Shown: piece after piece, positions 1-64,000 of the stretch
Numbering within the stretch: the first letter of the stretch is position 1
How the letters are laid out: every line of letters starts with the position of its first letter
Source of the DNA: Candidatus Brocadiia bacterium
Lineage (GTDB): Bacteria > Planctomycetota > Brocadiia > SM23-32
Direction: 5' to 3'
NCBI GenBank assembly: GCA_046538485.1
Contig: JBKHIT010000010.1
Location: 40,568 to 104,567, forward strand
DNA: 64,000 bases
The notes under the pieces: model-generated
Told to the model about the DNA's origin: nothing
Databases searched by the model: none
What the model saw: only the letters and a program-made list of their open reading frames with translations
Position numbers and translations under genes: made by a program

Positions 1-185
1 CCTTCTCGGACATAGCCTGGATGACAGTCCGCAACGGGGAAGGCGTTTGGTCATCCTCAGCACCGTGCAGAGCGACAACTCCCGAAAGCCACCCCACCAG
101 AAAAATGGCTGCATAAAGGGACAAACAACCCCTCACAAAGCCCAGGAAGGGTAAAAATCCGGGATTCCTCTCTTTTATTCCCATT

Positions 186-215
186 TTGACACCTCGAAGT
201 TTCCTCATGTACAAT
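186..215 (+). promoter_or_regulatory. Putative sigma70 promoter of ispH operon
   Basis: TTGACA (186-191), 18-bp spacer, TACAAT (210-215), upstream of ATG 252. Confidence 0.55.
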
Positions 216-251
216 TGTTGTGCTGAAAACAGAATATTGCAAAGGAAAAAC

Positions 252-2015
252 ATGCCTTCCGAGAAGATGGAGATAGTTCTCGCGGAGAACGCGGGGTTTT
301 GTATGGGCGTCCGTCGGGCCTTGAATCTCACGCTCGAAGCCGCGAATGATCCGCAGAATCCCCGTCCGATCGCCACCCACGGTCCTCTCATCCACAATCG
401 TCAGGTGCTCAAAGTCCTTGAAGAAAAAGGAGTAAAAATACTCGATGGCAAAGCTCAAAAAGCGGGGACAGTCGTGATTCGAGCCCACGGGATCTCCCCT
501 GGCGAAAAAGAAAAACTAAAAGAACGCGCCGAAAAAGTTATTGATGCTACTTGCCCTCGCGTGCGCAATGTTCAGAAAATCGCCGCGAAATACAGTGATC
601 AGGGCTATCAATGCGTTATTGTGGGTGACCGTGGTCACGCGGAAGTTGAAGGTGTGCTGAGCTACACCGGGGACAGCGGATTTGTCGTAAGCGACCCCAA
701 CCAGGTGGAAAATTTGCCCGAATTGGAACGCGTGGTTGTTGTTGCGCAAACGACCCAGGATGAACAGCTGTTTGAGCGCACCGTCGAACGCATGAACGCT
801 CGTTACGATGATTGCCTCGTTTTTAACACGATCTGTCGGGCCACTCACAGACGACAGTCGGAAGCGAAAGAACTGGCTGGTCTCGTCGATTCCATGATCG
901 TTGTTGGAGGTTACAACAGCGCCAATACCTGCCGGCTCGCCCAGATATGCGCCGCCACCGGAGCCACAACGTACCATGTGGAAACAGATGAAGAACTGCC
1001 GATTGAAAAGCTCCTCTTCTGCCAGCGGATCGGTATAACGGCGGGCGCATCGACACCAAACTGGATGATCCGACGCGTAATTCAACGTATAAAAACGGCC
1101 GATGAGCGGCGGCGTCGATCGTTTCGCTATCTGCTCCGTGAGATTTTGGCCATTCCGGTTTGGACAAATCTTCTGGTTGGGGGCGGTGCCTCGGCCGTAA
1201 CCTTCATGAATGCAAGACTGATGAAGCTTCCAAAACAGAGTACCGGCGTGTGTATGGCGCTCGCATTTTTCTTCGTACTCTCTCAGCACCTTTTCAACCA
1301 GTACGCCCGCGGAGACACCGTGCATCGTTATCTAAGCGAACCCGGACGGGGCCTGTTTTTCCGGGCCAACTCCCGGACATTGGTTGCCTTCGGCGCGGCC
1401 TCTGGCGCGCTTGCCCTTTTTCTATCCATCCTGCTCGGATGGGCCGCCTTCGCCGTTGTCCTTCTCGGGACAGCAGGAGGGCTGCTTTATTGTCTTCCGG
1501 CGGGATCACGTCCGTACGCCTTTCTTGGGCTCCGTGCACTGCAACGCTTCCCCGGATCAAAAGAAGTATTCGTAGGACTGGCGTGGGCTTTCACAACCGC
1601 TCTCGTTCCCGTCCTTGCCGTGAGAGCCATGCCTCTGGGATGGCCCGGACTTGCCGTCGCGGGTGTTTTCACGTTCACACTGGCATTCCAAAGAGCATTA
1701 CTTACAGATCTTCGCGACGTGGAAGGAGACCAGCTCGTCGGTCGAGAAACACTCGGCGTGGTTTTGGGGGAACGCTCCTGCCGGATATTACTTTCCGCAA
1801 TTCCCCCTTTTCAAGCACTCCTGCTGTTTGCTGCAGGCATTCTCAACTGGACACCACCGGTCGCTTATGTTATGCTTTTCGTGGCGGCCTACGGGGGCCT
1901 CAGTTTCCAGCTCTTCCGCAGGGGTAAGCTGCCCCGCGCTGAACTGGGCGAGGCACTCATTGACACAAAGTTCTACCTTTGCGGGCTTCTCGCTTTCCTC
2001 CATCCCGTCTGGTAA
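252..2015 (+). CDS. ispH: 4-hydroxy-3-methylbut-2-enyl diphosphate reductase fused to a C-terminal UbiA-like prenyltransferase membrane domain
   Basis: IspH motifs AGFCMGVRRA, LIHN, RAHG, DATCP, GHAEV, TICRAT, GITAGASTP. C-terminal ~290 aa is multi-TM with DLRDVEGD..GRETL Asp-rich motif. Start moved to ATG 252 after AAGGA. Confidence 0.9.
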   Translation: MPSEKMEIVLAENAGFCMGVRRALNLTLEAANDPQNPRPIATHGPLIHNRQVLKVLEEKGVKILDGKAQKAGTVVIRAHGISPGEKEKLKERAEKVIDATCPRVRNVQKIAAKYSDQGYQCVIVGDRGHAEVEGVLSYTGDSGFVVSDPNQVENLPELERVVVVAQTTQDEQLFERTVERMNARYDDCLVFNTICRATHRRQSEAKELAGLVDSMIVVGGYNSANTCRLAQICAATGATTYHVETDEELPIEKLLFCQRIGITAGASTPNWMIRRVIQRIKTADERRRRSFRYLLREILAIPVWTNLLVGGGASAVTFMNARLMKLPKQSTGVCMALAFFFVLSQHLFNQYARGDTVHRYLSEPGRGLFFRANSRTLVAFGAASGALALFLSILLGWAAFAVVLLGTAGGLLYCLPAGSRPYAFLGLRALQRFPGSKEVFVGLAWAFTTALVPVLAVRAMPLGWPGLAVAGVFTFTLAFQRALLTDLRDVEGDQLVGRETLGVVLGERSCRILLSAIPPFQALLLFAAGILNWTPPVAYVMLFVAAYGGLSFQLFRRGKLPRAELGEALIDTKFYLCGLLAFLHPVW

Positions 2016-2069
2016 GTTCGCTTGAACAACAGGCGGTAAAACATCTTTTTTGGAAAGGTTATTCGGCCC

Positions 2070-2525
2070 ATGAAAATCGCTATTGGAGCCGATCACCGAG
2101 GCGTAAAATACAAAAACATGGTCAAAAAGATCCTGCAACAGCAAGGACACCACGTAAATGATTTCGGTACGGATTCTGAAGTTTCAACTGATTATCCCGA
2201 CCATGCGTGTCCGGTCGCCTGTGCAGTAGCCGAGGGGGAAGTCGACCGAGGTGTGTTGATATGCGCCAGCGGAATCGGCATGTCGATCGCAGCCAACCGT
2301 TTTAAAGGTGTTCGTGGCACGCTCTGCCTGTCAGAAAAAATGGCTGAGACCGCGCGAACTCACAACAACTCCAATTTGCTCTGCCTTGCGCAAGATCTCA
2401 TCGACGAAAGGACGGTCCGCAAAATTGTCGATACATGGCTGACCACTGATTTTGAAGGCGGACGCCACGAGCGACGCCTCATTAAAGTCGATGAGCTTTG
2501 CGGGGAAGTGATCCGAAAGGACTGA
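2070..2525 (+). CDS. rpiB: Ribose-5-phosphate isomerase B
   Basis: IAIGADHRG, DYPD, ICASGIGMSIAANR, HNNSN, FEGGRHERR motifs. Confidence 0.95.
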   Translation: MKIAIGADHRGVKYKNMVKKILQQQGHHVNDFGTDSEVSTDYPDHACPVACAVAEGEVDRGVLICASGIGMSIAANRFKGVRGTLCLSEKMAETARTHNNSNLLCLAQDLIDERTVRKIVDTWLTTDFEGGRHERRLIKVDELCGEVIRKD

Positions 2526-2561
2526 CCTCCCGCCGGCGTCTGCGAACAATAAAAACCTAAA

Positions 2562-3560
2562 ATGGAAAACCTAAACCAGCAGGAACAACTCACTGATACC
2601 GAATTGGCCGAGAAAGTAGTGAATGAGCTTGAACAAGTGAGAACCCAGATCGGGAAGGTGATCGTTGGACAGGAAAGCGTGATCGAGCTCCTGATGATCT
2701 CGCTCCTCTGCCGGGGGCACTCCCTTTTCGTAGGGGTACCTGGTCTTGCGAAAACGCTGCTCGTCAGTACTCTTTCACAGGTGCTGGATCTGAGTTTCAG
2801 CCGTATTCAATTTACTCCGGACCTCATGCCAGCCGATATCACCGGAACCGACGTGCTGGAACGCGATCCGGCCACAGGTGACAGATTTTTCAAATTTATC
2901 AAAGGACCGATCTTTGCCAATATTATCCTGGCCGACGAGATCAACCGTACCCCACCTAAAACCCAGGCGGCGTTGCTGGAATCAATGCAGGAATACAAGG
3001 TAACAGCGGGCGGGGAAACTTATGAGCTGGAGCCCCCTTTTCATGTTTTCGCCACCCAAAATCCGATCGAACAAGAGGGAACTTATCCCCTTCCTGAAGC
3101 TCAGCTCGACCGTTTTATGTTCCAGATAGATGTCGATTACCCGAGCGAAGAGGAAGAGATCCAAATCGTCAAGACAACAACTGTCTCCCGCATTCCCGAC
3201 CTCGACCCCGTTATCGAACCGGAGACAATACTTCAGATACAGGATCTGGTTGAAAAGGTCCCCGCCAGTGACAGCGTTGTTCGCCATGCCGTTCAGATCG
3301 TCAAAAATTCTCGTCCCCAATCCAGCGATCCCACCGAAAAAGTGCACCAGATGGTCAACTGGGGCGCCGGTCCCCGGGCCTCCCAATATCTCATCCTGGG
3401 GGCCAAAGCGCGCGCACTAATTCACGGACGTTACGCGGCCAGCAAAGAAGATGTAAATGCCCTTGCCGTTCCGGTCCTTAAACACCGTATTATCACAAAT
3501 TTCAGGGCCGAAGCAGAAGGTATTGGGGCCGCCGATATCATCAACGAACTTGCCCGTTGA
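2562..3560 (+). CDS. MoxR-family AAA+ ATPase
   Basis: GVPGLAKT Walker A, RIQFTPDLMPADITG, LADEINRTPPKTQAALLE, ATQNPIEQEGTYPLPEAQLDRF. Confidence 0.95.
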   Translation: MENLNQQEQLTDTELAEKVVNELEQVRTQIGKVIVGQESVIELLMISLLCRGHSLFVGVPGLAKTLLVSTLSQVLDLSFSRIQFTPDLMPADITGTDVLERDPATGDRFFKFIKGPIFANIILADEINRTPPKTQAALLESMQEYKVTAGGETYELEPPFHVFATQNPIEQEGTYPLPEAQLDRFMFQIDVDYPSEEEEIQIVKTTTVSRIPDLDPVIEPETILQIQDLVEKVPASDSVVRHAVQIVKNSRPQSSDPTEKVHQMVNWGAGPRASQYLILGAKARALIHGRYAASKEDVNALAVPVLKHRIITNFRAEAEGIGAADIINELAR

Positions 3561-3619
3561 GCCGGGGCCTTGGCATTCCGCATTTCAACTCAATGGATAA
3601 GGTCGGCCGGCACAGTCTA

Positions 3620-3722
3620 TAGCCCGGATTTTACGGATAATTGGAAGGCATTCTTGCCCAATCAGGGTAGAATCTTTATTGAACACCGTTCATAACCCTT
3701 CTCAGCCAAAAATCCGGGCCAG
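3620..3722. repeat. ~105-bp MITE-like element with terminal inverted repeats (copy 1)
   Basis: GCCCGGATTTT...AAAATCCGGGC ends; inverted homologous copy at 38472-38576. Confidence 0.7.
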
Positions 3723-3821
3723 CATAAAACCCTCAGGCAGTTTTTGAAACGAGATAACTCCGACGCAAAAATCGCCCTGCCCAGGAGCTTATTGTCGACC
3801 TTACCTCAAGCGTCCAAAAGA

Positions 3822-5297
3822 TCATCGGCCTCGAATGTAAAGAAACTTAGCATGGCCGGTTCTTTGAGAAAGCACGCGCAACAATGCGCCTTTTTGGGGA
3901 GTGGTCTTGGCCACGAGTTTCTGAAACTCCGCCACGCTTCGCACGGGTTTTCTCTGGATGCTCAGGATAACATCGCCGGCTTCGAGCGCGCGGGCAGGCC
4001 CGGCCTCCTCGACTTCAGCAATCACCACTCCGTGCAGATCCTCACGGCCGTAGGCTTCCTTAACCTCTTCAGTAACGGGCTTAACCTTAATGCCAAGCCA
4101 GTTATCCTGCGCTGTCTCCTCATACCGGGATAACCTGGCAACTTCAATAGTAATGGTCTTGTGTTCCCCTTCTCGCCATACTTTGACCTTAACCTTCTGA
4201 CCCGGTTCGGTGGCTGCCACAAAGCGACGTAAGTGGCTGAAATCCTTAACGGTTTCCCCATTCCACCCCACAATAATATCCCCCGCTTTCAGGCCAGCCT
4301 TCTGAGCCGGCGTATCGTCGAACACCTCGTTAACAAGCGCTCCAGTATTGCCTTTATAGTCAAACTGTTCGGCCAATTCCGGCGTGAGGGAATCCCCGAT
4401 GATGCCCAGGAAACCTCGCTCGACTTTTCGCCCCGCCATAAGGTCCTTGAGAATCGACTTGGCCATATTGACAGGGATTGCAAGCCCTATTCCCATATAG
4501 CCGCCGGTGCGGCTGACAATCGCCGTGTTAATGCCAACGATTTCCCCCTGCAGATTCACCAACGGTCCTCCGCTGTTACCGGGATTGATTGCCGCATCGG
4601 TCTGGATCATATTCTCGTATTTAGCAATCCCGATGCCGCGCCCCTTTGCGCTCACAATGCCGGCACTGACGCTGTGGCTGAGGCCGAGGGGATTCCCGAT
4701 CGCAATCACCCATTCGCCAACATGGAGCTTTTCGGAATCGCCCAGTTCGGCGACGGGAAGATTTTTGACTTTATCGCCCTGCAGTTTAATTACAGCCAGT
4801 TCGGTATCTGGATCCGCACCAGCCAACTTGGCTTTGAAGGTTCGCCCATCGGCCAGTTTAACTTCCAATTTGTCGGCGCCTTCCACCACATGGTTATTGG
4901 TAAGAATGTAACCTTCCGAATCAAAAATAACCCCCGAACCGAGTCCGCGTTTGCGGTATTCACGTTCCTGTGGTCCAAAAAAATCACGGAATTCGGGGCC
5001 GAAAAAACGACGGAACATAGGATCGTCCTGCCCGAAACCGGGCGTGCGATATTTAATAATTTTTTCAGCCTGAATCCAGACAACTGACGGCTGGACTTTC
5101 CGGGCTGTATAGCGGAACAACTGACTGAATTTTCGGGCGAATTCCCGTAACTCTTTAACCTCTTTTTCCGGGAGGACATCTTCCTGTTGAGCCGGAGCAG
5201 AACTGGCAGATTGTGGTGTCCGAAAAATGCCTCCGAGAGCCAAACCAAATGCAAGCACGATACTGATCAAAATCGCCACACCAAGATTCCTTCTCAT
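3822..5297 (-). CDS. degP: DegP/HtrA (Do) serine protease with two PDZ domains
   Basis: [32 protein letters not shown]-terminal anchor, PDZ motifs. Confidence 0.92.
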
Positions 5298-5475
5298 CGC
5301 AAGTCTCCCTCACAAAAACGAACATTTTGATGGGTTATCGTCGATTCATGTCAAAAGCTTGAATAGTTCCTTCGCAAGGAAAGAGATCTCATATTTTAAC
5401 CCATGAACCACCGGCCTGTAAAGCCGACTTAAGCCGCCAGCCGCCGGAATTTATCAGGATTTCTCTCTTTACTCG

Positions 5476-6516
5476 TTATTCCTGGCCTTCCTCGCCGGTG
5501 CCCTCGTCCAAAACTTCGTCGCTTTTCTCCGCCGCGTTTGATGATGCTTCTTGCTGTTTTTCTGAAACGGGATCTTCATTTTCGCCCGGCTCCTGCTGAT
5601 CCCCTTCCATAGTTTCTTTGGCGCCTTCAGGCTTTTCGCCAATGGTCGACGTCCGACTTCTCCGACGATGAACCTTCCTTGGTGGTCGGTTCAGAATTTT
5701 ATTCATAACAATCAAGACGACGACAACAATAACCCCAAAAGCAATATAGGTAAGCCAGGGCGGGAATTTCTCCGCCAGCTTGGTAGTCGCCGGAACATGG
5801 TGTTTATACCGAACGCCACCGGTGATTGTTCGAGCCACGATAAGCGGATCGATTTGCCTCTTCCCCCCAACGCTTTTATAGCGGGTCAATTTGTAAAAGA
5901 CACCGGTCAAGACAGCCTCCTGGCGGTCCGCAAGCTTCTCGGGTTTTCCCAAACAAATAAAAGTATATGAACGGTTGAATCTATCGTGTATCTGTCCTTC
6001 CCAGAGAAAATCAATACCCAGCTTTGAAAATTCGCCACTTTCATTTTTTTCCACCCGTCGGAGCGTGCCGCGCACCTCACAGACCCGCCCTCTGATCTGT
6101 TCTCGTCGTTTCTCCGTGGCAAAATCTTCGAATTCGATGCTTCGATCGACCATCGCTTCCAGCTCTTCCTGAGTTTTCTCCTGCAGAACCTTCAGAACCT
6201 GAGCCATAATCCCTTGATCGACCCCCGTAGCCCCATCGATAGGTGGGGCTCCGTGGCGGTCCGGGTAAAGGACTATCGGTGAAATAAGCTGTGAGGGATG
6301 ATCCTCGGCCTCAAACGCCATTGGCTGGGAAAGTTCATTGGCAGGAACATTCTGAGGGACAGAAATAGAAGTGACACGCCCCCCCCCGAGGACAAACTTA
6401 TAGATAAAAACCGCCAGCAAAATAAGACCGGCAGCCACAATAATAATCATAATGTGACGGACTTTACGATTGAAACTGCGATTTTCATTTTCCAGCTTCT
6501 GCCGCAACTTATCCAT
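5476..6516 (-). CDS. Hypothetical membrane protein (two TM helices, acidic C-terminal tail)
   Basis: Long ORF, GGAGGA RBS before ATG 6516, two hydrophobic segments. Confidence 0.75.
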   Translation of the reverse strand: MDKLRQKLENENRSFNRKVRHIMIIIVAAGLILLAVFIYKFVLGGGRVTSISVPQNVPANELSQPMAFEAEDHPSQLISPIVLYPDRHGAPPIDGATGVDQGIMAQVLKVLQEKTQEELEAMVDRSIEFEDFATEKRREQIRGRVCEVRGTLRRVEKNESGEFSKLGIDFLWEGQIHDRFNRSYTFICLGKPEKLADRQEAVLTGVFYKLTRYKSVGGKRQIDPLIVARTITGGVRYKHHVPATTKLAEKFPPWLTYIAFGVIVVVVLIVMNKILNRPPRKVHRRRSRTSTIGEKPEGAKETMEGDQQEPGENEDPVSEKQQEASSNAAEKSDEVLDEGTGEEGQE

Positions 6517-6684
6517 TCGAATATCCTCCAAATAATCCCCGCTTCAATCGCGGGACTCGGGTCTCCACAGTTTCACTATACCGGATCGCGCCACAAAGGC
6601 CAAAGGGCGGAAACATACAAACTGTTTCAAAATCCTCTTCGCGTGGGCCCCGTCCCCAACAACAACCCAAGAGGGCCAAGAACC

Positions 6685-6712
6685 TTGAAAGGCTTAAAAA
6701 TACAAGTATAAT
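6685..6712 (+). promoter_or_regulatory. Putative sigma70 promoter of TPR gene
   Basis: TTGAAA-16 bp-TATAAT upstream of ATG 6833. Confidence 0.55.
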
Positions 6713-6832
6713 AAAGGCGAAGATACGATTGTCTTTTTCTACGTGAGTATTGAAATACTGACTCGCGATCTTCTCTGGAAACCAATCTCTGAAAATATGC
6801 AGCCAAAAAAATAAGATTCAGGAGGGATTCAA

Positions 6833-9800
6833 ATGCGTCACCCTTCGCGGTTGATGTTGGTCATCATCGTGGCGGCCGGTTTCTTTTTGCCGAGCATTGC
6901 CCGAGCAGGCAGCGGGACAGATCAGCCTCACCCTGAGCTTCTATTTGCACTGGAGCTGGAACGAATGGGGTACGGCGATTTCGCTGTAGATCAGCTCGTA
7001 CGGACCCGGACGCGGGAGTTTGTCCCAAAACTGGTGAGAATAAAAGCCTCAAAATGGTTGGGGGAAATCTGTAAAAATCTGGCCGAAAAAGCCGAGCAAC
7101 AGGGACGATTTCCAGACAAGAAAGATTATCACGAAAAGGCAATAAAGTGGTATGGTAAATACCTCAGTGAACATCAAGCTTACCTCAAAAACAACAATCA
7201 GGAACAGACAACAAAACACCGAGAAGAATACGCTCTCGTCCGCTACGAGCGGGGGACCATCGGGGCGGATCTCGGCGGTGACGCTATCAAAAGCATGAAA
7301 GGCACCACCGATGAAGAAGAAAAACTGCAGTACAAAAGCGAGGCGATCGACTATTTCGGACAGGCTGTAGAGGACCTGAAAAAGGGCAAAGATTATCTCG
7401 TAAAATGGCGGAAACAGATCGATGAGGGGGCGAAAAGCGACGCCCAGAAAGAACTCCTTCACCAGATCCGTCAAAAAGCAGGCCGAGCCCAGATGCAATA
7501 CGGGCAAGCGCTCTATGAATATGCCCGGTTGTGGGAAGGCGAAAAGAAAAAGAAAGAGCATGACAAAAAGTTAAAAGAGGCCATCGAGGTTTTTAAAAGT
7601 GTAGCTGATTACTACCGGTTGTTTGCAATCCGTTACAAGGCCTATCGGCAGATGGGATTGAGCTATTGTGAACTCGGCGACTTCAAAAAATCCGTCGAAT
7701 ACCTCAATAAAGCTCTCAGCGTATCGGAAATCCCCGACACGATTTGGATTATCCGCCTCGCCCTTTTCAATCTGGCTCAGACATATAACGCCTGGGGCAA
7801 ACAGGTCAAAGAAACCAAAAAAAACAAACCAGGCGAGTGGGGGGAAAAATACAGCAAAGCCGATATTGCCTGTGCCAGTGGTATCCAAAAAATAAATAAA
7901 GACATCTGGCAAAAAGAAGTGCAGGGAACCGGAACACGAGATCTTCGAGATATGCTCTTTGCTTTTTGGCTCGAAAAAGGCACTGCCAATGTGGGCCATT
8001 CCCTGTACATGCTCACAAAAGCCGAAGACGCGAAAAAGAAAAAAAGAAAAGTCCTCTACAAAAAATATCAGGATCAAGCAAAACGAGAATTCCGGTGGGC
8101 CGTGGAAAAAGCAATGGAAGTTTCAAAAACCAGAGGTACCCGCTGGTCCCGGAATGCAGAAGTAAAATACGACAAATGGCTCGAAATGAGCAAGACGTTC
8201 TTCCCGCCCGACGGTATAAAAATCCGTCCCAACATCCATACCTACATGGCTGAAGGCCGACGGTTGTTCGAAAACGAAAAGTACATGGAATGTATTCCGA
8301 AATTCCAGGAAGCCATTAAAAGAGGTAGCGCAGCTTACTATAAGACCCTTTTACCGGAAGCCTGGTACCAGATGGGGGTCGCTTATTACAACCTCTCAAA
8401 ACCGGCACACACCGGCGGACAATACACCTACTACTACGAAGCAGGTTTGTGTTTCGACCATATTGTGGACAAATACGAAAAAGCCAACTTCGCCTCCGAC
8501 GCTGCCTACTACGGCGCCCAAATATACGGAGCAATCTATAAAAACACCCGTGAGAAAGTCTCCAAAGGTTACCTGCAAAAAACGAAAGAGATGACCGAGC
8601 AACTGGCTGATGATGCCTTACGTTACGACGGTGTCCGTTACTACCGTGCGTTGCATAATTTTATTGACAAATTCCCGGATGATCCACGCAGGAACCGTAC
8701 GAGGTTCCAGGTCGCAGAACTCGCAAGAACACTTGAAAACTACCGGGAAGCCAGCACGATGTATGCAAAAATTAAGAAAGAACACCCTAAGTTCTACGAA
8801 GCCCGGTATCGGGCCGGACTGTGTCTCTATCTGCAATCCCTCAAAAGCTACGAAGAAACTGTCAATCCTCGTAAAGAAGACCGGCGAGAAACGCTGAAAC
8901 AAGAAATACGAAAAAAGAGAGAAAAGCTCTCGCCGGAAGATCTCCAGAAAGCTGTCGAAGAAAAACTCAAGAAATTGCCCGAGATCAAACTGAAAGATGT
9001 GGAAGCAGAAAAACTGGGCGAACTAATGGACCGGGCAGTCACCCGCTATCAAGATTTCATTGCCTGGTTCGATAATAACAAAACCAGACTCGGGGTCGAA
9101 GGGCTCCAGACGGCTAACAAATGGGTCGCGCGGACAAAAGTTTCGCTGGGCAAGCTGCTCATTCACAAAGTTTGGGGCTTGACCCACGATGCCAAAAAAG
9201 GCGCCGAACAGGCTCTGGAAGTCCTGCAGGATGTCCGGAGTAAACATTTCGAAGGGGCCGGGCGGGACAAACTCCGGGAAGATTACCTGCCCAAAGCCTA
9301 TATGGTTATTATTCAAGCCTACCGTCGACTCGACAAACTCGGTGGTGCCGAAAAATTCGTGGACGGATTAGTCAAAGAAGCCAGAGACAACCCGGGAAAC
9401 GACAATCTTAAGAAAATTGCTTCACAGGCGTGTAGCCTGCTTGGGTATGCCTATCTGCAAAGGCGAAAAGACTACGAGAAAGAGGGACCAACAGGCATCA
9501 AAATACGGGACGCTGCCGAGAAAGCAGGAACATTCCTCCAGAAAGCCCTCACACTCGATCCCGAACAGGATATAACTGTCTACCGCGACACGGCTTCACA
9601 GCTGTACCAACTTGAAGAATACAAACATGCCGTGAGACTCCTCGAAGAAGGACTCAACCAGTATAAAATCGACGAAGACAAAGGCCCCACCGGAGCACAA
9701 CAAGACGTCCTGGTATTGCTGGAAGATTGTTATCTACAAATGGAAGACTGGTTTAAGGTTGAAGAAAAGGCCAAAGAGCTCCTCGAAATTGAAAAAGCAA

Positions 9801-10315
9801 AAAACGAAAAACGCGAAGCAGCAGGGGAACCTCTCCTGCGAAATGTGGACTTCCGCTATGATCTCGCTTTCGCCCTTGAGAACCAAGAAAACTACGACGA
9901 AGCCGTCGAGTGGTGGCGCGAAGTAAAAACCATCGCTAAAAATATGGAAGGCGCCGAAGGGGAAAAAATAAAATTCCAGTCCACTACGCATCTGGCAAAA
10001 TCTTATGCCGCGGGAGGTAGAATCGATAGAGGTTACAAAATACTTGCCTGGTATCTGATCGCTTCCGCAGAATGGCTCAGCCATACGGACTGGAAGAATG
10101 AAATCGAACGACTCTTCGACCTGTACTTCCCAGATAAATACGGGAAACTTAAGGAATACACATTCAATAAAATCAGAGCCGACAAGAAACTCTTGCTGCG
10201 TAAAGACAGCAGAAAAATCATCGATCAATTGGTTAATGACCACTGGCCAGAAGAGAAAAAGACAATCGAACAGTGGCGTAAAGAAGTCGGCGGAGAATTG
10301 GGGACCGGCGAATAA
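6833..10315 (+). CDS. Large secreted tetratricopeptide-repeat protein
   Basis: Signal peptide; repeated TPR-like helices (AYRQMGLSYCELGDFKKSVEYLNKAL, AWYQMGVAYY, ARYRAGLCLY); AGGAGG RBS. Confidence 0.85.
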   Translation: MRHPSRLMLVIIVAAGFFLPSIARAGSGTDQPHPELLFALELERMGYGDFAVDQLVRTRTREFVPKLVRIKASKWLGEICKNLAEKAEQQGRFPDKKDYHEKAIKWYGKYLSEHQAYLKNNNQEQTTKHREEYALVRYERGTIGADLGGDAIKSMKGTTDEEEKLQYKSEAIDYFGQAVEDLKKGKDYLVKWRKQIDEGAKSDAQKELLHQIRQKAGRAQMQYGQALYEYARLWEGEKKKKEHDKKLKEAIEVFKSVADYYRLFAIRYKAYRQMGLSYCELGDFKKSVEYLNKALSVSEIPDTIWIIRLALFNLAQTYNAWGKQVKETKKNKPGEWGEKYSKADIACASGIQKINKDIWQKEVQGTGTRDLRDMLFAFWLEKGTANVGHSLYMLTKAEDAKKKKRKVLYKKYQDQAKREFRWAVEKAMEVSKTRGTRWSRNAEVKYDKWLEMSKTFFPPDGIKIRPNIHTYMAEGRRLFENEKYMECIPKFQEAIKRGSAAYYKTLLPEAWYQMGVAYYNLSKPAHTGGQYTYYYEAGLCFDHIVDKYEKANFASDAAYYGAQIYGAIYKNTREKVSKGYLQKTKEMTEQLADDALRYDGVRYYRALHNFIDKFPDDPRRNRTRFQVAELARTLENYREASTMYAKIKKEHPKFYEARYRAGLCLYLQSLKSYEETVNPRKEDRRETLKQEIRKKREKLSPEDLQKAVEEKLKKLPEIKLKDVEAEKLGELMDRAVTRYQDFIAWFDNNKTRLGVEGLQTANKWVARTKVSLGKLLIHKVWGLTHDAKKGAEQALEVLQDVRSKHFEGAGRDKLREDYLPKAYMVIIQAYRRLDKLGGAEKFVDGLVKEARDNPGNDNLKKIASQACSLLGYAYLQRRKDYEKEGPTGIKIRDAAEKAGTFLQKALTLDPEQDITVYRDTASQLYQLEEYKHAVRLLEEGLNQYKIDEDKGPTGAQQDVLVLLEDCYLQMEDWFKVEEKAKELLEIEKAKNEKREAAGEPLLRNVDFRYDLAFALENQENYDEAVEWWREVKTIAKNMEGAEGEKIKFQSTTHLAKSYAAGGRIDRGYKILAWYLIASAEWLSHTDWKNEIERLFDLYFPDKYGKLKEYTFNKIRADKKLLLRKDSRKIIDQLVNDHWPEEKKTIEQWRKEVGGELGTGE

Positions 10316-10332
10316 GCCAGGAGCAATAAATT

Positions 10333-11172
10333 ATGGACCGTTTCCCGCGAACAACCGTCGGCGGCGTCTCACTCCCTCGACTCATTTGTGGCAGCAACTG
10401 GTTTCTCGGGTTCTCCCACACCAGCCAGGCAAAAAACCGTTTCATAAAAGAACTGTTCGACACCTCGGACAAAATCGCCGACCTGCTCGAGGTCTTCGCG
10501 CGACATGGCTGCAACGCCGTCATGGCCGGCCCCGTCCAAATGCTGTCGGACGCGATTGAAAAGGTCGAACAACGCACCGGTGAACCGTTCATCTACATCT
10601 GCACCCCCAGTTACAAAGACATGTCCGACCCTGACACGTGGAAACCAGCCGTCGAAGAAACCAAAAAGATGAACGCCACATTCTGCTTTCCCCACCAGTG
10701 TGTCACCGACCCACGCCTCGACCGGGTCAACAAAAGTCTATCCCCCCAGCTCGAAGAACACCTCCAGTTCGTTCGCGAAATGGAGATGATCCCCGGACTC
10801 AGCACCCATAGCCCCGAAGCTATCGTCTGCTCCGACCAGAGCGGAGCCGACGTCGAATCGTACGTCCAACCCTACAACGCCGCCGGGTTCCTCTGTCAGG
10901 TCGAAACCGACTGGGTGCAGGAAATAATTCAAAATGCGGAAAAACCGGTCATGACCATCAAACCGCTCGCCGCCGGACGCCTGCTCCCGCCGACCGGCCT
11001 GAGTTTCGTCTGGAATACAATTAGAGACTGCGATATGGTCACAGTCGGCACCCTCAATGAATATGAGGCCGAGGAAGATATCGAAATCAGCCTGGCATGC
11101 CTGGAAAAACGAAAGGCCAGCGTTGAACTCCAAACCACCCGAAGCAAAAAATCCATCCAGAAAGACCAATGA
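10333..11172 (+). CDS. Hypothetical protein, aldo/keto-reductase-like fold
   Basis: PRLICGSN N-terminus, GLSTH, TIKPLAAGRL resemble AKR-like barrels; AGGAG RBS. Confidence 0.65.
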   Translation: MDRFPRTTVGGVSLPRLICGSNWFLGFSHTSQAKNRFIKELFDTSDKIADLLEVFARHGCNAVMAGPVQMLSDAIEKVEQRTGEPFIYICTPSYKDMSDPDTWKPAVEETKKMNATFCFPHQCVTDPRLDRVNKSLSPQLEEHLQFVREMEMIPGLSTHSPEAIVCSDQSGADVESYVQPYNAAGFLCQVETDWVQEIIQNAEKPVMTIKPLAAGRLLPPTGLSFVWNTIRDCDMVTVGTLNEYEAEEDIEISLACLEKRKASVELQTTRSKKSIQKDQ

Positions 11173-12163
11173 GTTCCACCACTGGCTCCACCCCTCTGTT
11201 ACCAACCTCGTCGGTCAACAGTCGCCTCGCCTGGTCGTCTTTCGCAGCGGGGCTCTGGGCGATACAATTCTTCTGCTTCCCACGATCGAATTCCTGCGGC
11301 AAACTTTTGACGATCCGGAAATTACAATTGTTGGCTCCCCCTGGGCCAGGCGCCTGATTCCTCTGATGCCCGCGCCGTGGAATTTCTTCCCCTACGAATC
11401 GTCCGATCTGCTGCCGCTTTTTACCGACGAATCCACCACCCCCGACATTCCCCGAAACATCGCCGAAGCGGATCTGTGCCTGGTGTATACGGGCAAGCCA
11501 GGCGACGCTATGGTCCGCCGACTGGAACGGTCAGTCAAAGGGCTCGTCCTCGCGTCCTCATCCGATCCCCCTGCGGAAAATCACGCCGCCTGTCATTTTG
11601 CGGAAGCCATTCTCCAACAACCCATCTCGCCCGGACAACTCCCCTGCTCCCCCCTTCGGGCCCCTCCCAAAGCCCGCCAGGAGGCCGAAAATTGGGTGAG
11701 GAAAAGACAGCCGCGATGGGCAAAAGGAACACTCATCGTCCACCCCGGAAGCGGTTCCCCCCGCAAATGCTGGCCCGCGGATCGGTTCGCTTCTGTGATC
11801 CGGACCGTGCGAGATAAGGATATCGAACCCATTCTGCTCGAAGGCCCCGCCGACCGAAAACCCAGCGAGGCCGTCTGCAGGAACCTCGCCCGGAGCCCAT
11901 CCGTCTGCCGGCACCGCGACCTCAAGTCCACCGCCGGGTTGCTCTTAACCGCAGGATGTTGCCTGACCAACGACAGCGGGATCGGTCATCTGGCAGGGGC
12001 TCTCGGAATCAGAACCCTATCAATATTCGGTCCCACCAATCCGACTGTCTGGAAGCCCCTGGGCCCCGCTGTCAAAACCATCCGGGCCGGATCGCACTCC
12101 AAGTGGCCCGAGTGTTCAAGGGTAGAACCGCACCTGAACTGGCTGCTGGGGGCAACAGCTTAA
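11123..12163 (+). CDS. Glycosyltransferase family 9 (heptosyltransferase-like); start uncertain
   Basis: GALGDTIL, VHPGSGSPRKCWP, NDSGIGHLAGALG, IFGPTNPTVWKP; nearest in-frame start is TTG 11123. Confidence 0.8.
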   Translation: MNSKPPEAKNPSRKTNEFHHWLHPSVTNLVGQQSPRLVVFRSGALGDTILLLPTIEFLRQTFDDPEITIVGSPWARRLIPLMPAPWNFFPYESSDLLPLFTDESTTPDIPRNIAEADLCLVYTGKPGDAMVRRLERSVKGLVLASSSDPPAENHAACHFAEAILQQPISPGQLPCSPLRAPPKARQEAENWVRKRQPRWAKGTLIVHPGSGSPRKCWPADRFASVIRTVRDKDIEPILLEGPADRKPSEAVCRNLARSPSVCRHRDLKSTAGLLLTAGCCLTNDSGIGHLAGALGIRTLSIFGPTNPTVWKPLGPAVKTIRAGSHSKWPECSRVEPHLNWLLGATA

Positions 12164-12348
12164 AAGCCGTTTTTATCCCGTCCCGCAAGTCGTGTATACT
12201 CTGATGCAGGTCGTTTCCTGGTTTTCCGCGGCGGCAGCTCGCGCCCCGTCGGCCACCAGCCGACGGACTCCAGGAACCGCTCAGCGGTAGGCGGAGAGGC
12301 AACGCTTGATTCCGAAGTTATTCCCAATTGATCGAAGGAGGCTACACC

Positions 12349-13326
12349 GTGTCAGTCAAACGCATTCTGGTTTCAGGGGGAGCTGGATTTCTGGGGTCGC
12401 ATCTCTGCGAACGGTTGGTGGAAGGTGGGAACGACATTATTTGTCTCGACAATTTTTTCACTTCTCAGAAGACAAACGTCTCCCATCTTCTGGATCGACC
12501 GAATTTCGAGTTGATCCGCCACGACATCACGCGGTCCATCTTCCTCGAAGTGGATGAAATCTTCAACCTCGCCTGCCCGGCTTCGCCCGTCCATTACCAG
12601 TTTGACAGCATAAAGACTGTAAAAACATCCGTGCTTGGCTCGATCAATCTTTTGGGGATGGCGAAACGCTGCCGGGCCAAAATCCTGCAGGCCTCGACCA
12701 GTGAGGTTTACGGAGATCCGGACATCCATCCACAACCGGAAGGTTACCGTGGAAACGTCAACCCAATTGGACGGCGGGCCTGTTACGACGAGGGGAAGAG
12801 ATGTGCCGAAACGCTTTTTTTTGACTACCACCGTGCCCATAACGTCAATATTCGCGTCGTGCGCATATTTAACACCTACGGTCCGCGGATGCACCCCTTC
12901 GACGGACGGGTCATCAGCAACTTTATCGTTCAGGCGCTTAACAACAAAAACATCACAATTTACGGCGACGGCCAGCAAACCAGGTCTTTCTGCTACGTCG
13001 ATGATCTGATTGACGGGATAATTCGCATGATGAACGGCCCTGACGATTTCGTTGGTCCGGTAAATCTCGGAAATCCAACCGAATGCAGCATCCGCGAACT
13101 GGCCGAAACTGTTATTGATTTGACAGAAACAGATTCGGAACTCACTTTCCATCCCCTGCCCCAGGACGATCCTCGAAAACGGTGCCCCGATATCTCCCTG
13201 GCCACGGAAACACTCGGCTGGCGGCCCGCCATTTCGCTCGAAAACGGGCTCAAGAAAACCATCGACTATTTTCGCGAAATCGACCTGTCGCGGTTCCGCC
13301 GCCCACCCGGGAATCGAGAGTCTTAA
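12349..13326 (+). CDS. UDP-glucuronic acid decarboxylase (UDP-xylose synthase), SDR family
   Basis: [50 protein letters not shown] start after AAGGAGG. Confidence 0.92.
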
Positions 13327-13404
13327 AGGAGCTCTGGTGAAATCTGCGGGACTCTGTGCCGGCAAATCAGCTTCCGAACAGAATGCTGGAGGCGGACGAG
13401 ACGT

Positions 13405-13554
13405 GCGGATTTGTAAACGGGCCGGAAACCCGCGAGCGGACTGGACTTCAGAACCGCTCTGCGGGGCTGGAGTTCAGAACGCGGACCAGTTCGTTGGAAT
13501 TTTCAAGCCGATTTGCATTTTCCGGCGATTGTCCGCCTCAAGTCCAGTCTCGCC
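13405..13554 (+). repeat. Dispersed structured repeat family A, short variant
   Basis: GCGGATTTGTAA.CGGGCCGGAAACCCGCGAGCGGACTGGACTTCAG shared with 16422; GCATTTTCCGGC..GTCCGCCTCAAGTCCAGT shared with other copies. Confidence 0.85.
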
Positions 13555-13593
13555 GGCAGCTGTACGTATTTAGCCCGGAGATACCGCTTCATG

Positions 13594-13722
13594 CCTCATT
13601 GCGAGTGGAGCGAAGCAATCCTGCTGGGCCCCGTGGTCTCGCGCGGAGGAGGCTCGTCATTTTTTCAGTCCCACAGCGAGATCCCCGCGGCGTCCCGCTG
13701 CGCGGAACGCCTCGCAATGACA
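13594..13722. repeat. REP-like palindromic element (TCATTGCGAG..CGAAGCAATC...CTCGCAATGA)
   Basis: Terminal inverted repeat TCATTGCGAG/CTCGCAATGA; similar motifs at ~30075 and ~38635. Confidence 0.6.
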
Positions 13723-13821
13723 TTGTGAGCGTGGACGGCGATATAACGCACGCTAAACCCATACATCCGTAAGACGCCCCTGCTCCGCTTGCGGGACGAT
13801 TCCTGGAAGGATTGTCCGGGG

Positions 13822-16041
13822 TCAGCTGTGCACCTTCCCCACTTTCCCTGAGACCTCGCGGGGAGTCTCTTCCGGCTGCTTTTGGTGCAACAGCCGCAAT
13901 CCATTGAATATCACTAACAACGAGACCCCCATGTCCGCCGCGATCGCCATCCACAAAGTGGCAGCTCCGAAAACCGCGAGGATGATGAACAGAATCTTTA
14001 TACCGAGAGCCAGCGCGACGTTCTGTTTGATGATAGCCAGAGCCTTGCGGGAATGGCCCACCAGCTAGGGGACCTTAGCAATTTCGTCGGACATCAGCGT
14101 GATGTCCGCGGTTTCGATGGCAACGTCGGAGCCAATCGATCCCATGGCTATGCCAAAATCAGCCGCGGCCATCGCCGGAGCATCATTCACCCCATCCCCG
14201 GCCATGGCAACTCCCTCCATCCGCCGGGAGAGTTCTTTGACAGCTTTCACTTTGTCTTCGGGCATCAGACCGGCCTGCCACTGATCGATTCCGGTGGCTT
14301 CGGCAATGCTCCTGGCAGTCGCTTCATTATCACCGGTCAGCATGAGAATGGGCTCCACGCCCAGCCTTTTGAGTTCACCGACGACTTCCGCCGCATTTTC
14401 CCGCAACCCGTCCGCCACGCTTATCAGTCCGCAGACATGGTCTTCAGTGCCCACCGCCACAACTGTATGTCCGGCATCTTCGATTCCAAGTGCAGTTTCA
14501 TGGGCTTGATCGCTCTCCTGGCCTTTATCATGCATCATCCGGTGGCTTCCAACCCAGAACAGTTGCCCATCGACCACACCCTCCACTCCCAGCCCGGATA
14601 TATTCCGGAACCGCTCGGCCCGTTCAGCCACGATCTCCCCCCGGGCCGCCTTTTGCATAATAGCATCCGCGAGCGGATGAGTGCTGTCGGCCTCAACACT
14701 GGCCGCTGTGCGCAGAAGCTGTTCGGACGTATGATCGTCCAGAGGAATGACATCTTGCACGCGCGGCTGACCGTACGTCAGTGTCCCGGTTTTATCGAGT
14801 GCCAGCGCGTTGAGTCGTCCTGCGGACTCGAGGTAAATCCCGCCCTTGATCAACACGCCGTTACGGGCGGCGCTGGTGAGAGCGCTGACTATAGTGACGG
14901 GAGTCGATATGACGAGTGCGCAGGGGCATCCGATTACGAGCAGGACGAGGGCGCGATAGAACCATGGGGTCCAGGCCGCCGCGACGAGGAGGGGCGGCAC
15001 AATAGCCACGGCCGCCGCCAGCGCCATCATAGCCGGAGTGTAGTAACGCGCAAATTTTTCGATCCATTTCTCGCTCTTGGCGCGCCTTGACCGCGACTCT
15101 TCCACCATGTGAATGATGTTCGCCAGGGTTGTTTCACCGGCAGGATGGGTCACTTCAAATTCCAGTGTCCCTCTCTGGTTGATCGTTCCGGCATACACCT
15201 GGTCCCCTCGGGCCTTGGGAACCGGGACCGATTCTCCCGTAATGGGAGCCTGATTGACAGTTGACTGGCCCAGCAACACTTGCCCGTCAAGGGGAATGCG
15301 GTCGCCCGGTCGCACCACAACCTGCCGTCCCCGTGAAACGGCTTCGACAGGCCGCTCTTCCGGCTCTCCGCCTTCTTCGGGCACGACCAAAGCCGTCGGA
15401 GGAGAAAGTTCCAGCAATGCAGAAATCGCCCGGCGAGCGCGGTCTACGCTCCAATGTTCCAGCATGAGAGCAACCGAGAAAAGGAACACAACCATCCCCG
15501 CTTCAAGCCACTCGCCGATTCCAATCGCGCCCAAGACTGCCACCGTCATAAGCACATTCATGTCCGGGCGTAACCTCCTTATGGCACTCAGTGCCCGAGG
15601 CAAAATGTAGAACGCCCCCGCCAGAATTGCCCCTCCGTAACAAAAGACCACGATCAACGGCAGCTTATGGTTCTCCCCTGCCCCGGTTAGAAAAGCCTGG
15701 GTAATACTCCCGTGAATGACCCAGTGGCTGAAAAAACCCACAAGCATCAGGAAGCCGCACAAAATTGTCATTACGAGCCGACCGTGATTTCCCCACCATC
15801 CGGCAGCCGTCGCCGTTCCGCGATCTTCCCATGGCACTGCCGTCATACCCGCTTCGGCGACGCATTCCACAATCCGCTCTGAATCGATCTTTTCCGACTC
15901 AAAAAGCACCGTCATTCGCGCATTGAGAATATTGAAGTCCAACTCCTGAATGCCCTCGTGTTTCTCAAGTGCCTTCTGCAGTGTGTTGACTTCATCGGCG
16001 CAATCCATCTCCATCACTTTATAAGATCGGGTTTCCGCCAT
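13822..16041 (-). pseudogene. Heavy-metal (Cd/Zn/Pb-type) P1B-ATPase interrupted by an in-frame TAG at 14065-14067
   Basis: HMA-like MDCADEV, TGES, CPCAL, DKTGTLT, HP, MLTGDN, GDGVNDAPA. After KVP* the same frame continues LVGHSRKALAIIKQNV...ADMGVSLLVIFNGLRLL. Confidence 0.8.
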
Positions 16042-16421
16042 CAGACTCCTCGCGGGCAGCAGCATGTCACCCCGGTCGAACCGAGAATCGGTCCCCCGGC
16101 GGATCAAAACAATGAGCTTCTTTCAGAAAGGGGTATGGTTTCCTGGATAACCCATCTCCTTCTCCATTGTGCGGCCATCGGGATGGCTTTGCAACCACGC
16201 TTGATTGTCCGCGGGTTACGCCCTGCACACGCTCCCTTTTGCGAAAACCTGAATTCCCCGGAGATGGTCCTGGCATCGGGAATTTGACACAACGCAAATC
16301 CCATTGTTCCGAGCCATTTGCGTTGATCAGAAATATTGGCACAGTCGAGACTTAGCATGGCAAAAAAAGTTTTTACCCCACAATTGCAGGTTGAATCCTT
16401 AAGCACGCCGGGACAAGCCCG

Positions 16422-16750
16422 GCGGATTTGTAAGCGGGCCGGAAACCCGCGAGCGGACTGGACTTCAGCCGGAGGCTGGAGTTCAGAACGCGGTCCAGAA
16501 ACCTGTGAACCCCGCAGCACAAAGACCAACAACGAACGGCAGGTCCGCCTCGGCGATGCGGACCGACAGCTACCTGGCATTTTCCGGCATCTGTCCGCCT
16601 CAAGTCCAGTTTCGCCCGCCGGGGCGGGCTCAGCTGAACTCGAGTCTGCAGGATACGCGGTCGAGAAGCGGGGTTGCAAGCTTACAGAATGATTGAGACC
16701 AGACATAAGTTTATGTTACAACAACCTTTAACGACTTTTCCGAAGGAAAC
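16422..16750 (+). repeat. Dispersed structured repeat family A, long (~330 bp) variant
   Basis: Colinear with the reverse complement of 33733-34039. Confidence 0.9.
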
Positions 16751-16988
16751 TTGAGGAATTTGCGCTCGGTGTAATGGGAACAGGCAGCACGATTTTCGGG
16801 AAATGTCCGGCTACCAGCATCCGGAGGGACCCACAGCGCAAATTCCTTTCGTCCCGAAAAAGGCTTGCAAGACTTTGCTCTGTGCCTGTAGAATTATAGG
16901 TCTTCTGGGGTGGCATTCACGGCAACAATTGTGCTGGTTCACGTCACACCTGGACCTTTGCAGGGCAGTTTCAAAATGGAGTAACACG

Positions 16989-18257
16989 ATGGGAATGACG
17001 CTCACGGAAAAAATCTTAACCGATCACTGCGATGCCAGTTCTCTCGCCCCGGGCGAATATATTTTCGCCGAGGTTGACCTATGCCTGGGCAACGACATCA
17101 CGGCACCGATTGCTATCGACGAATTTGAGAAGGCGAGTTTTGAAGACGTCTGGGACCGGACACGTATCGCGCTTGTGCCCGACCATTTTACGCCCAACAA
17201 AGATATCAAGGCGGCCACATTGGCCAAGCAACTACGGGATTTTGCCCACAAACACGATATCGAACACTATTTCGAAGTGGGCCGCGTCGGGATCGAACAT
17301 GTCCTGCTGCCCGAAAAGGGCCTTGTAGGTCCCGGCGATCTCGTGATTGGAGCCGATTCCCATACCTGCACTTACGGGGCGCTGGGAGCCTTCAGCACCG
17401 GCGTGGGGAGCACCGATCTGGCGGCGTGTTTTGCAACAGGAAAAGCCTGGCTCAGAATCCCTGAGTCGATACGATTCAATTTCACCGGTTCGCTCCCTCG
17501 CTGGGTCGGCGGGAAAGATTTGATACTCTATACAATCGGCCAGATCGGCGTTGACGGTGCATTGTATCGGGCGATGGAATTCTGCGGCCCCGTCATCGAG
17601 AACTTACCGATGGACGACCGTTTTACCATGTGCAATATGGCCATTGAGGCCGGAGGAAAAAATGGGATTATCGCCCCGGATGACAAAACAGAAAATTATT
17701 GCGCGGGTCGGGTTGATCAGATCCGAAATGAATACGCGAGCGATCCTGACGCCGAATATATCGAGGAATACAACTGGGACGTATCGGATCTGAGCCCGCA
17801 AGTCGCGGAACCTTTCTTGCCATCAAACGCCCTTCCAGTTGAAAATCTGTCAGGGATCGAACTTGACCAGGTTGTCATTGGATCGTGCACCAACGGGCGT
17901 CTCAGTGACCTGCGTATCGCGGCAGAAATTCTTAGGGGCAAAAAAATTGCCTCCAATATGAGGCTTATTATTTTGCCTGGAAGCCAACAAATTTATCAAA
18001 AAGCCATGGAAGAAGGGCTACTGAAAATATTCGTGGATGCCGAAGGCGTTGTCAGCCCCCCAACGTGCGGGCCGTGTTTGGGCGGACATATGGGTGTTCT
18101 GGCCGAAGGTGAACGAGCTCTGGCAACAACAAATCGCAATTTCCGCGGTCGCATGGGCCACCCCGACAGCGAAGTATATCTGTGCGGACCAGCGGTTGCT
18201 GCAGCCAGCGCAATTACGGGTTGTATCACTCATCCCGAAGAAATAGATAAAGCATAA
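16989..18257 (+). CDS. leuC: 3-isopropylmalate dehydratase large subunit
   Basis: MTLTEKIL, VPDH, GADSHTCTYGA, GSCTNGR, PTCGPCLGGH, TTNRNFRGRMG. Confidence 0.92.
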   Translation: MGMTLTEKILTDHCDASSLAPGEYIFAEVDLCLGNDITAPIAIDEFEKASFEDVWDRTRIALVPDHFTPNKDIKAATLAKQLRDFAHKHDIEHYFEVGRVGIEHVLLPEKGLVGPGDLVIGADSHTCTYGALGAFSTGVGSTDLAACFATGKAWLRIPESIRFNFTGSLPRWVGGKDLILYTIGQIGVDGALYRAMEFCGPVIENLPMDDRFTMCNMAIEAGGKNGIIAPDDKTENYCAGRVDQIRNEYASDPDAEYIEEYNWDVSDLSPQVAEPFLPSNALPVENLSGIELDQVVIGSCTNGRLSDLRIAAEILRGKKIASNMRLIILPGSQQIYQKAMEEGLLKIFVDAEGVVSPPTCGPCLGGHMGVLAEGERALATTNRNFRGRMGHPDSEVYLCGPAVAAASAITGCITHPEEIDKA

Positions 18258-18318
18258 AACGCAATCTCTACAGGGGTAAAAGCAGTTTTGCAGGATTGCA
18301 GGAAAGAGAGTAATCATT

Positions 18319-21300
18319 ATGTCTTGCTACATCGGACTTGACGTGGGATCAATCAGTGCTGACTTTGTGGTAGCCAACGAAAAGGGGCGGGTGCTCGACT
18401 CCAGTTACATTCGGACATTCGGCCAACCCCTCCCTATTGTTTTAGAGCAGCTTAAGGCTCTTGAACAAAAACACGAGGTCAGCGGGGTCTGCGTGACCGG
18501 GAGTGGAGCCAAAATTGTCGCTGAACTCCTCGATGTGCCCTTCATCAATGAAATAGTCGCCCAAAGCAAAGCTACAATGGAATTGCATCCTGAAGTGCGT
18601 ACTATCATGGAAATCGGAGGCGAAGATTCCAAACTTATCCGCATTGAACAAGGGGATGACGGTTCACCCCGTGTGGTCGACTTCGCCTTGAATAGCATGT
18701 GCTCCGCGGGAACAGGATCTTTCCTCGATCAACAGGCTTCACGCCTCCTCGTCAGCATTGAAGAATTCGCCGAACTGGCGTTGAAAAGCGATCACCCGGC
18801 ACGAGTGGCCGGTCGATGCTCCGTCTTCGCAAAAAGCGATATGATTCACCTCCAGCAGCAAGGCACACCGGATTACGACATTATCGCCGGTCTCTGCTTC
18901 GCGATGGCAAGGAACTTCAGAAGCACTCTCGGGAAAGGCAACGATTTCGCCCGGCCCGTCGCTTTCCAGGGAGGTGTGGCTTTCAACCCCGGTATGCAAC
19001 GGGCTTTCAAAGAAGTCCTTCAACTCAAAGACGAGGAGTTCATTATCCCGGAGAACCCGGGGTGCACGGGCGCTTACGGAGCCGTTCTGGATGCGCTGGA
19101 AAAAGACCTCGATTGTTCGGTTTCCGATTTCAGTGCCATCGAAAAACACATGGATGAATACACGCATGAAGCCGAGCGCCTCGATCAACTCATTGATGAC
19201 GGGTATGGAACCGATACCTCCTGTCATAAGCTCCCGGATCAGAACGAAATAGCGGAGGTGTATGTCGGGGTCGATATCGGTTCTATCAGCACAAATGCCG
19301 TGGTAATTGACCCGAATATGAATGTTATTTCCCGCTGCTACCTGATGACCGAAGGTCGGCCCATTGAAGCGGTCAAAAAAGCCCTCTACCAGGTCGGACA
19401 AGAAATCGGCGACAAGGTAGAGGTCAAGGGAGCCTGCACAACGGGCAGCGGACGCTATTTGATTGCCGAGTTCATCGGCGCCGATCTGGTGAAAAATGAA
19501 ATCACCACACACGCACGGGGAGCCATCGCCATGGACCCCGAAGTTGATACAATTTTCGAAATCGGGGGCCAGGACGCAAAATATATATCGCTGCAGGATG
19601 GCGCGGTGGTGGATTTTGCAATGAACAAGGTCTGCGCCGCCGGAACAGGCTCCTTCCTTGAAGAACAAGCCGAAAGGCTCGATCTCAATATCGAAGAAGA
19701 ATTCGGCCAAACCGCCCTCTCAAGCGAAGAACCGGTCAAACTGGGTGAGCGCTGCACGGTCTTCATGGAAAGCGATTTGAACTACCACCAGCAAAGAGGA
19801 GTCGCTACACCCGATCTCGTCGGCGGACTCTGCTATTCGATCGTCTACAACTACTTGAACCGCGTCGTTGAAGACCGCAGAGTCGGAGATAACATATTTT
19901 TCCAGGGCGGAGTGGCCTTCAACAGGGGTGTGAAAGCGGCCTTCGAACAGATCACCGGCAAAAAAATTACCGTTCCCCCCCACCAGGATGTCATGGGCGC
20001 CGTGGGAGCCGCGATCATCGCCCGAGAAGACAGCCCCGAGACATCCACGTTCCGCGGGTTCGATTTGCGAGATGTGCAATACGAACTCACCACTTTCGAA
20101 TGTAAAGGTTGTTCCAACCGCTGCGAAATCCATAAAGTATCGATTGAAGGCCAAAAACCACTCCACTACGGCAGTCGGTGCGGCAAATACGACGATCAGA
20201 AAAAATACAAAAAGGGAGAGGGACTTCCGAAACTTTTTGAAGAACGTGAAGAAGCGCTCCTCAATACATATTCCAAAAACCAGCCTGACGATCCGCTCAA
20301 CGTGCGTATCGGGATTCCCCGCGCTCTCACATTTTTCGACCTTTACCCGCTCTGGAAAGCCTTTTTCACCGAGCTCGGATGCGAGGTTGTTCCCTCAAAA
20401 CCTACGAACCGCCAGGTCATCAGCCAGGGATCCGAGCACACCACCACCGAAACCTGCCTGCCGATCAAAGTGGCTCACGGCCATGTCGCGAATCTGCTCG
20501 AAAGGGATGTCGATTACATCTTTGCTCCGAGCGTGATAAATATGGAACATGAGGCCGAGGAGATTGTGCATAGCTATCTATGCCCGCTGGTGCAAAGTCT
20601 CCCCTACCTGTTACGGGTGGCTTTTGCGGAACAGGTGGAAGCGGGCGAACTGCCGCTGATCGCTCCGGTTATGCATTTCGAAAACGGCCGCAAACATATC
20701 GACGGAAAGCTGAGAGATCTGGCCCAGATGTTCGAAGTCCCCTCCAGCCGAGTTAACCGAGCTATTGAAAAAGGATGGGAAGCACTCGATCGCTTCCATG
20801 CAACATGCCAAAAGCGAGGGCAGGAGATACTTGACGGACTGGGAGAGGACGAAATTGCACTGGCTATCATGAGCCGTCCGTACAATGGTTGCGATCCTGG
20901 CATCAACCTCGCCATCCCCGATAAATTACGCGATCTGGGCGTTCTGGCGATTCCCATCGATTTCCTCCCGCTCGACATCCGCGGCATCCAGAACGACTTT
21001 CCACATATGTACTGGAAATACGGCCAGAAGATCATCGCCGCCGGAAAATATATCGCCGACAAACCGAACCTCCACGCAATTTACATCACGAATTTCCGCT
21101 GCGGCCCCGATTCGTTCATAACAAAGTTTTTCGCACGCGTCATTGGGAAACCCTATCTCACACTCGAAATCGACGAGCATAGCGCCGATGTCGGCGCCAT
21201 AACACGCTGCGAGGCGTTTATCGATAGTCTCCGAAGCTCCAAATCGCGCCATAGCAAGAAAAGGGCACGCGGAGAAGACTTATTTTTCGACATCCGGGAA

Positions 21301-22524
21301 TGCGAAGAAGATGTCACAATTTATATTCCTTACATGGATGATCACGGTTTGATGATGCAGTCAGCACTCCGCGCAAACGGCATCAACGCCGAGGCCCTGC
21401 CGGTATCCGATGCCGAAAGCGTTGAAATCGGCCGATCCTTCACAACCGGAAACGAATGTTTCCCGTGCATTCTCACAACAGGAGATATCGTTAAAAAAAC
21501 CCGGGAAGAGAGTTTCGAGCCCGACAAATCGGCATTTTTCATGGCGCAGGCCAACGGACCCTGCCGGTTTGGCCAGTACCATAAGTTCCACCGAATGGTG
21601 CTCGACGACCTGGGGCTTGATCAGGTAAAGATGGTGGTCCTTGATCAGACAAACGATTTCTCCAATTGCCTCCAGAGTTTTGGCCCCGATTTTTATAAAA
21701 CCTGCTGGGAACTGCTTGTGATCGTTGATTACATGCAGAAGCTGGTTCGGGAAACCCGACCTTATGAAATCAATGAAGGCGAAACCGACCGGAGCTATAA
21801 AGAATGTCTTCACCAGCTGGCCGAAATTGCGGAAGAAAAAGCAAATTATTCCAGTTTCGTACCGGAAATTTGCAGCCGACTCGAAAGTATTCCGATCGAT
21901 GATTCCCAAGAACGGCCCTTGATCGGTATCGTGGGGGAAATCTACGTGAGATCGAACCCATACGCCAATAATTTCCTCGCCCGACGACTCGAAGAAAACG
22001 GCGCTCAGGTGATGTTGCCCCCCTTCCAGGAATGGATCAACTACATTGCCGCTGACCGACGTGAAATCGCCTGGCAGGAAGGCAAAATCTGGTCGTTCGT
22101 CAAAGAATGGATCACCGAGTTCGCCGCACGCTGGACCGAAGGGCGTATCAGCAAAAACTTCCAGGAGTCTATCAACCACATTCCCCGGGAAAGTAGCATC
22201 GGAGAAGTGATAAAACTCGGGGCGCGATACCTTGATCCCACGGTGAAAGGAGAAGCCATCCTCAGCATGGGGCGTGCGGTCGAATACGCCCATCACGGGT
22301 TCGACGGTATCATAAACGTCGCTCCGTTCGGATGTATGCCCGGTGCAATTGTCAATAGCCTGCTGGAAAAATACCGACGCAACCACAACATCCCTGTTTT
22401 GAAACTCGATTACGACGGCCTGCAACAGTCAAATGAGGGCACAGCCCTTGAGGCATTCATCCATCAGGCCCGACTCCACATGCGGCAGAAGAAACAAGAA
22501 GCTTACGCAGACCAATCACATTGA
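18319..22524 (+). CDS. Multi-domain CoA-substrate activase/reductase (two ASKHA activase domains plus two dehydratase/reductase-like domains); PlsA/Ger-like
   Basis: Two GxDxGSIS...TGSG...NEI...EIGGxDxK...NxxCxAGTGSFL...RCxVF...QGGVAFN modules; IGIPRAL, ETCLPIKVAHGH, CGPDSF, EIDEH, ECFPC, GPCRFGQY, VGEIY, PFGCMP. Confidence 0.85.
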   Translation: MSCYIGLDVGSISADFVVANEKGRVLDSSYIRTFGQPLPIVLEQLKALEQKHEVSGVCVTGSGAKIVAELLDVPFINEIVAQSKATMELHPEVRTIMEIGGEDSKLIRIEQGDDGSPRVVDFALNSMCSAGTGSFLDQQASRLLVSIEEFAELALKSDHPARVAGRCSVFAKSDMIHLQQQGTPDYDIIAGLCFAMARNFRSTLGKGNDFARPVAFQGGVAFNPGMQRAFKEVLQLKDEEFIIPENPGCTGAYGAVLDALEKDLDCSVSDFSAIEKHMDEYTHEAERLDQLIDDGYGTDTSCHKLPDQNEIAEVYVGVDIGSISTNAVVIDPNMNVISRCYLMTEGRPIEAVKKALYQVGQEIGDKVEVKGACTTGSGRYLIAEFIGADLVKNEITTHARGAIAMDPEVDTIFEIGGQDAKYISLQDGAVVDFAMNKVCAAGTGSFLEEQAERLDLNIEEEFGQTALSSEEPVKLGERCTVFMESDLNYHQQRGVATPDLVGGLCYSIVYNYLNRVVEDRRVGDNIFFQGGVAFNRGVKAAFEQITGKKITVPPHQDVMGAVGAAIIAREDSPETSTFRGFDLRDVQYELTTFECKGCSNRCEIHKVSIEGQKPLHYGSRCGKYDDQKKYKKGEGLPKLFEEREEALLNTYSKNQPDDPLNVRIGIPRALTFFDLYPLWKAFFTELGCEVVPSKPTNRQVISQGSEHTTTETCLPIKVAHGHVANLLERDVDYIFAPSVINMEHEAEEIVHSYLCPLVQSLPYLLRVAFAEQVEAGELPLIAPVMHFENGRKHIDGKLRDLAQMFEVPSSRVNRAIEKGWEALDRFHATCQKRGQEILDGLGEDEIALAIMSRPYNGCDPGINLAIPDKLRDLGVLAIPIDFLPLDIRGIQNDFPHMYWKYGQKIIAAGKYIADKPNLHAIYITNFRCGPDSFITKFFARVIGKPYLTLEIDEHSADVGAITRCEAFIDSLRSSKSRHSKKRARGEDLFFDIRECEEDVTIYIPYMDDHGLMMQSALRANGINAEALPVSDAESVEIGRSFTTGNECFPCILTTGDIVKKTREESFEPDKSAFFMAQANGPCRFGQYHKFHRMVLDDLGLDQVKMVVLDQTNDFSNCLQSFGPDFYKTCWELLVIVDYMQKLVRETRPYEINEGETDRSYKECLHQLAEIAEEKANYSSFVPEICSRLESIPIDDSQERPLIGIVGEIYVRSNPYANNFLARRLEENGAQVMLPPFQEWINYIAADRREIAWQEGKIWSFVKEWITEFAARWTEGRISKNFQESINHIPRESSIGEVIKLGARYLDPTVKGEAILSMGRAVEYAHHGFDGIINVAPFGCMPGAIVNSLLEKYRRNHNIPVLKLDYDGLQQSNEGTALEAFIHQARLHMRQKKQEAYADQSH

Positions 22525-22660
22525 AGCAAAACGCGTTGAGCGTTTAACCGGTACAACAGCCCCCGGAAAGCGTGTACGAAGCATAACGCAAAAGAATACC
22601 AGAACATGCGTATAAACCGAGCGGATCGCGTCCGAAATAAAAACAAAAGGAGATGCTCCC

Positions 22661-23149
22661 ATGGAAGGTAAGTGCTGGATATTCGGCGACGATATCAATA
22701 CCGACGAAATCATTCCGGCCCGATACCTGAATACCACCGATCCCGAAGAACTGGCCGCCCACTGTATGGAAGACGCCGACGCCAATTTCGTCAGTAAAGC
22801 CGAACCCGGAGATATCATAGTCGGCGGCAGAAACTTTGGTTGCGGTTCCAGCCGCGAACACGCCCCTATCGCTATCAAAGGTTTCGGAATCCAGTGCGTT
22901 GTCGCGGAATCATTTGCCCGCATATTTTTCCGCAACTGCATCAACATCGGCCTCCCCATTGCCGAATGTCCCGATGCCGCCTCCGAAGTGAAAGAAGGCG
23001 ATGTGCTGGAAATCGATGTTGAAGAAGGACGGATTACAAACACCAGCCAGGGCAAAACCTACGACTTCCGCCCCTATCCAGAAGAAATCCGCGGTATCAT
23101 TAAAGCTGGGGGGCTGATGAATTTCGCCCGCCAGCTCAAGACAGAATAA
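22661..23149 (+). CDS. leuD: 3-isopropylmalate dehydratase small subunit
   Basis: GDDINTDEIIPARYL, NFGCGSSREHAP, SFARIFFRNCINIGLP. Confidence 0.95.
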   Translation: MEGKCWIFGDDINTDEIIPARYLNTTDPEELAAHCMEDADANFVSKAEPGDIIVGGRNFGCGSSREHAPIAIKGFGIQCVVAESFARIFFRNCINIGLPIAECPDAASEVKEGDVLEIDVEEGRITNTSQGKTYDFRPYPEEIRGIIKAGGLMNFARQLKTE

Positions 23150-23555
23150 GACCGTCAGGACGCTTCATAATTCAGCTCTATTCAAAGCTCCTTCTGCCGA
23201 CTGCCCTCATGCTCCCAAAGTGCCCCGATAGCGCCTCCCCGCTAAACCGAATGTTTCATGAATTCAAGGGGATAATTATTGTAGGATCTTGCTCAAATAC
23301 GCTTTACGTGAAAAAGTCAGGGTATGTTTTTTGTGCGCAGGGTGTACTGAGAAATCTAAAAAACGAAAGAAAGAATTTCAAAAATACTTGCAACAGGTCT
23401 TCTTTTATGTATCATTATGCTTAGTTGCTGGTATGTTTTTGGCAAGCTCAGGAGACGGGATTTGGCAAAAAGAATGGAAATGGCAGATACAGGGTTTTGA
23501 TAAGCTCCGCTTAATTCGCGGTGCGGGGCAAGATTTTACAGGAGAGGAGAAGTCT

Positions 23556-24461
23556 ATGGTAGCAGCAATTATTGGGACTATTATAGCGGTCATTCTGGGT
23601 GTTGTAGCGATCATCGTCTATATCGTGGGAGCTCGTCCGCAGAAGCCCTGGGGCACTCCAGTAATGGCAATTTGCGTAATCGGTGCTGTCGCTGCCGTTT
23701 TTGCGCAGCAATTTGATCTTTTCGAGAAAGCAGGGCGACGGCGTGGTCCCCGTTACATGGAACTTCAAAAAATGGGTGAAGGCTTCAAGGGCCAACTGTC
23801 CGAAGGCGCCCGAGTGATAATTTTCCGCACTCCTTACGAGATGATGGAGCCGGGAATGATGCCTCCCCCCGAAGAAATGCCGGAAGGTACTTCATCGGAA
23901 GAGTACCGCAAAGAAATGGAGGATATGCGGGCTCAGATGGAAGAGCAAAAGGTCAAGCAGACCAAAGAGATGGAGAAAGCCTTCGAAAAAGGTCTCGGCG
24001 CAGATATCGAATTGGTAGCCTGCACGGCTCCTAAAGTTAAAGGTGCCAAGCCAGGGATGGAAATGGCTGATGCCGCCGGACCAATGGGCAATTTCCCCGC
24101 ACCAGCATTCTCTCGAGTCCTGGACAAGTACAAAGATCAGGGGCTTGACGCCTGGATCTCAACCATTGGCCTTCCCCGGGCTATGGACGAAGAATTCTCC
24201 CCTCAACTCCAATACGTGAGCAGTTTTAAATGGAGCAATCCTCCGGCTGTCGGAGTGCATGTCGGCATGGCATACAACCCCGCTGAAATAAAGGGGTACA
24301 TGGGCCACGACAAACTGGATGTTGCGGTGCTCCAGGATATGAAGGGAGAGGGCAAAAACGTCGAACGCATCTGGAAAGTTATAACTAAAGATACTCTTTC
24401 CGAACTACCCGCTGAACCTTCGGAACAGTATAAAAGTATGATGGGCACTGGTGCTCCATAA
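23556..24461 (+). CDS. Hypothetical membrane-anchored protein
   Basis: GGAGAGGAG RBS before ATG 23556; two N-terminal TM helices; followed by a terminator. Confidence 0.75.
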   Translation: MVAAIIGTIIAVILGVVAIIVYIVGARPQKPWGTPVMAICVIGAVAAVFAQQFDLFEKAGRRRGPRYMELQKMGEGFKGQLSEGARVIIFRTPYEMMEPGMMPPPEEMPEGTSSEEYRKEMEDMRAQMEEQKVKQTKEMEKAFEKGLGADIELVACTAPKVKGAKPGMEMADAAGPMGNFPAPAFSRVLDKYKDQGLDAWISTIGLPRAMDEEFSPQLQYVSSFKWSNPPAVGVHVGMAYNPAEIKGYMGHDKLDVAVLQDMKGEGKNVERIWKVITKDTLSELPAEPSEQYKSMMGTGAP

Positions 24462-24492
24462 ATAAAGCTGCTGTTCCAGAAAGATGCTTGCC

Positions 24493-24526
24493 GCCCGGAT
24501 CGATTTGTCGGTCCGGGCTTTTTTTT
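24493..24526 (+). terminator. Rho-independent terminator
   Basis: GCCCGGATCGA-TTTG-TCGGTCCGGGC followed by a T-run. Confidence 0.85.
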
Positions 24527-24701
24527 CTGAGCCTCACCGGGAAAACAGGCAAAACAATCATCTTTGACTGGCATATCCGATTCTCTTCCAAAGGGAATGA
24601 ACTCATTTGTAAGCATCTCTGTGGTCGTGAAATTGCTGTTTGCTTATCCTATAATGCGGGTTTCGCACATCAGTAAAAGGTACAGGAAGAGGATATAAGC
24701 T

Positions 24702-25694
24702 ATCGACAAAAACAGTGCCCATCAGATTTGGGAAACTCTAACCGACGGCACACCGATCGTTGTCACTTCCCATCAGAACCTCGACGGAGACGGTGCGGGC
24801 GCTGCCCTTGCGTTATGGAATGGACTCAATAAAAGCGCCATCAAATGTCTGACCTATTTCAAGCCTCCCATCCCGAAAGCTCTTCAATCGTTGCCGGGAT
24901 TAGGAGAACACGTAGAAAATATCACAGAACTTCCGTCCCGCTTTCATCTTGTGGTTTTGGACTGCGGATCAATCGATAGAATCGGAGAACTCTCACGCGA
25001 AAAAACCCGATTCGTTAAGATTATCAATATTGACCATCATCGAACCAATGATTTTTTTGGCCATCAAAATCTCGTAGAGCAAACGGTAAGCTCTACCGCA
25101 GAACTGGTGTACCGCATACTGAAAACCGGCGATGTATGCTTCGAAGAATCTATTGCTCGCTGTCTGTATGCTGCGATACTGACCGATACCGGCTCTTTCA
25201 CTTTCAGTAATACGACCCCGCAAGCATTCGAAATTGCAGCCGAACTGGTTCATCTTGGCGTCGAGCCCTGGCGGCTTGCCGACAAACTATATTTTTCTCC
25301 TCCAGAAGAAGTCGTGCGCCTGAAAGGGCTTGCCATCAGCACTCTCCGGTTGGAGAAAAACGGCAGAGTCGCTACCATGAAAATAACCGAAGATATGTTT
25401 CGGCAAACAGGTGCATGCCCCGTTGATACACAGGGTTTCGCTGATATACCCATTTCCGTGCGAAATGTGGAAGTCTCAGCCCTGTTAAAAGAAATAAAGG
25501 GAAATCCAAAACCACCCTGCATAAAAATCAGTCTCCGTAGCCGTGCTGCGAGGCAGCCAGTTGACGTCTGTGCTGTCGCTGAGTCTTTCGGTGGCGGAGG
25601 CCACCGGCACGCGGCAGGGTGTGAAATGGAAGTCGATATTGATGAAGCACGCAAAATAATCGTTGAAACTCTGAGCCAGGAACTTGAACCATGA
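24702..25694 (+). CDS. nrnA: DHH-family phosphoesterase (NrnA-like nanoRNase/pAp phosphatase), apparent ATC start
   Basis: TSHQNLDGDGAGA (motif I, upstream of the ORF-track start), VLDCG, NIDHH, ILTDTGSF, ISLRS, FGGGGHRHAAG. Confidence 0.85.
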   Translation: MDKNSAHQIWETLTDGTPIVVTSHQNLDGDGAGAALALWNGLNKSAIKCLTYFKPPIPKALQSLPGLGEHVENITELPSRFHLVVLDCGSIDRIGELSREKTRFVKIINIDHHRTNDFFGHQNLVEQTVSSTAELVYRILKTGDVCFEESIARCLYAAILTDTGSFTFSNTTPQAFEIAAELVHLGVEPWRLADKLYFSPPEEVVRLKGLAISTLRLEKNGRVATMKITEDMFRQTGACPVDTQGFADIPISVRNVEVSALLKEIKGNPKPPCIKISLRSRAARQPVDVCAVAESFGGGGHRHAAGCEMEVDIDEARKIIVETLSQELEP

Positions 25695-27592
25695 GTAATT
25701 TTCTGGATTCCATCGAATCGCCAGAGGATCTTCGGACTCTCACTCGCGGGCAACTCCGGAGACTCTCGGAAGAGGTGCGCGAGCTTATTATCGAGGTCAT
25801 CAGCCAAAATGGAGGGCACCTGGCCAGCAACCTCGGAGTCGTTGAACTAACAGTCGCCCTCCACTACTGCTTCGATTTCCTGAAAGACGCGCTGATCTGG
25901 GACGTCGGACATCAGTGCTATACGCATAAAATCCTCACCGGTAGAAAAGAGTCATTCCACACTCTCCGCCAGGAAAACGGTATTAGCGGATTCGCTAATA
26001 AAGAAGAAAGTCCTTACGACAGATTTTCCTTCGGCCATACGGGGACAAGTCTCAGCGCCGCCCTCGGCCTGGCCTGTGCATCTGAAATTACTGACGAAGG
26101 CCGCCGAATTGTTGCCGTCATTGGGGACGGCGCCATCGCCAGCGGTATGCCCTTCGAAGCGCTGAACCACGCTGGAGATACTGAAAAAAACCTTCTGTTC
26201 ATCTTGAATGATAACGAAATGAGCATTTCCCCCTCCGTGGGAGGCGTGGCAGGATATCTCAGTAAAATACGTTCCAGCACGCCTTACATGGGTCTTAAAA
26301 GAGAGATTCAAGAACTCACCTCCCGCTGGCAGTCGGCTCTTAAAGGCTTTAATACCCTCTACGGACGGCTTTCCGACGGCCTCCAGAGCGCTCTGACACC
26401 CGGCGGCCTGTTTGTAGAACTCGGATTTCATTACTACGGGCCGGTCGACGGACACGACCTGGGAGAACTTATCGATGCCCTGAACCATATGAAACGTATC
26501 GAAGGGCCCGTATTGCTCCACGTGCTGACAGAAAAAGGGAAAGGGTTCAAGCCAGCCCATGAAGACCCAACCGGGTTTCATAGCAGCGGAACGTTTCGAT
26601 TCGAAAACGGTAAAATCTGCACTCCCGAAGAAGATATCGCCGAGAAAGACGAAGATGAAAACCAAATCCCGTCGTGGTCGGAGACAATGGGAGACATTAT
26701 TCTGCGGAAAGCTCGGCAAAACGAACGGATCGTTTCCATCACAGCCGCAATGTGCCACGGAACGGGCCTCCGCGATTTTTCGGAAGAGTTTCCGGACCGC
26801 TTCTACGACGTCGGTATCTGCGAACAACATGGGCTGGGGTTCGCCGGCGGCCTGGCGGCCGCAAATCTCAACCCTGTCTTCTGCATCTATTCGACATTCC
26901 TGCAGCGGGCTTTCGATCAGCTCTTCCACGATATCGCACTCCAGAAAGCACATGTCATCTTCGGAATCGATCGTGCCGGTCTGGTCGGTAACGATGGTCC
27001 AACGCACCATGGACTCCACGACATCGCCTGCTGCCGCTCTTTCCCGGGATTTGTGGTTATGGCTCCCGCGGACCAGCATGAGCTGGAAATCATGTTCAAC
27101 CTCGCCCTCGATGCCGAACAGCCCTGCGCAATCCGCTATCCCCGGGAAAAAATGCCCCCGGAAAACTTCTCTACCGAACAGGATTTCGCAATCGGACAGG
27201 CCGAATACCTGGCGGAGGGCGAAGACGCAGCGATTGTCGGCTACGGGGCTATGGTGAGTCGAGCCGTCCAAGCGGCGGCAATTCTTGAAGACCAAAATCA
27301 TTCAATAACAGTTGTGAACGCCCGATTTGCCAAGCCAGTCGACAGGGAACTTCTGGTAGAAGTAGTCGAAAACCACAAAGCCGTCCTGCTTGCTGAAGAC
27401 CATTCAGAAGCCGCGGGATTCGGTAGCGCGGTAATGGAAACACTCTCGCGTGAAGGAATCAATGCTTCCAACGTGCGCATCGCCGGCGTGCCGGACCAGT
27501 TTATTCCACACGCCACTCGCGACAGTCAGCTCACACACCTTGAACTGGATCCGGAAGGTCTCGCCCAACGAGTTCAACGCATGCTTGGCTGA
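25691..27592 (+). CDS. dxs: 1-deoxy-D-xylulose-5-phosphate synthase
   Basis: GGHLASNLGVVELT, WDVGHQCYTHKILTGR, GDGA...NDNEMSI, DVGICEQH, IYSTFLQRAFDQ, DRAGLVG. Confidence 0.97.
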   Translation: MSNFLDSIESPEDLRTLTRGQLRRLSEEVRELIIEVISQNGGHLASNLGVVELTVALHYCFDFLKDALIWDVGHQCYTHKILTGRKESFHTLRQENGISGFANKEESPYDRFSFGHTGTSLSAALGLACASEITDEGRRIVAVIGDGAIASGMPFEALNHAGDTEKNLLFILNDNEMSISPSVGGVAGYLSKIRSSTPYMGLKREIQELTSRWQSALKGFNTLYGRLSDGLQSALTPGGLFVELGFHYYGPVDGHDLGELIDALNHMKRIEGPVLLHVLTEKGKGFKPAHEDPTGFHSSGTFRFENGKICTPEEDIAEKDEDENQIPSWSETMGDIILRKARQNERIVSITAAMCHGTGLRDFSEEFPDRFYDVGICEQHGLGFAGGLAAANLNPVFCIYSTFLQRAFDQLFHDIALQKAHVIFGIDRAGLVGNDGPTHHGLHDIACCRSFPGFVVMAPADQHELEIMFNLALDAEQPCAIRYPREKMPPENFSTEQDFAIGQAEYLAEGEDAAIVGYGAMVSRAVQAAAILEDQNHSITVVNARFAKPVDRELLVEVVENHKAVLLAEDHSEAAGFGSAVMETLSREGINASNVRIAGVPDQFIPHATRDSQLTHLELDPEGLAQRVQRMLG

Positions 27593-27698
27593 TCCTCGCC
27601 AATGCCGGGTTGATAATGAATTCTGCCCTGCGTACACTATGCTCCGACCGTAAAAATCATTCCACTCAGACCAAATACCGAAATGAGAGGACCTAACG

Positions 27699-28595
27699 AT
27701 GGAATTAAAAGGTGTCATGCCGGCTCTGCTGACGTGCTACGACAAAAACGGCGATATTGCTACGGATAATCTGGAAGACTTTATCGGATTTTTTCTGGAA
27801 AGGGGCTGCAACGGTTTTTTCGTCGGTGGATCCTCCGGTGAAGGTCTCCTCCAGGATGTCGAAGAACGGGCTGAATATACCGCAGCAGTCGTTAGTGCCG
27901 TCGCCGGCGAAGTGCCGGTTATCGCCCACGTGGGTTCACTAGCGACTCAGGACGCCTGCGAGCTGAGCCGGCGCGCGGCAGAAGCCGGCGCGGACCTGGT
28001 CGGGTCCGTCCTTCCCATTTACTATGCCATCAGCACCGAAGGAACCGTCGATTATTACCGTAGCATCAGCGAAGCGGCCGATCTCCCGGTGCTCGTTTAC
28101 TACCTTGCCCAAACCGGCGCCGTCCTCGAAGCCAAAGAGTTTGCCGAAACGATTGCCACCATCCCCGGTGTAAGTGCCATGAAATACACCTCCGCCGAAC
28201 TGGAAACGTTCTGCAAAATCATCGATCGCACCGACCATAGTCTCAGCATGATCATGGGATGCGACCAGCTCTTCCTCCCCGCACTCACCGTTGGCGCGGA
28301 CGCCGCCATAGGTACGACCTATAACTTTATGCCCGAAATCTTCGTGGGGATCTACGAAGCTTACCAGGAAGGCAATATCCAGAAAGCCCAAACCTTGATG
28401 CAGCGCGGCTTTCAAATCATTTTTGCCTTGAAACAAAAATATCCGGTACTGGAAGCGTCAAGAGAAATCCTCAGAATCAGAGGCTGGGATACGGGGCACT
28501 GCCGAGGACCGCTGGAAAAATTGACGGACGGGCAATGCGAAGAGTTGCGCGAGGATCTCGAACGAATCGACTTTTTCTCCGATCCAATTGTCTGA
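27699..28595 (+). CDS. DapA/NanA-family aldolase (N-acetylneuraminate lyase-like)
   Basis: GVMPALLT, GGSSGEG, VIAHVG, catalytic Y and MKYT, GAD.AIGTTYN. Confidence 0.85.
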   Translation: MELKGVMPALLTCYDKNGDIATDNLEDFIGFFLERGCNGFFVGGSSGEGLLQDVEERAEYTAAVVSAVAGEVPVIAHVGSLATQDACELSRRAAEAGADLVGSVLPIYYAISTEGTVDYYRSISEAADLPVLVYYLAQTGAVLEAKEFAETIATIPGVSAMKYTSAELETFCKIIDRTDHSLSMIMGCDQLFLPALTVGADAAIGTTYNFMPEIFVGIYEAYQEGNIQKAQTLMQRGFQIIFALKQKYPVLEASREILRIRGWDTGHCRGPLEKLTDGQCEELREDLERIDFFSDPIV

Positions 28596-28641
28596 TCCAA
28601 AGCTCCAGCGGGACGAATAACAGTTTCCGGGAGGCGACATC

Positions 28642-29817
28642 ATGGAAAAGAGTTCTATACTCAGAGCAGGGTACGTCAGCAATGCCCGGAGAATCGTCGT
28701 AAAAGTCGGCACTAACGTGCTGACAGGGCCCGCACAGTCCCTCGACGAAAGCCGCGTCGATACACTCAGCGAACAGATCGCCTGCCTGACCGATCAAGGC
28801 CGAGAAATCGCTCTGGTCTCCAGCGGCGCCATCGGCGCCGGTATGGCCGAACTCGCCCTCCCCGACCGACCACGTACACTGCCGGAACTTCAGGCCACCG
28901 CGAGCGTCGGACAGGGCCGGCTGGTCTCGCGCTACGAACTGAGCCTCCATAAACACGGCATCCACGCCGGACAAATTCTGCTCACGCGAGATGATTTCGA
29001 CTCCCGATCGCGTTACCTTAACGCCAGCAACACCATTCACGCGCTCTTCGACGCCGATTGCTTACCCGTCATCAATGAAAACGATACTATCAGCACCGAT
29101 GAAATACGCTTCGGTGACAACGATCTGCTCGCCGCTTTCGTCACACACATGATTCGCGCGGAATTGCTCGTGCTGCTCACAAGCGTGCCGGGACTCTGCG
29201 CCCCCGAACCCTATCCCAACGCTGTTCGCTCAGTCCACGATAATCTCAGCGGCGACCACGGAAACGTATTAGATGTCGTGGAGACGGTCGATGAGGACAT
29301 TCAAAAACTGGCTCTGGACGAAACAAGCCCCGGCGGAACCGGCGGCATGCAGACAAAACTCGAGGCCGCACGTATCGCCACTGAAGCCGGCGAAGCGGCC
29401 CTGATTGCCGACGGACGAACCGACAATATTTTGCTCGATCTGATGAACGGGAAACGGCTTGGCACCTTGTTTCTGCCCGCGGACGAGCGGCTGGCCAGCC
29501 GAAAACGCTGGATCCGGTTCAGCCGGCGGCCAAAAGGCGACATCTTCGTCGACGAAGGCGCCCGCGCAGCGCTCGAAGAACGCGGCAAAAGCCTGCTTCC
29601 AAGCGGCATCACCACCGTGAAAGGTGATTTTTCCTCCGGGGATGTTGTGCGAATCAAGGGCCCGGATGGCGAAGAATTCGCCCGGGGACTGACAAATTAC
29701 ACCGCCGAAGAGGTGGACAGTATCAAAGGACTGAAGACCTCCCGCATCGAACCCACACTCGGTCACAAATACTACGACGAAGTCGTCCATCGCGATAACC
29801 TCGCCCTGCTGTCGTAG
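28642..29817 (+). CDS. proB: Glutamate 5-kinase with PUA domain
   Basis: VVKVGT, VSSGAI, INENDT, FGDND, GTGGMQTKLEAA, KSLLPSGI, VHRDNL. Confidence 0.96.
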   Translation: MEKSSILRAGYVSNARRIVVKVGTNVLTGPAQSLDESRVDTLSEQIACLTDQGREIALVSSGAIGAGMAELALPDRPRTLPELQATASVGQGRLVSRYELSLHKHGIHAGQILLTRDDFDSRSRYLNASNTIHALFDADCLPVINENDTISTDEIRFGDNDLLAAFVTHMIRAELLVLLTSVPGLCAPEPYPNAVRSVHDNLSGDHGNVLDVVETVDEDIQKLALDETSPGGTGGMQTKLEAARIATEAGEAALIADGRTDNILLDLMNGKRLGTLFLPADERLASRKRWIRFSRRPKGDIFVDEGARAALEERGKSLLPSGITTVKGDFSSGDVVRIKGPDGEEFARGLTNYTAEEVDSIKGLKTSRIEPTLGHKYYDEVVHRDNLALLS

Positions 29818-29895
29818 GAACCGCAAATCCCAATAGTCCGCGGTTCCAGGGAACTCCCAGTGAACAAAAACTCGTGTCTATCAGTATCCCCCTGA

Positions 29896-30154
29896 AGCAC
29901 AGGCTTTCCAGCCTGTGGACCGGGTTTTCAGGCCCGGGTTTTGCACTGGATCCCTGGCGACGCAGACTCGCCACATGGCAGGGCCGCGCGCGGGGAAAAC
30001 TGGACTTGAGGCGGAAAACTTCCGGAAAATGCCAGAAATCTGTGCGTGTTTACCCCAGAAATACCGCTTCATGGGTCATTGCGAGTTCATCGCAAGATGG
30101 GCGAAGCAATCCCGTCGTTTTGTTGGCCCAACAGCGGAATTGCCGCGCAATGAG
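29896..30154. repeat. Mosaic of palindromic repeats (CACAGGCTTTCCAGCCTGTG hairpin, family A fragment, TCATTGCGAG-type REP)
   Basis: 29996-30035 matches the reverse complement of family A; 30060-30112 resembles 13580-13620. Confidence 0.7.
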
Positions 30155-30317
30155 GTGTGAGCTTAAATCCCACACGTAGAAGCTAAACTCGTACAAACCC
30201 GGCGGCTCGAAACCTTCTTCTGATATTTACTTTTTGCCTTCCGTCCCGCCGCAAGATATTATACGAAACCGCATTTCAGTCGATCAAGACTAATAAACAT
30301 AGGAGTTCAACCTCTTC

Positions 30318-32084
30318 ATGAACGCAAAAAACCCTAACGTTATTATTGTTATCACCGATGATCAGGGATACGGTGACCTGGGTTGTCACGGCAACCCCGT
30401 GGCGCATACACCCGAGATGGATGCACTTCACGACGAAAGTATCCGCTTGACCGATTTCCACGCTGCCCCGATGTGCACCCCAACCCGTGGACAGTTGTTC
30501 TCCGGGCTGGATGCGGCCCGAAACGGGGCTGTCAATGTGAGCAGCGGACGGTCTCTGCTGCGGCCCGATCTCACGACAATGGCCGAGGTTTTCAAAAGCA
30601 ACGGCTACCGCACCGGCATGTTCGGCAAATGGCACCTCGGGGATAACTACCCATATCGACCCCAGGATCGTGGTTTCGAAGAATCACTGTGGTTCCCCTC
30701 CTCTCATATCAGCTCTCTGCCCGATTACTGGGAAAACGACTATTTCGACGACGTTTATTGCCACAACGGTGTTCGAGAACGGCACGAGGGATATTGCACC
30801 AGCGTGTTTTTCCAGGAAGCCATGGAGTGGATGAAACAGCGCATCGACGCCCGCGAACCTTTCCTCACGTATCTGCCAACCAACGCTCCTCATGCCCCGC
30901 TATGGGTCCCCCCCGAGGACCGAGAGCTGATTGAGGCTGAATTTGAGAAAAACGAGTCTCTTCTGCCCGCTCTGGAGGACGATCTCCGAACGAGGGTGAT
31001 CCGATTCCTGGCAATGATCCATAACGTGGACCGGCATCTTGGGCAATTGAGAGATCTTCTGAAGAAAGAAGGCGCCAAACGTAATACAGTTCTCCTGTTT
31101 ATGACTGATAACGGAAGCACTTTTGGGCCTGCCTACTACAACGCCGGTATGCGTGGGGCAAAATGTGAACTGTGGGAAGGGGGACATCGCGTGCCCTGTT
31201 TTTTCCACTGGCCCGAAGGCAATTTCGGCGAACCCCGGGATGTCAGCGGCCTGACACAGGTGCAGGACATTCTTCCAACGCTGGTGGACATCTGTGATCT
31301 GCAGTGGAACGACGGGCCGGAGCTGGACGGGATAAGCCTGGCTCCCGCGCTGCGTGGAGAGAAACCGGTGCCGGAGGAAAGGATGCTACCTGTTAATTAC
31401 AGTCGCATGCCGGGGAAACTGGATTATCCTTCCCCGGAAAGTCCCTCCGTCGTACGTCGGGATGGAGCGGCCGTGCTCTGGAAACGCTGGCGGCTGCTCC
31501 GAGGAACTGAGCTGTATAACCTCGAGGATGATCCGGAGCAACAGGAGAATGTCATCGAGCAACATCCGGATGTGGCCAATAAAATGCGTGAGTATCTCGA
31601 TGAATGGTGGGAAAGTGTCGAACCTCAGGCCAACCAGGTTCAGCGGATCATCATCGGCAGCGAAAATGAAAATCCCCTGATGTTGTCCGCCTGCGAGTGG
31701 AGAGACGTGTTCGTCGACCAACAGCGCCAGGTTCGGGTCGGGGTGCGAAAGAACAGCTACTGGCACCTCGAGGTCGAACAAGCCGGCAACTACACTTTTG
31801 AACTCCGTCGCTGGCCACAGGAAAGCGGGCTGAAACTCAGGGATGCATGTTCGGCAACGACCCTGACCGACGGTGAGATGCGTGAAGGCGTTCCCCTGCC
31901 GATCGCCCGGGCACGGATGTTGATCGATGGCCGGTGGCATGAACAGGACTTAGAGGATGACGCCGAGGCTGCCGTGTTTTCCGTCGAACTCAATCCGGGT
32001 CCAACCCTCTTGCACACCTGGTTTGACGATGAGTGGGGCCAGCCCCTCTGTGGAGCGTATTACGTATACGTAACACGTTGTTAA
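30318..32084 (+). CDS. Arylsulfatase (S1, Cys-type)
   Basis: PNVIIVITDDQGYGD, CTPTR formylglycine motif, FGKWHLG, TDNG, EGGHRVP. Confidence 0.95.
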   Translation: MNAKNPNVIIVITDDQGYGDLGCHGNPVAHTPEMDALHDESIRLTDFHAAPMCTPTRGQLFSGLDAARNGAVNVSSGRSLLRPDLTTMAEVFKSNGYRTGMFGKWHLGDNYPYRPQDRGFEESLWFPSSHISSLPDYWENDYFDDVYCHNGVRERHEGYCTSVFFQEAMEWMKQRIDAREPFLTYLPTNAPHAPLWVPPEDRELIEAEFEKNESLLPALEDDLRTRVIRFLAMIHNVDRHLGQLRDLLKKEGAKRNTVLLFMTDNGSTFGPAYYNAGMRGAKCELWEGGHRVPCFFHWPEGNFGEPRDVSGLTQVQDILPTLVDICDLQWNDGPELDGISLAPALRGEKPVPEERMLPVNYSRMPGKLDYPSPESPSVVRRDGAAVLWKRWRLLRGTELYNLEDDPEQQENVIEQHPDVANKMREYLDEWWESVEPQANQVQRIIIGSENENPLMLSACEWRDVFVDQQRQVRVGVRKNSYWHLEVEQAGNYTFELRRWPQESGLKLRDACSATTLTDGEMREGVPLPIARARMLIDGRWHEQDLEDDAEAAVFSVELNPGPTLLHTWFDDEWGQPLCGAYYVYVTRC

Positions 32085-32156
32085 ATGGGGTTAAGCCACT
32101 AACAGGATAGCCGCCAGGTGGACACCCGGTGAACCACTTTGTTGCGTGGCCCGTAT

Positions 32157-32300
32157 CGCAGGCTTCCAGCCTGCGCGCCGAAGGGGGGAGAGCGCGCCAA
32201 GCGGGACTTGAATCGGACAAAGCAAAAATGCTTGAAAGTTCCAAGGAACTCGGCCGCGTTCTGAACTCCAGCCTCCGGCTGAAGTCCAGTTTGCTCCGGG
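32157..32300 (-). repeat. REP-like hairpin plus family A short variant
   Basis: CGCAGGCTTCCAGCCTGCG hairpin; CCGCGTTCTGAACTCCAGCCTCCGGCTGAAGTCCAGT is the reverse complement of the family A core. Confidence 0.8.
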
Positions 32301-32379
32301 AAATGCTTCGCCTTTCTATCTTATCTTTCTACGTAATCTGCCATTCGCTTTCCAGCGATTCGCAGGAGGTAACGTCGAG

Positions 32380-33393
32380 TTAGAGCGATCGCCCGAGCGC
32401 CTCGGCAACTCCACGCAGTTCGCACATCAGTTTTCCGAATCCGTCCAGTGTGAGCGACTGGCCTCCATCGACAAGAGCCTGTTCGGGGTTTGGATGGGTT
32501 TCCACCAGTAGGCCATCGGCTCCAGCGGCGATTCCAGCGCGCGCCAGCGCGGCCACCAGACTGCGTTGCCCGGCTGAATGGCTGGGATCCACGATAACGG
32601 GCAAATGCGTCGCCTGTTTAAGGTATGCAAGAGCTCCGATCGACAGTGTGTAGCGGGTCTGCTGCTCGAAAGTTCGGATACCGCGGAGACACAGAATGAC
32701 CTCGGCGTTACCGTTTTTCAAAACATATTCGGCGGCAAGCAGAAGTTCATCCACCGTGGCGCTGATCCCCCGTTTCAGCAGAACGGGTTTATCGGTCTTA
32801 CCGACTTCCTCCAGCAGGACATAATTCTGCATGTTCCGGGCCCCGATCTGGAGCACATCCGCGCATTCAGCCACTTCTTCCACATCGCGGGGCGCCAGCA
32901 CCTCGGTCACCACAGGCAACCCCGTTTCTTCCCGCACGCTTGAGAGTATTTCCAGTCCTTTTCCCTGCAATCCCTGGAAGCTGTACGGGCTTGTGCGGGG
33001 TTTGTAGGCTCCCCCTCGGAGCGCCACGGCCCCGGCAGCTTTCACGCTTCGCGCCGCCTGCATCATCTGTTCCTCACTCTCCACAGCGCACGGGCCAGCA
33101 ATTACCGCGATACGGTTCCCGCCGACCACCTGCCCGTCGATGTGCACACGCGTGGCGTGATCGGAGATTTCCTGACTGGCCAATTTGTAGCGAGACAGAA
33201 TCGGCACAATGCGTTCCACTCCCGGCGTCGCCAGCCAGTAATCTTCGGGGATCTCACGTTTATCACCAATAGCTGCTATGACATTCCGTTTTTCTCCCCG
33301 CAGGAGAATGGCTTCCAATCCTTTTTCTTCCACACGGTCGATCGCATGGTGGATTTTATCTTCGTCCGCGTTCTGTTCCATGACAATTATCAT
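32380..33393 (-). CDS. aroF: 3-deoxy-7-phosphoheptulonate (DAHP) synthase, type I-beta with N-terminal regulatory domain
   Basis: IAGPCAVES, RGGAYKPRTSPYSFQG, QIGARNMQN, PVLLKRG, DPSH, ETHPNP. Confidence 0.95.
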   Translation of the reverse strand: MIIVMEQNADEDKIHHAIDRVEEKGLEAILLRGEKRNVIAAIGDKREIPEDYWLATPGVERIVPILSRYKLASQEISDHATRVHIDGQVVGGNRIAVIAGPCAVESEEQMMQAARSVKAAGAVALRGGAYKPRTSPYSFQGLQGKGLEILSSVREETGLPVVTEVLAPRDVEEVAECADVLQIGARNMQNYVLLEEVGKTDKPVLLKRGISATVDELLLAAEYVLKNGNAEVILCLRGIRTFEQQTRYTLSIGALAYLKQATHLPVIVDPSHSAGQRSLVAALARAGIAAGADGLLVETHPNPEQALVDGGQSLTLDGFGKLMCELRGVAEALGRSL

Positions 33394-33458
33394 TTTCTGT
33401 CTCTCCTTACTTCGCTCTTCCTGAGCGCCCGGTGTACCAACCGGCTTTGAATTGCAAC

Positions 33459-33490
33459 AAAAAAACCCCGAAGCCAGCTGACTTCGGGGT
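33459..33490 (-). terminator. Attenuator terminator upstream of DAHP synthase
   Basis: Minus strand ACCCCGAAGTCAGCTGGCTTCGGGGT followed by a T-run, between leader ORF and aroF. Confidence 0.85.
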
Positions 33491-33525
33491 AATAAATTGA
33501 AATCTCTCGTCAGGCTAATTACGGT

Positions 33526-33651
33526 TTACCCGCCGGCCAGCCTCCTTCCCTGAGGGGCAAAATAAAAATACCAAAACGCAAAGTATCGGCCCGCACGTAC
33601 GGACTCACCGTACGCAACACTTTCAGGGGCGATTTCTCTGTGTTCTGGCAT
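33526..33651 (-). CDS. Aromatic amino-acid leader peptide (41 aa, MPEHREIAPESVAYGESVRAGRYFAFWYFYFAPQGRRLAGG)
   Basis: GAGAGG RBS, ATG 33651, TAA 33526-33528; 8 of 9 consecutive codons are Tyr/Phe/Trp. Confidence 0.85.
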   Translation of the reverse strand: MPEHREIAPESVAYGESVRAGRYFAFWYFYFAPQGRRLAGG

Positions 33652-33686
33652 ACAATACCTCTCAATCAGAAGACCAACCACTTTCA

Positions 33687-33715
33687 ATCCTAGCGAAAGA
33701 AACGTCGTTTGTCAA
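33687..33715 (-). promoter_or_regulatory. sigma70 promoter of leader-aroF
   Basis: TTGACA-17 bp-TAGGAT on the minus strand just upstream of the leader ORF. Confidence 0.7.
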
Positions 33716-33732
33716 GGGTTTTGGGGAATAAG

Positions 33733-34039
33733 GTTTCCTTCGGAAAAGTCTTTTAAAGGCTGTCGTAATATAAACATCATGTTTAGTATCAATCATTCTG
33801 TAAACTTGCAACCGTGTTTATCGACCGCGTATCCTGCAGACTCGAGTTCAGCTGACCACGCACCAGCGGGCGAAACGGGACTTAAAGTGGGTAAATGCCG
33901 GAAAATGCCAGGTGGCTGTAGGCCCGCATCGCCGAGGTGGACCTGCCGTTCGTTGTTGGTCTTTTTTCTGCGAGGCCTGCGGGCTTTTGCGCCGCGTTCT
34001 GAACTCCAGCCTCCGACTGAAGTCCAGTCCGCTCGCGGG
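33733..34039 (-). repeat. Dispersed structured repeat family A, long variant
   Basis: Reverse complement aligns colinearly with ~16446-16750. Confidence 0.9.
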
Positions 34040-34340
34040 GCCTGGAAAGTAAGCTTGTTCCACTTCTCTTTTCGGCTTTTGGCACGCCCGGACTCCAGCA
34101 GAATTCCCCCACATTCCCGAGCGCTGCTCGGCACAAACTCCTCTCGACAAACCGTTTATTCCTCCCCGGAACGATTTCCCATCCAATTGGCGACATTTGA
34201 CATAGAGCTTCCGTGCAGTAGCATGTTGACAACTTTTATGCCAGGCGGCGCTATGAGCATGTTTTGATCCAGAAAAAAGCCTGCCCGGAACTCGCTTAGC
34301 TCCGCGCACCCAGCGTCGAGACTCCAGATAGGGGAAAATT

Positions 34341-37300
34341 ATGGGACGTCTGCTCTCGTGCCGAAGGCTGTGGACGTATTTCATTCTGTCTTGCTGTCTG
34401 TTTCCCTTCAGCCTCTCTTGCGCCGCCCGACCGACCGAGTTTACGGCTCGGCCCCAAGCTACGCTCGCAAAACTGCCGATGGCTCCCGAACAAACCAGGG
34501 CTGCATGGTCCGTCACGGGCAAGCTTGCGCCGGGGGAAGATGATATCCTCGGTAGTAAAACTTACGATGTGCTGGCCAGAGCTCGACTCGCGCTGCGTTC
34601 GGTTCAGGACTTTTCCGGCGCCTACACAGTGGAAGCTCTGGTGCGTTTCCCGGCAGCCTCGGGAAGACGTGGCCGCTCGGGGAACGCAAAACTCCGATGC
34701 GGAGTTACCCGGGAAGGTAAAAAAGTATCTTGGGACTGCCAGCTGTTTACCGCATGTGTAGGAAGGGCCGGATTTCGCGCCTCGGCACAGCTCAAACCGC
34801 ACATCTTCAGTTCTCTGAATAACGGCTTACCCCATCCGTTCAGAAGAAACGTGACCGCGCGTGAACGTTTCTCCGCAGATAAAATCTCCCCCGTCTGGCG
34901 CGAGCCGTTTCGCATCGAAGTGGAAAACGGCATGGCGGCGCTTCCGCCCGCAAAGGAACTGTGGCGCCGCATGCGCATCGAGATCCGCCCGGGCGCCGTA
35001 CGATTTTTTCTCGACGGTTTTCTCGTTGCGGCCTGTGATGATACGGGAGACGTGAAAGGCAAAGTTGATCTCATCGTGACCGGCGAGGCGCGCGTAGCAT
35101 CCATCGAGGTCCAGAAACTCGAACAGGAAGAAGAACCGTTCATCCCCGTGCCCCTCGACTCAGTTTGCAACGCCACCGGCCCGGTGGATCTCGCATCGCT
35201 GCCGAGCGCCGGACAGGTGGCCGTGGCAGAGGGGATTCCGTTTGTCTTCCCACATAAAATGTCGCGCGGCGACCATGTTGACGTCGGCCAGAGCCTGTTT
35301 CGCTATCGCATGGAACGCGGCTACCGGCCGGCAGCTCAGCCCCGCTCAACCTGGCCGGATCCCGCCCGGCTCGACCCCGCCAGGATCATGCTCCGCGTGC
35401 CGAACAAAACCTACAGGCGCCTGTGGATCGTCGCCGCGTCCGACGGAGAACCAAACAGCACGCCCGTGCTGACCGTCCGGTTCTTCCGGGTCGCCAGGGG
35501 GTGGGGATTAGATTCGGTCGCGCGCGTCCCGGAATTCACCGCCCGCACAGCAGCGGAGGACGCGCGCCGCATTCCCGTCAAAATGAAGGACGGCACCGAA
35601 GGAAACCTGTGGCTGCTACCCGTAGAAATCGACCCTTTCGCGCTGTCATCCGATTTTCGCAACGAGAAGCTTCTGCACATCGAGCTGACGAAAGAAATTA
35701 AGGACTTCCGCGCGTTTCCGGATCCGTGTAACTACGGCTCCTTCCAGGCCGGCTTGCCGAGCGCCGTGCGCGTTTATGCGCTGACTCTCGAGAAAGCTCC
35801 GATCTCCGTCATTGCCTCCTGCCCCCGCGCGGGAAATACCTACACCCATCCGGAGCGGCCGAAATGGGCCGTGACGGCCACCAACCAGACAGACCGCGCA
35901 TGCACTGCGAATATCCAGGTTAAAATACGGGGTCCGCAAACCGCGGGACAAAACTTCGAAAAATCGGATACCGACCACACACGGCGGACAACGCTTTCCA
36001 TACCGGCCGGTGGACGGACACGCGCGGAATTTGACCTGCCCGTCCCCGCGTGGGGGCTCCAAAGGATCTCGACATCCGTCAGTTGCGCTGACTTGACTCA
36101 GACCCGCGAGGGCACTTACCTTGTTCTGCCGCCGGACGAACGTAAGGAAAACGCCAAAACCAGCCGCTGGGGACTCTGGTGCTGGATGGGGGCCCACGGC
36201 ACCAACCCAAATGTGGACGATAACCTCCGACTTCTTTACCAGCTCGGGGCCCGTACGGGGGGCCGGGGTAACCACAAAGACCGCAAACGATGGGGAATTG
36301 GTCCAGATGCCATCCTCGCCCAACGCGGCACTGCTTCTTTTGCCACTGAGAACCCACACGACCCTGAGGAATATAAAAAATACAGTGAGACGTTCGGCCA
36401 GAAGGTCGCCGGGCTCAAGGAAAAGACCCCCGACCTCGAATATATCAGCATCTTCGCCGAGCACAGCATCTCGCTGCGGGTGACCCACGGACCGCCATGC
36501 TACGCCTGGGGGGAGGAAGAATGGTGGGAATACAACGAGAAGGAAAAGGCGCGTATCCGAAGCCACACCCTCGCCGCGAAAGCCGCCTTCGAAGGCGTCC
36601 GTAAATACGCCCCAAAGGTAAAGGTGTGTTTCGGCCACTGTGCACCGCAATTTGGAATACCTTTTATGCGCAAGAATTTCCCGAAAGAACTGTTCGATGC
36701 CTTCGGGATGGACAGCCCACAATTCGAGCGTATGCCGGAGCGCCCACCACGGGCCGTCGAGCCCAATCTGTTGTACTTCATGGACCAGGAAATGAAGAAC
36801 TGGGGCTACGAAGGCAAAGAACGGGTGCACCTGGAATCGTATTTTCCGTCCAGCCACCGGCTGGCGCTTGGACATCGCGTGGCAGCGGACCACATCGTGC
36901 GCACAGCGGTCCTATCGCTGGCGCTGGGCAGCGACCGCTTTCTTAGCTGCTGGTCGCTGCACGACTGCGAGGACTACTGGGGCACCCAGCATTACGGGTG
37001 TGTCGGGCTGATCGGGCGTGGGCCTGAGTTCAACCCGAAACCAGGCGCCGCAGCATTCGCCACGATGACGCAGTTGCTCGACTCATGCCAGTACGATGGC
37101 TGGCTGCCGACCGGCTCACGCTCGGTTTACTGCGTGCGTTTTAAAGGGCCGAAACGCCGTGTCTACTGTCTGTGGACGGTGCGTGGAAGACGGAGCATAA
37201 CTCTGGATGCAACGCCGGAAACCGAGCTGACAGTTCTTGATGAGAACAGCAATGAGATTCCAGATCCCCCCGTGTTAACCCCCACACCGGTATGGATTAT

Positions 37301-38447
37301 CGCAAGGGGAGGCAAAATCAAAAGCGCCCGGGTGAACCCGGCAGGAAAAGCAGGGGGAACTCCCGCTTCCAGCGAAAAATCATCTCCGCACCGGATACCG
37401 CTTGAAAATTTTGAGAACTTCCACTGGACCTCCAGCTCCAAACCCTACCCGCGCTTTGCAGAGAACCACTGGGATGTGCGTCGATATTCCGCCACAATGG
37501 ATTCGGAGACGGTCATCTCCAGCCAGCGTGATGGCTCGAAAGTCTGGCGCCTGACGCTAAACGAGGCGCCCAAAAAGAAGCCCTTCGTCGGCTGGTACCA
37601 GGTCTTCACCCCGCCGAAACCAATCCTCATCCCCGGCAGGGCAGAGGCTCTTGGTATATGGGCAAACGGCAACTCGGGCTGGGGACGGATCGTCTATGAA
37701 GTGGTCGATGCAAAGGGCGAAACTTACCTGAGCTGCGGCACAAAGGATGCATGGAACTGCGACGACGTGCATTCCTGGTCGTATTTCAATTTCGACGGCT
37801 GGCGCTACATGGAATTCCCGCTCCCCTCGAACGAGCCCGGCGATAACTACCGCGATGCAGATTACGTGTGGTGGGGACATGATGGCGAAGGAATCGTTGA
37901 CCTGCCGCTGAAATTATCCAAAATCATCATCGAAATGCCCACGCACCAGATCTACGTCGATCAGGTGCTGCCGGTTGACAATCTGAAAATTGAGTTGGAC
38001 GACCTGATTGCCGTGTATGGTAGCGCGAAGATGATGACCGAGGCACCCATTAAGATTCAGCGGGCAGCTGCCAGAACTCAAAAAATTGAAGCGCGAGGCA
38101 CGATCCTGTCCAACCCGCTCGAAGATCTGAAAAAGAATGGCATCGGCAACCCCACAAAAATCGTAAAACTCTACCCGCCCGAGGAACGACACGATGGAAC
38201 GCGCGTCCACGTGTCCATTGAACCCGTTGGTGGCGCGAAACAATACCAGGTATGGGTCTCAGCCTATCCGGACGGACGCGGCGCACAGATACTGGCGCGC
38301 ACGAAAGACACCGAGCCGCTTGTCAGACGCCTGCGCCCAAGCGTGCCGTTCTATTTCTTCGTGACTTACAAGGATGCCGACGGCAAAACCTCGAAACCTT
38401 CACCCGCACGGAAGACTGTGCTCAAAGACGAATTCCCCATGAAATAG
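34341..38447 (+). CDS. Large secreted protein, possible multi-domain glycoside hydrolase
   Basis: 1368-aa ORF with signal-like N-terminus; HYGCVGLI..FNPKPGAAAFATM resembles the end of a GH-A barrel; beta-rich flanking domains. Confidence 0.6.
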   Translation: MGRLLSCRRLWTYFILSCCLFPFSLSCAARPTEFTARPQATLAKLPMAPEQTRAAWSVTGKLAPGEDDILGSKTYDVLARARLALRSVQDFSGAYTVEALVRFPAASGRRGRSGNAKLRCGVTREGKKVSWDCQLFTACVGRAGFRASAQLKPHIFSSLNNGLPHPFRRNVTARERFSADKISPVWREPFRIEVENGMAALPPAKELWRRMRIEIRPGAVRFFLDGFLVAACDDTGDVKGKVDLIVTGEARVASIEVQKLEQEEEPFIPVPLDSVCNATGPVDLASLPSAGQVAVAEGIPFVFPHKMSRGDHVDVGQSLFRYRMERGYRPAAQPRSTWPDPARLDPARIMLRVPNKTYRRLWIVAASDGEPNSTPVLTVRFFRVARGWGLDSVARVPEFTARTAAEDARRIPVKMKDGTEGNLWLLPVEIDPFALSSDFRNEKLLHIELTKEIKDFRAFPDPCNYGSFQAGLPSAVRVYALTLEKAPISVIASCPRAGNTYTHPERPKWAVTATNQTDRACTANIQVKIRGPQTAGQNFEKSDTDHTRRTTLSIPAGGRTRAEFDLPVPAWGLQRISTSVSCADLTQTREGTYLVLPPDERKENAKTSRWGLWCWMGAHGTNPNVDDNLRLLYQLGARTGGRGNHKDRKRWGIGPDAILAQRGTASFATENPHDPEEYKKYSETFGQKVAGLKEKTPDLEYISIFAEHSISLRVTHGPPCYAWGEEEWWEYNEKEKARIRSHTLAAKAAFEGVRKYAPKVKVCFGHCAPQFGIPFMRKNFPKELFDAFGMDSPQFERMPERPPRAVEPNLLYFMDQEMKNWGYEGKERVHLESYFPSSHRLALGHRVAADHIVRTAVLSLALGSDRFLSCWSLHDCEDYWGTQHYGCVGLIGRGPEFNPKPGAAAFATMTQLLDSCQYDGWLPTGSRSVYCVRFKGPKRRVYCLWTVRGRRSITLDATPETELTVLDENSNEIPDPPVLTPTPVWIIARGGKIKSARVNPAGKAGGTPASSEKSSPHRIPLENFENFHWTSSSKPYPRFAENHWDVRRYSATMDSETVISSQRDGSKVWRLTLNEAPKKKPFVGWYQVFTPPKPILIPGRAEALGIWANGNSGWGRIVYEVVDAKGETYLSCGTKDAWNCDDVHSWSYFNFDGWRYMEFPLPSNEPGDNYRDADYVWWGHDGEGIVDLPLKLSKIIIEMPTHQIYVDQVLPVDNLKIELDDLIAVYGSAKMMTEAPIKIQRAAARTQKIEARGTILSNPLEDLKKNGIGNPTKIVKLYPPEERHDGTRVHVSIEPVGGAKQYQVWVSAYPDGRGAQILARTKDTEPLVRRLRPSVPFYFFVTYKDADGKTSKPSPARKTVLKDEFPMK

Positions 38448-38471
38448 CCACCTGGTTTTTCCGTGTTACGG

Positions 38472-38576
38472 CTGGCCCGGATTTTTTGGCATAGAAGCGC
38501 TTTCAACGGTATCCAGAAAACAAGAGTCCTGCGATTTGCAATAATCGGCTCATTTTATCCGTAAAATCCGGGCCAG
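38472..38576. repeat. ~105-bp MITE-like element (copy 2)
   Basis: CTGGCCCGGATTTT...AAAATCCGGGCCAG perfect 14-bp TIR; homologous to 3620-3722. Confidence 0.75.
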
Positions 38577-38784
38577 TAGTGTATGACAATTGAATCTATG
38601 AGTCAGGCGCAATGACCATATAGCAGTTCAAAATGTCATTGCGAATGGGCGGAGCCTTCGCGGCAATCTCGCTGTTTGGTGACGTCGTCCGCCCCCGTTT
38701 CCGCGAAAATCAAAAGTCTTGAACCACTGGTTTCGATTCAGTCGTGCTGTCGTGGTCCGAGCATACAAAAACCGGAAACTCAAA

Positions 38785-40173
38785 TCAGCTAATCCATCCG
38801 GGCGCCGAATCATCAGGAGTGCCGTAGGCGGCAAAAACTTTGTTGATCCCGGCGGCAATATTTTGGCAATCTTCTTCAGTATACCACTGGTTGAGAGAAA
38901 CCGACACCATGCGGTCGAAAAGATCGTCAGCCACCGGACATTCACCCCGGTCGTAATTCACCTCCCCGCCACGCTCTTTGTAAATCGGGCATTCAAACGG
39001 ACAATTAACTTCCGTCGGCCCCTTCTTCAATGTTATCGGAAACATGTGCGAGTACTGATGCCAATCCGGACCGGCCTCAGGGCCGCGCATCCCACAGCCA
39101 ATACCTTCAGCATTGAGGGCCTCAACAATTTTGGCGCCAAGCTCATGAGTTTCGGGATAGAACCGCAGCACATACCCCACTTCCCCGTCAGGATCATTGA
39201 GTTTCTGGGGGGTAATCTCCCGGAAACTCTTAAGATCCTTTAGAATACGTCGTTTCACCGTACGAAAACGGTTCACCGCATCGGAGAGTTTCGTCAGCTG
39301 GACGGCATCGATAGCAGCCTCCAGTTCCGACATGCGATAATTCAGACCCGGAAAAAGCTCTCTCTGATATCGAGGAACCGCAAACCGCTCTGGCCGCCAG
39401 AGCCCGCCGCCTTCGGCCAGCTGGTTTGCGCGTTGCCAGACTTCTTTATCATTTGTGATCATCAATCCCCCTTCGCCGCCACCAACGATCTTGTACGCTG
39501 ATATACTGAAACACCCGGCATCGCCGAACGTACCGATGGCTTTGCCGTGAAACTCAGCGCCGCATGATTGAGCACAGTCTTCCACCACTTTCAGATCGTG
39601 CTCCTCTGCCACTGCCATCACTGATTCCATATCGCAGACGCTTCCGATCACAGCCGTGGGGGCGATCGCAACGGTCCTCGGTGTAATGCAATCTTCGATT
39701 TTTTGCGGATCGATGGACAGGGATTCGTCGACGTCGCAGAAAACGGGAATTGCTCCCGCCGCGACAACCGCCATGGCCGTGGCCATGAAACCGATCGCCG
39801 GGCAGATCACTTCCGTTCCGGGACCTGCGCCGACGGCGACAAAGGCTGCGTGGAGGGCCGATGTGCCGGAATTCACGCCAAGCGCATAATCCGTGCCGAA
39901 AACCTCCCGCGCCGTTTTTTCAAATTTCTCCACACAGGTTTCTTCAAGACCGGAATAATAATTGGCCAGAAACGGACCGGCGCCCAAATCCTCACCTCTT
40001 ATGATATCTTCTATCTGCTCGAGAGCGGACTCGCTGAAACCAAAACGACGCGCAACCGCCATGAATTCTTCGGGCCCTATTTTGGGCTCACCTTTGCCTT
40101 CAATACTGCTGACAGCTTTCATTCCTCCCTGAAGCGCAAGCCGCTGATCTTCCCGGTGGTTTGTCTCAACCAT
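38785..40173 (-). CDS. DegT/DnrJ/EryC1/StrS-family PLP aminotransferase
   Basis: VNSGTSALHAA, GAIPVFCDVD, VEDCAQSCG, CFSISAYKIVGGGEGG, NYRMSEL. Confidence 0.92.
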   Translation of the reverse strand: MVETNHREDQRLALQGGMKAVSSIEGKGEPKIGPEEFMAVARRFGFSESALEQIEDIIRGEDLGAGPFLANYYSGLEETCVEKFEKTAREVFGTDYALGVNSGTSALHAAFVAVGAGPGTEVICPAIGFMATAMAVVAAGAIPVFCDVDESLSIDPQKIEDCITPRTVAIAPTAVIGSVCDMESVMAVAEEHDLKVVEDCAQSCGAEFHGKAIGTFGDAGCFSISAYKIVGGGEGGLMITNDKEVWQRANQLAEGGGLWRPERFAVPRYQRELFPGLNYRMSELEAAIDAVQLTKLSDAVNRFRTVKRRILKDLKSFREITPQKLNDPDGEVGYVLRFYPETHELGAKIVEALNAEGIGCGMRGPEAGPDWHQYSHMFPITLKKGPTEVNCPFECPIYKERGGEVNYDRGECPVADDLFDRMVSVSLNQWYTEEDCQNIAAGINKVFAAYGTPDDSAPGWIS

Positions 40174-40748
40174 GGAACCGACTCCTCTTGAAATAAGATA
40201 TAATGGCACGACAAATTCTACGGGTTACAGCTCAAAGCAGCAACCAGATGCGGCGGTTCTCCAGGTTAAACCTGCGTTCGGGCGGTCCATTCACATCTTT
40301 GGGGCTTCTGTTTTTGCTGTATTTTCCACTCTCTACTTTCTCCTGCTCTACCGATTTCATCTTCGCAAAATGAATTCGGTTGCCCTACATCTACGTCGCG
40401 TCCCGGATACGTGAGGGCGGGGGATATTCCAGGAAATATTCCGTCTCCAGAGAGGTTGGATGCATCCTGAAGCCAGGTCTGTGGTGGACCTTCAGCCCAC
40501 CATTTCTTCGCGCATACCCGTACCCCAGGGCGCCGAAGACTTTCAGTCCTCTGTACCCTGGGCTGTTATCTGCCGGGGCGTTGCCCCTGAGAATCGCTTT
40601 CCCGGAAATCCTGTCATTGCAATACGCCGTGCGGCGAGTACCTGTGTAGCCTTCTGCCGTACCGTGAGCTACAACCGCATGTGGCTGGCCAAACACCGGG
40701 CCAGCGCTCCGTGCCGGGGGACACCCAAATCCCGTCCCCCGGGATGTT

Positions 40749-42062
40749 TCAACATAACATATCGAAGGCCGGTTCAATTTCAGCTCTTTCCCGCTCCAGA
40801 CGTCCCACCACATGATTGGGGGAAAGTTCGGCCGGAGTCGTGCCTTCCTCCAAACTCAGCGCCGCTGCCAGGCCGGCCGCTTCCCCGGTACTCTGGCACG
40901 TCTGCTGAATACGCAACGAAGACTGCGCATGATGCTCCGCCGAGATGCAGCGTCCGCCCATCAACAGGTTATCAATTCCTTTTGCCACGATGGCGCCATA
41001 ACGAATGTCAAAATAGTCCCCTTCTGCCGCCAGCCGGCGACGGGGGATATAGTTTTCATCTTGATAATCGACGACTTTACGGGACCCTTCTTCGGCACGA
41101 TGAATGTCGATCTCCCAAGAAGAGCGGGCGATGGCGTCGGGATATTTGTTGAACTCCCACGCATCGTCAGCCGTCGCCGTCGCCAGACCATGGATTCGCC
41201 GGCTGGACCGCACACCTGGTTCATCCGCAATGTTCGCAAGGTAAACATCATCGGAAGCGTCCTGCTGCTTCTTGCTCTGAAACCTTTCCCAGATCTGAGA
41301 TCTCCCCTCGCGGACGGCACGCGTCAGATCGGCGGGATTGAGCGGATCGACCTCCAGCAAACGCAACAAACCGGCCTGGAATAATGGTGCGATGGCAAGA
41401 CTCCGCCCCGTCCCACCAACGGGATTTGTCTGCCCCGGCTCGTATTCTTCTGAAGTCTTAACGCCCCCATAATACGCGTTCAGGGAAACGGCCATTGCCC
41501 AGGAATTCCCGTCTACACCATGATCAAATGGCACACCGGCTGCTGCGCAAATCGTACCATCACCCGTCGCATCGACAATCCTCTTCGCAAAAAGTGCCGT
41601 CCGACCGCCTCTCGATTCGACCACAATTCCTCGTGCCGTATCATCTTCGACAATCGTATCAGTGGCAAGAACGAAATGCAGGATCTCAGCTCCGGCGTCG
41701 GTCAGCAGATCATCCCACGCAAACGGGACACGGGTCGGATCCAGCGATCCCACAATCCAGGGGAAGCCCTCTCGGTCCTGACGGGACAGGGACGATATTC
41801 CGTCGTACTTCTGAAGCTGTCGCGCCCAATCGTGCCAGATCCCCTGAAAATCTACGCCGTTTGTGCTGAGAACCGAAAGAACGTTCTGGGTCACAGGCGC
41901 ACCGCCCAACGCACCATGTTTTTCAATCAGAAGGGTATGCGCACCCTGCCGGGCGGAGGCGAGGGCCGCTGCGCAACCTGCAGGGCCGCCCCCGCAGACG
42001 ATAACATCGTACTCGCCGAGGACGGGGATTTCTCTTCCGGGTTCGCTGTAGGTTTCTGGCAT
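40749..42062 (-). CDS. FAD-dependent oxidoreductase
   Basis: YDVIVCGGGPAG, VDATGDG, GVRSSRRI, NLLMGGRCIS, GEAAGLAAAL. Confidence 0.9.
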   Translation of the reverse strand: MPETYSEPGREIPVLGEYDVIVCGGGPAGCAAALASARQGAHTLLIEKHGALGGAPVTQNVLSVLSTNGVDFQGIWHDWARQLQKYDGISSLSRQDREGFPWIVGSLDPTRVPFAWDDLLTDAGAEILHFVLATDTIVEDDTARGIVVESRGGRTALFAKRIVDATGDGTICAAAGVPFDHGVDGNSWAMAVSLNAYYGGVKTSEEYEPGQTNPVGGTGRSLAIAPLFQAGLLRLLEVDPLNPADLTRAVREGRSQIWERFQSKKQQDASDDVYLANIADEPGVRSSRRIHGLATATADDAWEFNKYPDAIARSSWEIDIHRAEEGSRKVVDYQDENYIPRRRLAAEGDYFDIRYGAIVAKGIDNLLMGGRCISAEHHAQSSLRIQQTCQSTGEAAGLAAALSLEEGTTPAELSPNHVVGRLERERAEIEPAFDMLC

Positions 42063-42138
42063 CTTGCTGTTTCCTCTCTGGAACGGCAGGGACAGAAGGG
42101 ACGTAAAGGACTTAAGGGACCGGGTTCTGAAATACCTT

Positions 42139-43476
42139 TTATTGCGGAACATTCCTTTCTGATTCGGGCTTTGGATAAAGAGCTACCTTGTTGGCATCCT
42201 TGACCACCAGAATCGGTTCGTCGCTTTCCTCCTGCCATCGATCGACGACTTTCTGCGGATCCTGCACAGGGCTCAGATGGGCAGCTCGAACCGTTTCCGG
42301 ATCTAACTCGCTGTGAAGATAAACGGCCTTGAGCTTCTGCAACAAGCGGGCGAATTTGTAGGCTTTGTGCGAGTAAAGAACGTAATTTTCTTTAAGCCCG
42401 GCCAGCACCTCGGGGATGGGTGCGGTCAGACGATCGTAAAAATTCTCCCTCGCCTCGTGTGTAGTCGCCACACCTTTCCGGCAGGCCGCCAGGAGCAACA
42501 CTTCACCGGACTCGCGAATGCAGTTTTTCGCCAGCTCCAGTCCCCGCTGCGCATTGTAAAGGGTCTCATCCTGCGGATCACTCCCGGGGGCAACGATCAC
42601 GCGGGAACGCGGTTCGCGATGGCAGCTCGCAAACGCATCGACCCGTTTTATTCCTTCGCACACAACTTCCTGCATCTCCCCCGCCCCCGCCCATAGAACA
42701 CCGTTTTCGGTCGTGATCGATCCCAGCACGAAACAGGGCCGGGAACCTGCGATCATCTTCCAGGCTTCCATCATATCCAGCGCAACCGGATTAAAGCGAC
42801 GGGCGGGGTCGGGATGCCAGGGATGTCGCCCGAACGTGGAGGACGGTTTGAGGGCCAGAGAATGATTGCCCTCGATCGAGTTAAATGAAGAGATACCGGG
42901 CAAAAACGCTTTGAGAGCGTTGGAATACCCGGCGAAATAGTGATTCTTCATATCCGACGCAACCACAAAGACGTCGCAGGAGAGTGCATCCGGATTGGCC
43001 GCCACGATTGTGCTCCGCGTGGTCCTGCCGAGATTCACCAGATCCGGACTATGGCAGTCGTGGATGGATATTTCAGCGGGAATTTCCATCTTCGCCGCTG
43101 CCTTGCGAAAACCCTCAATGATCTCCAGATTTCCCGAACTCTCCAGTTCGTGAGATCCCGTCGCAATGACAGCCGTCACGCTTTTTGCCCCCGTAAAACG
43201 CGGCAGACAAGCGTCGACGTAGGCATGGTGCGGTTCGGACCTCGTCGCATCGGCGAGAATCAAGCAGACTTTTTTATCCTCAACCAGGTTCGCAAGGGAG
43301 GTAAAACCGACGGGAGCAGCAACAGCATCTTCGAAAGCAGCGTTTGGCTCGCACAACTCTTGTGGGTAATTTATCCCGGCCATCTGACGGGACTTCTCTG
43401 GAATTTGCAGTTTGACAGACCCTTTTCCGCACGGAAGCGAAATGACACCATTCGAACCGTTTGTTTTTTCAGCCAT
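42139..43476 (-). CDS. Lactate racemase (LarA)-superfamily nickel-pincer racemase/epimerase
   Basis: DATR, IATGSH, HDC, HYFAGYSNALKAFLPG (cf. LarA HFFAGFSGGRK), LYNAQRGL. Confidence 0.8.
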   Translation of the reverse strand: MAEKTNGSNGVISLPCGKGSVKLQIPEKSRQMAGINYPQELCEPNAAFEDAVAAPVGFTSLANLVEDKKVCLILADATRSEPHHAYVDACLPRFTGAKSVTAVIATGSHELESSGNLEIIEGFRKAAAKMEIPAEISIHDCHSPDLVNLGRTTRSTIVAANPDALSCDVFVVASDMKNHYFAGYSNALKAFLPGISSFNSIEGNHSLALKPSSTFGRHPWHPDPARRFNPVALDMMEAWKMIAGSRPCFVLGSITTENGVLWAGAGEMQEVVCEGIKRVDAFASCHREPRSRVIVAPGSDPQDETLYNAQRGLELAKNCIRESGEVLLLAACRKGVATTHEARENFYDRLTAPIPEVLAGLKENYVLYSHKAYKFARLLQKLKAVYLHSELDPETVRAAHLSPVQDPQKVVDRWQEESDEPILVVKDANKVALYPKPESERNVPQ

Positions 43477-43805
43477 TGCAAGGATGCTTCAATTGCAGAG
43501 TGGAAAAAGTGCCGGCAACAATACCGTTTCAATTCTAAAGGTTCTGACGGCACCGGGCGAATTGATGCCCCCTTAAAGAGTAGAAATAAGCCCTGAATGT
43601 CCCTGTCACCGCTACGAAAAATGAAGACTCATTAATGCAAATCGATGAAATCGACCCACGAACCGGCCATATTTGTACCCGTATGGGTGTGAGAGGTATA
43701 ATTCGTACTAACGTCTGACAGGTCTGGTGCAGAAGAATCTTTTATCCACGCAACAGAATTGTCAACATACAAAACGTTGTGGCCATCGCAGCGTCGGCGG
43801 CTCGC

Positions 43806-44891
43806 TCATTGCTTTTCGTTTCGAACAACAACCCGCGGCTTCACAATTTCCACAGTATCTCCGATATCCTGTCCCGCCAGCGCTTTCTGAAGCATTCTGT
43901 GGGCGCGCACGGCGAGTTCCTGCAATTGCAAATTGACACTTGTAAAGGGAGGTATACCGACCTGGCTCCAGGGGGTATCGTAGAAACCTGCAAATTCTAC
44001 TTCATCCGCAAGTTCCGGGTGGTCTTGCCGGAGAAGACGCTGTGTGGTAAAGGATATGACGTCCAGTGTAGAAAAAACGACCGTAGGGTGCTTGTCCTGC
44101 TGGAAAGATGAAAGTATTTCTTCTTCATTGAGTCGAGGCAGAACCTCCACACTATGGGGCACACTCACGGGCTGAAACTCTCCTCCCAGCTTTCTCCATT
44201 CGTAGATGAAGGCCTCTCGAGGCTGCAAGGGATCAAAAAGGCCGTCTCCCGATGAGGTTTCCTCGAGATCTTCCGAAACGGACCCATATCCGGCCGGTGC
44301 CATGACCAGCGCCCGCCGGTGGCCCCGCTGGAACAGATAGCGCGCGAGCTCACGGGCCCCGGCTTCGTAATCCGAAAGCACTCTCATCATCCCCGGCAAC
44401 TCCGGCCCCTGCCACTCTGCAATGCCCACTATGATTTTATTGGCAAACAATTCGGATTCGAGGATAGAATACGGGAACCCTCCGGAACCCCGCACAATAA
44501 AAGCCTGCACCTCGGAGCGACCCAACCGCATCAATTGTTGCCGTCCGTCCTCATCATCCGCATCGAAGAAAATGGGGATCCGTTCGTCGCTCTGCACCAT
44601 TGTTCCCAGTAAATCTGCCAGCTCGCCCCAGACGTGTTTACCGGCACCGAGTCCGACGGCAATGGTGCGAGAAAGTGTCACATGGGGAAGATCTTCAGTT
44701 ACAAACACTTCACCTTTCTCGTTGATCTCCACATATCCGAGTTGCTCCAATCGCACAATAGCCTCGCCGACCGGCCCGGAAGTCGTCCCAAATCGACGAG
44801 CCAGCTCCCCAACAGAGGGCAAACGCGCTCCACTGCTTCGCTTGCCCGCCACGATTTCAGCACGGATTGTCTCACAAATATGTTCTTCCAT
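43806..44891 (-). CDS. GntR-type HTH regulator with LacI-like ligand-binding domain (paralog 1)
   Basis: G.RLPSVGELARRFGTT wHTH; RVLSDYEAGA...GHRR...AGFYDTPWS..PPFTSV. Confidence 0.88.
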   Translation of the reverse strand: MEEHICETIRAEIVAGKRSSGARLPSVGELARRFGTTSGPVGEAIVRLEQLGYVEINEKGEVFVTEDLPHVTLSRTIAVGLGAGKHVWGELADLLGTMVQSDERIPIFFDADDEDGRQQLMRLGRSEVQAFIVRGSGGFPYSILESELFANKIIVGIAEWQGPELPGMMRVLSDYEAGARELARYLFQRGHRRALVMAPAGYGSVSEDLEETSSGDGLFDPLQPREAFIYEWRKLGGEFQPVSVPHSVEVLPRLNEEEILSSFQQDKHPTVVFSTLDVISFTTQRLLRQDHPELADEVEFAGFYDTPWSQVGIPPFTSVNLQLQELAVRAHRMLQKALAGQDIGDTVEIVKPRVVVRNEKQ

Positions 44892-44951
44892 ATTTTCCGA
44901 TTAATCCCCCAATCTAAAAAAGCAGGTAAATTTACCAGTGGTCCATGACAG

Positions 44952-45004
44952 TTGATTTTATGGGTTCAGCCGGTCGCTGGTAGTGCATGTGCAAGACGCA
45001 GCGA
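44952..45004 (+). repeat. ~55-bp dispersed repeat family C (copy 1)
   Basis: TTGATTTT.TGGGTTCAGCCGGTCG...TGCAAG..GCAG; inverted copy at 47850-47902. Confidence 0.65.
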
Positions 45005-45100
45005 CAAGTTCAACCCAAACGGGTCCACGGCGAACGGCAACGCAGCAGGTGGGCTGCCAGCGCCCGGCCCGCAGGGAGTAATTCTGCCGGGGCATTTCTC

Positions 45101-46183
45101 TCAATTGCCCTGCTTACGAATGACAAGCCTGGGTTTCACAACTTCCAGTTTCTGCCGCACCTCTTCCCCGTTCAACGCTTTCTGGAGCATTCGATGCGCC
45201 CGAACAGCAAGCTCTTCCAGCCTCAAATTGACGCTTGTGAAAGGCGGATGGCCTGCCCTGCTCCAGGGAGAATCGTAAAAACCCGCGAAATATATCTCTT
45301 CAAAAATTTCCGGTCGTTGTTCACGAACCCAACGTTGTATGGCAAAAGATAAAACATCCATCGTGCTGAAGACCGCCGGACGCTCAGAATCGCCTCCGAA
45401 ACAACGCCGATAGGCATCCTCAGGAACGGAGGGTAAGACCTCCATACCCAGTTCCACAATCAGGGTTTCATATTCACCACCCAGCCGTTTCCATTCGTCA
45501 AGGAGCACTTTTCCTGGTCGACGAGGAACAAATTTCTGGTTCTCATCCGCATCGTCACCCAACACCGGCTGGAAATGATGTTCACCGGGCGCTACTGCCA
45601 GCAGACGCCGGTGGCCTCTATTGAACAAATGGCGCGCGAGAAGCCGCGCCCCCGCTTCGTAATCGGATAGCACACGCAACATGCCCGGCAGAACAGGCCC
45701 TTCCCAATCCGCAATACCCAGAATAATTTTATCGCTGAACAAATCATTTTGAAGAATCCTGTACGGAAACCCTCGAGTGCCCCTTATCACAAATGCCTCA
45801 ACCTGAGAACCTCCCAGCCGTTCTAATTGCTGGCGCCCCTCCTGGTCCTCAACATCGAACACCACGGGCAGACGTTCGTCTTCCTGGAACATGGCCGCGA
45901 GAAGTTCTGCAAGATCACCCCAGACGTGACGGCTCCTTCCCAAACCCACAGCGACCGTATGCGAAAGCGTCAGGTCCGGTGGTGTCTGAACAAGATACGT
46001 GCCATCTTCCCCTTCAGGTTCCAAATAGTTGAGTCTTTCAAGCTTCTCGAGAGATTCTATGACTTCATCCTCCGTCGTTCCAAAACGACGCGCCAGGATT
46101 TCCACAGACGGAAGCCGCGATCCGGGGTTTCTTTCTCCCCCGGTGATTTCGTTCCGAATTGTCTGGACAATATGTTGCTTCAT
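45101..46183 (-). CDS. GntR-type HTH regulator with LacI-like ligand-binding domain (paralog 2)
   Basis: Colinear and highly similar to 43806-44891. Confidence 0.88.
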   Translation of the reverse strand: MKQHIVQTIRNEITGGERNPGSRLPSVEILARRFGTTEDEVIESLEKLERLNYLEPEGEDGTYLVQTPPDLTLSHTVAVGLGRSRHVWGDLAELLAAMFQEDERLPVVFDVEDQEGRQQLERLGGSQVEAFVIRGTRGFPYRILQNDLFSDKIILGIADWEGPVLPGMLRVLSDYEAGARLLARHLFNRGHRRLLAVAPGEHHFQPVLGDDADENQKFVPRRPGKVLLDEWKRLGGEYETLIVELGMEVLPSVPEDAYRRCFGGDSERPAVFSTMDVLSFAIQRWVREQRPEIFEEIYFAGFYDSPWSRAGHPPFTSVNLRLEELAVRAHRMLQKALNGEEVRQKLEVVKPRLVIRKQGN

Positions 46184-46470
46184 CTTTTCTGGCTGCCAGC
46201 CTCTCTGTGTAAATACCCGGGATTTGCGCTTGAGTCATAAAATCCCCAAAGGAAATAATAACGTTTCCGGTCTTTTGCATCAACAACCAGCCGCGAACCG
46301 CGTGAAAAATGCCCCATTTCCGCGAACGGAATACAGCAGCGCAGAACCTCCCCAAACGGTCGGACGAAAGCGAGCTTTCAAAAACAGTACCGGTGTCGCT
46401 GAGCCCACATGCGATCCCCTGGTGACCAAAAAACCGCAATTCCCCGCCTCAAAGGCCGGAACAGGTTAGA

Positions 46471-47874
46471 TCATCTGGCCCTCCCCAGACGAAATAGTTC
46501 GGTCTGTGGCGGATCTATTTTCAGGTGCAATTTCTGCAGTGATTTCCCCAGCTCTTTTCCTTCCCGCAAATCCCAGACCTGGCGTTTTCCGGGCAACTTG
46601 ATCGTGAGGTCGCCCGGGCAAACAGAATGCACAGTCAAACTGGTGGAATCGGCAAAAATCAGCGCGTCTTTTTCACAATACACATGGGTGCCGCTGGAGC
46701 GTGCCATCAGCGGCCACCCCAGCATCGTCTGTTTGAAGGCATCGAGACCGGCCAACTTATTCGGCGCTTCGGCCTTGATAGCCTTCAGGACCGTTCGAAA
46801 ATTGTGTTCCGTCAGTTGTCGCATGCATTCGCAGTAATCTTTCACAGCGACCATTTCTTCGGGTTCAGGCCAGTGCAAGCGGTGGGGAGCGCTTTCATGC
46901 CGTCCGCCAAGCCGCCCAATTTCGCTTGCCACTGTCTCTCCCGCTTCATGCCATTCCTGATCCGATGGAACCTCGACCGACTCCAGAGTCACATCTTCGC
47001 TGGCCCATGCCGCCTGGAGTTTTTCGTCACTGCCGTATTTTTCTTTGAGAAAACGACGGAAGGCCTCCTGCATGACGGGACTCTGGTCAAACAAATATCC
47101 CTCACACGTCAGGTGGGTTGTCCCTTCGCCCATCGGGTAATTGAGATATCCGATAACCCGATCGGCCCAGGGCCGTGATTCACAGAACGCCACCACATTC
47201 CGCACGAACTTTTTCATTTGTTCCTTACACAGTTCTGAAGCGAGCGAAGCCTCCCGGTACCGCTTACCGTAGCTGTTAAGCAACATATGGTCCGGATTGT
47301 TTCTCCTAAAATCGGACGGCGGCCGAGTGGAAAACCGCACCCAGAGGCGTGCATCTGGGACGAGATCAAGCACAAAATTATCCATGTCTGAAGGGCTGAC
47401 GTCCTCGGCCTCTTCGGGCGGGACTTTCGGAAACGCCCCATCATCTGTCCAAAAAGCCGTCTTGCCCCATTCTCCATCCACGCCCCCTCGGACCGGGAGC
47501 ATGAAAACTTTGCAATTATTCTTTGCAAACTTGCGCAGTATTTTTTTGCTTCCCGGAGCATCCAGATCGTAGCACAGATTGTAGCAATAGGGCGATGTCG
47601 GTTCACCGTCCTCAAAAACGACGGGTTTACCGCGGTAGTTTTCTACCTCATAATCCTTCTGCACTTCGTCCGCACTCACAGCTTTCTCCTGACCGGATAA
47701 GGGAACCACTCCGACGTTGAAAAAAATGATTACCAGAACAGCAAGCAACGGGTATCGGATTTGCGCTGTTTTTTTGACCTTTGTAAAGATTTTGCCGATT
47801 GAATCGAAAATAATACCAACATTCCGTTGCAGACCGAAAGCTCCATTTCTCACTGCACCTTGCATCTGAACCAC
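46471..47874 (-). CDS. Glycoside hydrolase-like (beta-galactosidase/GH42-like) protein, probably internally deleted; start uncertain
   Basis: ASLASE, DRVIGY, GE, AFRRFLKEKYGSDEKLQAAW motifs jump directly to a C-terminal ARSSGTHVY...HSVCPG..IKLP motif. Confidence 0.55.
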   Translation of the reverse strand: MVQMQGAVRNGAFGLQRNVGIIFDSIGKIFTKVKKTAQIRYPLLAVLVIIFFNVGVVPLSGQEKAVSADEVQKDYEVENYRGKPVVFEDGEPTSPYCYNLCYDLDAPGSKKILRKFAKNNCKVFMLPVRGGVDGEWGKTAFWTDDGAFPKVPPEEAEDVSPSDMDNFVLDLVPDARLWVRFSTRPPSDFRRNNPDHMLLNSYGKRYREASLASELCKEQMKKFVRNVVAFCESRPWADRVIGYLNYPMGEGTTHLTCEGYLFDQSPVMQEAFRRFLKEKYGSDEKLQAAWASEDVTLESVEVPSDQEWHEAGETVASEIGRLGGRHESAPHRLHWPEPEEMVAVKDYCECMRQLTEHNFRTVLKAIKAEAPNKLAGLDAFKQTMLGWPLMARSSGTHVYCEKDALIFADSTSLTVHSVCPGDLTIKLPGKRQVWDLREGKELGKSLQKLHLKIDPPQTELFRLGRAR

Positions 47875-47902
47875 CGACGACCGGCTGAACCCACAAAATC
47901 AA
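47850..47902 (-). repeat. ~55-bp dispersed repeat family C (copy 2)
   Basis: Reverse complement matches 44952-45004. Confidence 0.65.
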
Positions 47903-47967
47903 ATGGAACGGACCACTGGCTCCCGGTTTATCCTTTCTTGGTTCGGCCCGGGTTGGAAAGCCCGTCG

Positions 47968-50900
47968 TTACTCCACCTTTCGGGAAACATCTTCCAGAAC
48001 CGGCTCAAACGGCCGTTCCCACCCGAGCGGGAAGACCATATCTTTGACGACCAGATCGTGTTCTCCCGCGGGGACTGTTAGACCAATCAAATTCGTGCGC
48101 GTCCATCGGCCGAAACCGCTGGCCGGCCAGTCAGTCCAACAGGGCATCCACTCTTTCCCATCGACCCAATACTGGGGACGGCGGATAAAATCGGGTCTGG
48201 TCACATGGAGCACGCGTTCCCGGCCTTCGGTATGAATTTGGATTGTTTTTCCGTCCAGACTGGCTTCGAAAGGTCCTTCTCCGTAAACCAAAACGCCGTG
48301 CCCCAGACCAACCGATTTGTGGTCTCCCTTGCCATTCGATCTGACTTCGAACATGTTTCTTTTAAGTTTTTTCCGGCCCACCACACGTTCGAATGGCGCT
48401 TCCCCTTCGTAAATATGTTCTTTGTAGCCGATCTTGCCTTCCCCGGCTGTTATCGAAAACACGATTCTGTCCCGGAAAATGCGAACTGATCCCGTGCGCG
48501 CGGTGAACACTACATCTTCTTTCTTGAAATCCAGCTTCCTGTCGCTGATAAAATTGTAATCCTTGAATTTATCCGCCCACACCTTTATGCAACCTCCCCC
48601 GATTTTTTGAAAAACAGGAAGCTTCTCACCGCTTTCATACGGCCAGACGACATAAAAATAATCCCGGCCCGGTTGCCCGACCGCTTCGACGATCGTTTTG
48701 GTTTCCGGTTTTAAATTTTCCCCAAATCCCAACCCTGGCAAATCCGTATTGTGCGGCATTCTGATATTCACCGTAAATGTGAGGCGCGCACGCCACGGCA
48801 ACTCTTGCTTCCCCGAAAACCAAAAATGAAGTCCGGCCCCATGGCCACTGTCCATCTCCACACGGCGACCGGAAACCGTTTTGAGTTTGCTCACATCGGG
48901 AACCTTGTCGTGGGGCGTAGATTTCGGATTGAGCTTTGTGCCGTCCACTTTAATGTGATCGGCCTCGCCCAGATTCAACCATGTCCACCACGTACGATCG
49001 CTGTCGGGATTACCGGGGAATGTATCTCGCATGACAAAATAACTGGCCAGCTCTGGCTCAGAGCCCTTCACAAACAGAACGTGGCGCCGCCAATGACGCT
49101 CCTTTTTATCTTCGTAGAGTTCCGGCGGATAAAAACGGTCCGCCATCGCGTAATCCACGTTATCGCCGAATCCGTAATCCCGCACTGCGGCGTCAACGCG
49201 CCCGAAGATTTCTTTTTTGTCGTGTTTCACCAGCTTGACCTGGTTGTGATAGATCGCGTTGTTGGCACTGATGCAGGCAGGGCCATATGCGTAACCCGTC
49301 CCCGGGGAAAGTGGAGCCCCCTTCCCGTAGATGATGACATTGAAGTAATCGGGGTCCCAGTGTGACCAATTCATACCCGCTCGGAATAGCATCGCCGTCT
49401 CGTGCGGAGTATTCGCATGATTCCGAAACATCACGCCGTAGGTCGGGAAAAACTCTGTTTGCAGTGGCTTTTCACGCGGAGGAATAGCAGGCCGGAAATT
49501 GAACGCATTGAAAGGGGAATTTCCTCTGAATTTTGCCACGCCGTTGGCCCCGACGCATTCCTGGTGCATGTAACGCAGATAACCGGCCAGCTCTTCGTCA
49601 TCACCCGCAGCCGCCCGCATTGCAAGCCCAAATATGGGTGTGACCCGGTCCCCGCTGTTGCCCATACCGGGAATAATACGGAGGTTTCCGAAACGCGGAT
49701 CCTGCATTGTAAGATTCGCCAGATAGCGCAAAGTATCGCCATGGTAATCGGATTCCGTCAGATTAACTGTTCCGGTATTACGCAGAATATTGATCCCCGC
49801 ATCGAGAAATCGGGTCGGTCCGTATAGTTGATAATTCGGGCACGCGACCCACGTGCCATCAGGGGCTGTCTGCGTGGCCAGTTTGAAACGGGTGTAACGC
49901 TGCAACCGGTCCATCCAGTAATCATAGCGCGGATGATCGGGAATCTGCGAAGCAAAATACCCCAGCGCCAGCGTTCGGTTGATCGTCATATTGTTGTTAC
50001 CCAGATGAACACCGGCGCCCCGCGGATTGAAATCGGGATCCGACAGCAGATATGACCACAAAGCAAGATAACGACGGATCTCATCCCGCATCTTTTCAGG
50101 CAAATCCGGACAGGCCAGAGCGTCCTCCGCCAGATGTGCTCTCTTCAGCTGCCCCGCCTGGCGGTAATGTGAGAGACCTGTGACATGCCACTGACTCTTT
50201 TTTCGGCGGATCCAACCCAAAAATTGTTTCCCATGCCGGACAGCGTCCTCCGTTTGCCCGCTGAAAACATAATAACTTTGCAGGACGTCACGATCCGGAT
50301 TTTTCTCAATTGATTTTCCCAATTCCCTGACGATCTCGGGCGTTATAAAGGCACGGGGATAAGTTTTCGCCGGAGATCTCCTTTGCCGCCAATCGAGCTG
50401 CCATTCTTTATACCGGTCGAGACCGATATGTCCGAAACGCCACTGTGCCCTGTGCAACTTGTCTCCGAAATAAAGGCCCCAAACGCGCCGGGCGTAACTT
50501 TTTTTCAAATCCCGGTCATGCTCGTGCGTTGAGAATGGCGATCTCTCATCGGCTACATCGTATTGCCACCAAATCCAGCGGGCGTCGAGGGGGAGTCCGA
50601 CTGAAACCCCTTTGCCTTTCTGGAACCAGGCGTTCAGGGCCATTGTTCGGCGCCAGGATCCAACATGCAAAGGGATAAGTCCGACGCGTTGCGGGTCGTC
50701 TGTTTCGCCATTTGTCAGTTGAATACCGCCTTTCAAACCACCCCATTTGCCACCCGGAACGATGCGATCAAGCCGGAACATACCTTTAACAGGCACAATG
50801 GGCGGCGGAGCCGTGCCGGTCCCGCCAAAGGATTCCGGCTTAAAATGCGCTTTGCGTTTCTTCTCAATATGCTTTTTGAAATCGTACAGCCCCGTTTTCA

Positions 50901-51765
50901 CCGATGTCTCGCCCGCCTGCTGCACGTAACCAACCGTCCCGGGCGACCAGCCCTCGTTGAGATCGAGCAGGAGAAAATTCGCATTGTTTTTCTTCAATAC
51001 CCCCGCGTCCAGTTCCTCGGTCACGACTGCTACCGGCATGCCTGGAGACATCTGCAGACGCCACACGTACCGGCCCCGGGGAGCAAAATGGTAACGGGCC
51101 TCGTACTCAAAACATGCGGGCCCTTTCCGCAGGACCGTGATCGCCCCAAAGGTAATTTTCCATTCCTTGAGAACAAATCGGGCCCCACCCATCCACTCCC
51201 CGCCTTTCGGCCGCCAGGCCAAAATCGGCGGGATCATCTTCTCGCCAGAGGCCGGCTTGTCAAACTGTATCGATCTCGGCTGTGGTATCCGCAAGGCAAA
51301 AAACTCGTTGCTTACTTCCAAACATTCTCCTTGCCTCTCCACATTGAGTGTGGTGTTTTCGCCTCGCCTGTCCTTTTCAGATTTCTGGAGTCGATAAACC
51401 GTTTGAGTCCCCTGCGCAGCCTCCGCAACGAAACAAAGAATCTCATCTTTAATCTGAAAAGGAACCGCCTTGTCATTTTGATCCAGAAGAACGAGTGGAT
51501 CTTTTTTCTTAAACCATTTCTTCAGACGAAAATGCACGAGTTCAGGTCCCCAGTCCCTGTAGCCGTAATCCCTGAAGACAATCCGCCCATCCTTCGGTAT
51601 CACTGAAAGGGTATCAGCAGCATTGGCGCTCCCGACCCCGAAGATCCCCCACGCCAGAGCAAACAACCATCCGGCAAAAAGCACCTGATATGGGCAGTGC
51701 AAATATCTCAAAATCCAGCCCTCTCTTTTGAAAAAGCGATCCAGGAATGTTTTTTTGTCGCTCAA
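47968..51765 (-). CDS. Large secreted heparinase II/III-like polysaccharide lyase (paralog 1)
   Basis: YPRAFIT, helical region with HLGNNNM, GVMFRN...SHWDPD.FNVIIYGKGAPL, HNQV, WRRHVLF. Confidence 0.6.
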   Translation of the reverse strand: MSDKKTFLDRFFKREGWILRYLHCPYQVLFAGWLFALAWGIFGVGSANAADTLSVIPKDGRIVFRDYGYRDWGPELVHFRLKKWFKKKDPLVLLDQNDKAVPFQIKDEILCFVAEAAQGTQTVYRLQKSEKDRRGENTTLNVERQGECLEVSNEFFALRIPQPRSIQFDKPASGEKMIPPILAWRPKGGEWMGGARFVLKEWKITFGAITVLRKGPACFEYEARYHFAPRGRYVWRLQMSPGMPVAVVTEELDAGVLKKNNANFLLLDLNEGWSPGTVGYVQQAGETSVKTGLYDFKKHIEKKRKAHFKPESFGGTGTAPPPIVPVKGMFRLDRIVPGGKWGGLKGGIQLTNGETDDPQRVGLIPLHVGSWRRTMALNAWFQKGKGVSVGLPLDARWIWWQYDVADERSPFSTHEHDRDLKKSYARRVWGLYFGDKLHRAQWRFGHIGLDRYKEWQLDWRQRRSPAKTYPRAFITPEIVRELGKSIEKNPDRDVLQSYYVFSGQTEDAVRHGKQFLGWIRRKKSQWHVTGLSHYRQAGQLKRAHLAEDALACPDLPEKMRDEIRRYLALWSYLLSDPDFNPRGAGVHLGNNNMTINRTLALGYFASQIPDHPRYDYWMDRLQRYTRFKLATQTAPDGTWVACPNYQLYGPTRFLDAGINILRNTGTVNLTESDYHGDTLRYLANLTMQDPRFGNLRIIPGMGNSGDRVTPIFGLAMRAAAGDDEELAGYLRYMHQECVGANGVAKFRGNSPFNAFNFRPAIPPREKPLQTEFFPTYGVMFRNHANTPHETAMLFRAGMNWSHWDPDYFNVIIYGKGAPLSPGTGYAYGPACISANNAIYHNQVKLVKHDKKEIFGRVDAAVRDYGFGDNVDYAMADRFYPPELYEDKKERHWRRHVLFVKGSEPELASYFVMRDTFPGNPDSDRTWWTWLNLGEADHIKVDGTKLNPKSTPHDKVPDVSKLKTVSGRRVEMDSGHGAGLHFWFSGKQELPWRARLTFTVNIRMPHNTDLPGLGFGENLKPETKTIVEAVGQPGRDYFYVVWPYESGEKLPVFQKIGGGCIKVWADKFKDYNFISDRKLDFKKEDVVFTARTGSVRIFRDRIVFSITAGEGKIGYKEHIYEGEAPFERVVGRKKLKRNMFEVRSNGKGDHKSVGLGHGVLVYGEGPFEASLDGKTIQIHTEGRERVLHVTRPDFIRRPQYWVDGKEWMPCWTDWPASGFGRWTRTNLIGLTVPAGEHDLVVKDMVFPLGWERPFEPVLEDVSRKVE

Positions 51766-51852
51766 CTTCCAACCTCAATCATGACAGGCCGATAAAAACT
51801 TTTTAAACAAAAGCCGTGGTCCCACTGTGGTAACCCGCATATTTTGCGGCCC

Positions 51853-53049
51853 TCAGCGGTAATTTCGTTTCGACACGTAAAGCAGGAGACCGGCAGCTTT
51901 GTGCGGATGGCTGTAAGTGCATCCAAGTCCAATAAATACATTACCATTCACCACCACCATCGACGAGGCGCGTGTCGGGGAATACAGATGGAAAAGCGGC
52001 GTAAAGTCTTTCCCGTTCTCCGTGCGGAAGATTTCAATCCGATATCGCCTCTGACCTTTTCCTTTCTTCCGGCGGGTATTCGCCAGCACGTAGGCCGTTC
52101 CTTTTGAAACCGTCACGTCATCCGGGAGAACGCTAAGATCGCAATGGGTAACGTGAAGTTCAGCCCCCTCCCCCTCCATCGCTTCCGCGCGGAACAGGCC
52201 CAGCCCTCCGGTATGATCATTCCATGAACTTTTGCCGCGTCCAAGCCCGATGTAGAGAACCGTGTCCTCATCCAGGTTCACAGGACTTTTAGCGTAGGAT
52301 TGCTCCGTGTACCCGGAGTACACATCGGGAATTTTGAGGAGGCCTTCCCCCTTGGATCCCCTTCCCCATGTGTCCATGCGTGTATTGACAAAAGTGTCGC
52401 CATTATAGTGTTTGATCCAGCCTTCATAACCGGTCATGTAGAGCTCTCCCCCGCATTCAAATAACGTTACAGTCCGTATCTTATCAAGCGCTTTTCCGCA
52501 GGAGCTCCATGTATTACCACGATCCTCAGAAACAACGACCTCTCCCTGCCAGCGCGCGATAGCCACAAACAGCTTTTCGCCATATCGACAAACATCGAAC
52601 ACGTGGGCACCGTGCTGTTCTCCTTTTTGAGGAACCAGGATTTTATCCCATTGGCCCCGGCGTTGTTGAACATAGATGGCCGTTCGGCCACTCCCGGTTG
52701 GATCAATGCCGGGGAAACACAACCGATCCCAAATCACACAATATTTACTGATCATCTCCTCTTTAACGGTGCCCTCCGATCCAAACTGACCACTCCTCAT
52801 ATCATAATAATAGATCGGTGTCGGGCCGGTATTAATCGTAGCATCCCCGGACCCCAGATAAATACGCCGGCCAAAAACCGCCATATCGTGAACGGATCGA
52901 GCGTGAAGCCGTTTGCCCCCTTTATCGGTATACTTATCCCCCACGGCCGATCCCAGAACTTTCAAACGGTTGGTCACATCCGGCGAATCAGCCAGAACAG
53001 CCGGACAGAGACCAAACAACAACATCAATATCACAATCCTCCTCAACAT
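51853..53049 (-). CDS. Secreted beta-propeller protein with Asp-box/BNR-like motifs
   Basis: Signal peptide; SEDRGNTW and TENGKDF Asp-box-like motifs; AAGGAG RBS. Confidence 0.65.
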   Translation of the reverse strand: MLRRIVILMLLFGLCPAVLADSPDVTNRLKVLGSAVGDKYTDKGGKRLHARSVHDMAVFGRRIYLGSGDATINTGPTPIYYYDMRSGQFGSEGTVKEEMISKYCVIWDRLCFPGIDPTGSGRTAIYVQQRRGQWDKILVPQKGEQHGAHVFDVCRYGEKLFVAIARWQGEVVVSEDRGNTWSSCGKALDKIRTVTLFECGGELYMTGYEGWIKHYNGDTFVNTRMDTWGRGSKGEGLLKIPDVYSGYTEQSYAKSPVNLDEDTVLYIGLGRGKSSWNDHTGGLGLFRAEAMEGEGAELHVTHCDLSVLPDDVTVSKGTAYVLANTRRKKGKGQRRYRIEIFRTENGKDFTPLFHLYSPTRASSMVVVNGNVFIGLGCTYSHPHKAAGLLLYVSKRNYR

Positions 53050-53213
53050 TTCCCCATTCTCCTTCAAATTATAAGCCGAGTAATTGTACCGTGTAATCGG
53101 CCGTGTCCAATAGATGGTAAAGCTGGAACACTTCGGGAAAACAGAACACTTTCATCCTGATTATAAAGACACATCGGCGGGGACACAACACATTTGAGAG
53201 GCAAGCAATCCTG

Positions 53214-56200
53214 TCAGTTGTGGATAATTGGCGGTTGTTTCAGAATGCGAATTTCAAAATCGTGCTCACCCCCCAGAACGGGAACGATTAAAGTCTCTCC
53301 CGAGGTCCCCGGCGCATAGGTCTGTCCGTCAATCACCAGCGTCGGCAGACGATCCAGGGCTGCCGGACGTGTCAGGTACAAAAACCGATCCTGGCCGGCG
53401 GTTCGTCCCGTAATGCAGTTTTCATCGAATGTAAGCGCGTAGGGCCCGCCTGCCCCCCAGGACTTAAGTTTCTTGTAGCTTACGCTCCTGCCTTTCTCCA
53501 GCACAAGACTCACGGCCCCCTTCTCGCGCACAATAACCCCACCTCGTCGACCTTCAAATCGCACGCCCTGGCCTTCCCAGGTAGAGAGAGTGTTGAAATC
53601 AAAACCGTAAGCAAAACCTCCGTCGAACTCATAACACATAACCCCATCCTGAACTCGCTGAGTTTGCGATCCTTGCGGGGCGGAAAACTTGATGTCATGC
53701 TCGGGCGCGGCCACTCTAATAGTTTCGGAACCCAGCTCATCTTTTGGGACCACCCGTATCGCGGGGATTTCGGCACGGAGCTTCGCGCCCTTGTAAGCAA
53801 TCACTCCGCCGCCTTCGGCGATTACGAGATGAACTTCCTCCGGGTACACGCGCACCGCTCCCGCGACGCCCTGAAAATCCACCTCAGGACCGTCATATTT
53901 CATCGGTTCGTGGTCGACAAACACATAATCGGTGGCTTCTTCTGTGCTTATTCGTGCTGCTCCCGGGCCAAGAACTTCATATTGAGGTCCGGATTCGCCA
54001 TCTGCCCTGGGATATAACACGGTGACTATATCCTGTCCGGCTTCAACCGGGCCCACGGCATTGACCGTAATCGTCTCTTTAAAACCGGCCTTGTTCCTGT
54101 TCTTCTTTGATTCCTGTGTACCATGGGCTTTCCGCCAGTTTTTAGCCACAGCGTGATACATTGGACCGTGTCCGGATTCCTCCCGGGATTCAACCTCGAT
54201 GGAATCCGGCTGGAGAAAGTGGACGTCAAGATAGTGACCAAAAGGGCTCTTATAAAGCAACTCGTTTTGTGTCGTTCGAACATTTGCTTTGGGCCCCAGT
54301 GTTCGAAGATACCACCATTTTTTCTGGAGTTCTTTGCCTTTCTTACGCGGAGAAAAACTGTCCCGGAACACAAAATAATTCGGCCCGGTAGCCTTTTTCC
54401 CTTTCAAGAAGATAATCTGGCGGGCCCATCGTTGCGGACCGTAATCCCCCAGACCGCGGATATAATCCACGCTTTCGCTGAAAAATTTCCGATGCACCTG
54501 TGAGGCAGGCCCACCTCCCGGCCAACCACCTGTATTGCTCTTTCGCCCGAATCGCACCCGGCTGTGCCATCCAAACTGATTGTATAACTTTTTGTAGTTT
54601 TTGAGCTGCTGAATAGCATAAGCTCGCAGGCTCAGATTGATCAGGGGAGCGCCTTTGGAAAAAAGTGCGAAATCTCCCTGGTTTGCGTCACAATGGCTGG
54701 TCAGATATCCCTGTCGATATGAGAGGTATGTCTCGTTGGGGTCGCCAGCATGCGCCCTTAAAACAGCGCCGAACCCCGGCAAACGTTTGCTTTTCAAATA
54801 TCCCGGGACCGAACCGGAATTCCCTTCTTTTGCCAGATCAGCGTGGACAGTAGCCCACTTCCCGAAATTGCCGCTATGGTGCGTTTTGAGGGGACGGTCC
54901 AACGCCTCCCACGCCCATGCCAGCGCCTGCGCCAACCGGGGATTGTTCCGTCGAGCCAGTGCCGCCGCCACAAGCCAATGCGCGCCGACTTTGACGCCTT
55001 CATGCCCCCATGCCGGGAGCACTCGCGTTCCGAACCGTGGATCCTTGGGAGACAGGAGCTGCAGTGTAAACCGGGCGGGAAGGGTGCAAAGCCGACTCGT
55101 ACGATCATCCAGTCTCCCGCCTTTTTCTAATACCATACCTGCTTGCATTAAATGGGGCGCGCTTGCAGCGAAATACGTAATAAGTTCACTCCAGGCACCT
55201 TCCGGGGCGACGTTCATAGCCAGCTTATATTTCTCAAATTCTCCGATCATGTCCAGCCAATCCTGTGCTCGGGGATGCTCGGGGATCAGAGAAGCCGTAA
55301 AGGCCAGCGCCAGCGTCCGATTGATCGCCATATTGGGAGTCCCAAGATGGATCATTGATCCTCGCGGGTTGAAATCGGGCTCGGCCAGCGCATGACTGAC
55401 TGCTGCAATATAGCGGCGAAGCCGTTGACGTCTCTCGGGGCTGAGATTGTCGCTGGAAAGCAGTTCGTCGGCCCAGGGTGTCCACTGAGCGGCCATCTGG
55501 CTCTGCCGGTAGCTGCTTTGATAAGGGGTGGGGTCTTTATCGCTCCGCACTGCTTCTCGCGCTTGTCCCACCGGACCGTGCCACTGGCTTCTGCCGGTTA
55601 ATCGCCCCCACAGATTATTACGTTTTTTCTCACTATCCTGGAGGTATAACGATTCCTTCAGCCAGTTACCGGCATTATGATCCGTCAGTCTTTCCTGAAA
55701 ACGGTCGATGTCCTCCCGGCTGAAAAGCAACCGGGGATATGACACGGGCTCCTCGGCCTGCCAGTCGAGAACCCAATCCTTGTAATCATCCAGATTGATA
55801 TATCCCTCGTATCGGCGAAAATCAAACAGCGTATCGTGGAACTGCAGGGGACCGCCCACCAGCGCCCACTGCCGACGCACATAACTCAGCGGTTTATCTG
55901 GATCATATTCGCCGGTCTGCAGGAGGGTATTAGGATGCTTTTCTGCCATAAGCGGCCAGTTCAGATTGACATCCGGCACATTATGGGTGAACAGCATCGT
56001 GGTTCGGTAAGAGTTATGACCACTTCGCCACGTGCCGGCATGAATTGGCACCACGGCTAAGAAAGGGACTCCCGCCTCCTTCCCGGAGGCTTTTTCCAGG
56101 TCCTCTTCCTGAACCAGACCGAAATATTGTGCTGAGGGAGCCCAGGGAAACCAGCAGGCCACGTTAAAAACTTTTTCGTACCTTTTCTTATAGCGAATTT

Positions 56201-57209
56201 TTTTGCTGCCAAACGTGCGCCCCTTGTATGAATCCACGTCATATCCCAGATCCGCCAGTTTTTCCCGGAACGAACTCACTTTTCCCTTGTGGCCTCCCCG
56301 GCGCGAGACATGCCAGTATGCGATATCCGGCTGCCATCCATTCTCTTTCCAGGCACTGGAAAACGACGTCATAAGTCGCCATGTATATCCCGATCCCGTC
56401 CGTCGCAGGTCAAACTGTTCGTCGACATTGACCCAGGGGGCTCCAGCCCTCAGGCGGACCGTCATTTGATACCATCCGCCATTCGTAAATGCATAACGGA
56501 CTCGAGCCTCGGCAAAAACGGGGCCCTGCTCGGTTACCTCGCATGTATAACTGGTTACGCCCGGAGTATTATCGGGATTTTTCGACCAGAAATAACTACC
56601 TCCCACCCATTGGCCATCCGCCAGACGCAATCCCTGGAAAGGGCCGGGGATAATGCCGCTCTCAACCTCACGGCCGTAGCGGCGAACCCGCTCGCCATGG
56701 CCGCCTTTACCGAAAGACAGCGGCTCTTCAAACTCATACGTGCCCGCTTCTGGCATCTGGAACGCGACCAGAGAATTCGAAAGCGTAAGGTAATCATCCC
56801 CCTCCGAAACATCCAGCGATCCTGCCTTCGCGTTGCGCTCCCCCTTGACCAATCGATAATCATACGTTCCTTTTTCTTCAAGCTCGGCCATAAAAGAGAT
56901 TCGAGCCCGGGCAATCGACCCGTCGTCGTGAGTTTTAACCGCCCATAGCTGAAAAGGTTTCTCCCGGCCACCGTCCCCAACCAGACGCATGTTGTCGGCG
57001 TGGGCGACCCCGGCGTCGAACTCCACACGGTAGGTTACCATGGTCTCAGGCCACTCAAGTTTCAGCACCTCCTTTTCCTGAAAACGGGCAAGCAAATCTG
57101 CATCTCCATCAGCATTCTTCGCTGCCCCCCACAGCGAGTTCGCCAAAAGGAGGGATACAAACACACAGAAGACAGAGAACATTTGCAGCGATTGGCGCGG
57201 AGTCGACAT
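53214..57209 (-). CDS. Large secreted heparinase II/III-like polysaccharide lyase (paralog 2)
   Basis: Signal peptide; YPRLLF, DFNPRGSMIHLGTPNMAINRTLAL, GFGAVLR...SHCDANQGDF.LFSKGAPL, WARQIIF; AGGAGG RBS. Confidence 0.6.
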   Translation of the reverse strand: MSTPRQSLQMFSVFCVFVSLLLANSLWGAAKNADGDADLLARFQEKEVLKLEWPETMVTYRVEFDAGVAHADNMRLVGDGGREKPFQLWAVKTHDDGSIARARISFMAELEEKGTYDYRLVKGERNAKAGSLDVSEGDDYLTLSNSLVAFQMPEAGTYEFEEPLSFGKGGHGERVRRYGREVESGIIPGPFQGLRLADGQWVGGSYFWSKNPDNTPGVTSYTCEVTEQGPVFAEARVRYAFTNGGWYQMTVRLRAGAPWVNVDEQFDLRRTGSGYTWRLMTSFSSAWKENGWQPDIAYWHVSRRGGHKGKVSSFREKLADLGYDVDSYKGRTFGSKKIRYKKRYEKVFNVACWFPWAPSAQYFGLVQEEDLEKASGKEAGVPFLAVVPIHAGTWRSGHNSYRTTMLFTHNVPDVNLNWPLMAEKHPNTLLQTGEYDPDKPLSYVRRQWALVGGPLQFHDTLFDFRRYEGYINLDDYKDWVLDWQAEEPVSYPRLLFSREDIDRFQERLTDHNAGNWLKESLYLQDSEKKRNNLWGRLTGRSQWHGPVGQAREAVRSDKDPTPYQSSYRQSQMAAQWTPWADELLSSDNLSPERRQRLRRYIAAVSHALAEPDFNPRGSMIHLGTPNMAINRTLALAFTASLIPEHPRAQDWLDMIGEFEKYKLAMNVAPEGAWSELITYFAASAPHLMQAGMVLEKGGRLDDRTSRLCTLPARFTLQLLSPKDPRFGTRVLPAWGHEGVKVGAHWLVAAALARRNNPRLAQALAWAWEALDRPLKTHHSGNFGKWATVHADLAKEGNSGSVPGYLKSKRLPGFGAVLRAHAGDPNETYLSYRQGYLTSHCDANQGDFALFSKGAPLINLSLRAYAIQQLKNYKKLYNQFGWHSRVRFGRKSNTGGWPGGGPASQVHRKFFSESVDYIRGLGDYGPQRWARQIIFLKGKKATGPNYFVFRDSFSPRKKGKELQKKWWYLRTLGPKANVRTTQNELLYKSPFGHYLDVHFLQPDSIEVESREESGHGPMYHAVAKNWRKAHGTQESKKNRNKAGFKETITVNAVGPVEAGQDIVTVLYPRADGESGPQYEVLGPGAARISTEEATDYVFVDHEPMKYDGPEVDFQGVAGAVRVYPEEVHLVIAEGGGVIAYKGAKLRAEIPAIRVVPKDELGSETIRVAAPEHDIKFSAPQGSQTQRVQDGVMCYEFDGGFAYGFDFNTLSTWEGQGVRFEGRRGGVIVREKGAVSLVLEKGRSVSYKKLKSWGAGGPYALTFDENCITGRTAGQDRFLYLTRPAALDRLPTLVIDGQTYAPGTSGETLIVPVLGGEHDFEIRILKQPPIIHN

Positions 57210-57366
57210 CAAGTAAATCCTCCTGCTGAGTCAACGGGATTACAAAAAGTTTCAAGCTGCCTCAATTTTTCTACCGAGATCCTCAACGCATACAGGGAAC
57301 GACCCGATATAACCGGTTTCGGCGACCGGGACGGTAAAAGCTCGAAAAATCAGACGCAAAGTAAAA

Positions 57367-58113
57367 TCACGGCGGAAGGGTGTAATAATATTCGAACCAA
57401 CCGCCATCTTTTGTCGGGATATCTTCCCCCTGAGTCCACTGGCCATGTCCGTCGAGGAAGATCTCGTTGCTGCCCCCAATCAGTTCATGGAACTCAGCCG
57501 GTTCGGGGATAATCCTGTCATTCCATCCCATCCACCCCTTTCCGTTCCTGGGGTGACACAGGCGTGTATTCCCCGGTGTACCGGGATACCATTGGCAAAT
57601 GTCCGTCATCAGCACAATTTTGCTGGGGAACGGGCAACCGGCCGTATCGAGCGTGTATTGGGTCACCTCGTGCCAACCGCTCTCCCCCGCATCGTGAAGA
57701 GCGCCGCTCGGGCCATCGTACCAGTAGCGCCCTTGCCCCCCATACCACAACAAAGAGCCCCAGGTCTTCCAGTCGCTGGCATCGGGCCAACCCGTGCAGG
57801 CAGTCGTATCCACATTCGGACAATTCAGAAGTTGATCGCGGGCACCATAACCACCAGTCAGCACATCCCAGGGCCGCCCCTCAATACACTCCACCGCTCC
57901 AAACCAGCTGCTGTACATGGTCGGGAATTTGCCGTCGGCGTCCAGAGTATAAACGTGCAAAGCCGTAGAAATTTGCCTTTTCCTGGAAAGACAATTCACT
58001 CGCCGTGCCGCGTTCCGGGCGCTCTCCAGCGCCGGCATCAACATAGCCGCAAGGATGGCAATGATGGCGATGACGACCAGCAGCTCTATCAGGGTGAAAC
58101 CTTCGTCTCGCAT
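57367..58113 (-). CDS. Prepilin-type N-terminal cleavage/methylation protein (DUF1559-like)
   Basis: [30 protein letters not shown]-terminal [11 protein letters not shown]. Confidence 0.9.
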
Positions 58114-58158
58114 TTTTTCCTGCTCCTGTCGGAAGCTTTTCTGAAATAAATGAAGGTA

Positions 58159-59013
58159 TCAGTACCCTCCCTCGGGAAACAGATATCCTGAGCTCCTGTA
58201 CCCATACAGTTGACGGTTCGGAATCCAGTATTCATCCATATGATGCTGACCCTTTATGACAAGCCCCGAGTCCATGGGCCAGTAAACCGTGGGAGCGTTA
58301 CCGTGATCATAATTCGGATGCTGAACATAATGGTCCGGCGGCACCATACCCCGATCGACTCTGACCAGATCACGATAGGGATACCACTCCAGCGAACCAT
58401 CGCAACTGGTAACATTGGCACCCTCCCAATCGTGATTGTTGCCCACCGCTTCGAAAAACTGGCTCGTGGGAGGATAGAAGGATGTAAAATCCATGATGAA
58501 AAGTTTCGGACCACAATTCCCGTACTGCCCGACATTCGTCATTCGTGTCGATCCAAACTCCCGGGCATTACTGTAAAGCCCAAAACCATACACTCCGTAA
58601 CTCCCTTGATGGCCCCAATCCCTATCGTCACGCTTCGGAAATTTTGGCTGGCTCGGGCAAAATATCGCGTCACCTTTATTCAGATAAAGCCCTCCGTTGT
58701 AGCGGTCGTGATCGTCCATTCTGACACTGCCATATTCACGCAGAAAATGGCGAAAACTGGAATCTAAAAGCTTCCCATAAATCCGCGAATACTGAATCGT
58801 GTAGACATTTCCGGCGATTGGAAGCCAATCATTAAAATCCAGGGCATATATGGCCGACGCCTGATACAGCTGACGCTGATTCGATGCGCAGGATGCGCGA
58901 TAGGTCTGCTCACGCGCCCGTTCCAGCGCCGGCATCAGCATTGCCGCCAGAATGGCGATGATGGCGATGACGACGAGCAGCTCAATCAATGTAAACCCTT
59001 TTTTGCATCCCAT
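58159..59013 (-). CDS. Prepilin-type N-terminal cleavage/methylation protein (DUF1559-like)
   Basis: [52 protein letters not shown]. Confidence 0.9.
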
Positions 59014-59072
59014 TTTCCGCCTCCTGTCTCTGAGACCAGCCAATAGATACACCGAAGTACGCGCCACGCCAC

Positions 59073-61037
59073 TCAGTGACACGGATTCCCGTTATAAACG
59101 GTCCACGATAGATCCAGAGCGTTCTGGCAAAAATCCTCGTCGCATCGATTGGCCGTGGCTCCCTGATGAACGACATACGGACTGTCCATCAGAAACGATG
59201 CGTTATCGGGGCACCACATAAAACGATTCGGTTTGAAATTCCAGCAGTTCTCCCCCGGAACCCACTCGATATGGTTGTCGTAAAAAAGCGCGTTCATCCC
59301 GCTCGGATCACTCCAGCTATCGTGGTTGCTATATTTGAACTTGTTCCAGTTGATCCAGTTGCCGCCATCGTAACCGTCGCGTTTGGATCTGGACTGATAA
59401 GGAGCGTACCAGTCCCCCGTCACCAGAAAGTTTGTAGCACCGGTAACCAGCGTATCGCGCACGTGCCAGGGCTCATGTTGCCAGTTGTGGCCGCTCGGAT
59501 CCAGATTGCCCCAGTCACCGCCGCCAAAATAATAATAAGTGCCGCAGTAGTTCTCACTATGTTTCAAATTGTCGAGACTTCCGGGATGACCGGACGGGCT
59601 GTAGTCGGGATGGCGCTTCCAGTAGGAGGCCGGGCATATCCGAAGTTCCGGGTTCAGATACCCCTGTGTCATCAGCTCGTCATACTGACCGCCGACAGCG
59701 TCCCTATCCATCGAATAATGCCACGTCCAGACATCCCCTCTCGCCTTATCGGGGATGTATCCGTTGTGGCCGTTGGCATACATCTGCAACGCAAGACCGT
59801 GCTGGCGGAGAATGTTTGTGCAGGAAACGCGTGTTGCCTGAGCGCGGGCACTCTCCAGCGCCGGCATCAGCATAGCCGCCAGGATTGCAATGATCGCGAC
59901 GACAACCAGCAGCTCAATCAGGGTAAACCCACCCGCCGGCGCCGTCACCTCGCCGACTTCCTCGGACCCTTCGGGGACCTCCGGCGGTTGAAAACGAAAG
60001 ACCTCGTCTCGACCATTACCCGGGGACGGCTCACCGATCGTCCGCTCAATCGCTTCTTCAATGACCACACCCCAATCGAGCTCGATTCGGGGACAGGCCG
60101 AGGGCAAATACAGACTGGAGCCTTTATTCACCATGACCGCGATACGGGACGGATCAAGCGCCGGTTCGGGATGTGTCTGCGCTTCCTCAATCGCACCGTA
60201 GGCCGTCATGTCATCCATAATAACCATTCCGTCGGGGGCCGGCTCCACCGCAAAAACCTCGCGGTAAAGCCGGCGTCCCCCCTCGATCGAACTACCCCAC
60301 CCCGCTCGAATCCAGTCGGGACTGACCTCCATCTGAAAAGAACGGCACGAACGCAAAAACGCCTCCCGCACGTCGGCAGATCCCCCCGCGCTCTGCTGAA
60401 CAATACCGATTTTCTGACAGCCCTCCCGCCAGAGCCACCTGACCGCGTCCTCCACGGCCTCACATGCTCTCTTGTGGTCGGGTTCGAGCTGAATGACCGG
60501 GGTGTGCACCCCCGGCAGCTGTTCGTGAACGATCTCGGCGTAAACCGCACCCACCAGCAAAGCATCGATACTTTCGTTCAATAGATCGTCGACAAGCGAC
60601 TCGGGCAGTTGCGCATGACCATCCGAGGGACGAACCGCCATGTATTGACGGTGGTTCAAACCTCGCCGGTCCACGACCTGCATGAATTCATGAGCGATGA
60701 CCCAGCCAAAATTGGCCTGCAGGGGAAGCGAAGGGTCCACAACAGTCAGAAGCCCGATCGTCTGCACGGACCGGTGCTCGAGGACCACCGTGCCCAGACC
60801 CGGTTTACGGCGGACGCGATTCCGTTTCGACAGCAGGCTGAGCGCATCCTGCGCCACCTGGCAGCTCACGCTGAAAAGCTCGGCCATCTCCGCAGTCGGG
60901 GGCAACTTCTGGCCCGGACTCAACTCACCGGCGTCAATCAATCCCCCCAGTTTGCCAGCTATCTGACGCGCCATCGGCAGGCCACTGGACGACTCGCAGC
61001 GCACCCCGCTCAGAATGTCCTTAATCGCTTTCACCAT
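59073..61037 (-). CDS. Fusion of a GntR/LacI-type transcription regulator with a prepilin-type DUF1559-like domain
   Basis: [18 protein letters not shown] wHTH and PBP-like domain, then in frame [26 protein letters not shown] (Phe codon 59927-59925) and NH....[10 protein letters not shown]. Confidence 0.85.
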
Positions 61038-61093
61038 TTGCTTTCCCTGTAGCGCTCTCCTCAAGCGACTTATTATAAACTTCTTCTACAGTT

Positions 61094-61121
61094 ATTATAT
61101 CGACCGTTCCGGGGATGTCAA
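61094..61121 (-). promoter_or_regulatory. Consensus sigma70 promoter of regulator-prepilin operon
   Basis: TTGACA-16 bp-TATAAT on the minus strand. Confidence 0.75.
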
Positions 61122-61412
61122 GGATTTCCCGGGACGAAAATCGGCACTGAAACTGGTCTCTCTCAACCATCCCTCCCCCTGCCACCCGGCTTGTCCGCCT
61201 CGGGCGCCGCCCGTCCCGGGTATATGGCGATTTTTCGCACAAGCAAATTCTTCTTTCACTTGACTTCCAAGCGGAGTCCCCCCATATTGCTCGCTCTGGA
61301 AGACGGGCGGAAGATGTTGTGTGCAGCTCCGCCCGAAGGGAATCCGCATCGGTTCCGGCGATGTCCCAGCCGACTGCGGATCGGAAAAAATCTTAGATGG
61401 GGATCTTGTATC

Positions 61413-62459
61413 ATGTGTACAAGGGTGTGGGTCCGCGGACACCACCGCGGCGTGTCTGATTTTACGGGAAAAAAGAGTAACCGTGCCGCGTTTACTCTCA
61501 TCGAACTTCTTGTCGTCATCGGGATCATCTCGATTCTCTGCGCTATTCTTCTCCCGGCAGTGCAGGCCGCCCGGGGGATTGCACAACAGACAGCCTGCCT
61601 CTCGAACTATCGCTCTTTCGGCGAAGCGATGACGATCTATTCTCTTGAAAACGGCGGCCACCTCCCCGGCCCCAATACGTCCGGAGCTGGCTACGACGGG
61701 ACGAATGTTCCACTGGCACGAGACACGCGGGCCGATTTTCCAACCCAGAATACGGACTGGATTTCGCCCCTTTTCGGCAGCGAGTTCGGCTTTCCTTCCG
61801 AACACGCCACAAGGATGGAAGCTATTCTGGAGAACTCCCTCAGCTGTCCTGCCAACTCTCGGCGCTACGACTACCTGTATCCCGGAATGGGTTTGACGGA
61901 GTGGCATTACGCGAGCTACAACGCTCCCCTCGGTTTCCATGTCCGTCTGGACGGCCGAGCCAACAGCGATCCGACCGATGGCGATGATTCAAGCGTCCGC
62001 TATTATATCGACAGCTACCCGCGAAATTATTCATTCCTTCTCTCTCAGGTCGGACCTGCCGCTCAGAAGGTAAGCGTCTTCGAAGGCGCGCGGTACTGGG
62101 CGTACTGGATGGATTGGCCCGAGGAAGTTTCTTTCGACGGCTGGCCGTACAATGAATACGGCGGCAACTGGATGAATTATGGACCGGTCAGTAACTTCCG
62201 CTGGGACGGAAATCCGCACAAATTCAACATGTTACATAACCCGAGTTATCCGAAAAGACGATCCCTTGAAGGCGCGTATCGTCATGATAAAAACGGTCCC
62301 GCAATGAATTGCTTGTTTTTCGACGGTCATGCGAAATTATTGCACTGGCGCGAGAGTTTGTGCGTCAGCAACTACTTTCCGACCGGTTGCAAAATCGGAG
62401 GAATCTACGGCACCACCCAGATCTACGAAGATCATGCGAACGGAGAGATCCTGGATTAG
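61413..62459 (+). CDS. Prepilin-type N-terminal cleavage/methylation protein (DUF1559-like); start uncertain
   Basis: [51 protein letters not shown]. Confidence 0.88.
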
Positions 62460-62607
62460 GGTGCCTGCATCGGCCTATCTCCCCTGGACAGGCCTGCTTC
62501 GGCATCCGCGCCAGCCACAAATGCGCTCGCTCTCGGTCCGACGACCGTATTTTCAGACAGAGCGGGGTCAGTATCGTCAACCCTTTGATTAACCGCTTTC
62601 CCGTTGC

Positions 62608-62636
62608 TTGACAGTCACGTTGGTCTCAGCTACACT
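62608..62636 (+). promoter_or_regulatory. sigma70 promoter of tRNA-Ala
   Basis: TTGACA-17 bp-TACACT, 12 bp upstream of the tRNA. Confidence 0.8.
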
Positions 62637-62648
62637 CATTGTACCCGT

Positions 62649-62724
62649 GGGGGATTAGCTCAGCTGGGAGAGCGCGACAATGGCATTGTCGAGGCCGCGG
62701 GTTCGAGCCCCGCATCCTCCACCA
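62649..62724 (+). tRNA. tRNA-Ala(GGC)
   Basis: 76-nt cloverleaf; acceptor GGGGGAT/ATCCTCC with G3:U70; anticodon stem CGACA/TGTCG; TTCGA T-loop; encoded CCA. Confidence 0.97.
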
Positions 62725-62950
62725 CTTTTTCTTCCCTGTAATCTCCTTCCTCGCCGTCATTTATGACGATACCCTCTGCACCGGCAGCTTTCTTTTGTGT
62801 TGATTTTGTGTTCTCGGCCCCCTTCAAAAAGGATTCGCCAACCTGCTCCGCAACGTTTTTGAGCTCCCTCGGGCGTGTCTTGCCGCCCCTGTCCTCCTGG
62901 GAGTAAAGCTCCGGAAGTTGCTTCCTGAGTTTTTTGGTCAGAAGTTTCAT
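62725..62950 (-). pseudogene. Gene remnant: DUF2958-like N-terminus joined to unrelated sequence
   Basis: AAGGAG RBS and MKLLTKKLRKQLPELYSQE, then similarity is lost after ~24 codons and the frame runs into the tRNA. Confidence 0.45.
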
Positions 62951-63214
62951 GCGATTTCTCCTTTCTGTACAGGGTAAAAATGAAAAAGCCCCGACCGGTA
63001 GGCCGGAGCAGAGGGGGTAAGTGAAATCGAGAAAAGTGCGGCAGTTATGCAGCCATCGTATGCAGCGGCAAATTCCGGCAGTAACAGTCTGGAAAACGGG
63101 GTTCAGGCCTTGAATGAGGGCCTCGAAAGGGGTAACCTGTGCGTACAGCGTAATGAAGCTTAAAAGTCCCTGTCATGCCATAAAAGACAAGGTTGCAGAA
63201 ATGGAGGATAAGCC

Positions 63215-63535
63215 GTGGTCGAGTTCGTTGAAAGCGTTCGGGCACTGATACGTGATGGCAATGTCCGGATATCTGAACACGGTTACGATGAACTGGCTGA
63301 AGATGGGATAACCGCAAGGGAAGCGCTTGAAGGTATACGGGAAGCGGTAGTTGTCGAGGAATACCCAGACTATCCGAAGGGGCCATGCGTTCTACTTTTG
63401 CAAAAAGATGTAGATGGAGCCCCGATTCACGTTGTTTGGGGGATTCCGAAAGGTCATGATAAACCCGCGGTTCTTGTTACAGCCTATCGCCCGGACCCGG
63501 CGCGCTGGGATAAATCATTCACTCGGAGGCAATGA
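63215..63535 (+). CDS. DUF4258-domain protein (putative toxin)
   Basis: ISEHGYDEL, EEYPDYPKGPCVLLL, PIHVVWG, LVTAYRPDPARW; GGAGG RBS. Confidence 0.85.
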   Translation: MVEFVESVRALIRDGNVRISEHGYDELAEDGITAREALEGIREAVVVEEYPDYPKGPCVLLLQKDVDGAPIHVVWGIPKGHDKPAVLVTAYRPDPARWDKSFTRRQ

Positions 63536-63756
63536 CGATGAAACAACGTACAAAATCCAAATACGTACATGAAGGTCAATATGTAGCCGAGGTAGAAGTT
63601 AAAATCGTAGAAGACGATACTGGCTGGTCGCCCTATCTGAGCATTGAAGATGCATACAGATTGGATGACGTGAGGGAAGCGCTTCGCCGTGGAGATATAG
63701 AGTCTGCGGAGAAATATGGGCGAATTTATGAACTTCGTCCGGTGACGAATCAATAA
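63532..63756 (+). CDS. Small protein, putative antitoxin partner of DUF4258
   Basis: ATGA overlap with upstream gene, GGAGG RBS, 74 aa. Confidence 0.75.
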   Translation: MTMKQRTKSKYVHEGQYVAEVEVKIVEDDTGWSPYLSIEDAYRLDDVREALRRGDIESAEKYGRIYELRPVTNQ

Positions 63757-63757
63757 T

Positions 63758-63817
63758 GCATAACGAGCTCATCCAGCCGACAGCGAAAAGCGCCGGGGCT
63801 GATGGGTGGCGTCGGAA
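63758..63817 (+). other. attC (59-base element) recombination site
   Basis: R'' GCATAAC, 5-nt spacer, L'' CATCCAGC, central hairpin, L' GCTGATG, 6-nt spacer, R' GTCGGAA (GTC in place of GTT); 60 bp. Confidence 0.72.
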
Positions 63818-64000
63818 GGAAAACAGATCTGTTCGAGCAATACCCCGAAAAGTAAGGTCAATATCTGGCATTCGTCGACAACTACATAAAAATGTACACT
63901 GGAAGACGAGCGAACGATACACAACGCATTTCCAGACAGGAGGTTTAAGCGGCCTCAGGTAAGTAATTGTGTGTTTTGAAATCCACGGAAAGGATTTTGC

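What the first reader, a model, noticed from the sequence alone, without database searches (positions are those of the whole stretch)
59073..61037. Transcription regulator encoded as the 'leader peptide' of a prepilin-like protein: possible prepilin-peptidase-released transcription factor
Seen: one uninterrupted ORF encodes a GntR-type winged HTH plus a LacI-like ligand domain (~370 aa), an acidic Pro/Gly linker, then an internal type IV prepilin site [26 protein letters not shown] and a full DUF1559-like domain. It is the first gene after a consensus TTGACA/TATAAT promoter and is followed by two ordinary prepilin paralogs. Known: prepilin peptidase (PilD/GspO) cuts at G|F on the cytoplasmic face of the membrane, normally removing a short leader. 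Inference: here the removed leader would be a whole DNA-binding regulator, tethered to the membrane until processing. That would couple pseudopilin maturation or extracellular sensing to transcription. Uncleaved, it would be a ToxR-like one-component transmembrane sensor. Caveat: a possible internal GTG start (GAGGA..GTG ACG GCG CCG) lies just before the site, so a chance loss of a stop codon is an alternative.
Basis: partly seen in the sequence, partly recalled or inferred. Interest (0 to 1): 0.85.

Follow-up and report, generated by a model that had tools for sequence, protein, structure and literature searches.

The report
Sugar regulator gene fused to pilin gene
One real gene joins a complete sugar-sensing DNA-binding regulator to a pilin-like membrane protein, most likely a young fusion of two neighbouring genes whose products the cell's pilin-cutting enzyme could separate again.

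Summary
Window 59073-61037 (-) is one open 654-codon frame: a GntR HTH, an AraR-like ligand domain, a 20-residue acidic Pro/Gly linker, an internal prepilin site (GG|FTLIELL) and a pilin-fold domain. It follows a 12/12 promoter and precedes two prepilin genes.

It is not an assembly error. A contig from a different study, 96% identical, spans the junction with no indel and no stop among the changes listed.

The fusion looks young and sporadic:
- All 8 closest regulator clusters are stand-alone (364-378 aa).
- The in-genome paralogue is two genes.
- 19 of the genome's 35 other such regulators sit directly in front of a prepilin gene, some with ATGA overlaps.
- An internal GTG with GAGGAA, and a GTGA motif, mark the old pilin start.

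At least 16 analogous fusions exist in public data, and I found no conserved fused clade. This scan noted the same module earlier in other genomes, and I found no paper on it.

Best reading (0.5): a self-resolving polyprotein. Prepilin peptidase (a bifunctional PilD is encoded) cuts at G370|F371 and gives back a repressor and a pseudopilin.

Signal-controlled release remains possible (about 0.2) and is untested.

The parts
61094..61121 (-). Sigma-70-type promoter, TTGACA-16 nt-TATAAT
   Evidence: 12 of 12 consensus matches. It is the only perfect site among the 6 found in 56900-61500; shuffles gave a mean of 2.8 sites.
59073..61037 (-). Fused ORF of 654 codons plus a TGA stop (ATG at 61037; an in-frame TTG lies at 61064)
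   Evidence: A contig of run X3 (a different study) covers 59155-60940 with 70 substitutions and 0 gaps.
60783..60971 (-). GntR-type winged helix-turn-helix, residues 23-85
   Evidence: PF00392, E 6.6e-12, 45.3 bits against a cut-off of 27.
59988..60770 (-). AraR/LacI-like periplasmic-binding-protein-fold effector domain, about residues 90-350
   Evidence: PF13377 is below its cut-off (16.7 bits). The Atlas structural neighbours are 10 of 10 GntR + Peripla_BP clusters. The region aligns fully with 8 stand-alone regulators up to F349.
59928..59987 (-). Acidic Pro/Gly linker, residues 351-370 ([20 protein letters not shown]). It replaces the variable 11-25 aa C-terminal tail of the stand-alone homologues.
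   Evidence: In the X3 strain the only changes here are E356E and G357Q.
59958..59963 (-). GAGGAA, a Shine-Dalgarno-like sequence 10 nt upstream of the internal GTG
   Evidence: Read from the sequence. No difference is listed here in the X3 strain.
59946..59948 (-). Internal GTG (V364). Starting here would give a 7-residue leader, MTAPAGG|F. It lies inside a GTGA motif whose TGA closes the +1 frame.
   Evidence: The +1 frame is open for at least 57 codons upstream and ends at this TGA.
59862..59933 (-). Internal class III (prepilin) signal peptide, residues 369-392. The predicted cut is between G370 (59928-59930) and F371 (59925-59927), with E375 at +5.
   Evidence: PF07963, 28.3 bits. TIGR02532, 26.1 bits against a cut-off of 16.3.
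59076..59861 (-). Pilin-like globular part, residues 393-654, related to DUF1559
   Evidence: The closest relative is the stand-alone 297-aa prepilin P0214, 50% identity. In the X3 strain 19 changed codons are synonymous and 4 non-synonymous from residue 371 on.
58159..59013 (-). Downstream prepilin paralogue 1 ([13 protein letters not shown]), with AGGAGG in front of its ATG
57367..58113 (-). Downstream prepilin paralogue 2 ([12 protein letters not shown]), DUF1559 just above its cut-off
   Evidence: (PF07596, 24.1 bits against 23.3).
61191..62459 (+). Divergently transcribed prepilin ORF (…[12 protein letters not shown] codon at 61491). The true start is probably internal.

Best explanation
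This is a real but evolutionarily young fusion of a tightly coupled gene pair.

Origin: the ancestor was an AraR-type repressor (GntR HTH plus a sugar-binding domain), followed directly by the first DUF1559-type pseudopilin gene of a glycan operon. The repressor lost its stop, most simply by a 1-nt frameshift in its tail upstream of a GTGA start/stop overlap.

Fate of the long product (inferred): it inserts in the inner membrane with the regulator in the cytoplasm and the pilin head outside. The cell's PilD-type prepilin peptidase then cuts it constitutively at G370|F371. That yields a soluble 370-aa repressor and a mature pseudopilin, so the gene acts as a self-resolving polyprotein. Extra pseudopilin may come from the retained internal GTG.

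Shown: the ORF, its domains, its presence in two strains, the unfused relatives, the coupled pairs, and the peptidase genes.
Inferred: membrane insertion, cleavage, internal initiation, and near-neutrality.
For: ORF and domains.

Not an artefact:
- An X3 contig from a different study, 1786 nt, covers 59155-60940 with 70 substitutions and 0 gaps.
- An X2 contig matches 59921-60453 with 0 differences.
- Of the 33 changed codons listed, 22 are synonymous, 11 non-synonymous and none is a stop.

The ancestral state was two genes:
- 8 of 8 closest regulator clusters are 364-378 aa.
- The paralogue at C19:410-1528 is followed 28 nt later by a separate prepilin gene.
- 19 of 35 other Peripla_BP_3 regulators in the genome have a same-strand prepilin motif 25-352 nt after their stop. 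Three of these pairs have ATGA overlaps, and 5 of the 19 are one stop-codon change away from a fused frame.

The junction keeps GTG, GAGGAA and a GTGA motif.

Other fusions also keep a start. Six of the 16 others have a Met 5-13 residues before F+1. The DNA of P0123 shows AGGAAAG-N6-ATG.

Cleavage is plausible. G-1, F+1 and E+5 are present, and a bifunctional PilD lies at C20:73905-74819. A review states that leaders vary in length, end in Gly or Ala, and are cut on the cytoplasmic face (PMC10191384, passages read).
Against: - No product has been observed. There is no RNA or protein evidence, and no prepilin peptidase has been shown to accept a 370-residue folded leader.
- The frameshift origin is an inference from one GTGA motif and an open alternative frame in G+C-rich DNA.
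- The fused frame has persisted through about 4% nucleotide divergence, and similar fusions recur in at least 16 other proteins. That could mean selection for the fusion rather than neutrality.
- In the X3 strain the listed changes in the regulator's last 70 residues are mostly non-synonymous (7 of 10 codons). This could also mean the regulator half is decaying. Changes further upstream were not displayed.
Confidence: 0.5

Rival explanations
1. Signal-controlled, membrane-tethered transcription factor. The regulator is held at the membrane by the prepilin segment and is freed by prepilin peptidase only when processing is permitted. This would couple pseudopilus assembly or glycan sensing outside the cell to operon transcription.
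For: - The G|F site is intact and peptidase genes are present.
- The fusion is kept in two strains from two studies.
- Fusions of regulators to prepilins recur. Nine LacI/GntR-type fusions and one ECF-sigma fusion were among 91 long hits. Six GntR + PBP + N_methyl fusions were among the 150 best representatives.
- The regulator/prepilin pairing is very frequent in this genome, which suggests a functional link.
Against: - Prepilin peptidases are not known to be regulated (recalled). In the review passages I read, processing needs no other protein.
- 8 of 8 closest relatives and 19 of 19 other pairs in this genome are unfused.
- The internal start is retained.
- I found no conserved fused clade. 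The fused regulators share at most 37% identity, and P0230-like regulators in sampled genomes are not fused to a prepilin in any of 6 places (5 stand alone, 1 runs into a different gene).
Confidence: 0.2
2. Permanently membrane-anchored one-component regulator with ToxR-like topology. The prepilin segment serves only as a transmembrane anchor, and the pilin head acts as the periplasmic sensor.
For: - The topology fits: an N-terminal DNA-binding part, one hydrophobic helix, and a C-terminal exported domain.
- 5 of 17 fusions have S, S, L, R or P at -1, which should not be cleaved (Gly/Ala rule from PMC10191384).
Against: - This protein has Gly at -1, like 76 of the genome's 133 prepilin motifs, and a PilD is present, so cleavage is expected.
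- The regulator already carries its own cytoplasmic ligand domain.
Confidence: 0.1
3. A fusion in decay. The stop loss mis-targets and inactivates the regulator. The pseudopilin is made from the internal GTG, and the long product is unstable or useless.
For: - The internal GTG and GAGGAA are present.
- 7 of the 10 changed codons listed in residues 289-357 are non-synonymous, against 4 of 23 in the pilin part.
- A paralogous regulator exists.
Against: - The regulator keeps every one of the 45 invariant columns of its family alignment.
- The non-synonymous changes lie in the region that also varies between homologues.
- A perfect promoter still drives the gene.
Confidence: 0.15
4. An assembly or sequencing artefact joined two genes.
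For: The genome is a 143-contig metagenome assembly. The prepilin N-terminus is a repeat at which other contigs break.
Against: An independent contig from another study bridges the junction with no gaps. A single source contig covers 58951-61200 with 0 differences.
Confidence: 0.03

Closest known systems
AraR subfamily of GntR regulators (GntR wHTH + LacI/GalR-type sugar-binding domain; the Bacillus subtilis AraR name is recalled)
   Same: Residues 1-350 have this architecture. The GntR HTH scores above its cut-off. Structural neighbours are GntR + Peripla_BP clusters, one of them auto-named 'Arabinose metabolism transcriptional repressor'. The gene is first in a putative glycan operon behind a strong promoter.
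   Different: The protein continues for 284 more residues into a prepilin. All 8 close relatives stop 11-25 residues after the conserved F349.
Type IV pilins / T2SS pseudopilins (GspG/PulG) and the DUF1559 (PF07596) paralogue family of PVC bacteria
   Same: It has a class III signal peptide with G|F and E+5 and a hydrophobic alpha1 helix, and the model has the lollipop fold. It is one of 133 such motifs in this genome.
   Different: The 'leader' is 370 residues of folded protein, not a short hydrophilic peptide. The DUF1559 score is below its cut-off.
ToxR/CadC-type bitopic membrane transcription regulators (recalled)
   Same: If uncleaved, it would have the same topology: a cytoplasmic DNA-binding N-terminus, one transmembrane helix, and a periplasmic C-terminal domain.
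   Different: The HTH is GntR-type, not OmpR-type. It carries its own cytoplasmic ligand domain, and its transmembrane segment is a prepilin peptidase substrate motif.
Proteolytically released membrane-tethered factors (regulated intramembrane proteolysis, e.g. the RsiV/sigma-V paper listed; RseA recalled)
   Same: The concept is the same: a transcription factor held at the membrane and freed by a membrane protease.
   Different: Here the protease would be an aspartic prepilin peptidase cutting at the cytoplasmic face. No regulated step is known or shown.
Other regulator-prepilin fusions in public data (e.g. P0123 from a Lentisphaeria MAG, P0125, P0032, P0075, P0230, P0240)
   Same: They have a LacI or GntR HTH, a Peripla_BP domain, a linker, FTLIELL and a pilin domain, and are 558-719 aa long.
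   Different: The regulator subfamilies differ (at most 37% identity, mostly below 30%). The -1 residues are mixed, and none is an orthologue of this gene.

Membership tests
GntR family, AraR-like subfamily | N-terminal GntR winged HTH | tested here: met
   PF00392, residues 23-85, 45.3 bits against a cut-off of 27.
GntR family, AraR-like subfamily | C-terminal LacI/GalR-type periplasmic-binding-protein-fold effector domain | tested here: inconclusive
   PF13377 scores 16.7 bits, below its cut-off of 26.5. However, 10 of 10 Atlas structural neighbour clusters are GntR + Peripla_BP (TM by target 0.56-0.67), and the paralogue family aligns over the full length.
GntR family, AraR-like subfamily | Sugar-responsive DNA binding at an operator | not testable with these tools
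   No inverted repeat of 8 nt or more was found in 61030-61200. No binding data exist.
Type IV pilin / pseudopilin | Class III signal peptide: leader ending in Gly/Ala, then about 20 hydrophobic residues, often with Glu at +5 | tested here: met
   [26 protein letters not shown]. PF07963 scores 28.3 bits and TIGR02532 scores 26.1 bits, both above their cut-offs.
Type IV pilin / pseudopilin | The signal peptide sits at the protein's N-terminus behind a short hydrophilic leader | tested here: not met
   The motif starts at residue 369 of the ORF. The feature would be met only if translation starts at the internal GTG.
Type IV pilin / pseudopilin | Lollipop fold: a long alpha1 helix packed on a beta-sheet head | tested here: met
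   Model pLDDT 79.9, helix 2-53 plus strands. The top 9 VIA rows are pilins or pseudopilins at a modest Z of 4.2-5.7. Foldseek found none at E <= 0.001.
Type IV pilin / pseudopilin | Processing by prepilin peptidase and assembly by a T4P/T2SS machine | not testable with these tools
   Only the genes are present: PilD, 12 GspF-domain matches and 3 secretin matches.
DUF1559 (PF07596, SBP_bac_10) | Match to the family model above its gathering score | tested here: not met
   18.9 bits against a cut-off of 23.3, covering only model positions 2-34 of 268. No H-X9-DG family hit in NCBIfam (the family label is recalled). The gene is related to the family but is not a scored member.
ToxR-like membrane-bound regulators | OmpR/PhoB-type winged HTH activator domain | tested here: not met
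   The only HTH family found is GntR.

The most novel reading that the evidence does not exclude
The fusion is functional. A sugar-binding repressor is made as the giant 'leader' of a pseudopilin, held at the membrane, and released by prepilin peptidase (or retained when processing is blocked). Operon transcription would then report on pseudopilin insertion or assembly. That would make prepilin peptidase a transcription-factor-releasing protease. It would also link the large, unexplained DUF1559 family mechanistically to its adjacent regulators.
Probability: 0.2. Interest if true: 0.85.

Novelty: new variant of a known kind. Interest (0 to 1): 0.55.

Why it matters
Three points follow if the protein is made and cut.
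1. Prepilin peptidase would accept a folded 40-kDa leader, which would widen its known substrate range.
2. Recurrent fusion of regulator and pseudopilin genes is 'Rosetta-stone' evidence that the two work together. So are the ATGA-coupled pairs, present at 19 of the genome's 35 other regulators of this type. This gives a concrete handle on the function of the very large, uncharacterised DUF1559 family that heads glycan operons in PVC bacteria.
3. If release were conditional, it would be a new kind of membrane-to-DNA signalling.

If it is only a tolerated read-through, it is still a clear example of how a site-specific signal peptidase can make a gene fusion harmless.

Tried and rejected
- RNA evidence: no RNA holder was listed for 59500-60500, so expression could not be assessed.
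- Run X2 does not bridge 59775-59920, where the repeated prepilin N-terminus breaks its contigs. Run X5 covers only parts of the stretch.
- Only 40 of 108 differences were displayed. dN/dS for most of the regulator therefore could not be computed.
I could not count how many samples hold each fusion.
- The search for related loci with P0123 in genome contigs returned only its own Lentisphaeria MAG, so that fusion offers no test of conservation.
- Family search (31 genomes): only one further genome has a homologue of this regulator, at 43% identity and running to the end of the locus fetched.
- Order-wide Peripla_BP_3 search (32 genomes): 39 matches outside G000, and none has an open frame of 550 aa or more. 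The largest are 519 and 530 aa, and I did not examine them.
- Seven loci with P0230-like or orthologous regulators (L014, L018-L023) had no prepilin motif within the 1.5-kb flanks. The pairing is therefore not universal.
- No inverted-repeat operator was found at the promoter.
- The Atlas feature search gave no usable hit.
- Foldseek against PDB gave nothing at E <= 0.001.
- Literature: six searches found no description of a regulator-prepilin fusion. Subscription journals and the supplements of PMC13274419 were not seen.
- Complex prediction was not used, because the report claims no binding.

Full report
**1. The observation**

The minus strand of 59073-61064 is one uninterrupted frame. It is 654 codons from the ATG at 61037. 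Pfam places four matches on it:
- a GntR winged HTH at residues 23-85 (45.3 bits, cut-off 27);
- an N_methyl prepilin motif at 369-391 (28.3 bits, cut-off 21.2);
- a sub-threshold Peripla_BP_3 match at 200-289 (16.7 bits against 26.5);
- a sub-threshold DUF1559 match at 396-429 (18.9 bits against 23.3, model positions 2-34 of 268).

The ligand domain is nevertheless real. All 10 structural neighbour clusters listed for the Atlas's model are GntR + Peripla_BP regulators of 363-416 aa. The first 349 residues also align end to end with eight stand-alone regulators.

I modelled the last 284 residues with 32 stand-alone prepilin relatives. The model (pLDDT 79.9) has a 52-residue N-terminal helix and a beta-sheet head. 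The nine best VIA-align rows are all pilins or pseudopilins: PilA4, ComP, PilV, EpsG, PilE, a Shewanella pilin, PilX, PulG and TTHA1222. Their Z of 4.2-5.7 is modest, and Foldseek gave nothing at E <= 0.001.

- The linker is [20 protein letters not shown] and the site is [26 protein letters not shown].
- A 12-of-12 TTGACA-16-TATAAT promoter lies at 61121..61094.
- Two ordinary prepilin genes follow, at 58159-59013 and 57367-58113.
- A further prepilin ORF diverges upstream (61191-62459, +).
- The internal GTG is at 59946-59948, with GAGGAA 10 nt before it.

**2. Real DNA, not an artefact**

The window is part of a 143-contig, 88%-complete metagenome genome. Five public runs hold the stretch, and I laid four of them.
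- The probable source run has one contig covering 58951-61200 with no difference.
- A second sample of the same study matches 59921-60453 exactly, but breaks at the repeated prepilin N-terminus.
- A run from a different study has a 1786-nt contig covering 59155-60940, with 70 substitutions and no gap.

Of the 33 changed codons displayed for that third contig, 22 are synonymous, 11 non-synonymous and none is a stop. From residue 371 on the split is 19 to 4; in residues 289-357 it is 3 to 7. The fused frame therefore exists in a second strain about 4% diverged, and the pilin half is under purifying selection in this frame. These are contigs, not reads, and 68 differences were not displayed.

**3. 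Where it came from**

The eight closest regulator clusters (38-49% identity) are all 364-378 aa. They end 11-25 residues after the conserved F349. One of them is a paralogue in the same genome (C19:410-1528). A separate prepilin gene follows it 28 nt later, and four more follow that.

The genome holds 133 prepilin motifs, with G at -1 in 76 and A in 55. Only the window's motif has more than 150 open codons upstream.

The genome also has 36 Peripla_BP_3 matches. For 19 of the other 35, a same-strand prepilin motif begins 25-352 nt after the regulator's stop. Three of these pairs have ATGA start/stop overlaps. Six of the 19 are in the same frame, and 5 of the 19 would fuse after a single change in the stop codon.

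Regulator-then-prepilin is thus the standard, often translationally coupled, head of operons in this organism, and fusion is mutationally cheap. At the window's junction the GTG sits in a GTGA. Its TGA closes the +1 frame, which is open for at least 57 codons upstream. A 1-nt frameshift in the regulator's tail, ahead of a GTGA overlap, is the simplest origin. This is inference.

**4. Recurrence elsewhere**

I searched long proteins (509-2000 aa) with the pilin half. Of 91 hits, 9 carry LacI or GntR HTH and/or Peripla_BP domains in front of N_methyl: P0123, P0125, P0032, P0075, P0130, P0132, P0133, P0155 and P0177. One more, P0141, is an ECF sigma factor with a multi-pass membrane region and a prepilin.

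An exhaustive phmmer search of 1.84 billion representatives listed 6 further GntR + Peripla_BP_3 + N_methyl proteins among its best 150: P0230, P0231, P0235, P0240, P0299 and P0306. Pfam confirmed them, though N_methyl is below its cut-off in 2 of the 6.

Counting the window's own protein, the 17 fusions have these -1 residues: G in 9, A in 3, S in 2, and L, R and P in 1 each. Six of the 16 others keep a Met 5-13 residues before F+1. The DNA of P0123 shows AGGAAAG six bases before that ATG.

The regulator halves are mostly below 30% identical to each other; the best pair, P0230/P0240, reaches 37%. P0230-like regulators in a 401-genome sample of the phylum stand alone in 5 of 6 places. In the sixth, the regulator runs in frame into a signal-peptide protein.

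I therefore see many independent, probably young fusions and no old fused clade. My sampling is biased towards fused forms and cannot give a true rate.

**5. Mechanism**

According to a review I read in passages (PMC10191384):
- prepilin leaders vary in length and end in Gly or Ala;
- prepilins are inserted by SRP/Sec with the leader in the cytoplasm;
- the peptidase cuts on the cytoplasmic face and needs no other protein.

The genome encodes a bifunctional PilD (A24_N_bact + Peptidase_A24, C20:73905-74819), a second A24 peptidase, 12 GspF-domain matches and 3 secretin matches.

With G-1, F+1 and E+5 intact, the most economical reading is this. The long product is inserted N-in/C-out and then cut, which gives back the ancestral repressor and pseudopilin. 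The fusion would be tolerated because it undoes itself, and the internal GTG may add free pseudopilin. I put this at about 0.5.

The rivals are:
- a permanently tethered ToxR-like regulator (about 0.1);
- a regulator half in decay (about 0.15);
- an artefact (about 0.03).

None of the protein-level steps has been observed.

**6. Relation to what is known, and novelty**

The two halves belong to known kinds: AraR-like GntR regulators, and type IV pilin-like proteins related to DUF1559. Their fusion, with the class III signal peptide internal, is not a defining state of either.

Six full-text searches found no description of it. One paper, read in passages, reports 67 PulG-like pseudopilin homologues in a verrucomicrobial genome, one of them inside an alginate-induced gene cluster. 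It also reports a pseudopilin among the 17 genes over-expressed on alginate (PMC13274419). That fits a role for these proteins in glycan operons.

This scan has noted the same module before on other DNA:
- a GntR/FCD-pseudopilin fusion (e1-1063570);
- an unfused ATGA-coupled pair (e1-1063572);
- pilin-led glycan operons (e1-4581902).

I treat them as leads only, and my own counts agree with them.

I rate the finding a new variant of a known kind, with interest 0.55. It is a real and unusual architecture that gives a testable handle on DUF1559 function and on prepilin-peptidase substrate range. In this genome the evidence favours a young, sporadic fusion over an evolved signalling device.

Noticed in passing
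G000 genome-wide (e.g. C66:40517, C118:16182, C71:35783, C51:40992, C19:1528): 19 of the 35 other Peripla_BP_3 regulators are followed on the same strand by a prepilin gene within 25-352 nt. Three pairs have ATGA overlaps, and in C51 the prepilin ATG lies inside the end of the upstream gene. This is a conserved, translationally coupled regulator-pseudopilin module.
   Followed up: partly
G000:C51:39292-40992 (L027:293-1990): A 566-aa protein with an N-terminal Sulfatase domain (86 bits) and a partial Peripla_BP_3 domain where an HTH would be expected. It overlaps the start of a prepilin gene ([19 protein letters not shown]). It looks like a regulator-type protein whose DNA-binding domain has been replaced by a sulfatase.
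   Followed up: partly
L024 (G358:C1:2439031-2443068), minus strand: A GntR/PBP regulator runs in frame, without a stop, into a downstream protein that has its own Met and a signal-peptide-like start. The open frame is 1160 aa. This is a second kind of read-through fusion behind such regulators, in a high-GC genome.
   Followed up: partly
P0141 (951 aa): ECF sigma factor regions 2 and 4, then a long multi-pass hydrophobic region, then an N_methyl prepilin motif (…[11 protein letters not shown]) and a pilin-like domain.
   Followed up: no
P0238 (578 aa) and P0305 (421 aa): Single ORFs that each hold two prepilin motifs in tandem. The stretches between the motifs look like frame-shifted or low-complexity sequence. 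They are probably broken or mis-assembled tandem prepilin genes.
   Followed up: no
window 53214-57212 (-), 51853-53067 (-), 47968-51765 (-), 34341-38447 (+): Large ORFs of 1332, 404, 1265 and 1368 aa with no Pfam family at E <= 0.001. The first three lie directly downstream of the prepilin genes, and the 1332-aa one begins with a signal-peptide-like stretch. They are probably uncharacterised exported glycan-active proteins of the same operon.
   Followed up: no
window 45101-46183 (-) and 43806-44891 (-): Two more GntR + Peripla_BP_3 regulators lie in tandem. Neither is followed by a prepilin motif. They sit next to LarA-like, FAD-oxidoreductase and DegT-aminotransferase genes.
   Followed up: no
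G000 versus its order (32 genomes): G000 has 32 Peripla_BP_3 matches at E <= 1e-5. The 31 other genomes of the order have 0-10 each. The regulator family has expanded strongly in this lineage.
   Followed up: no
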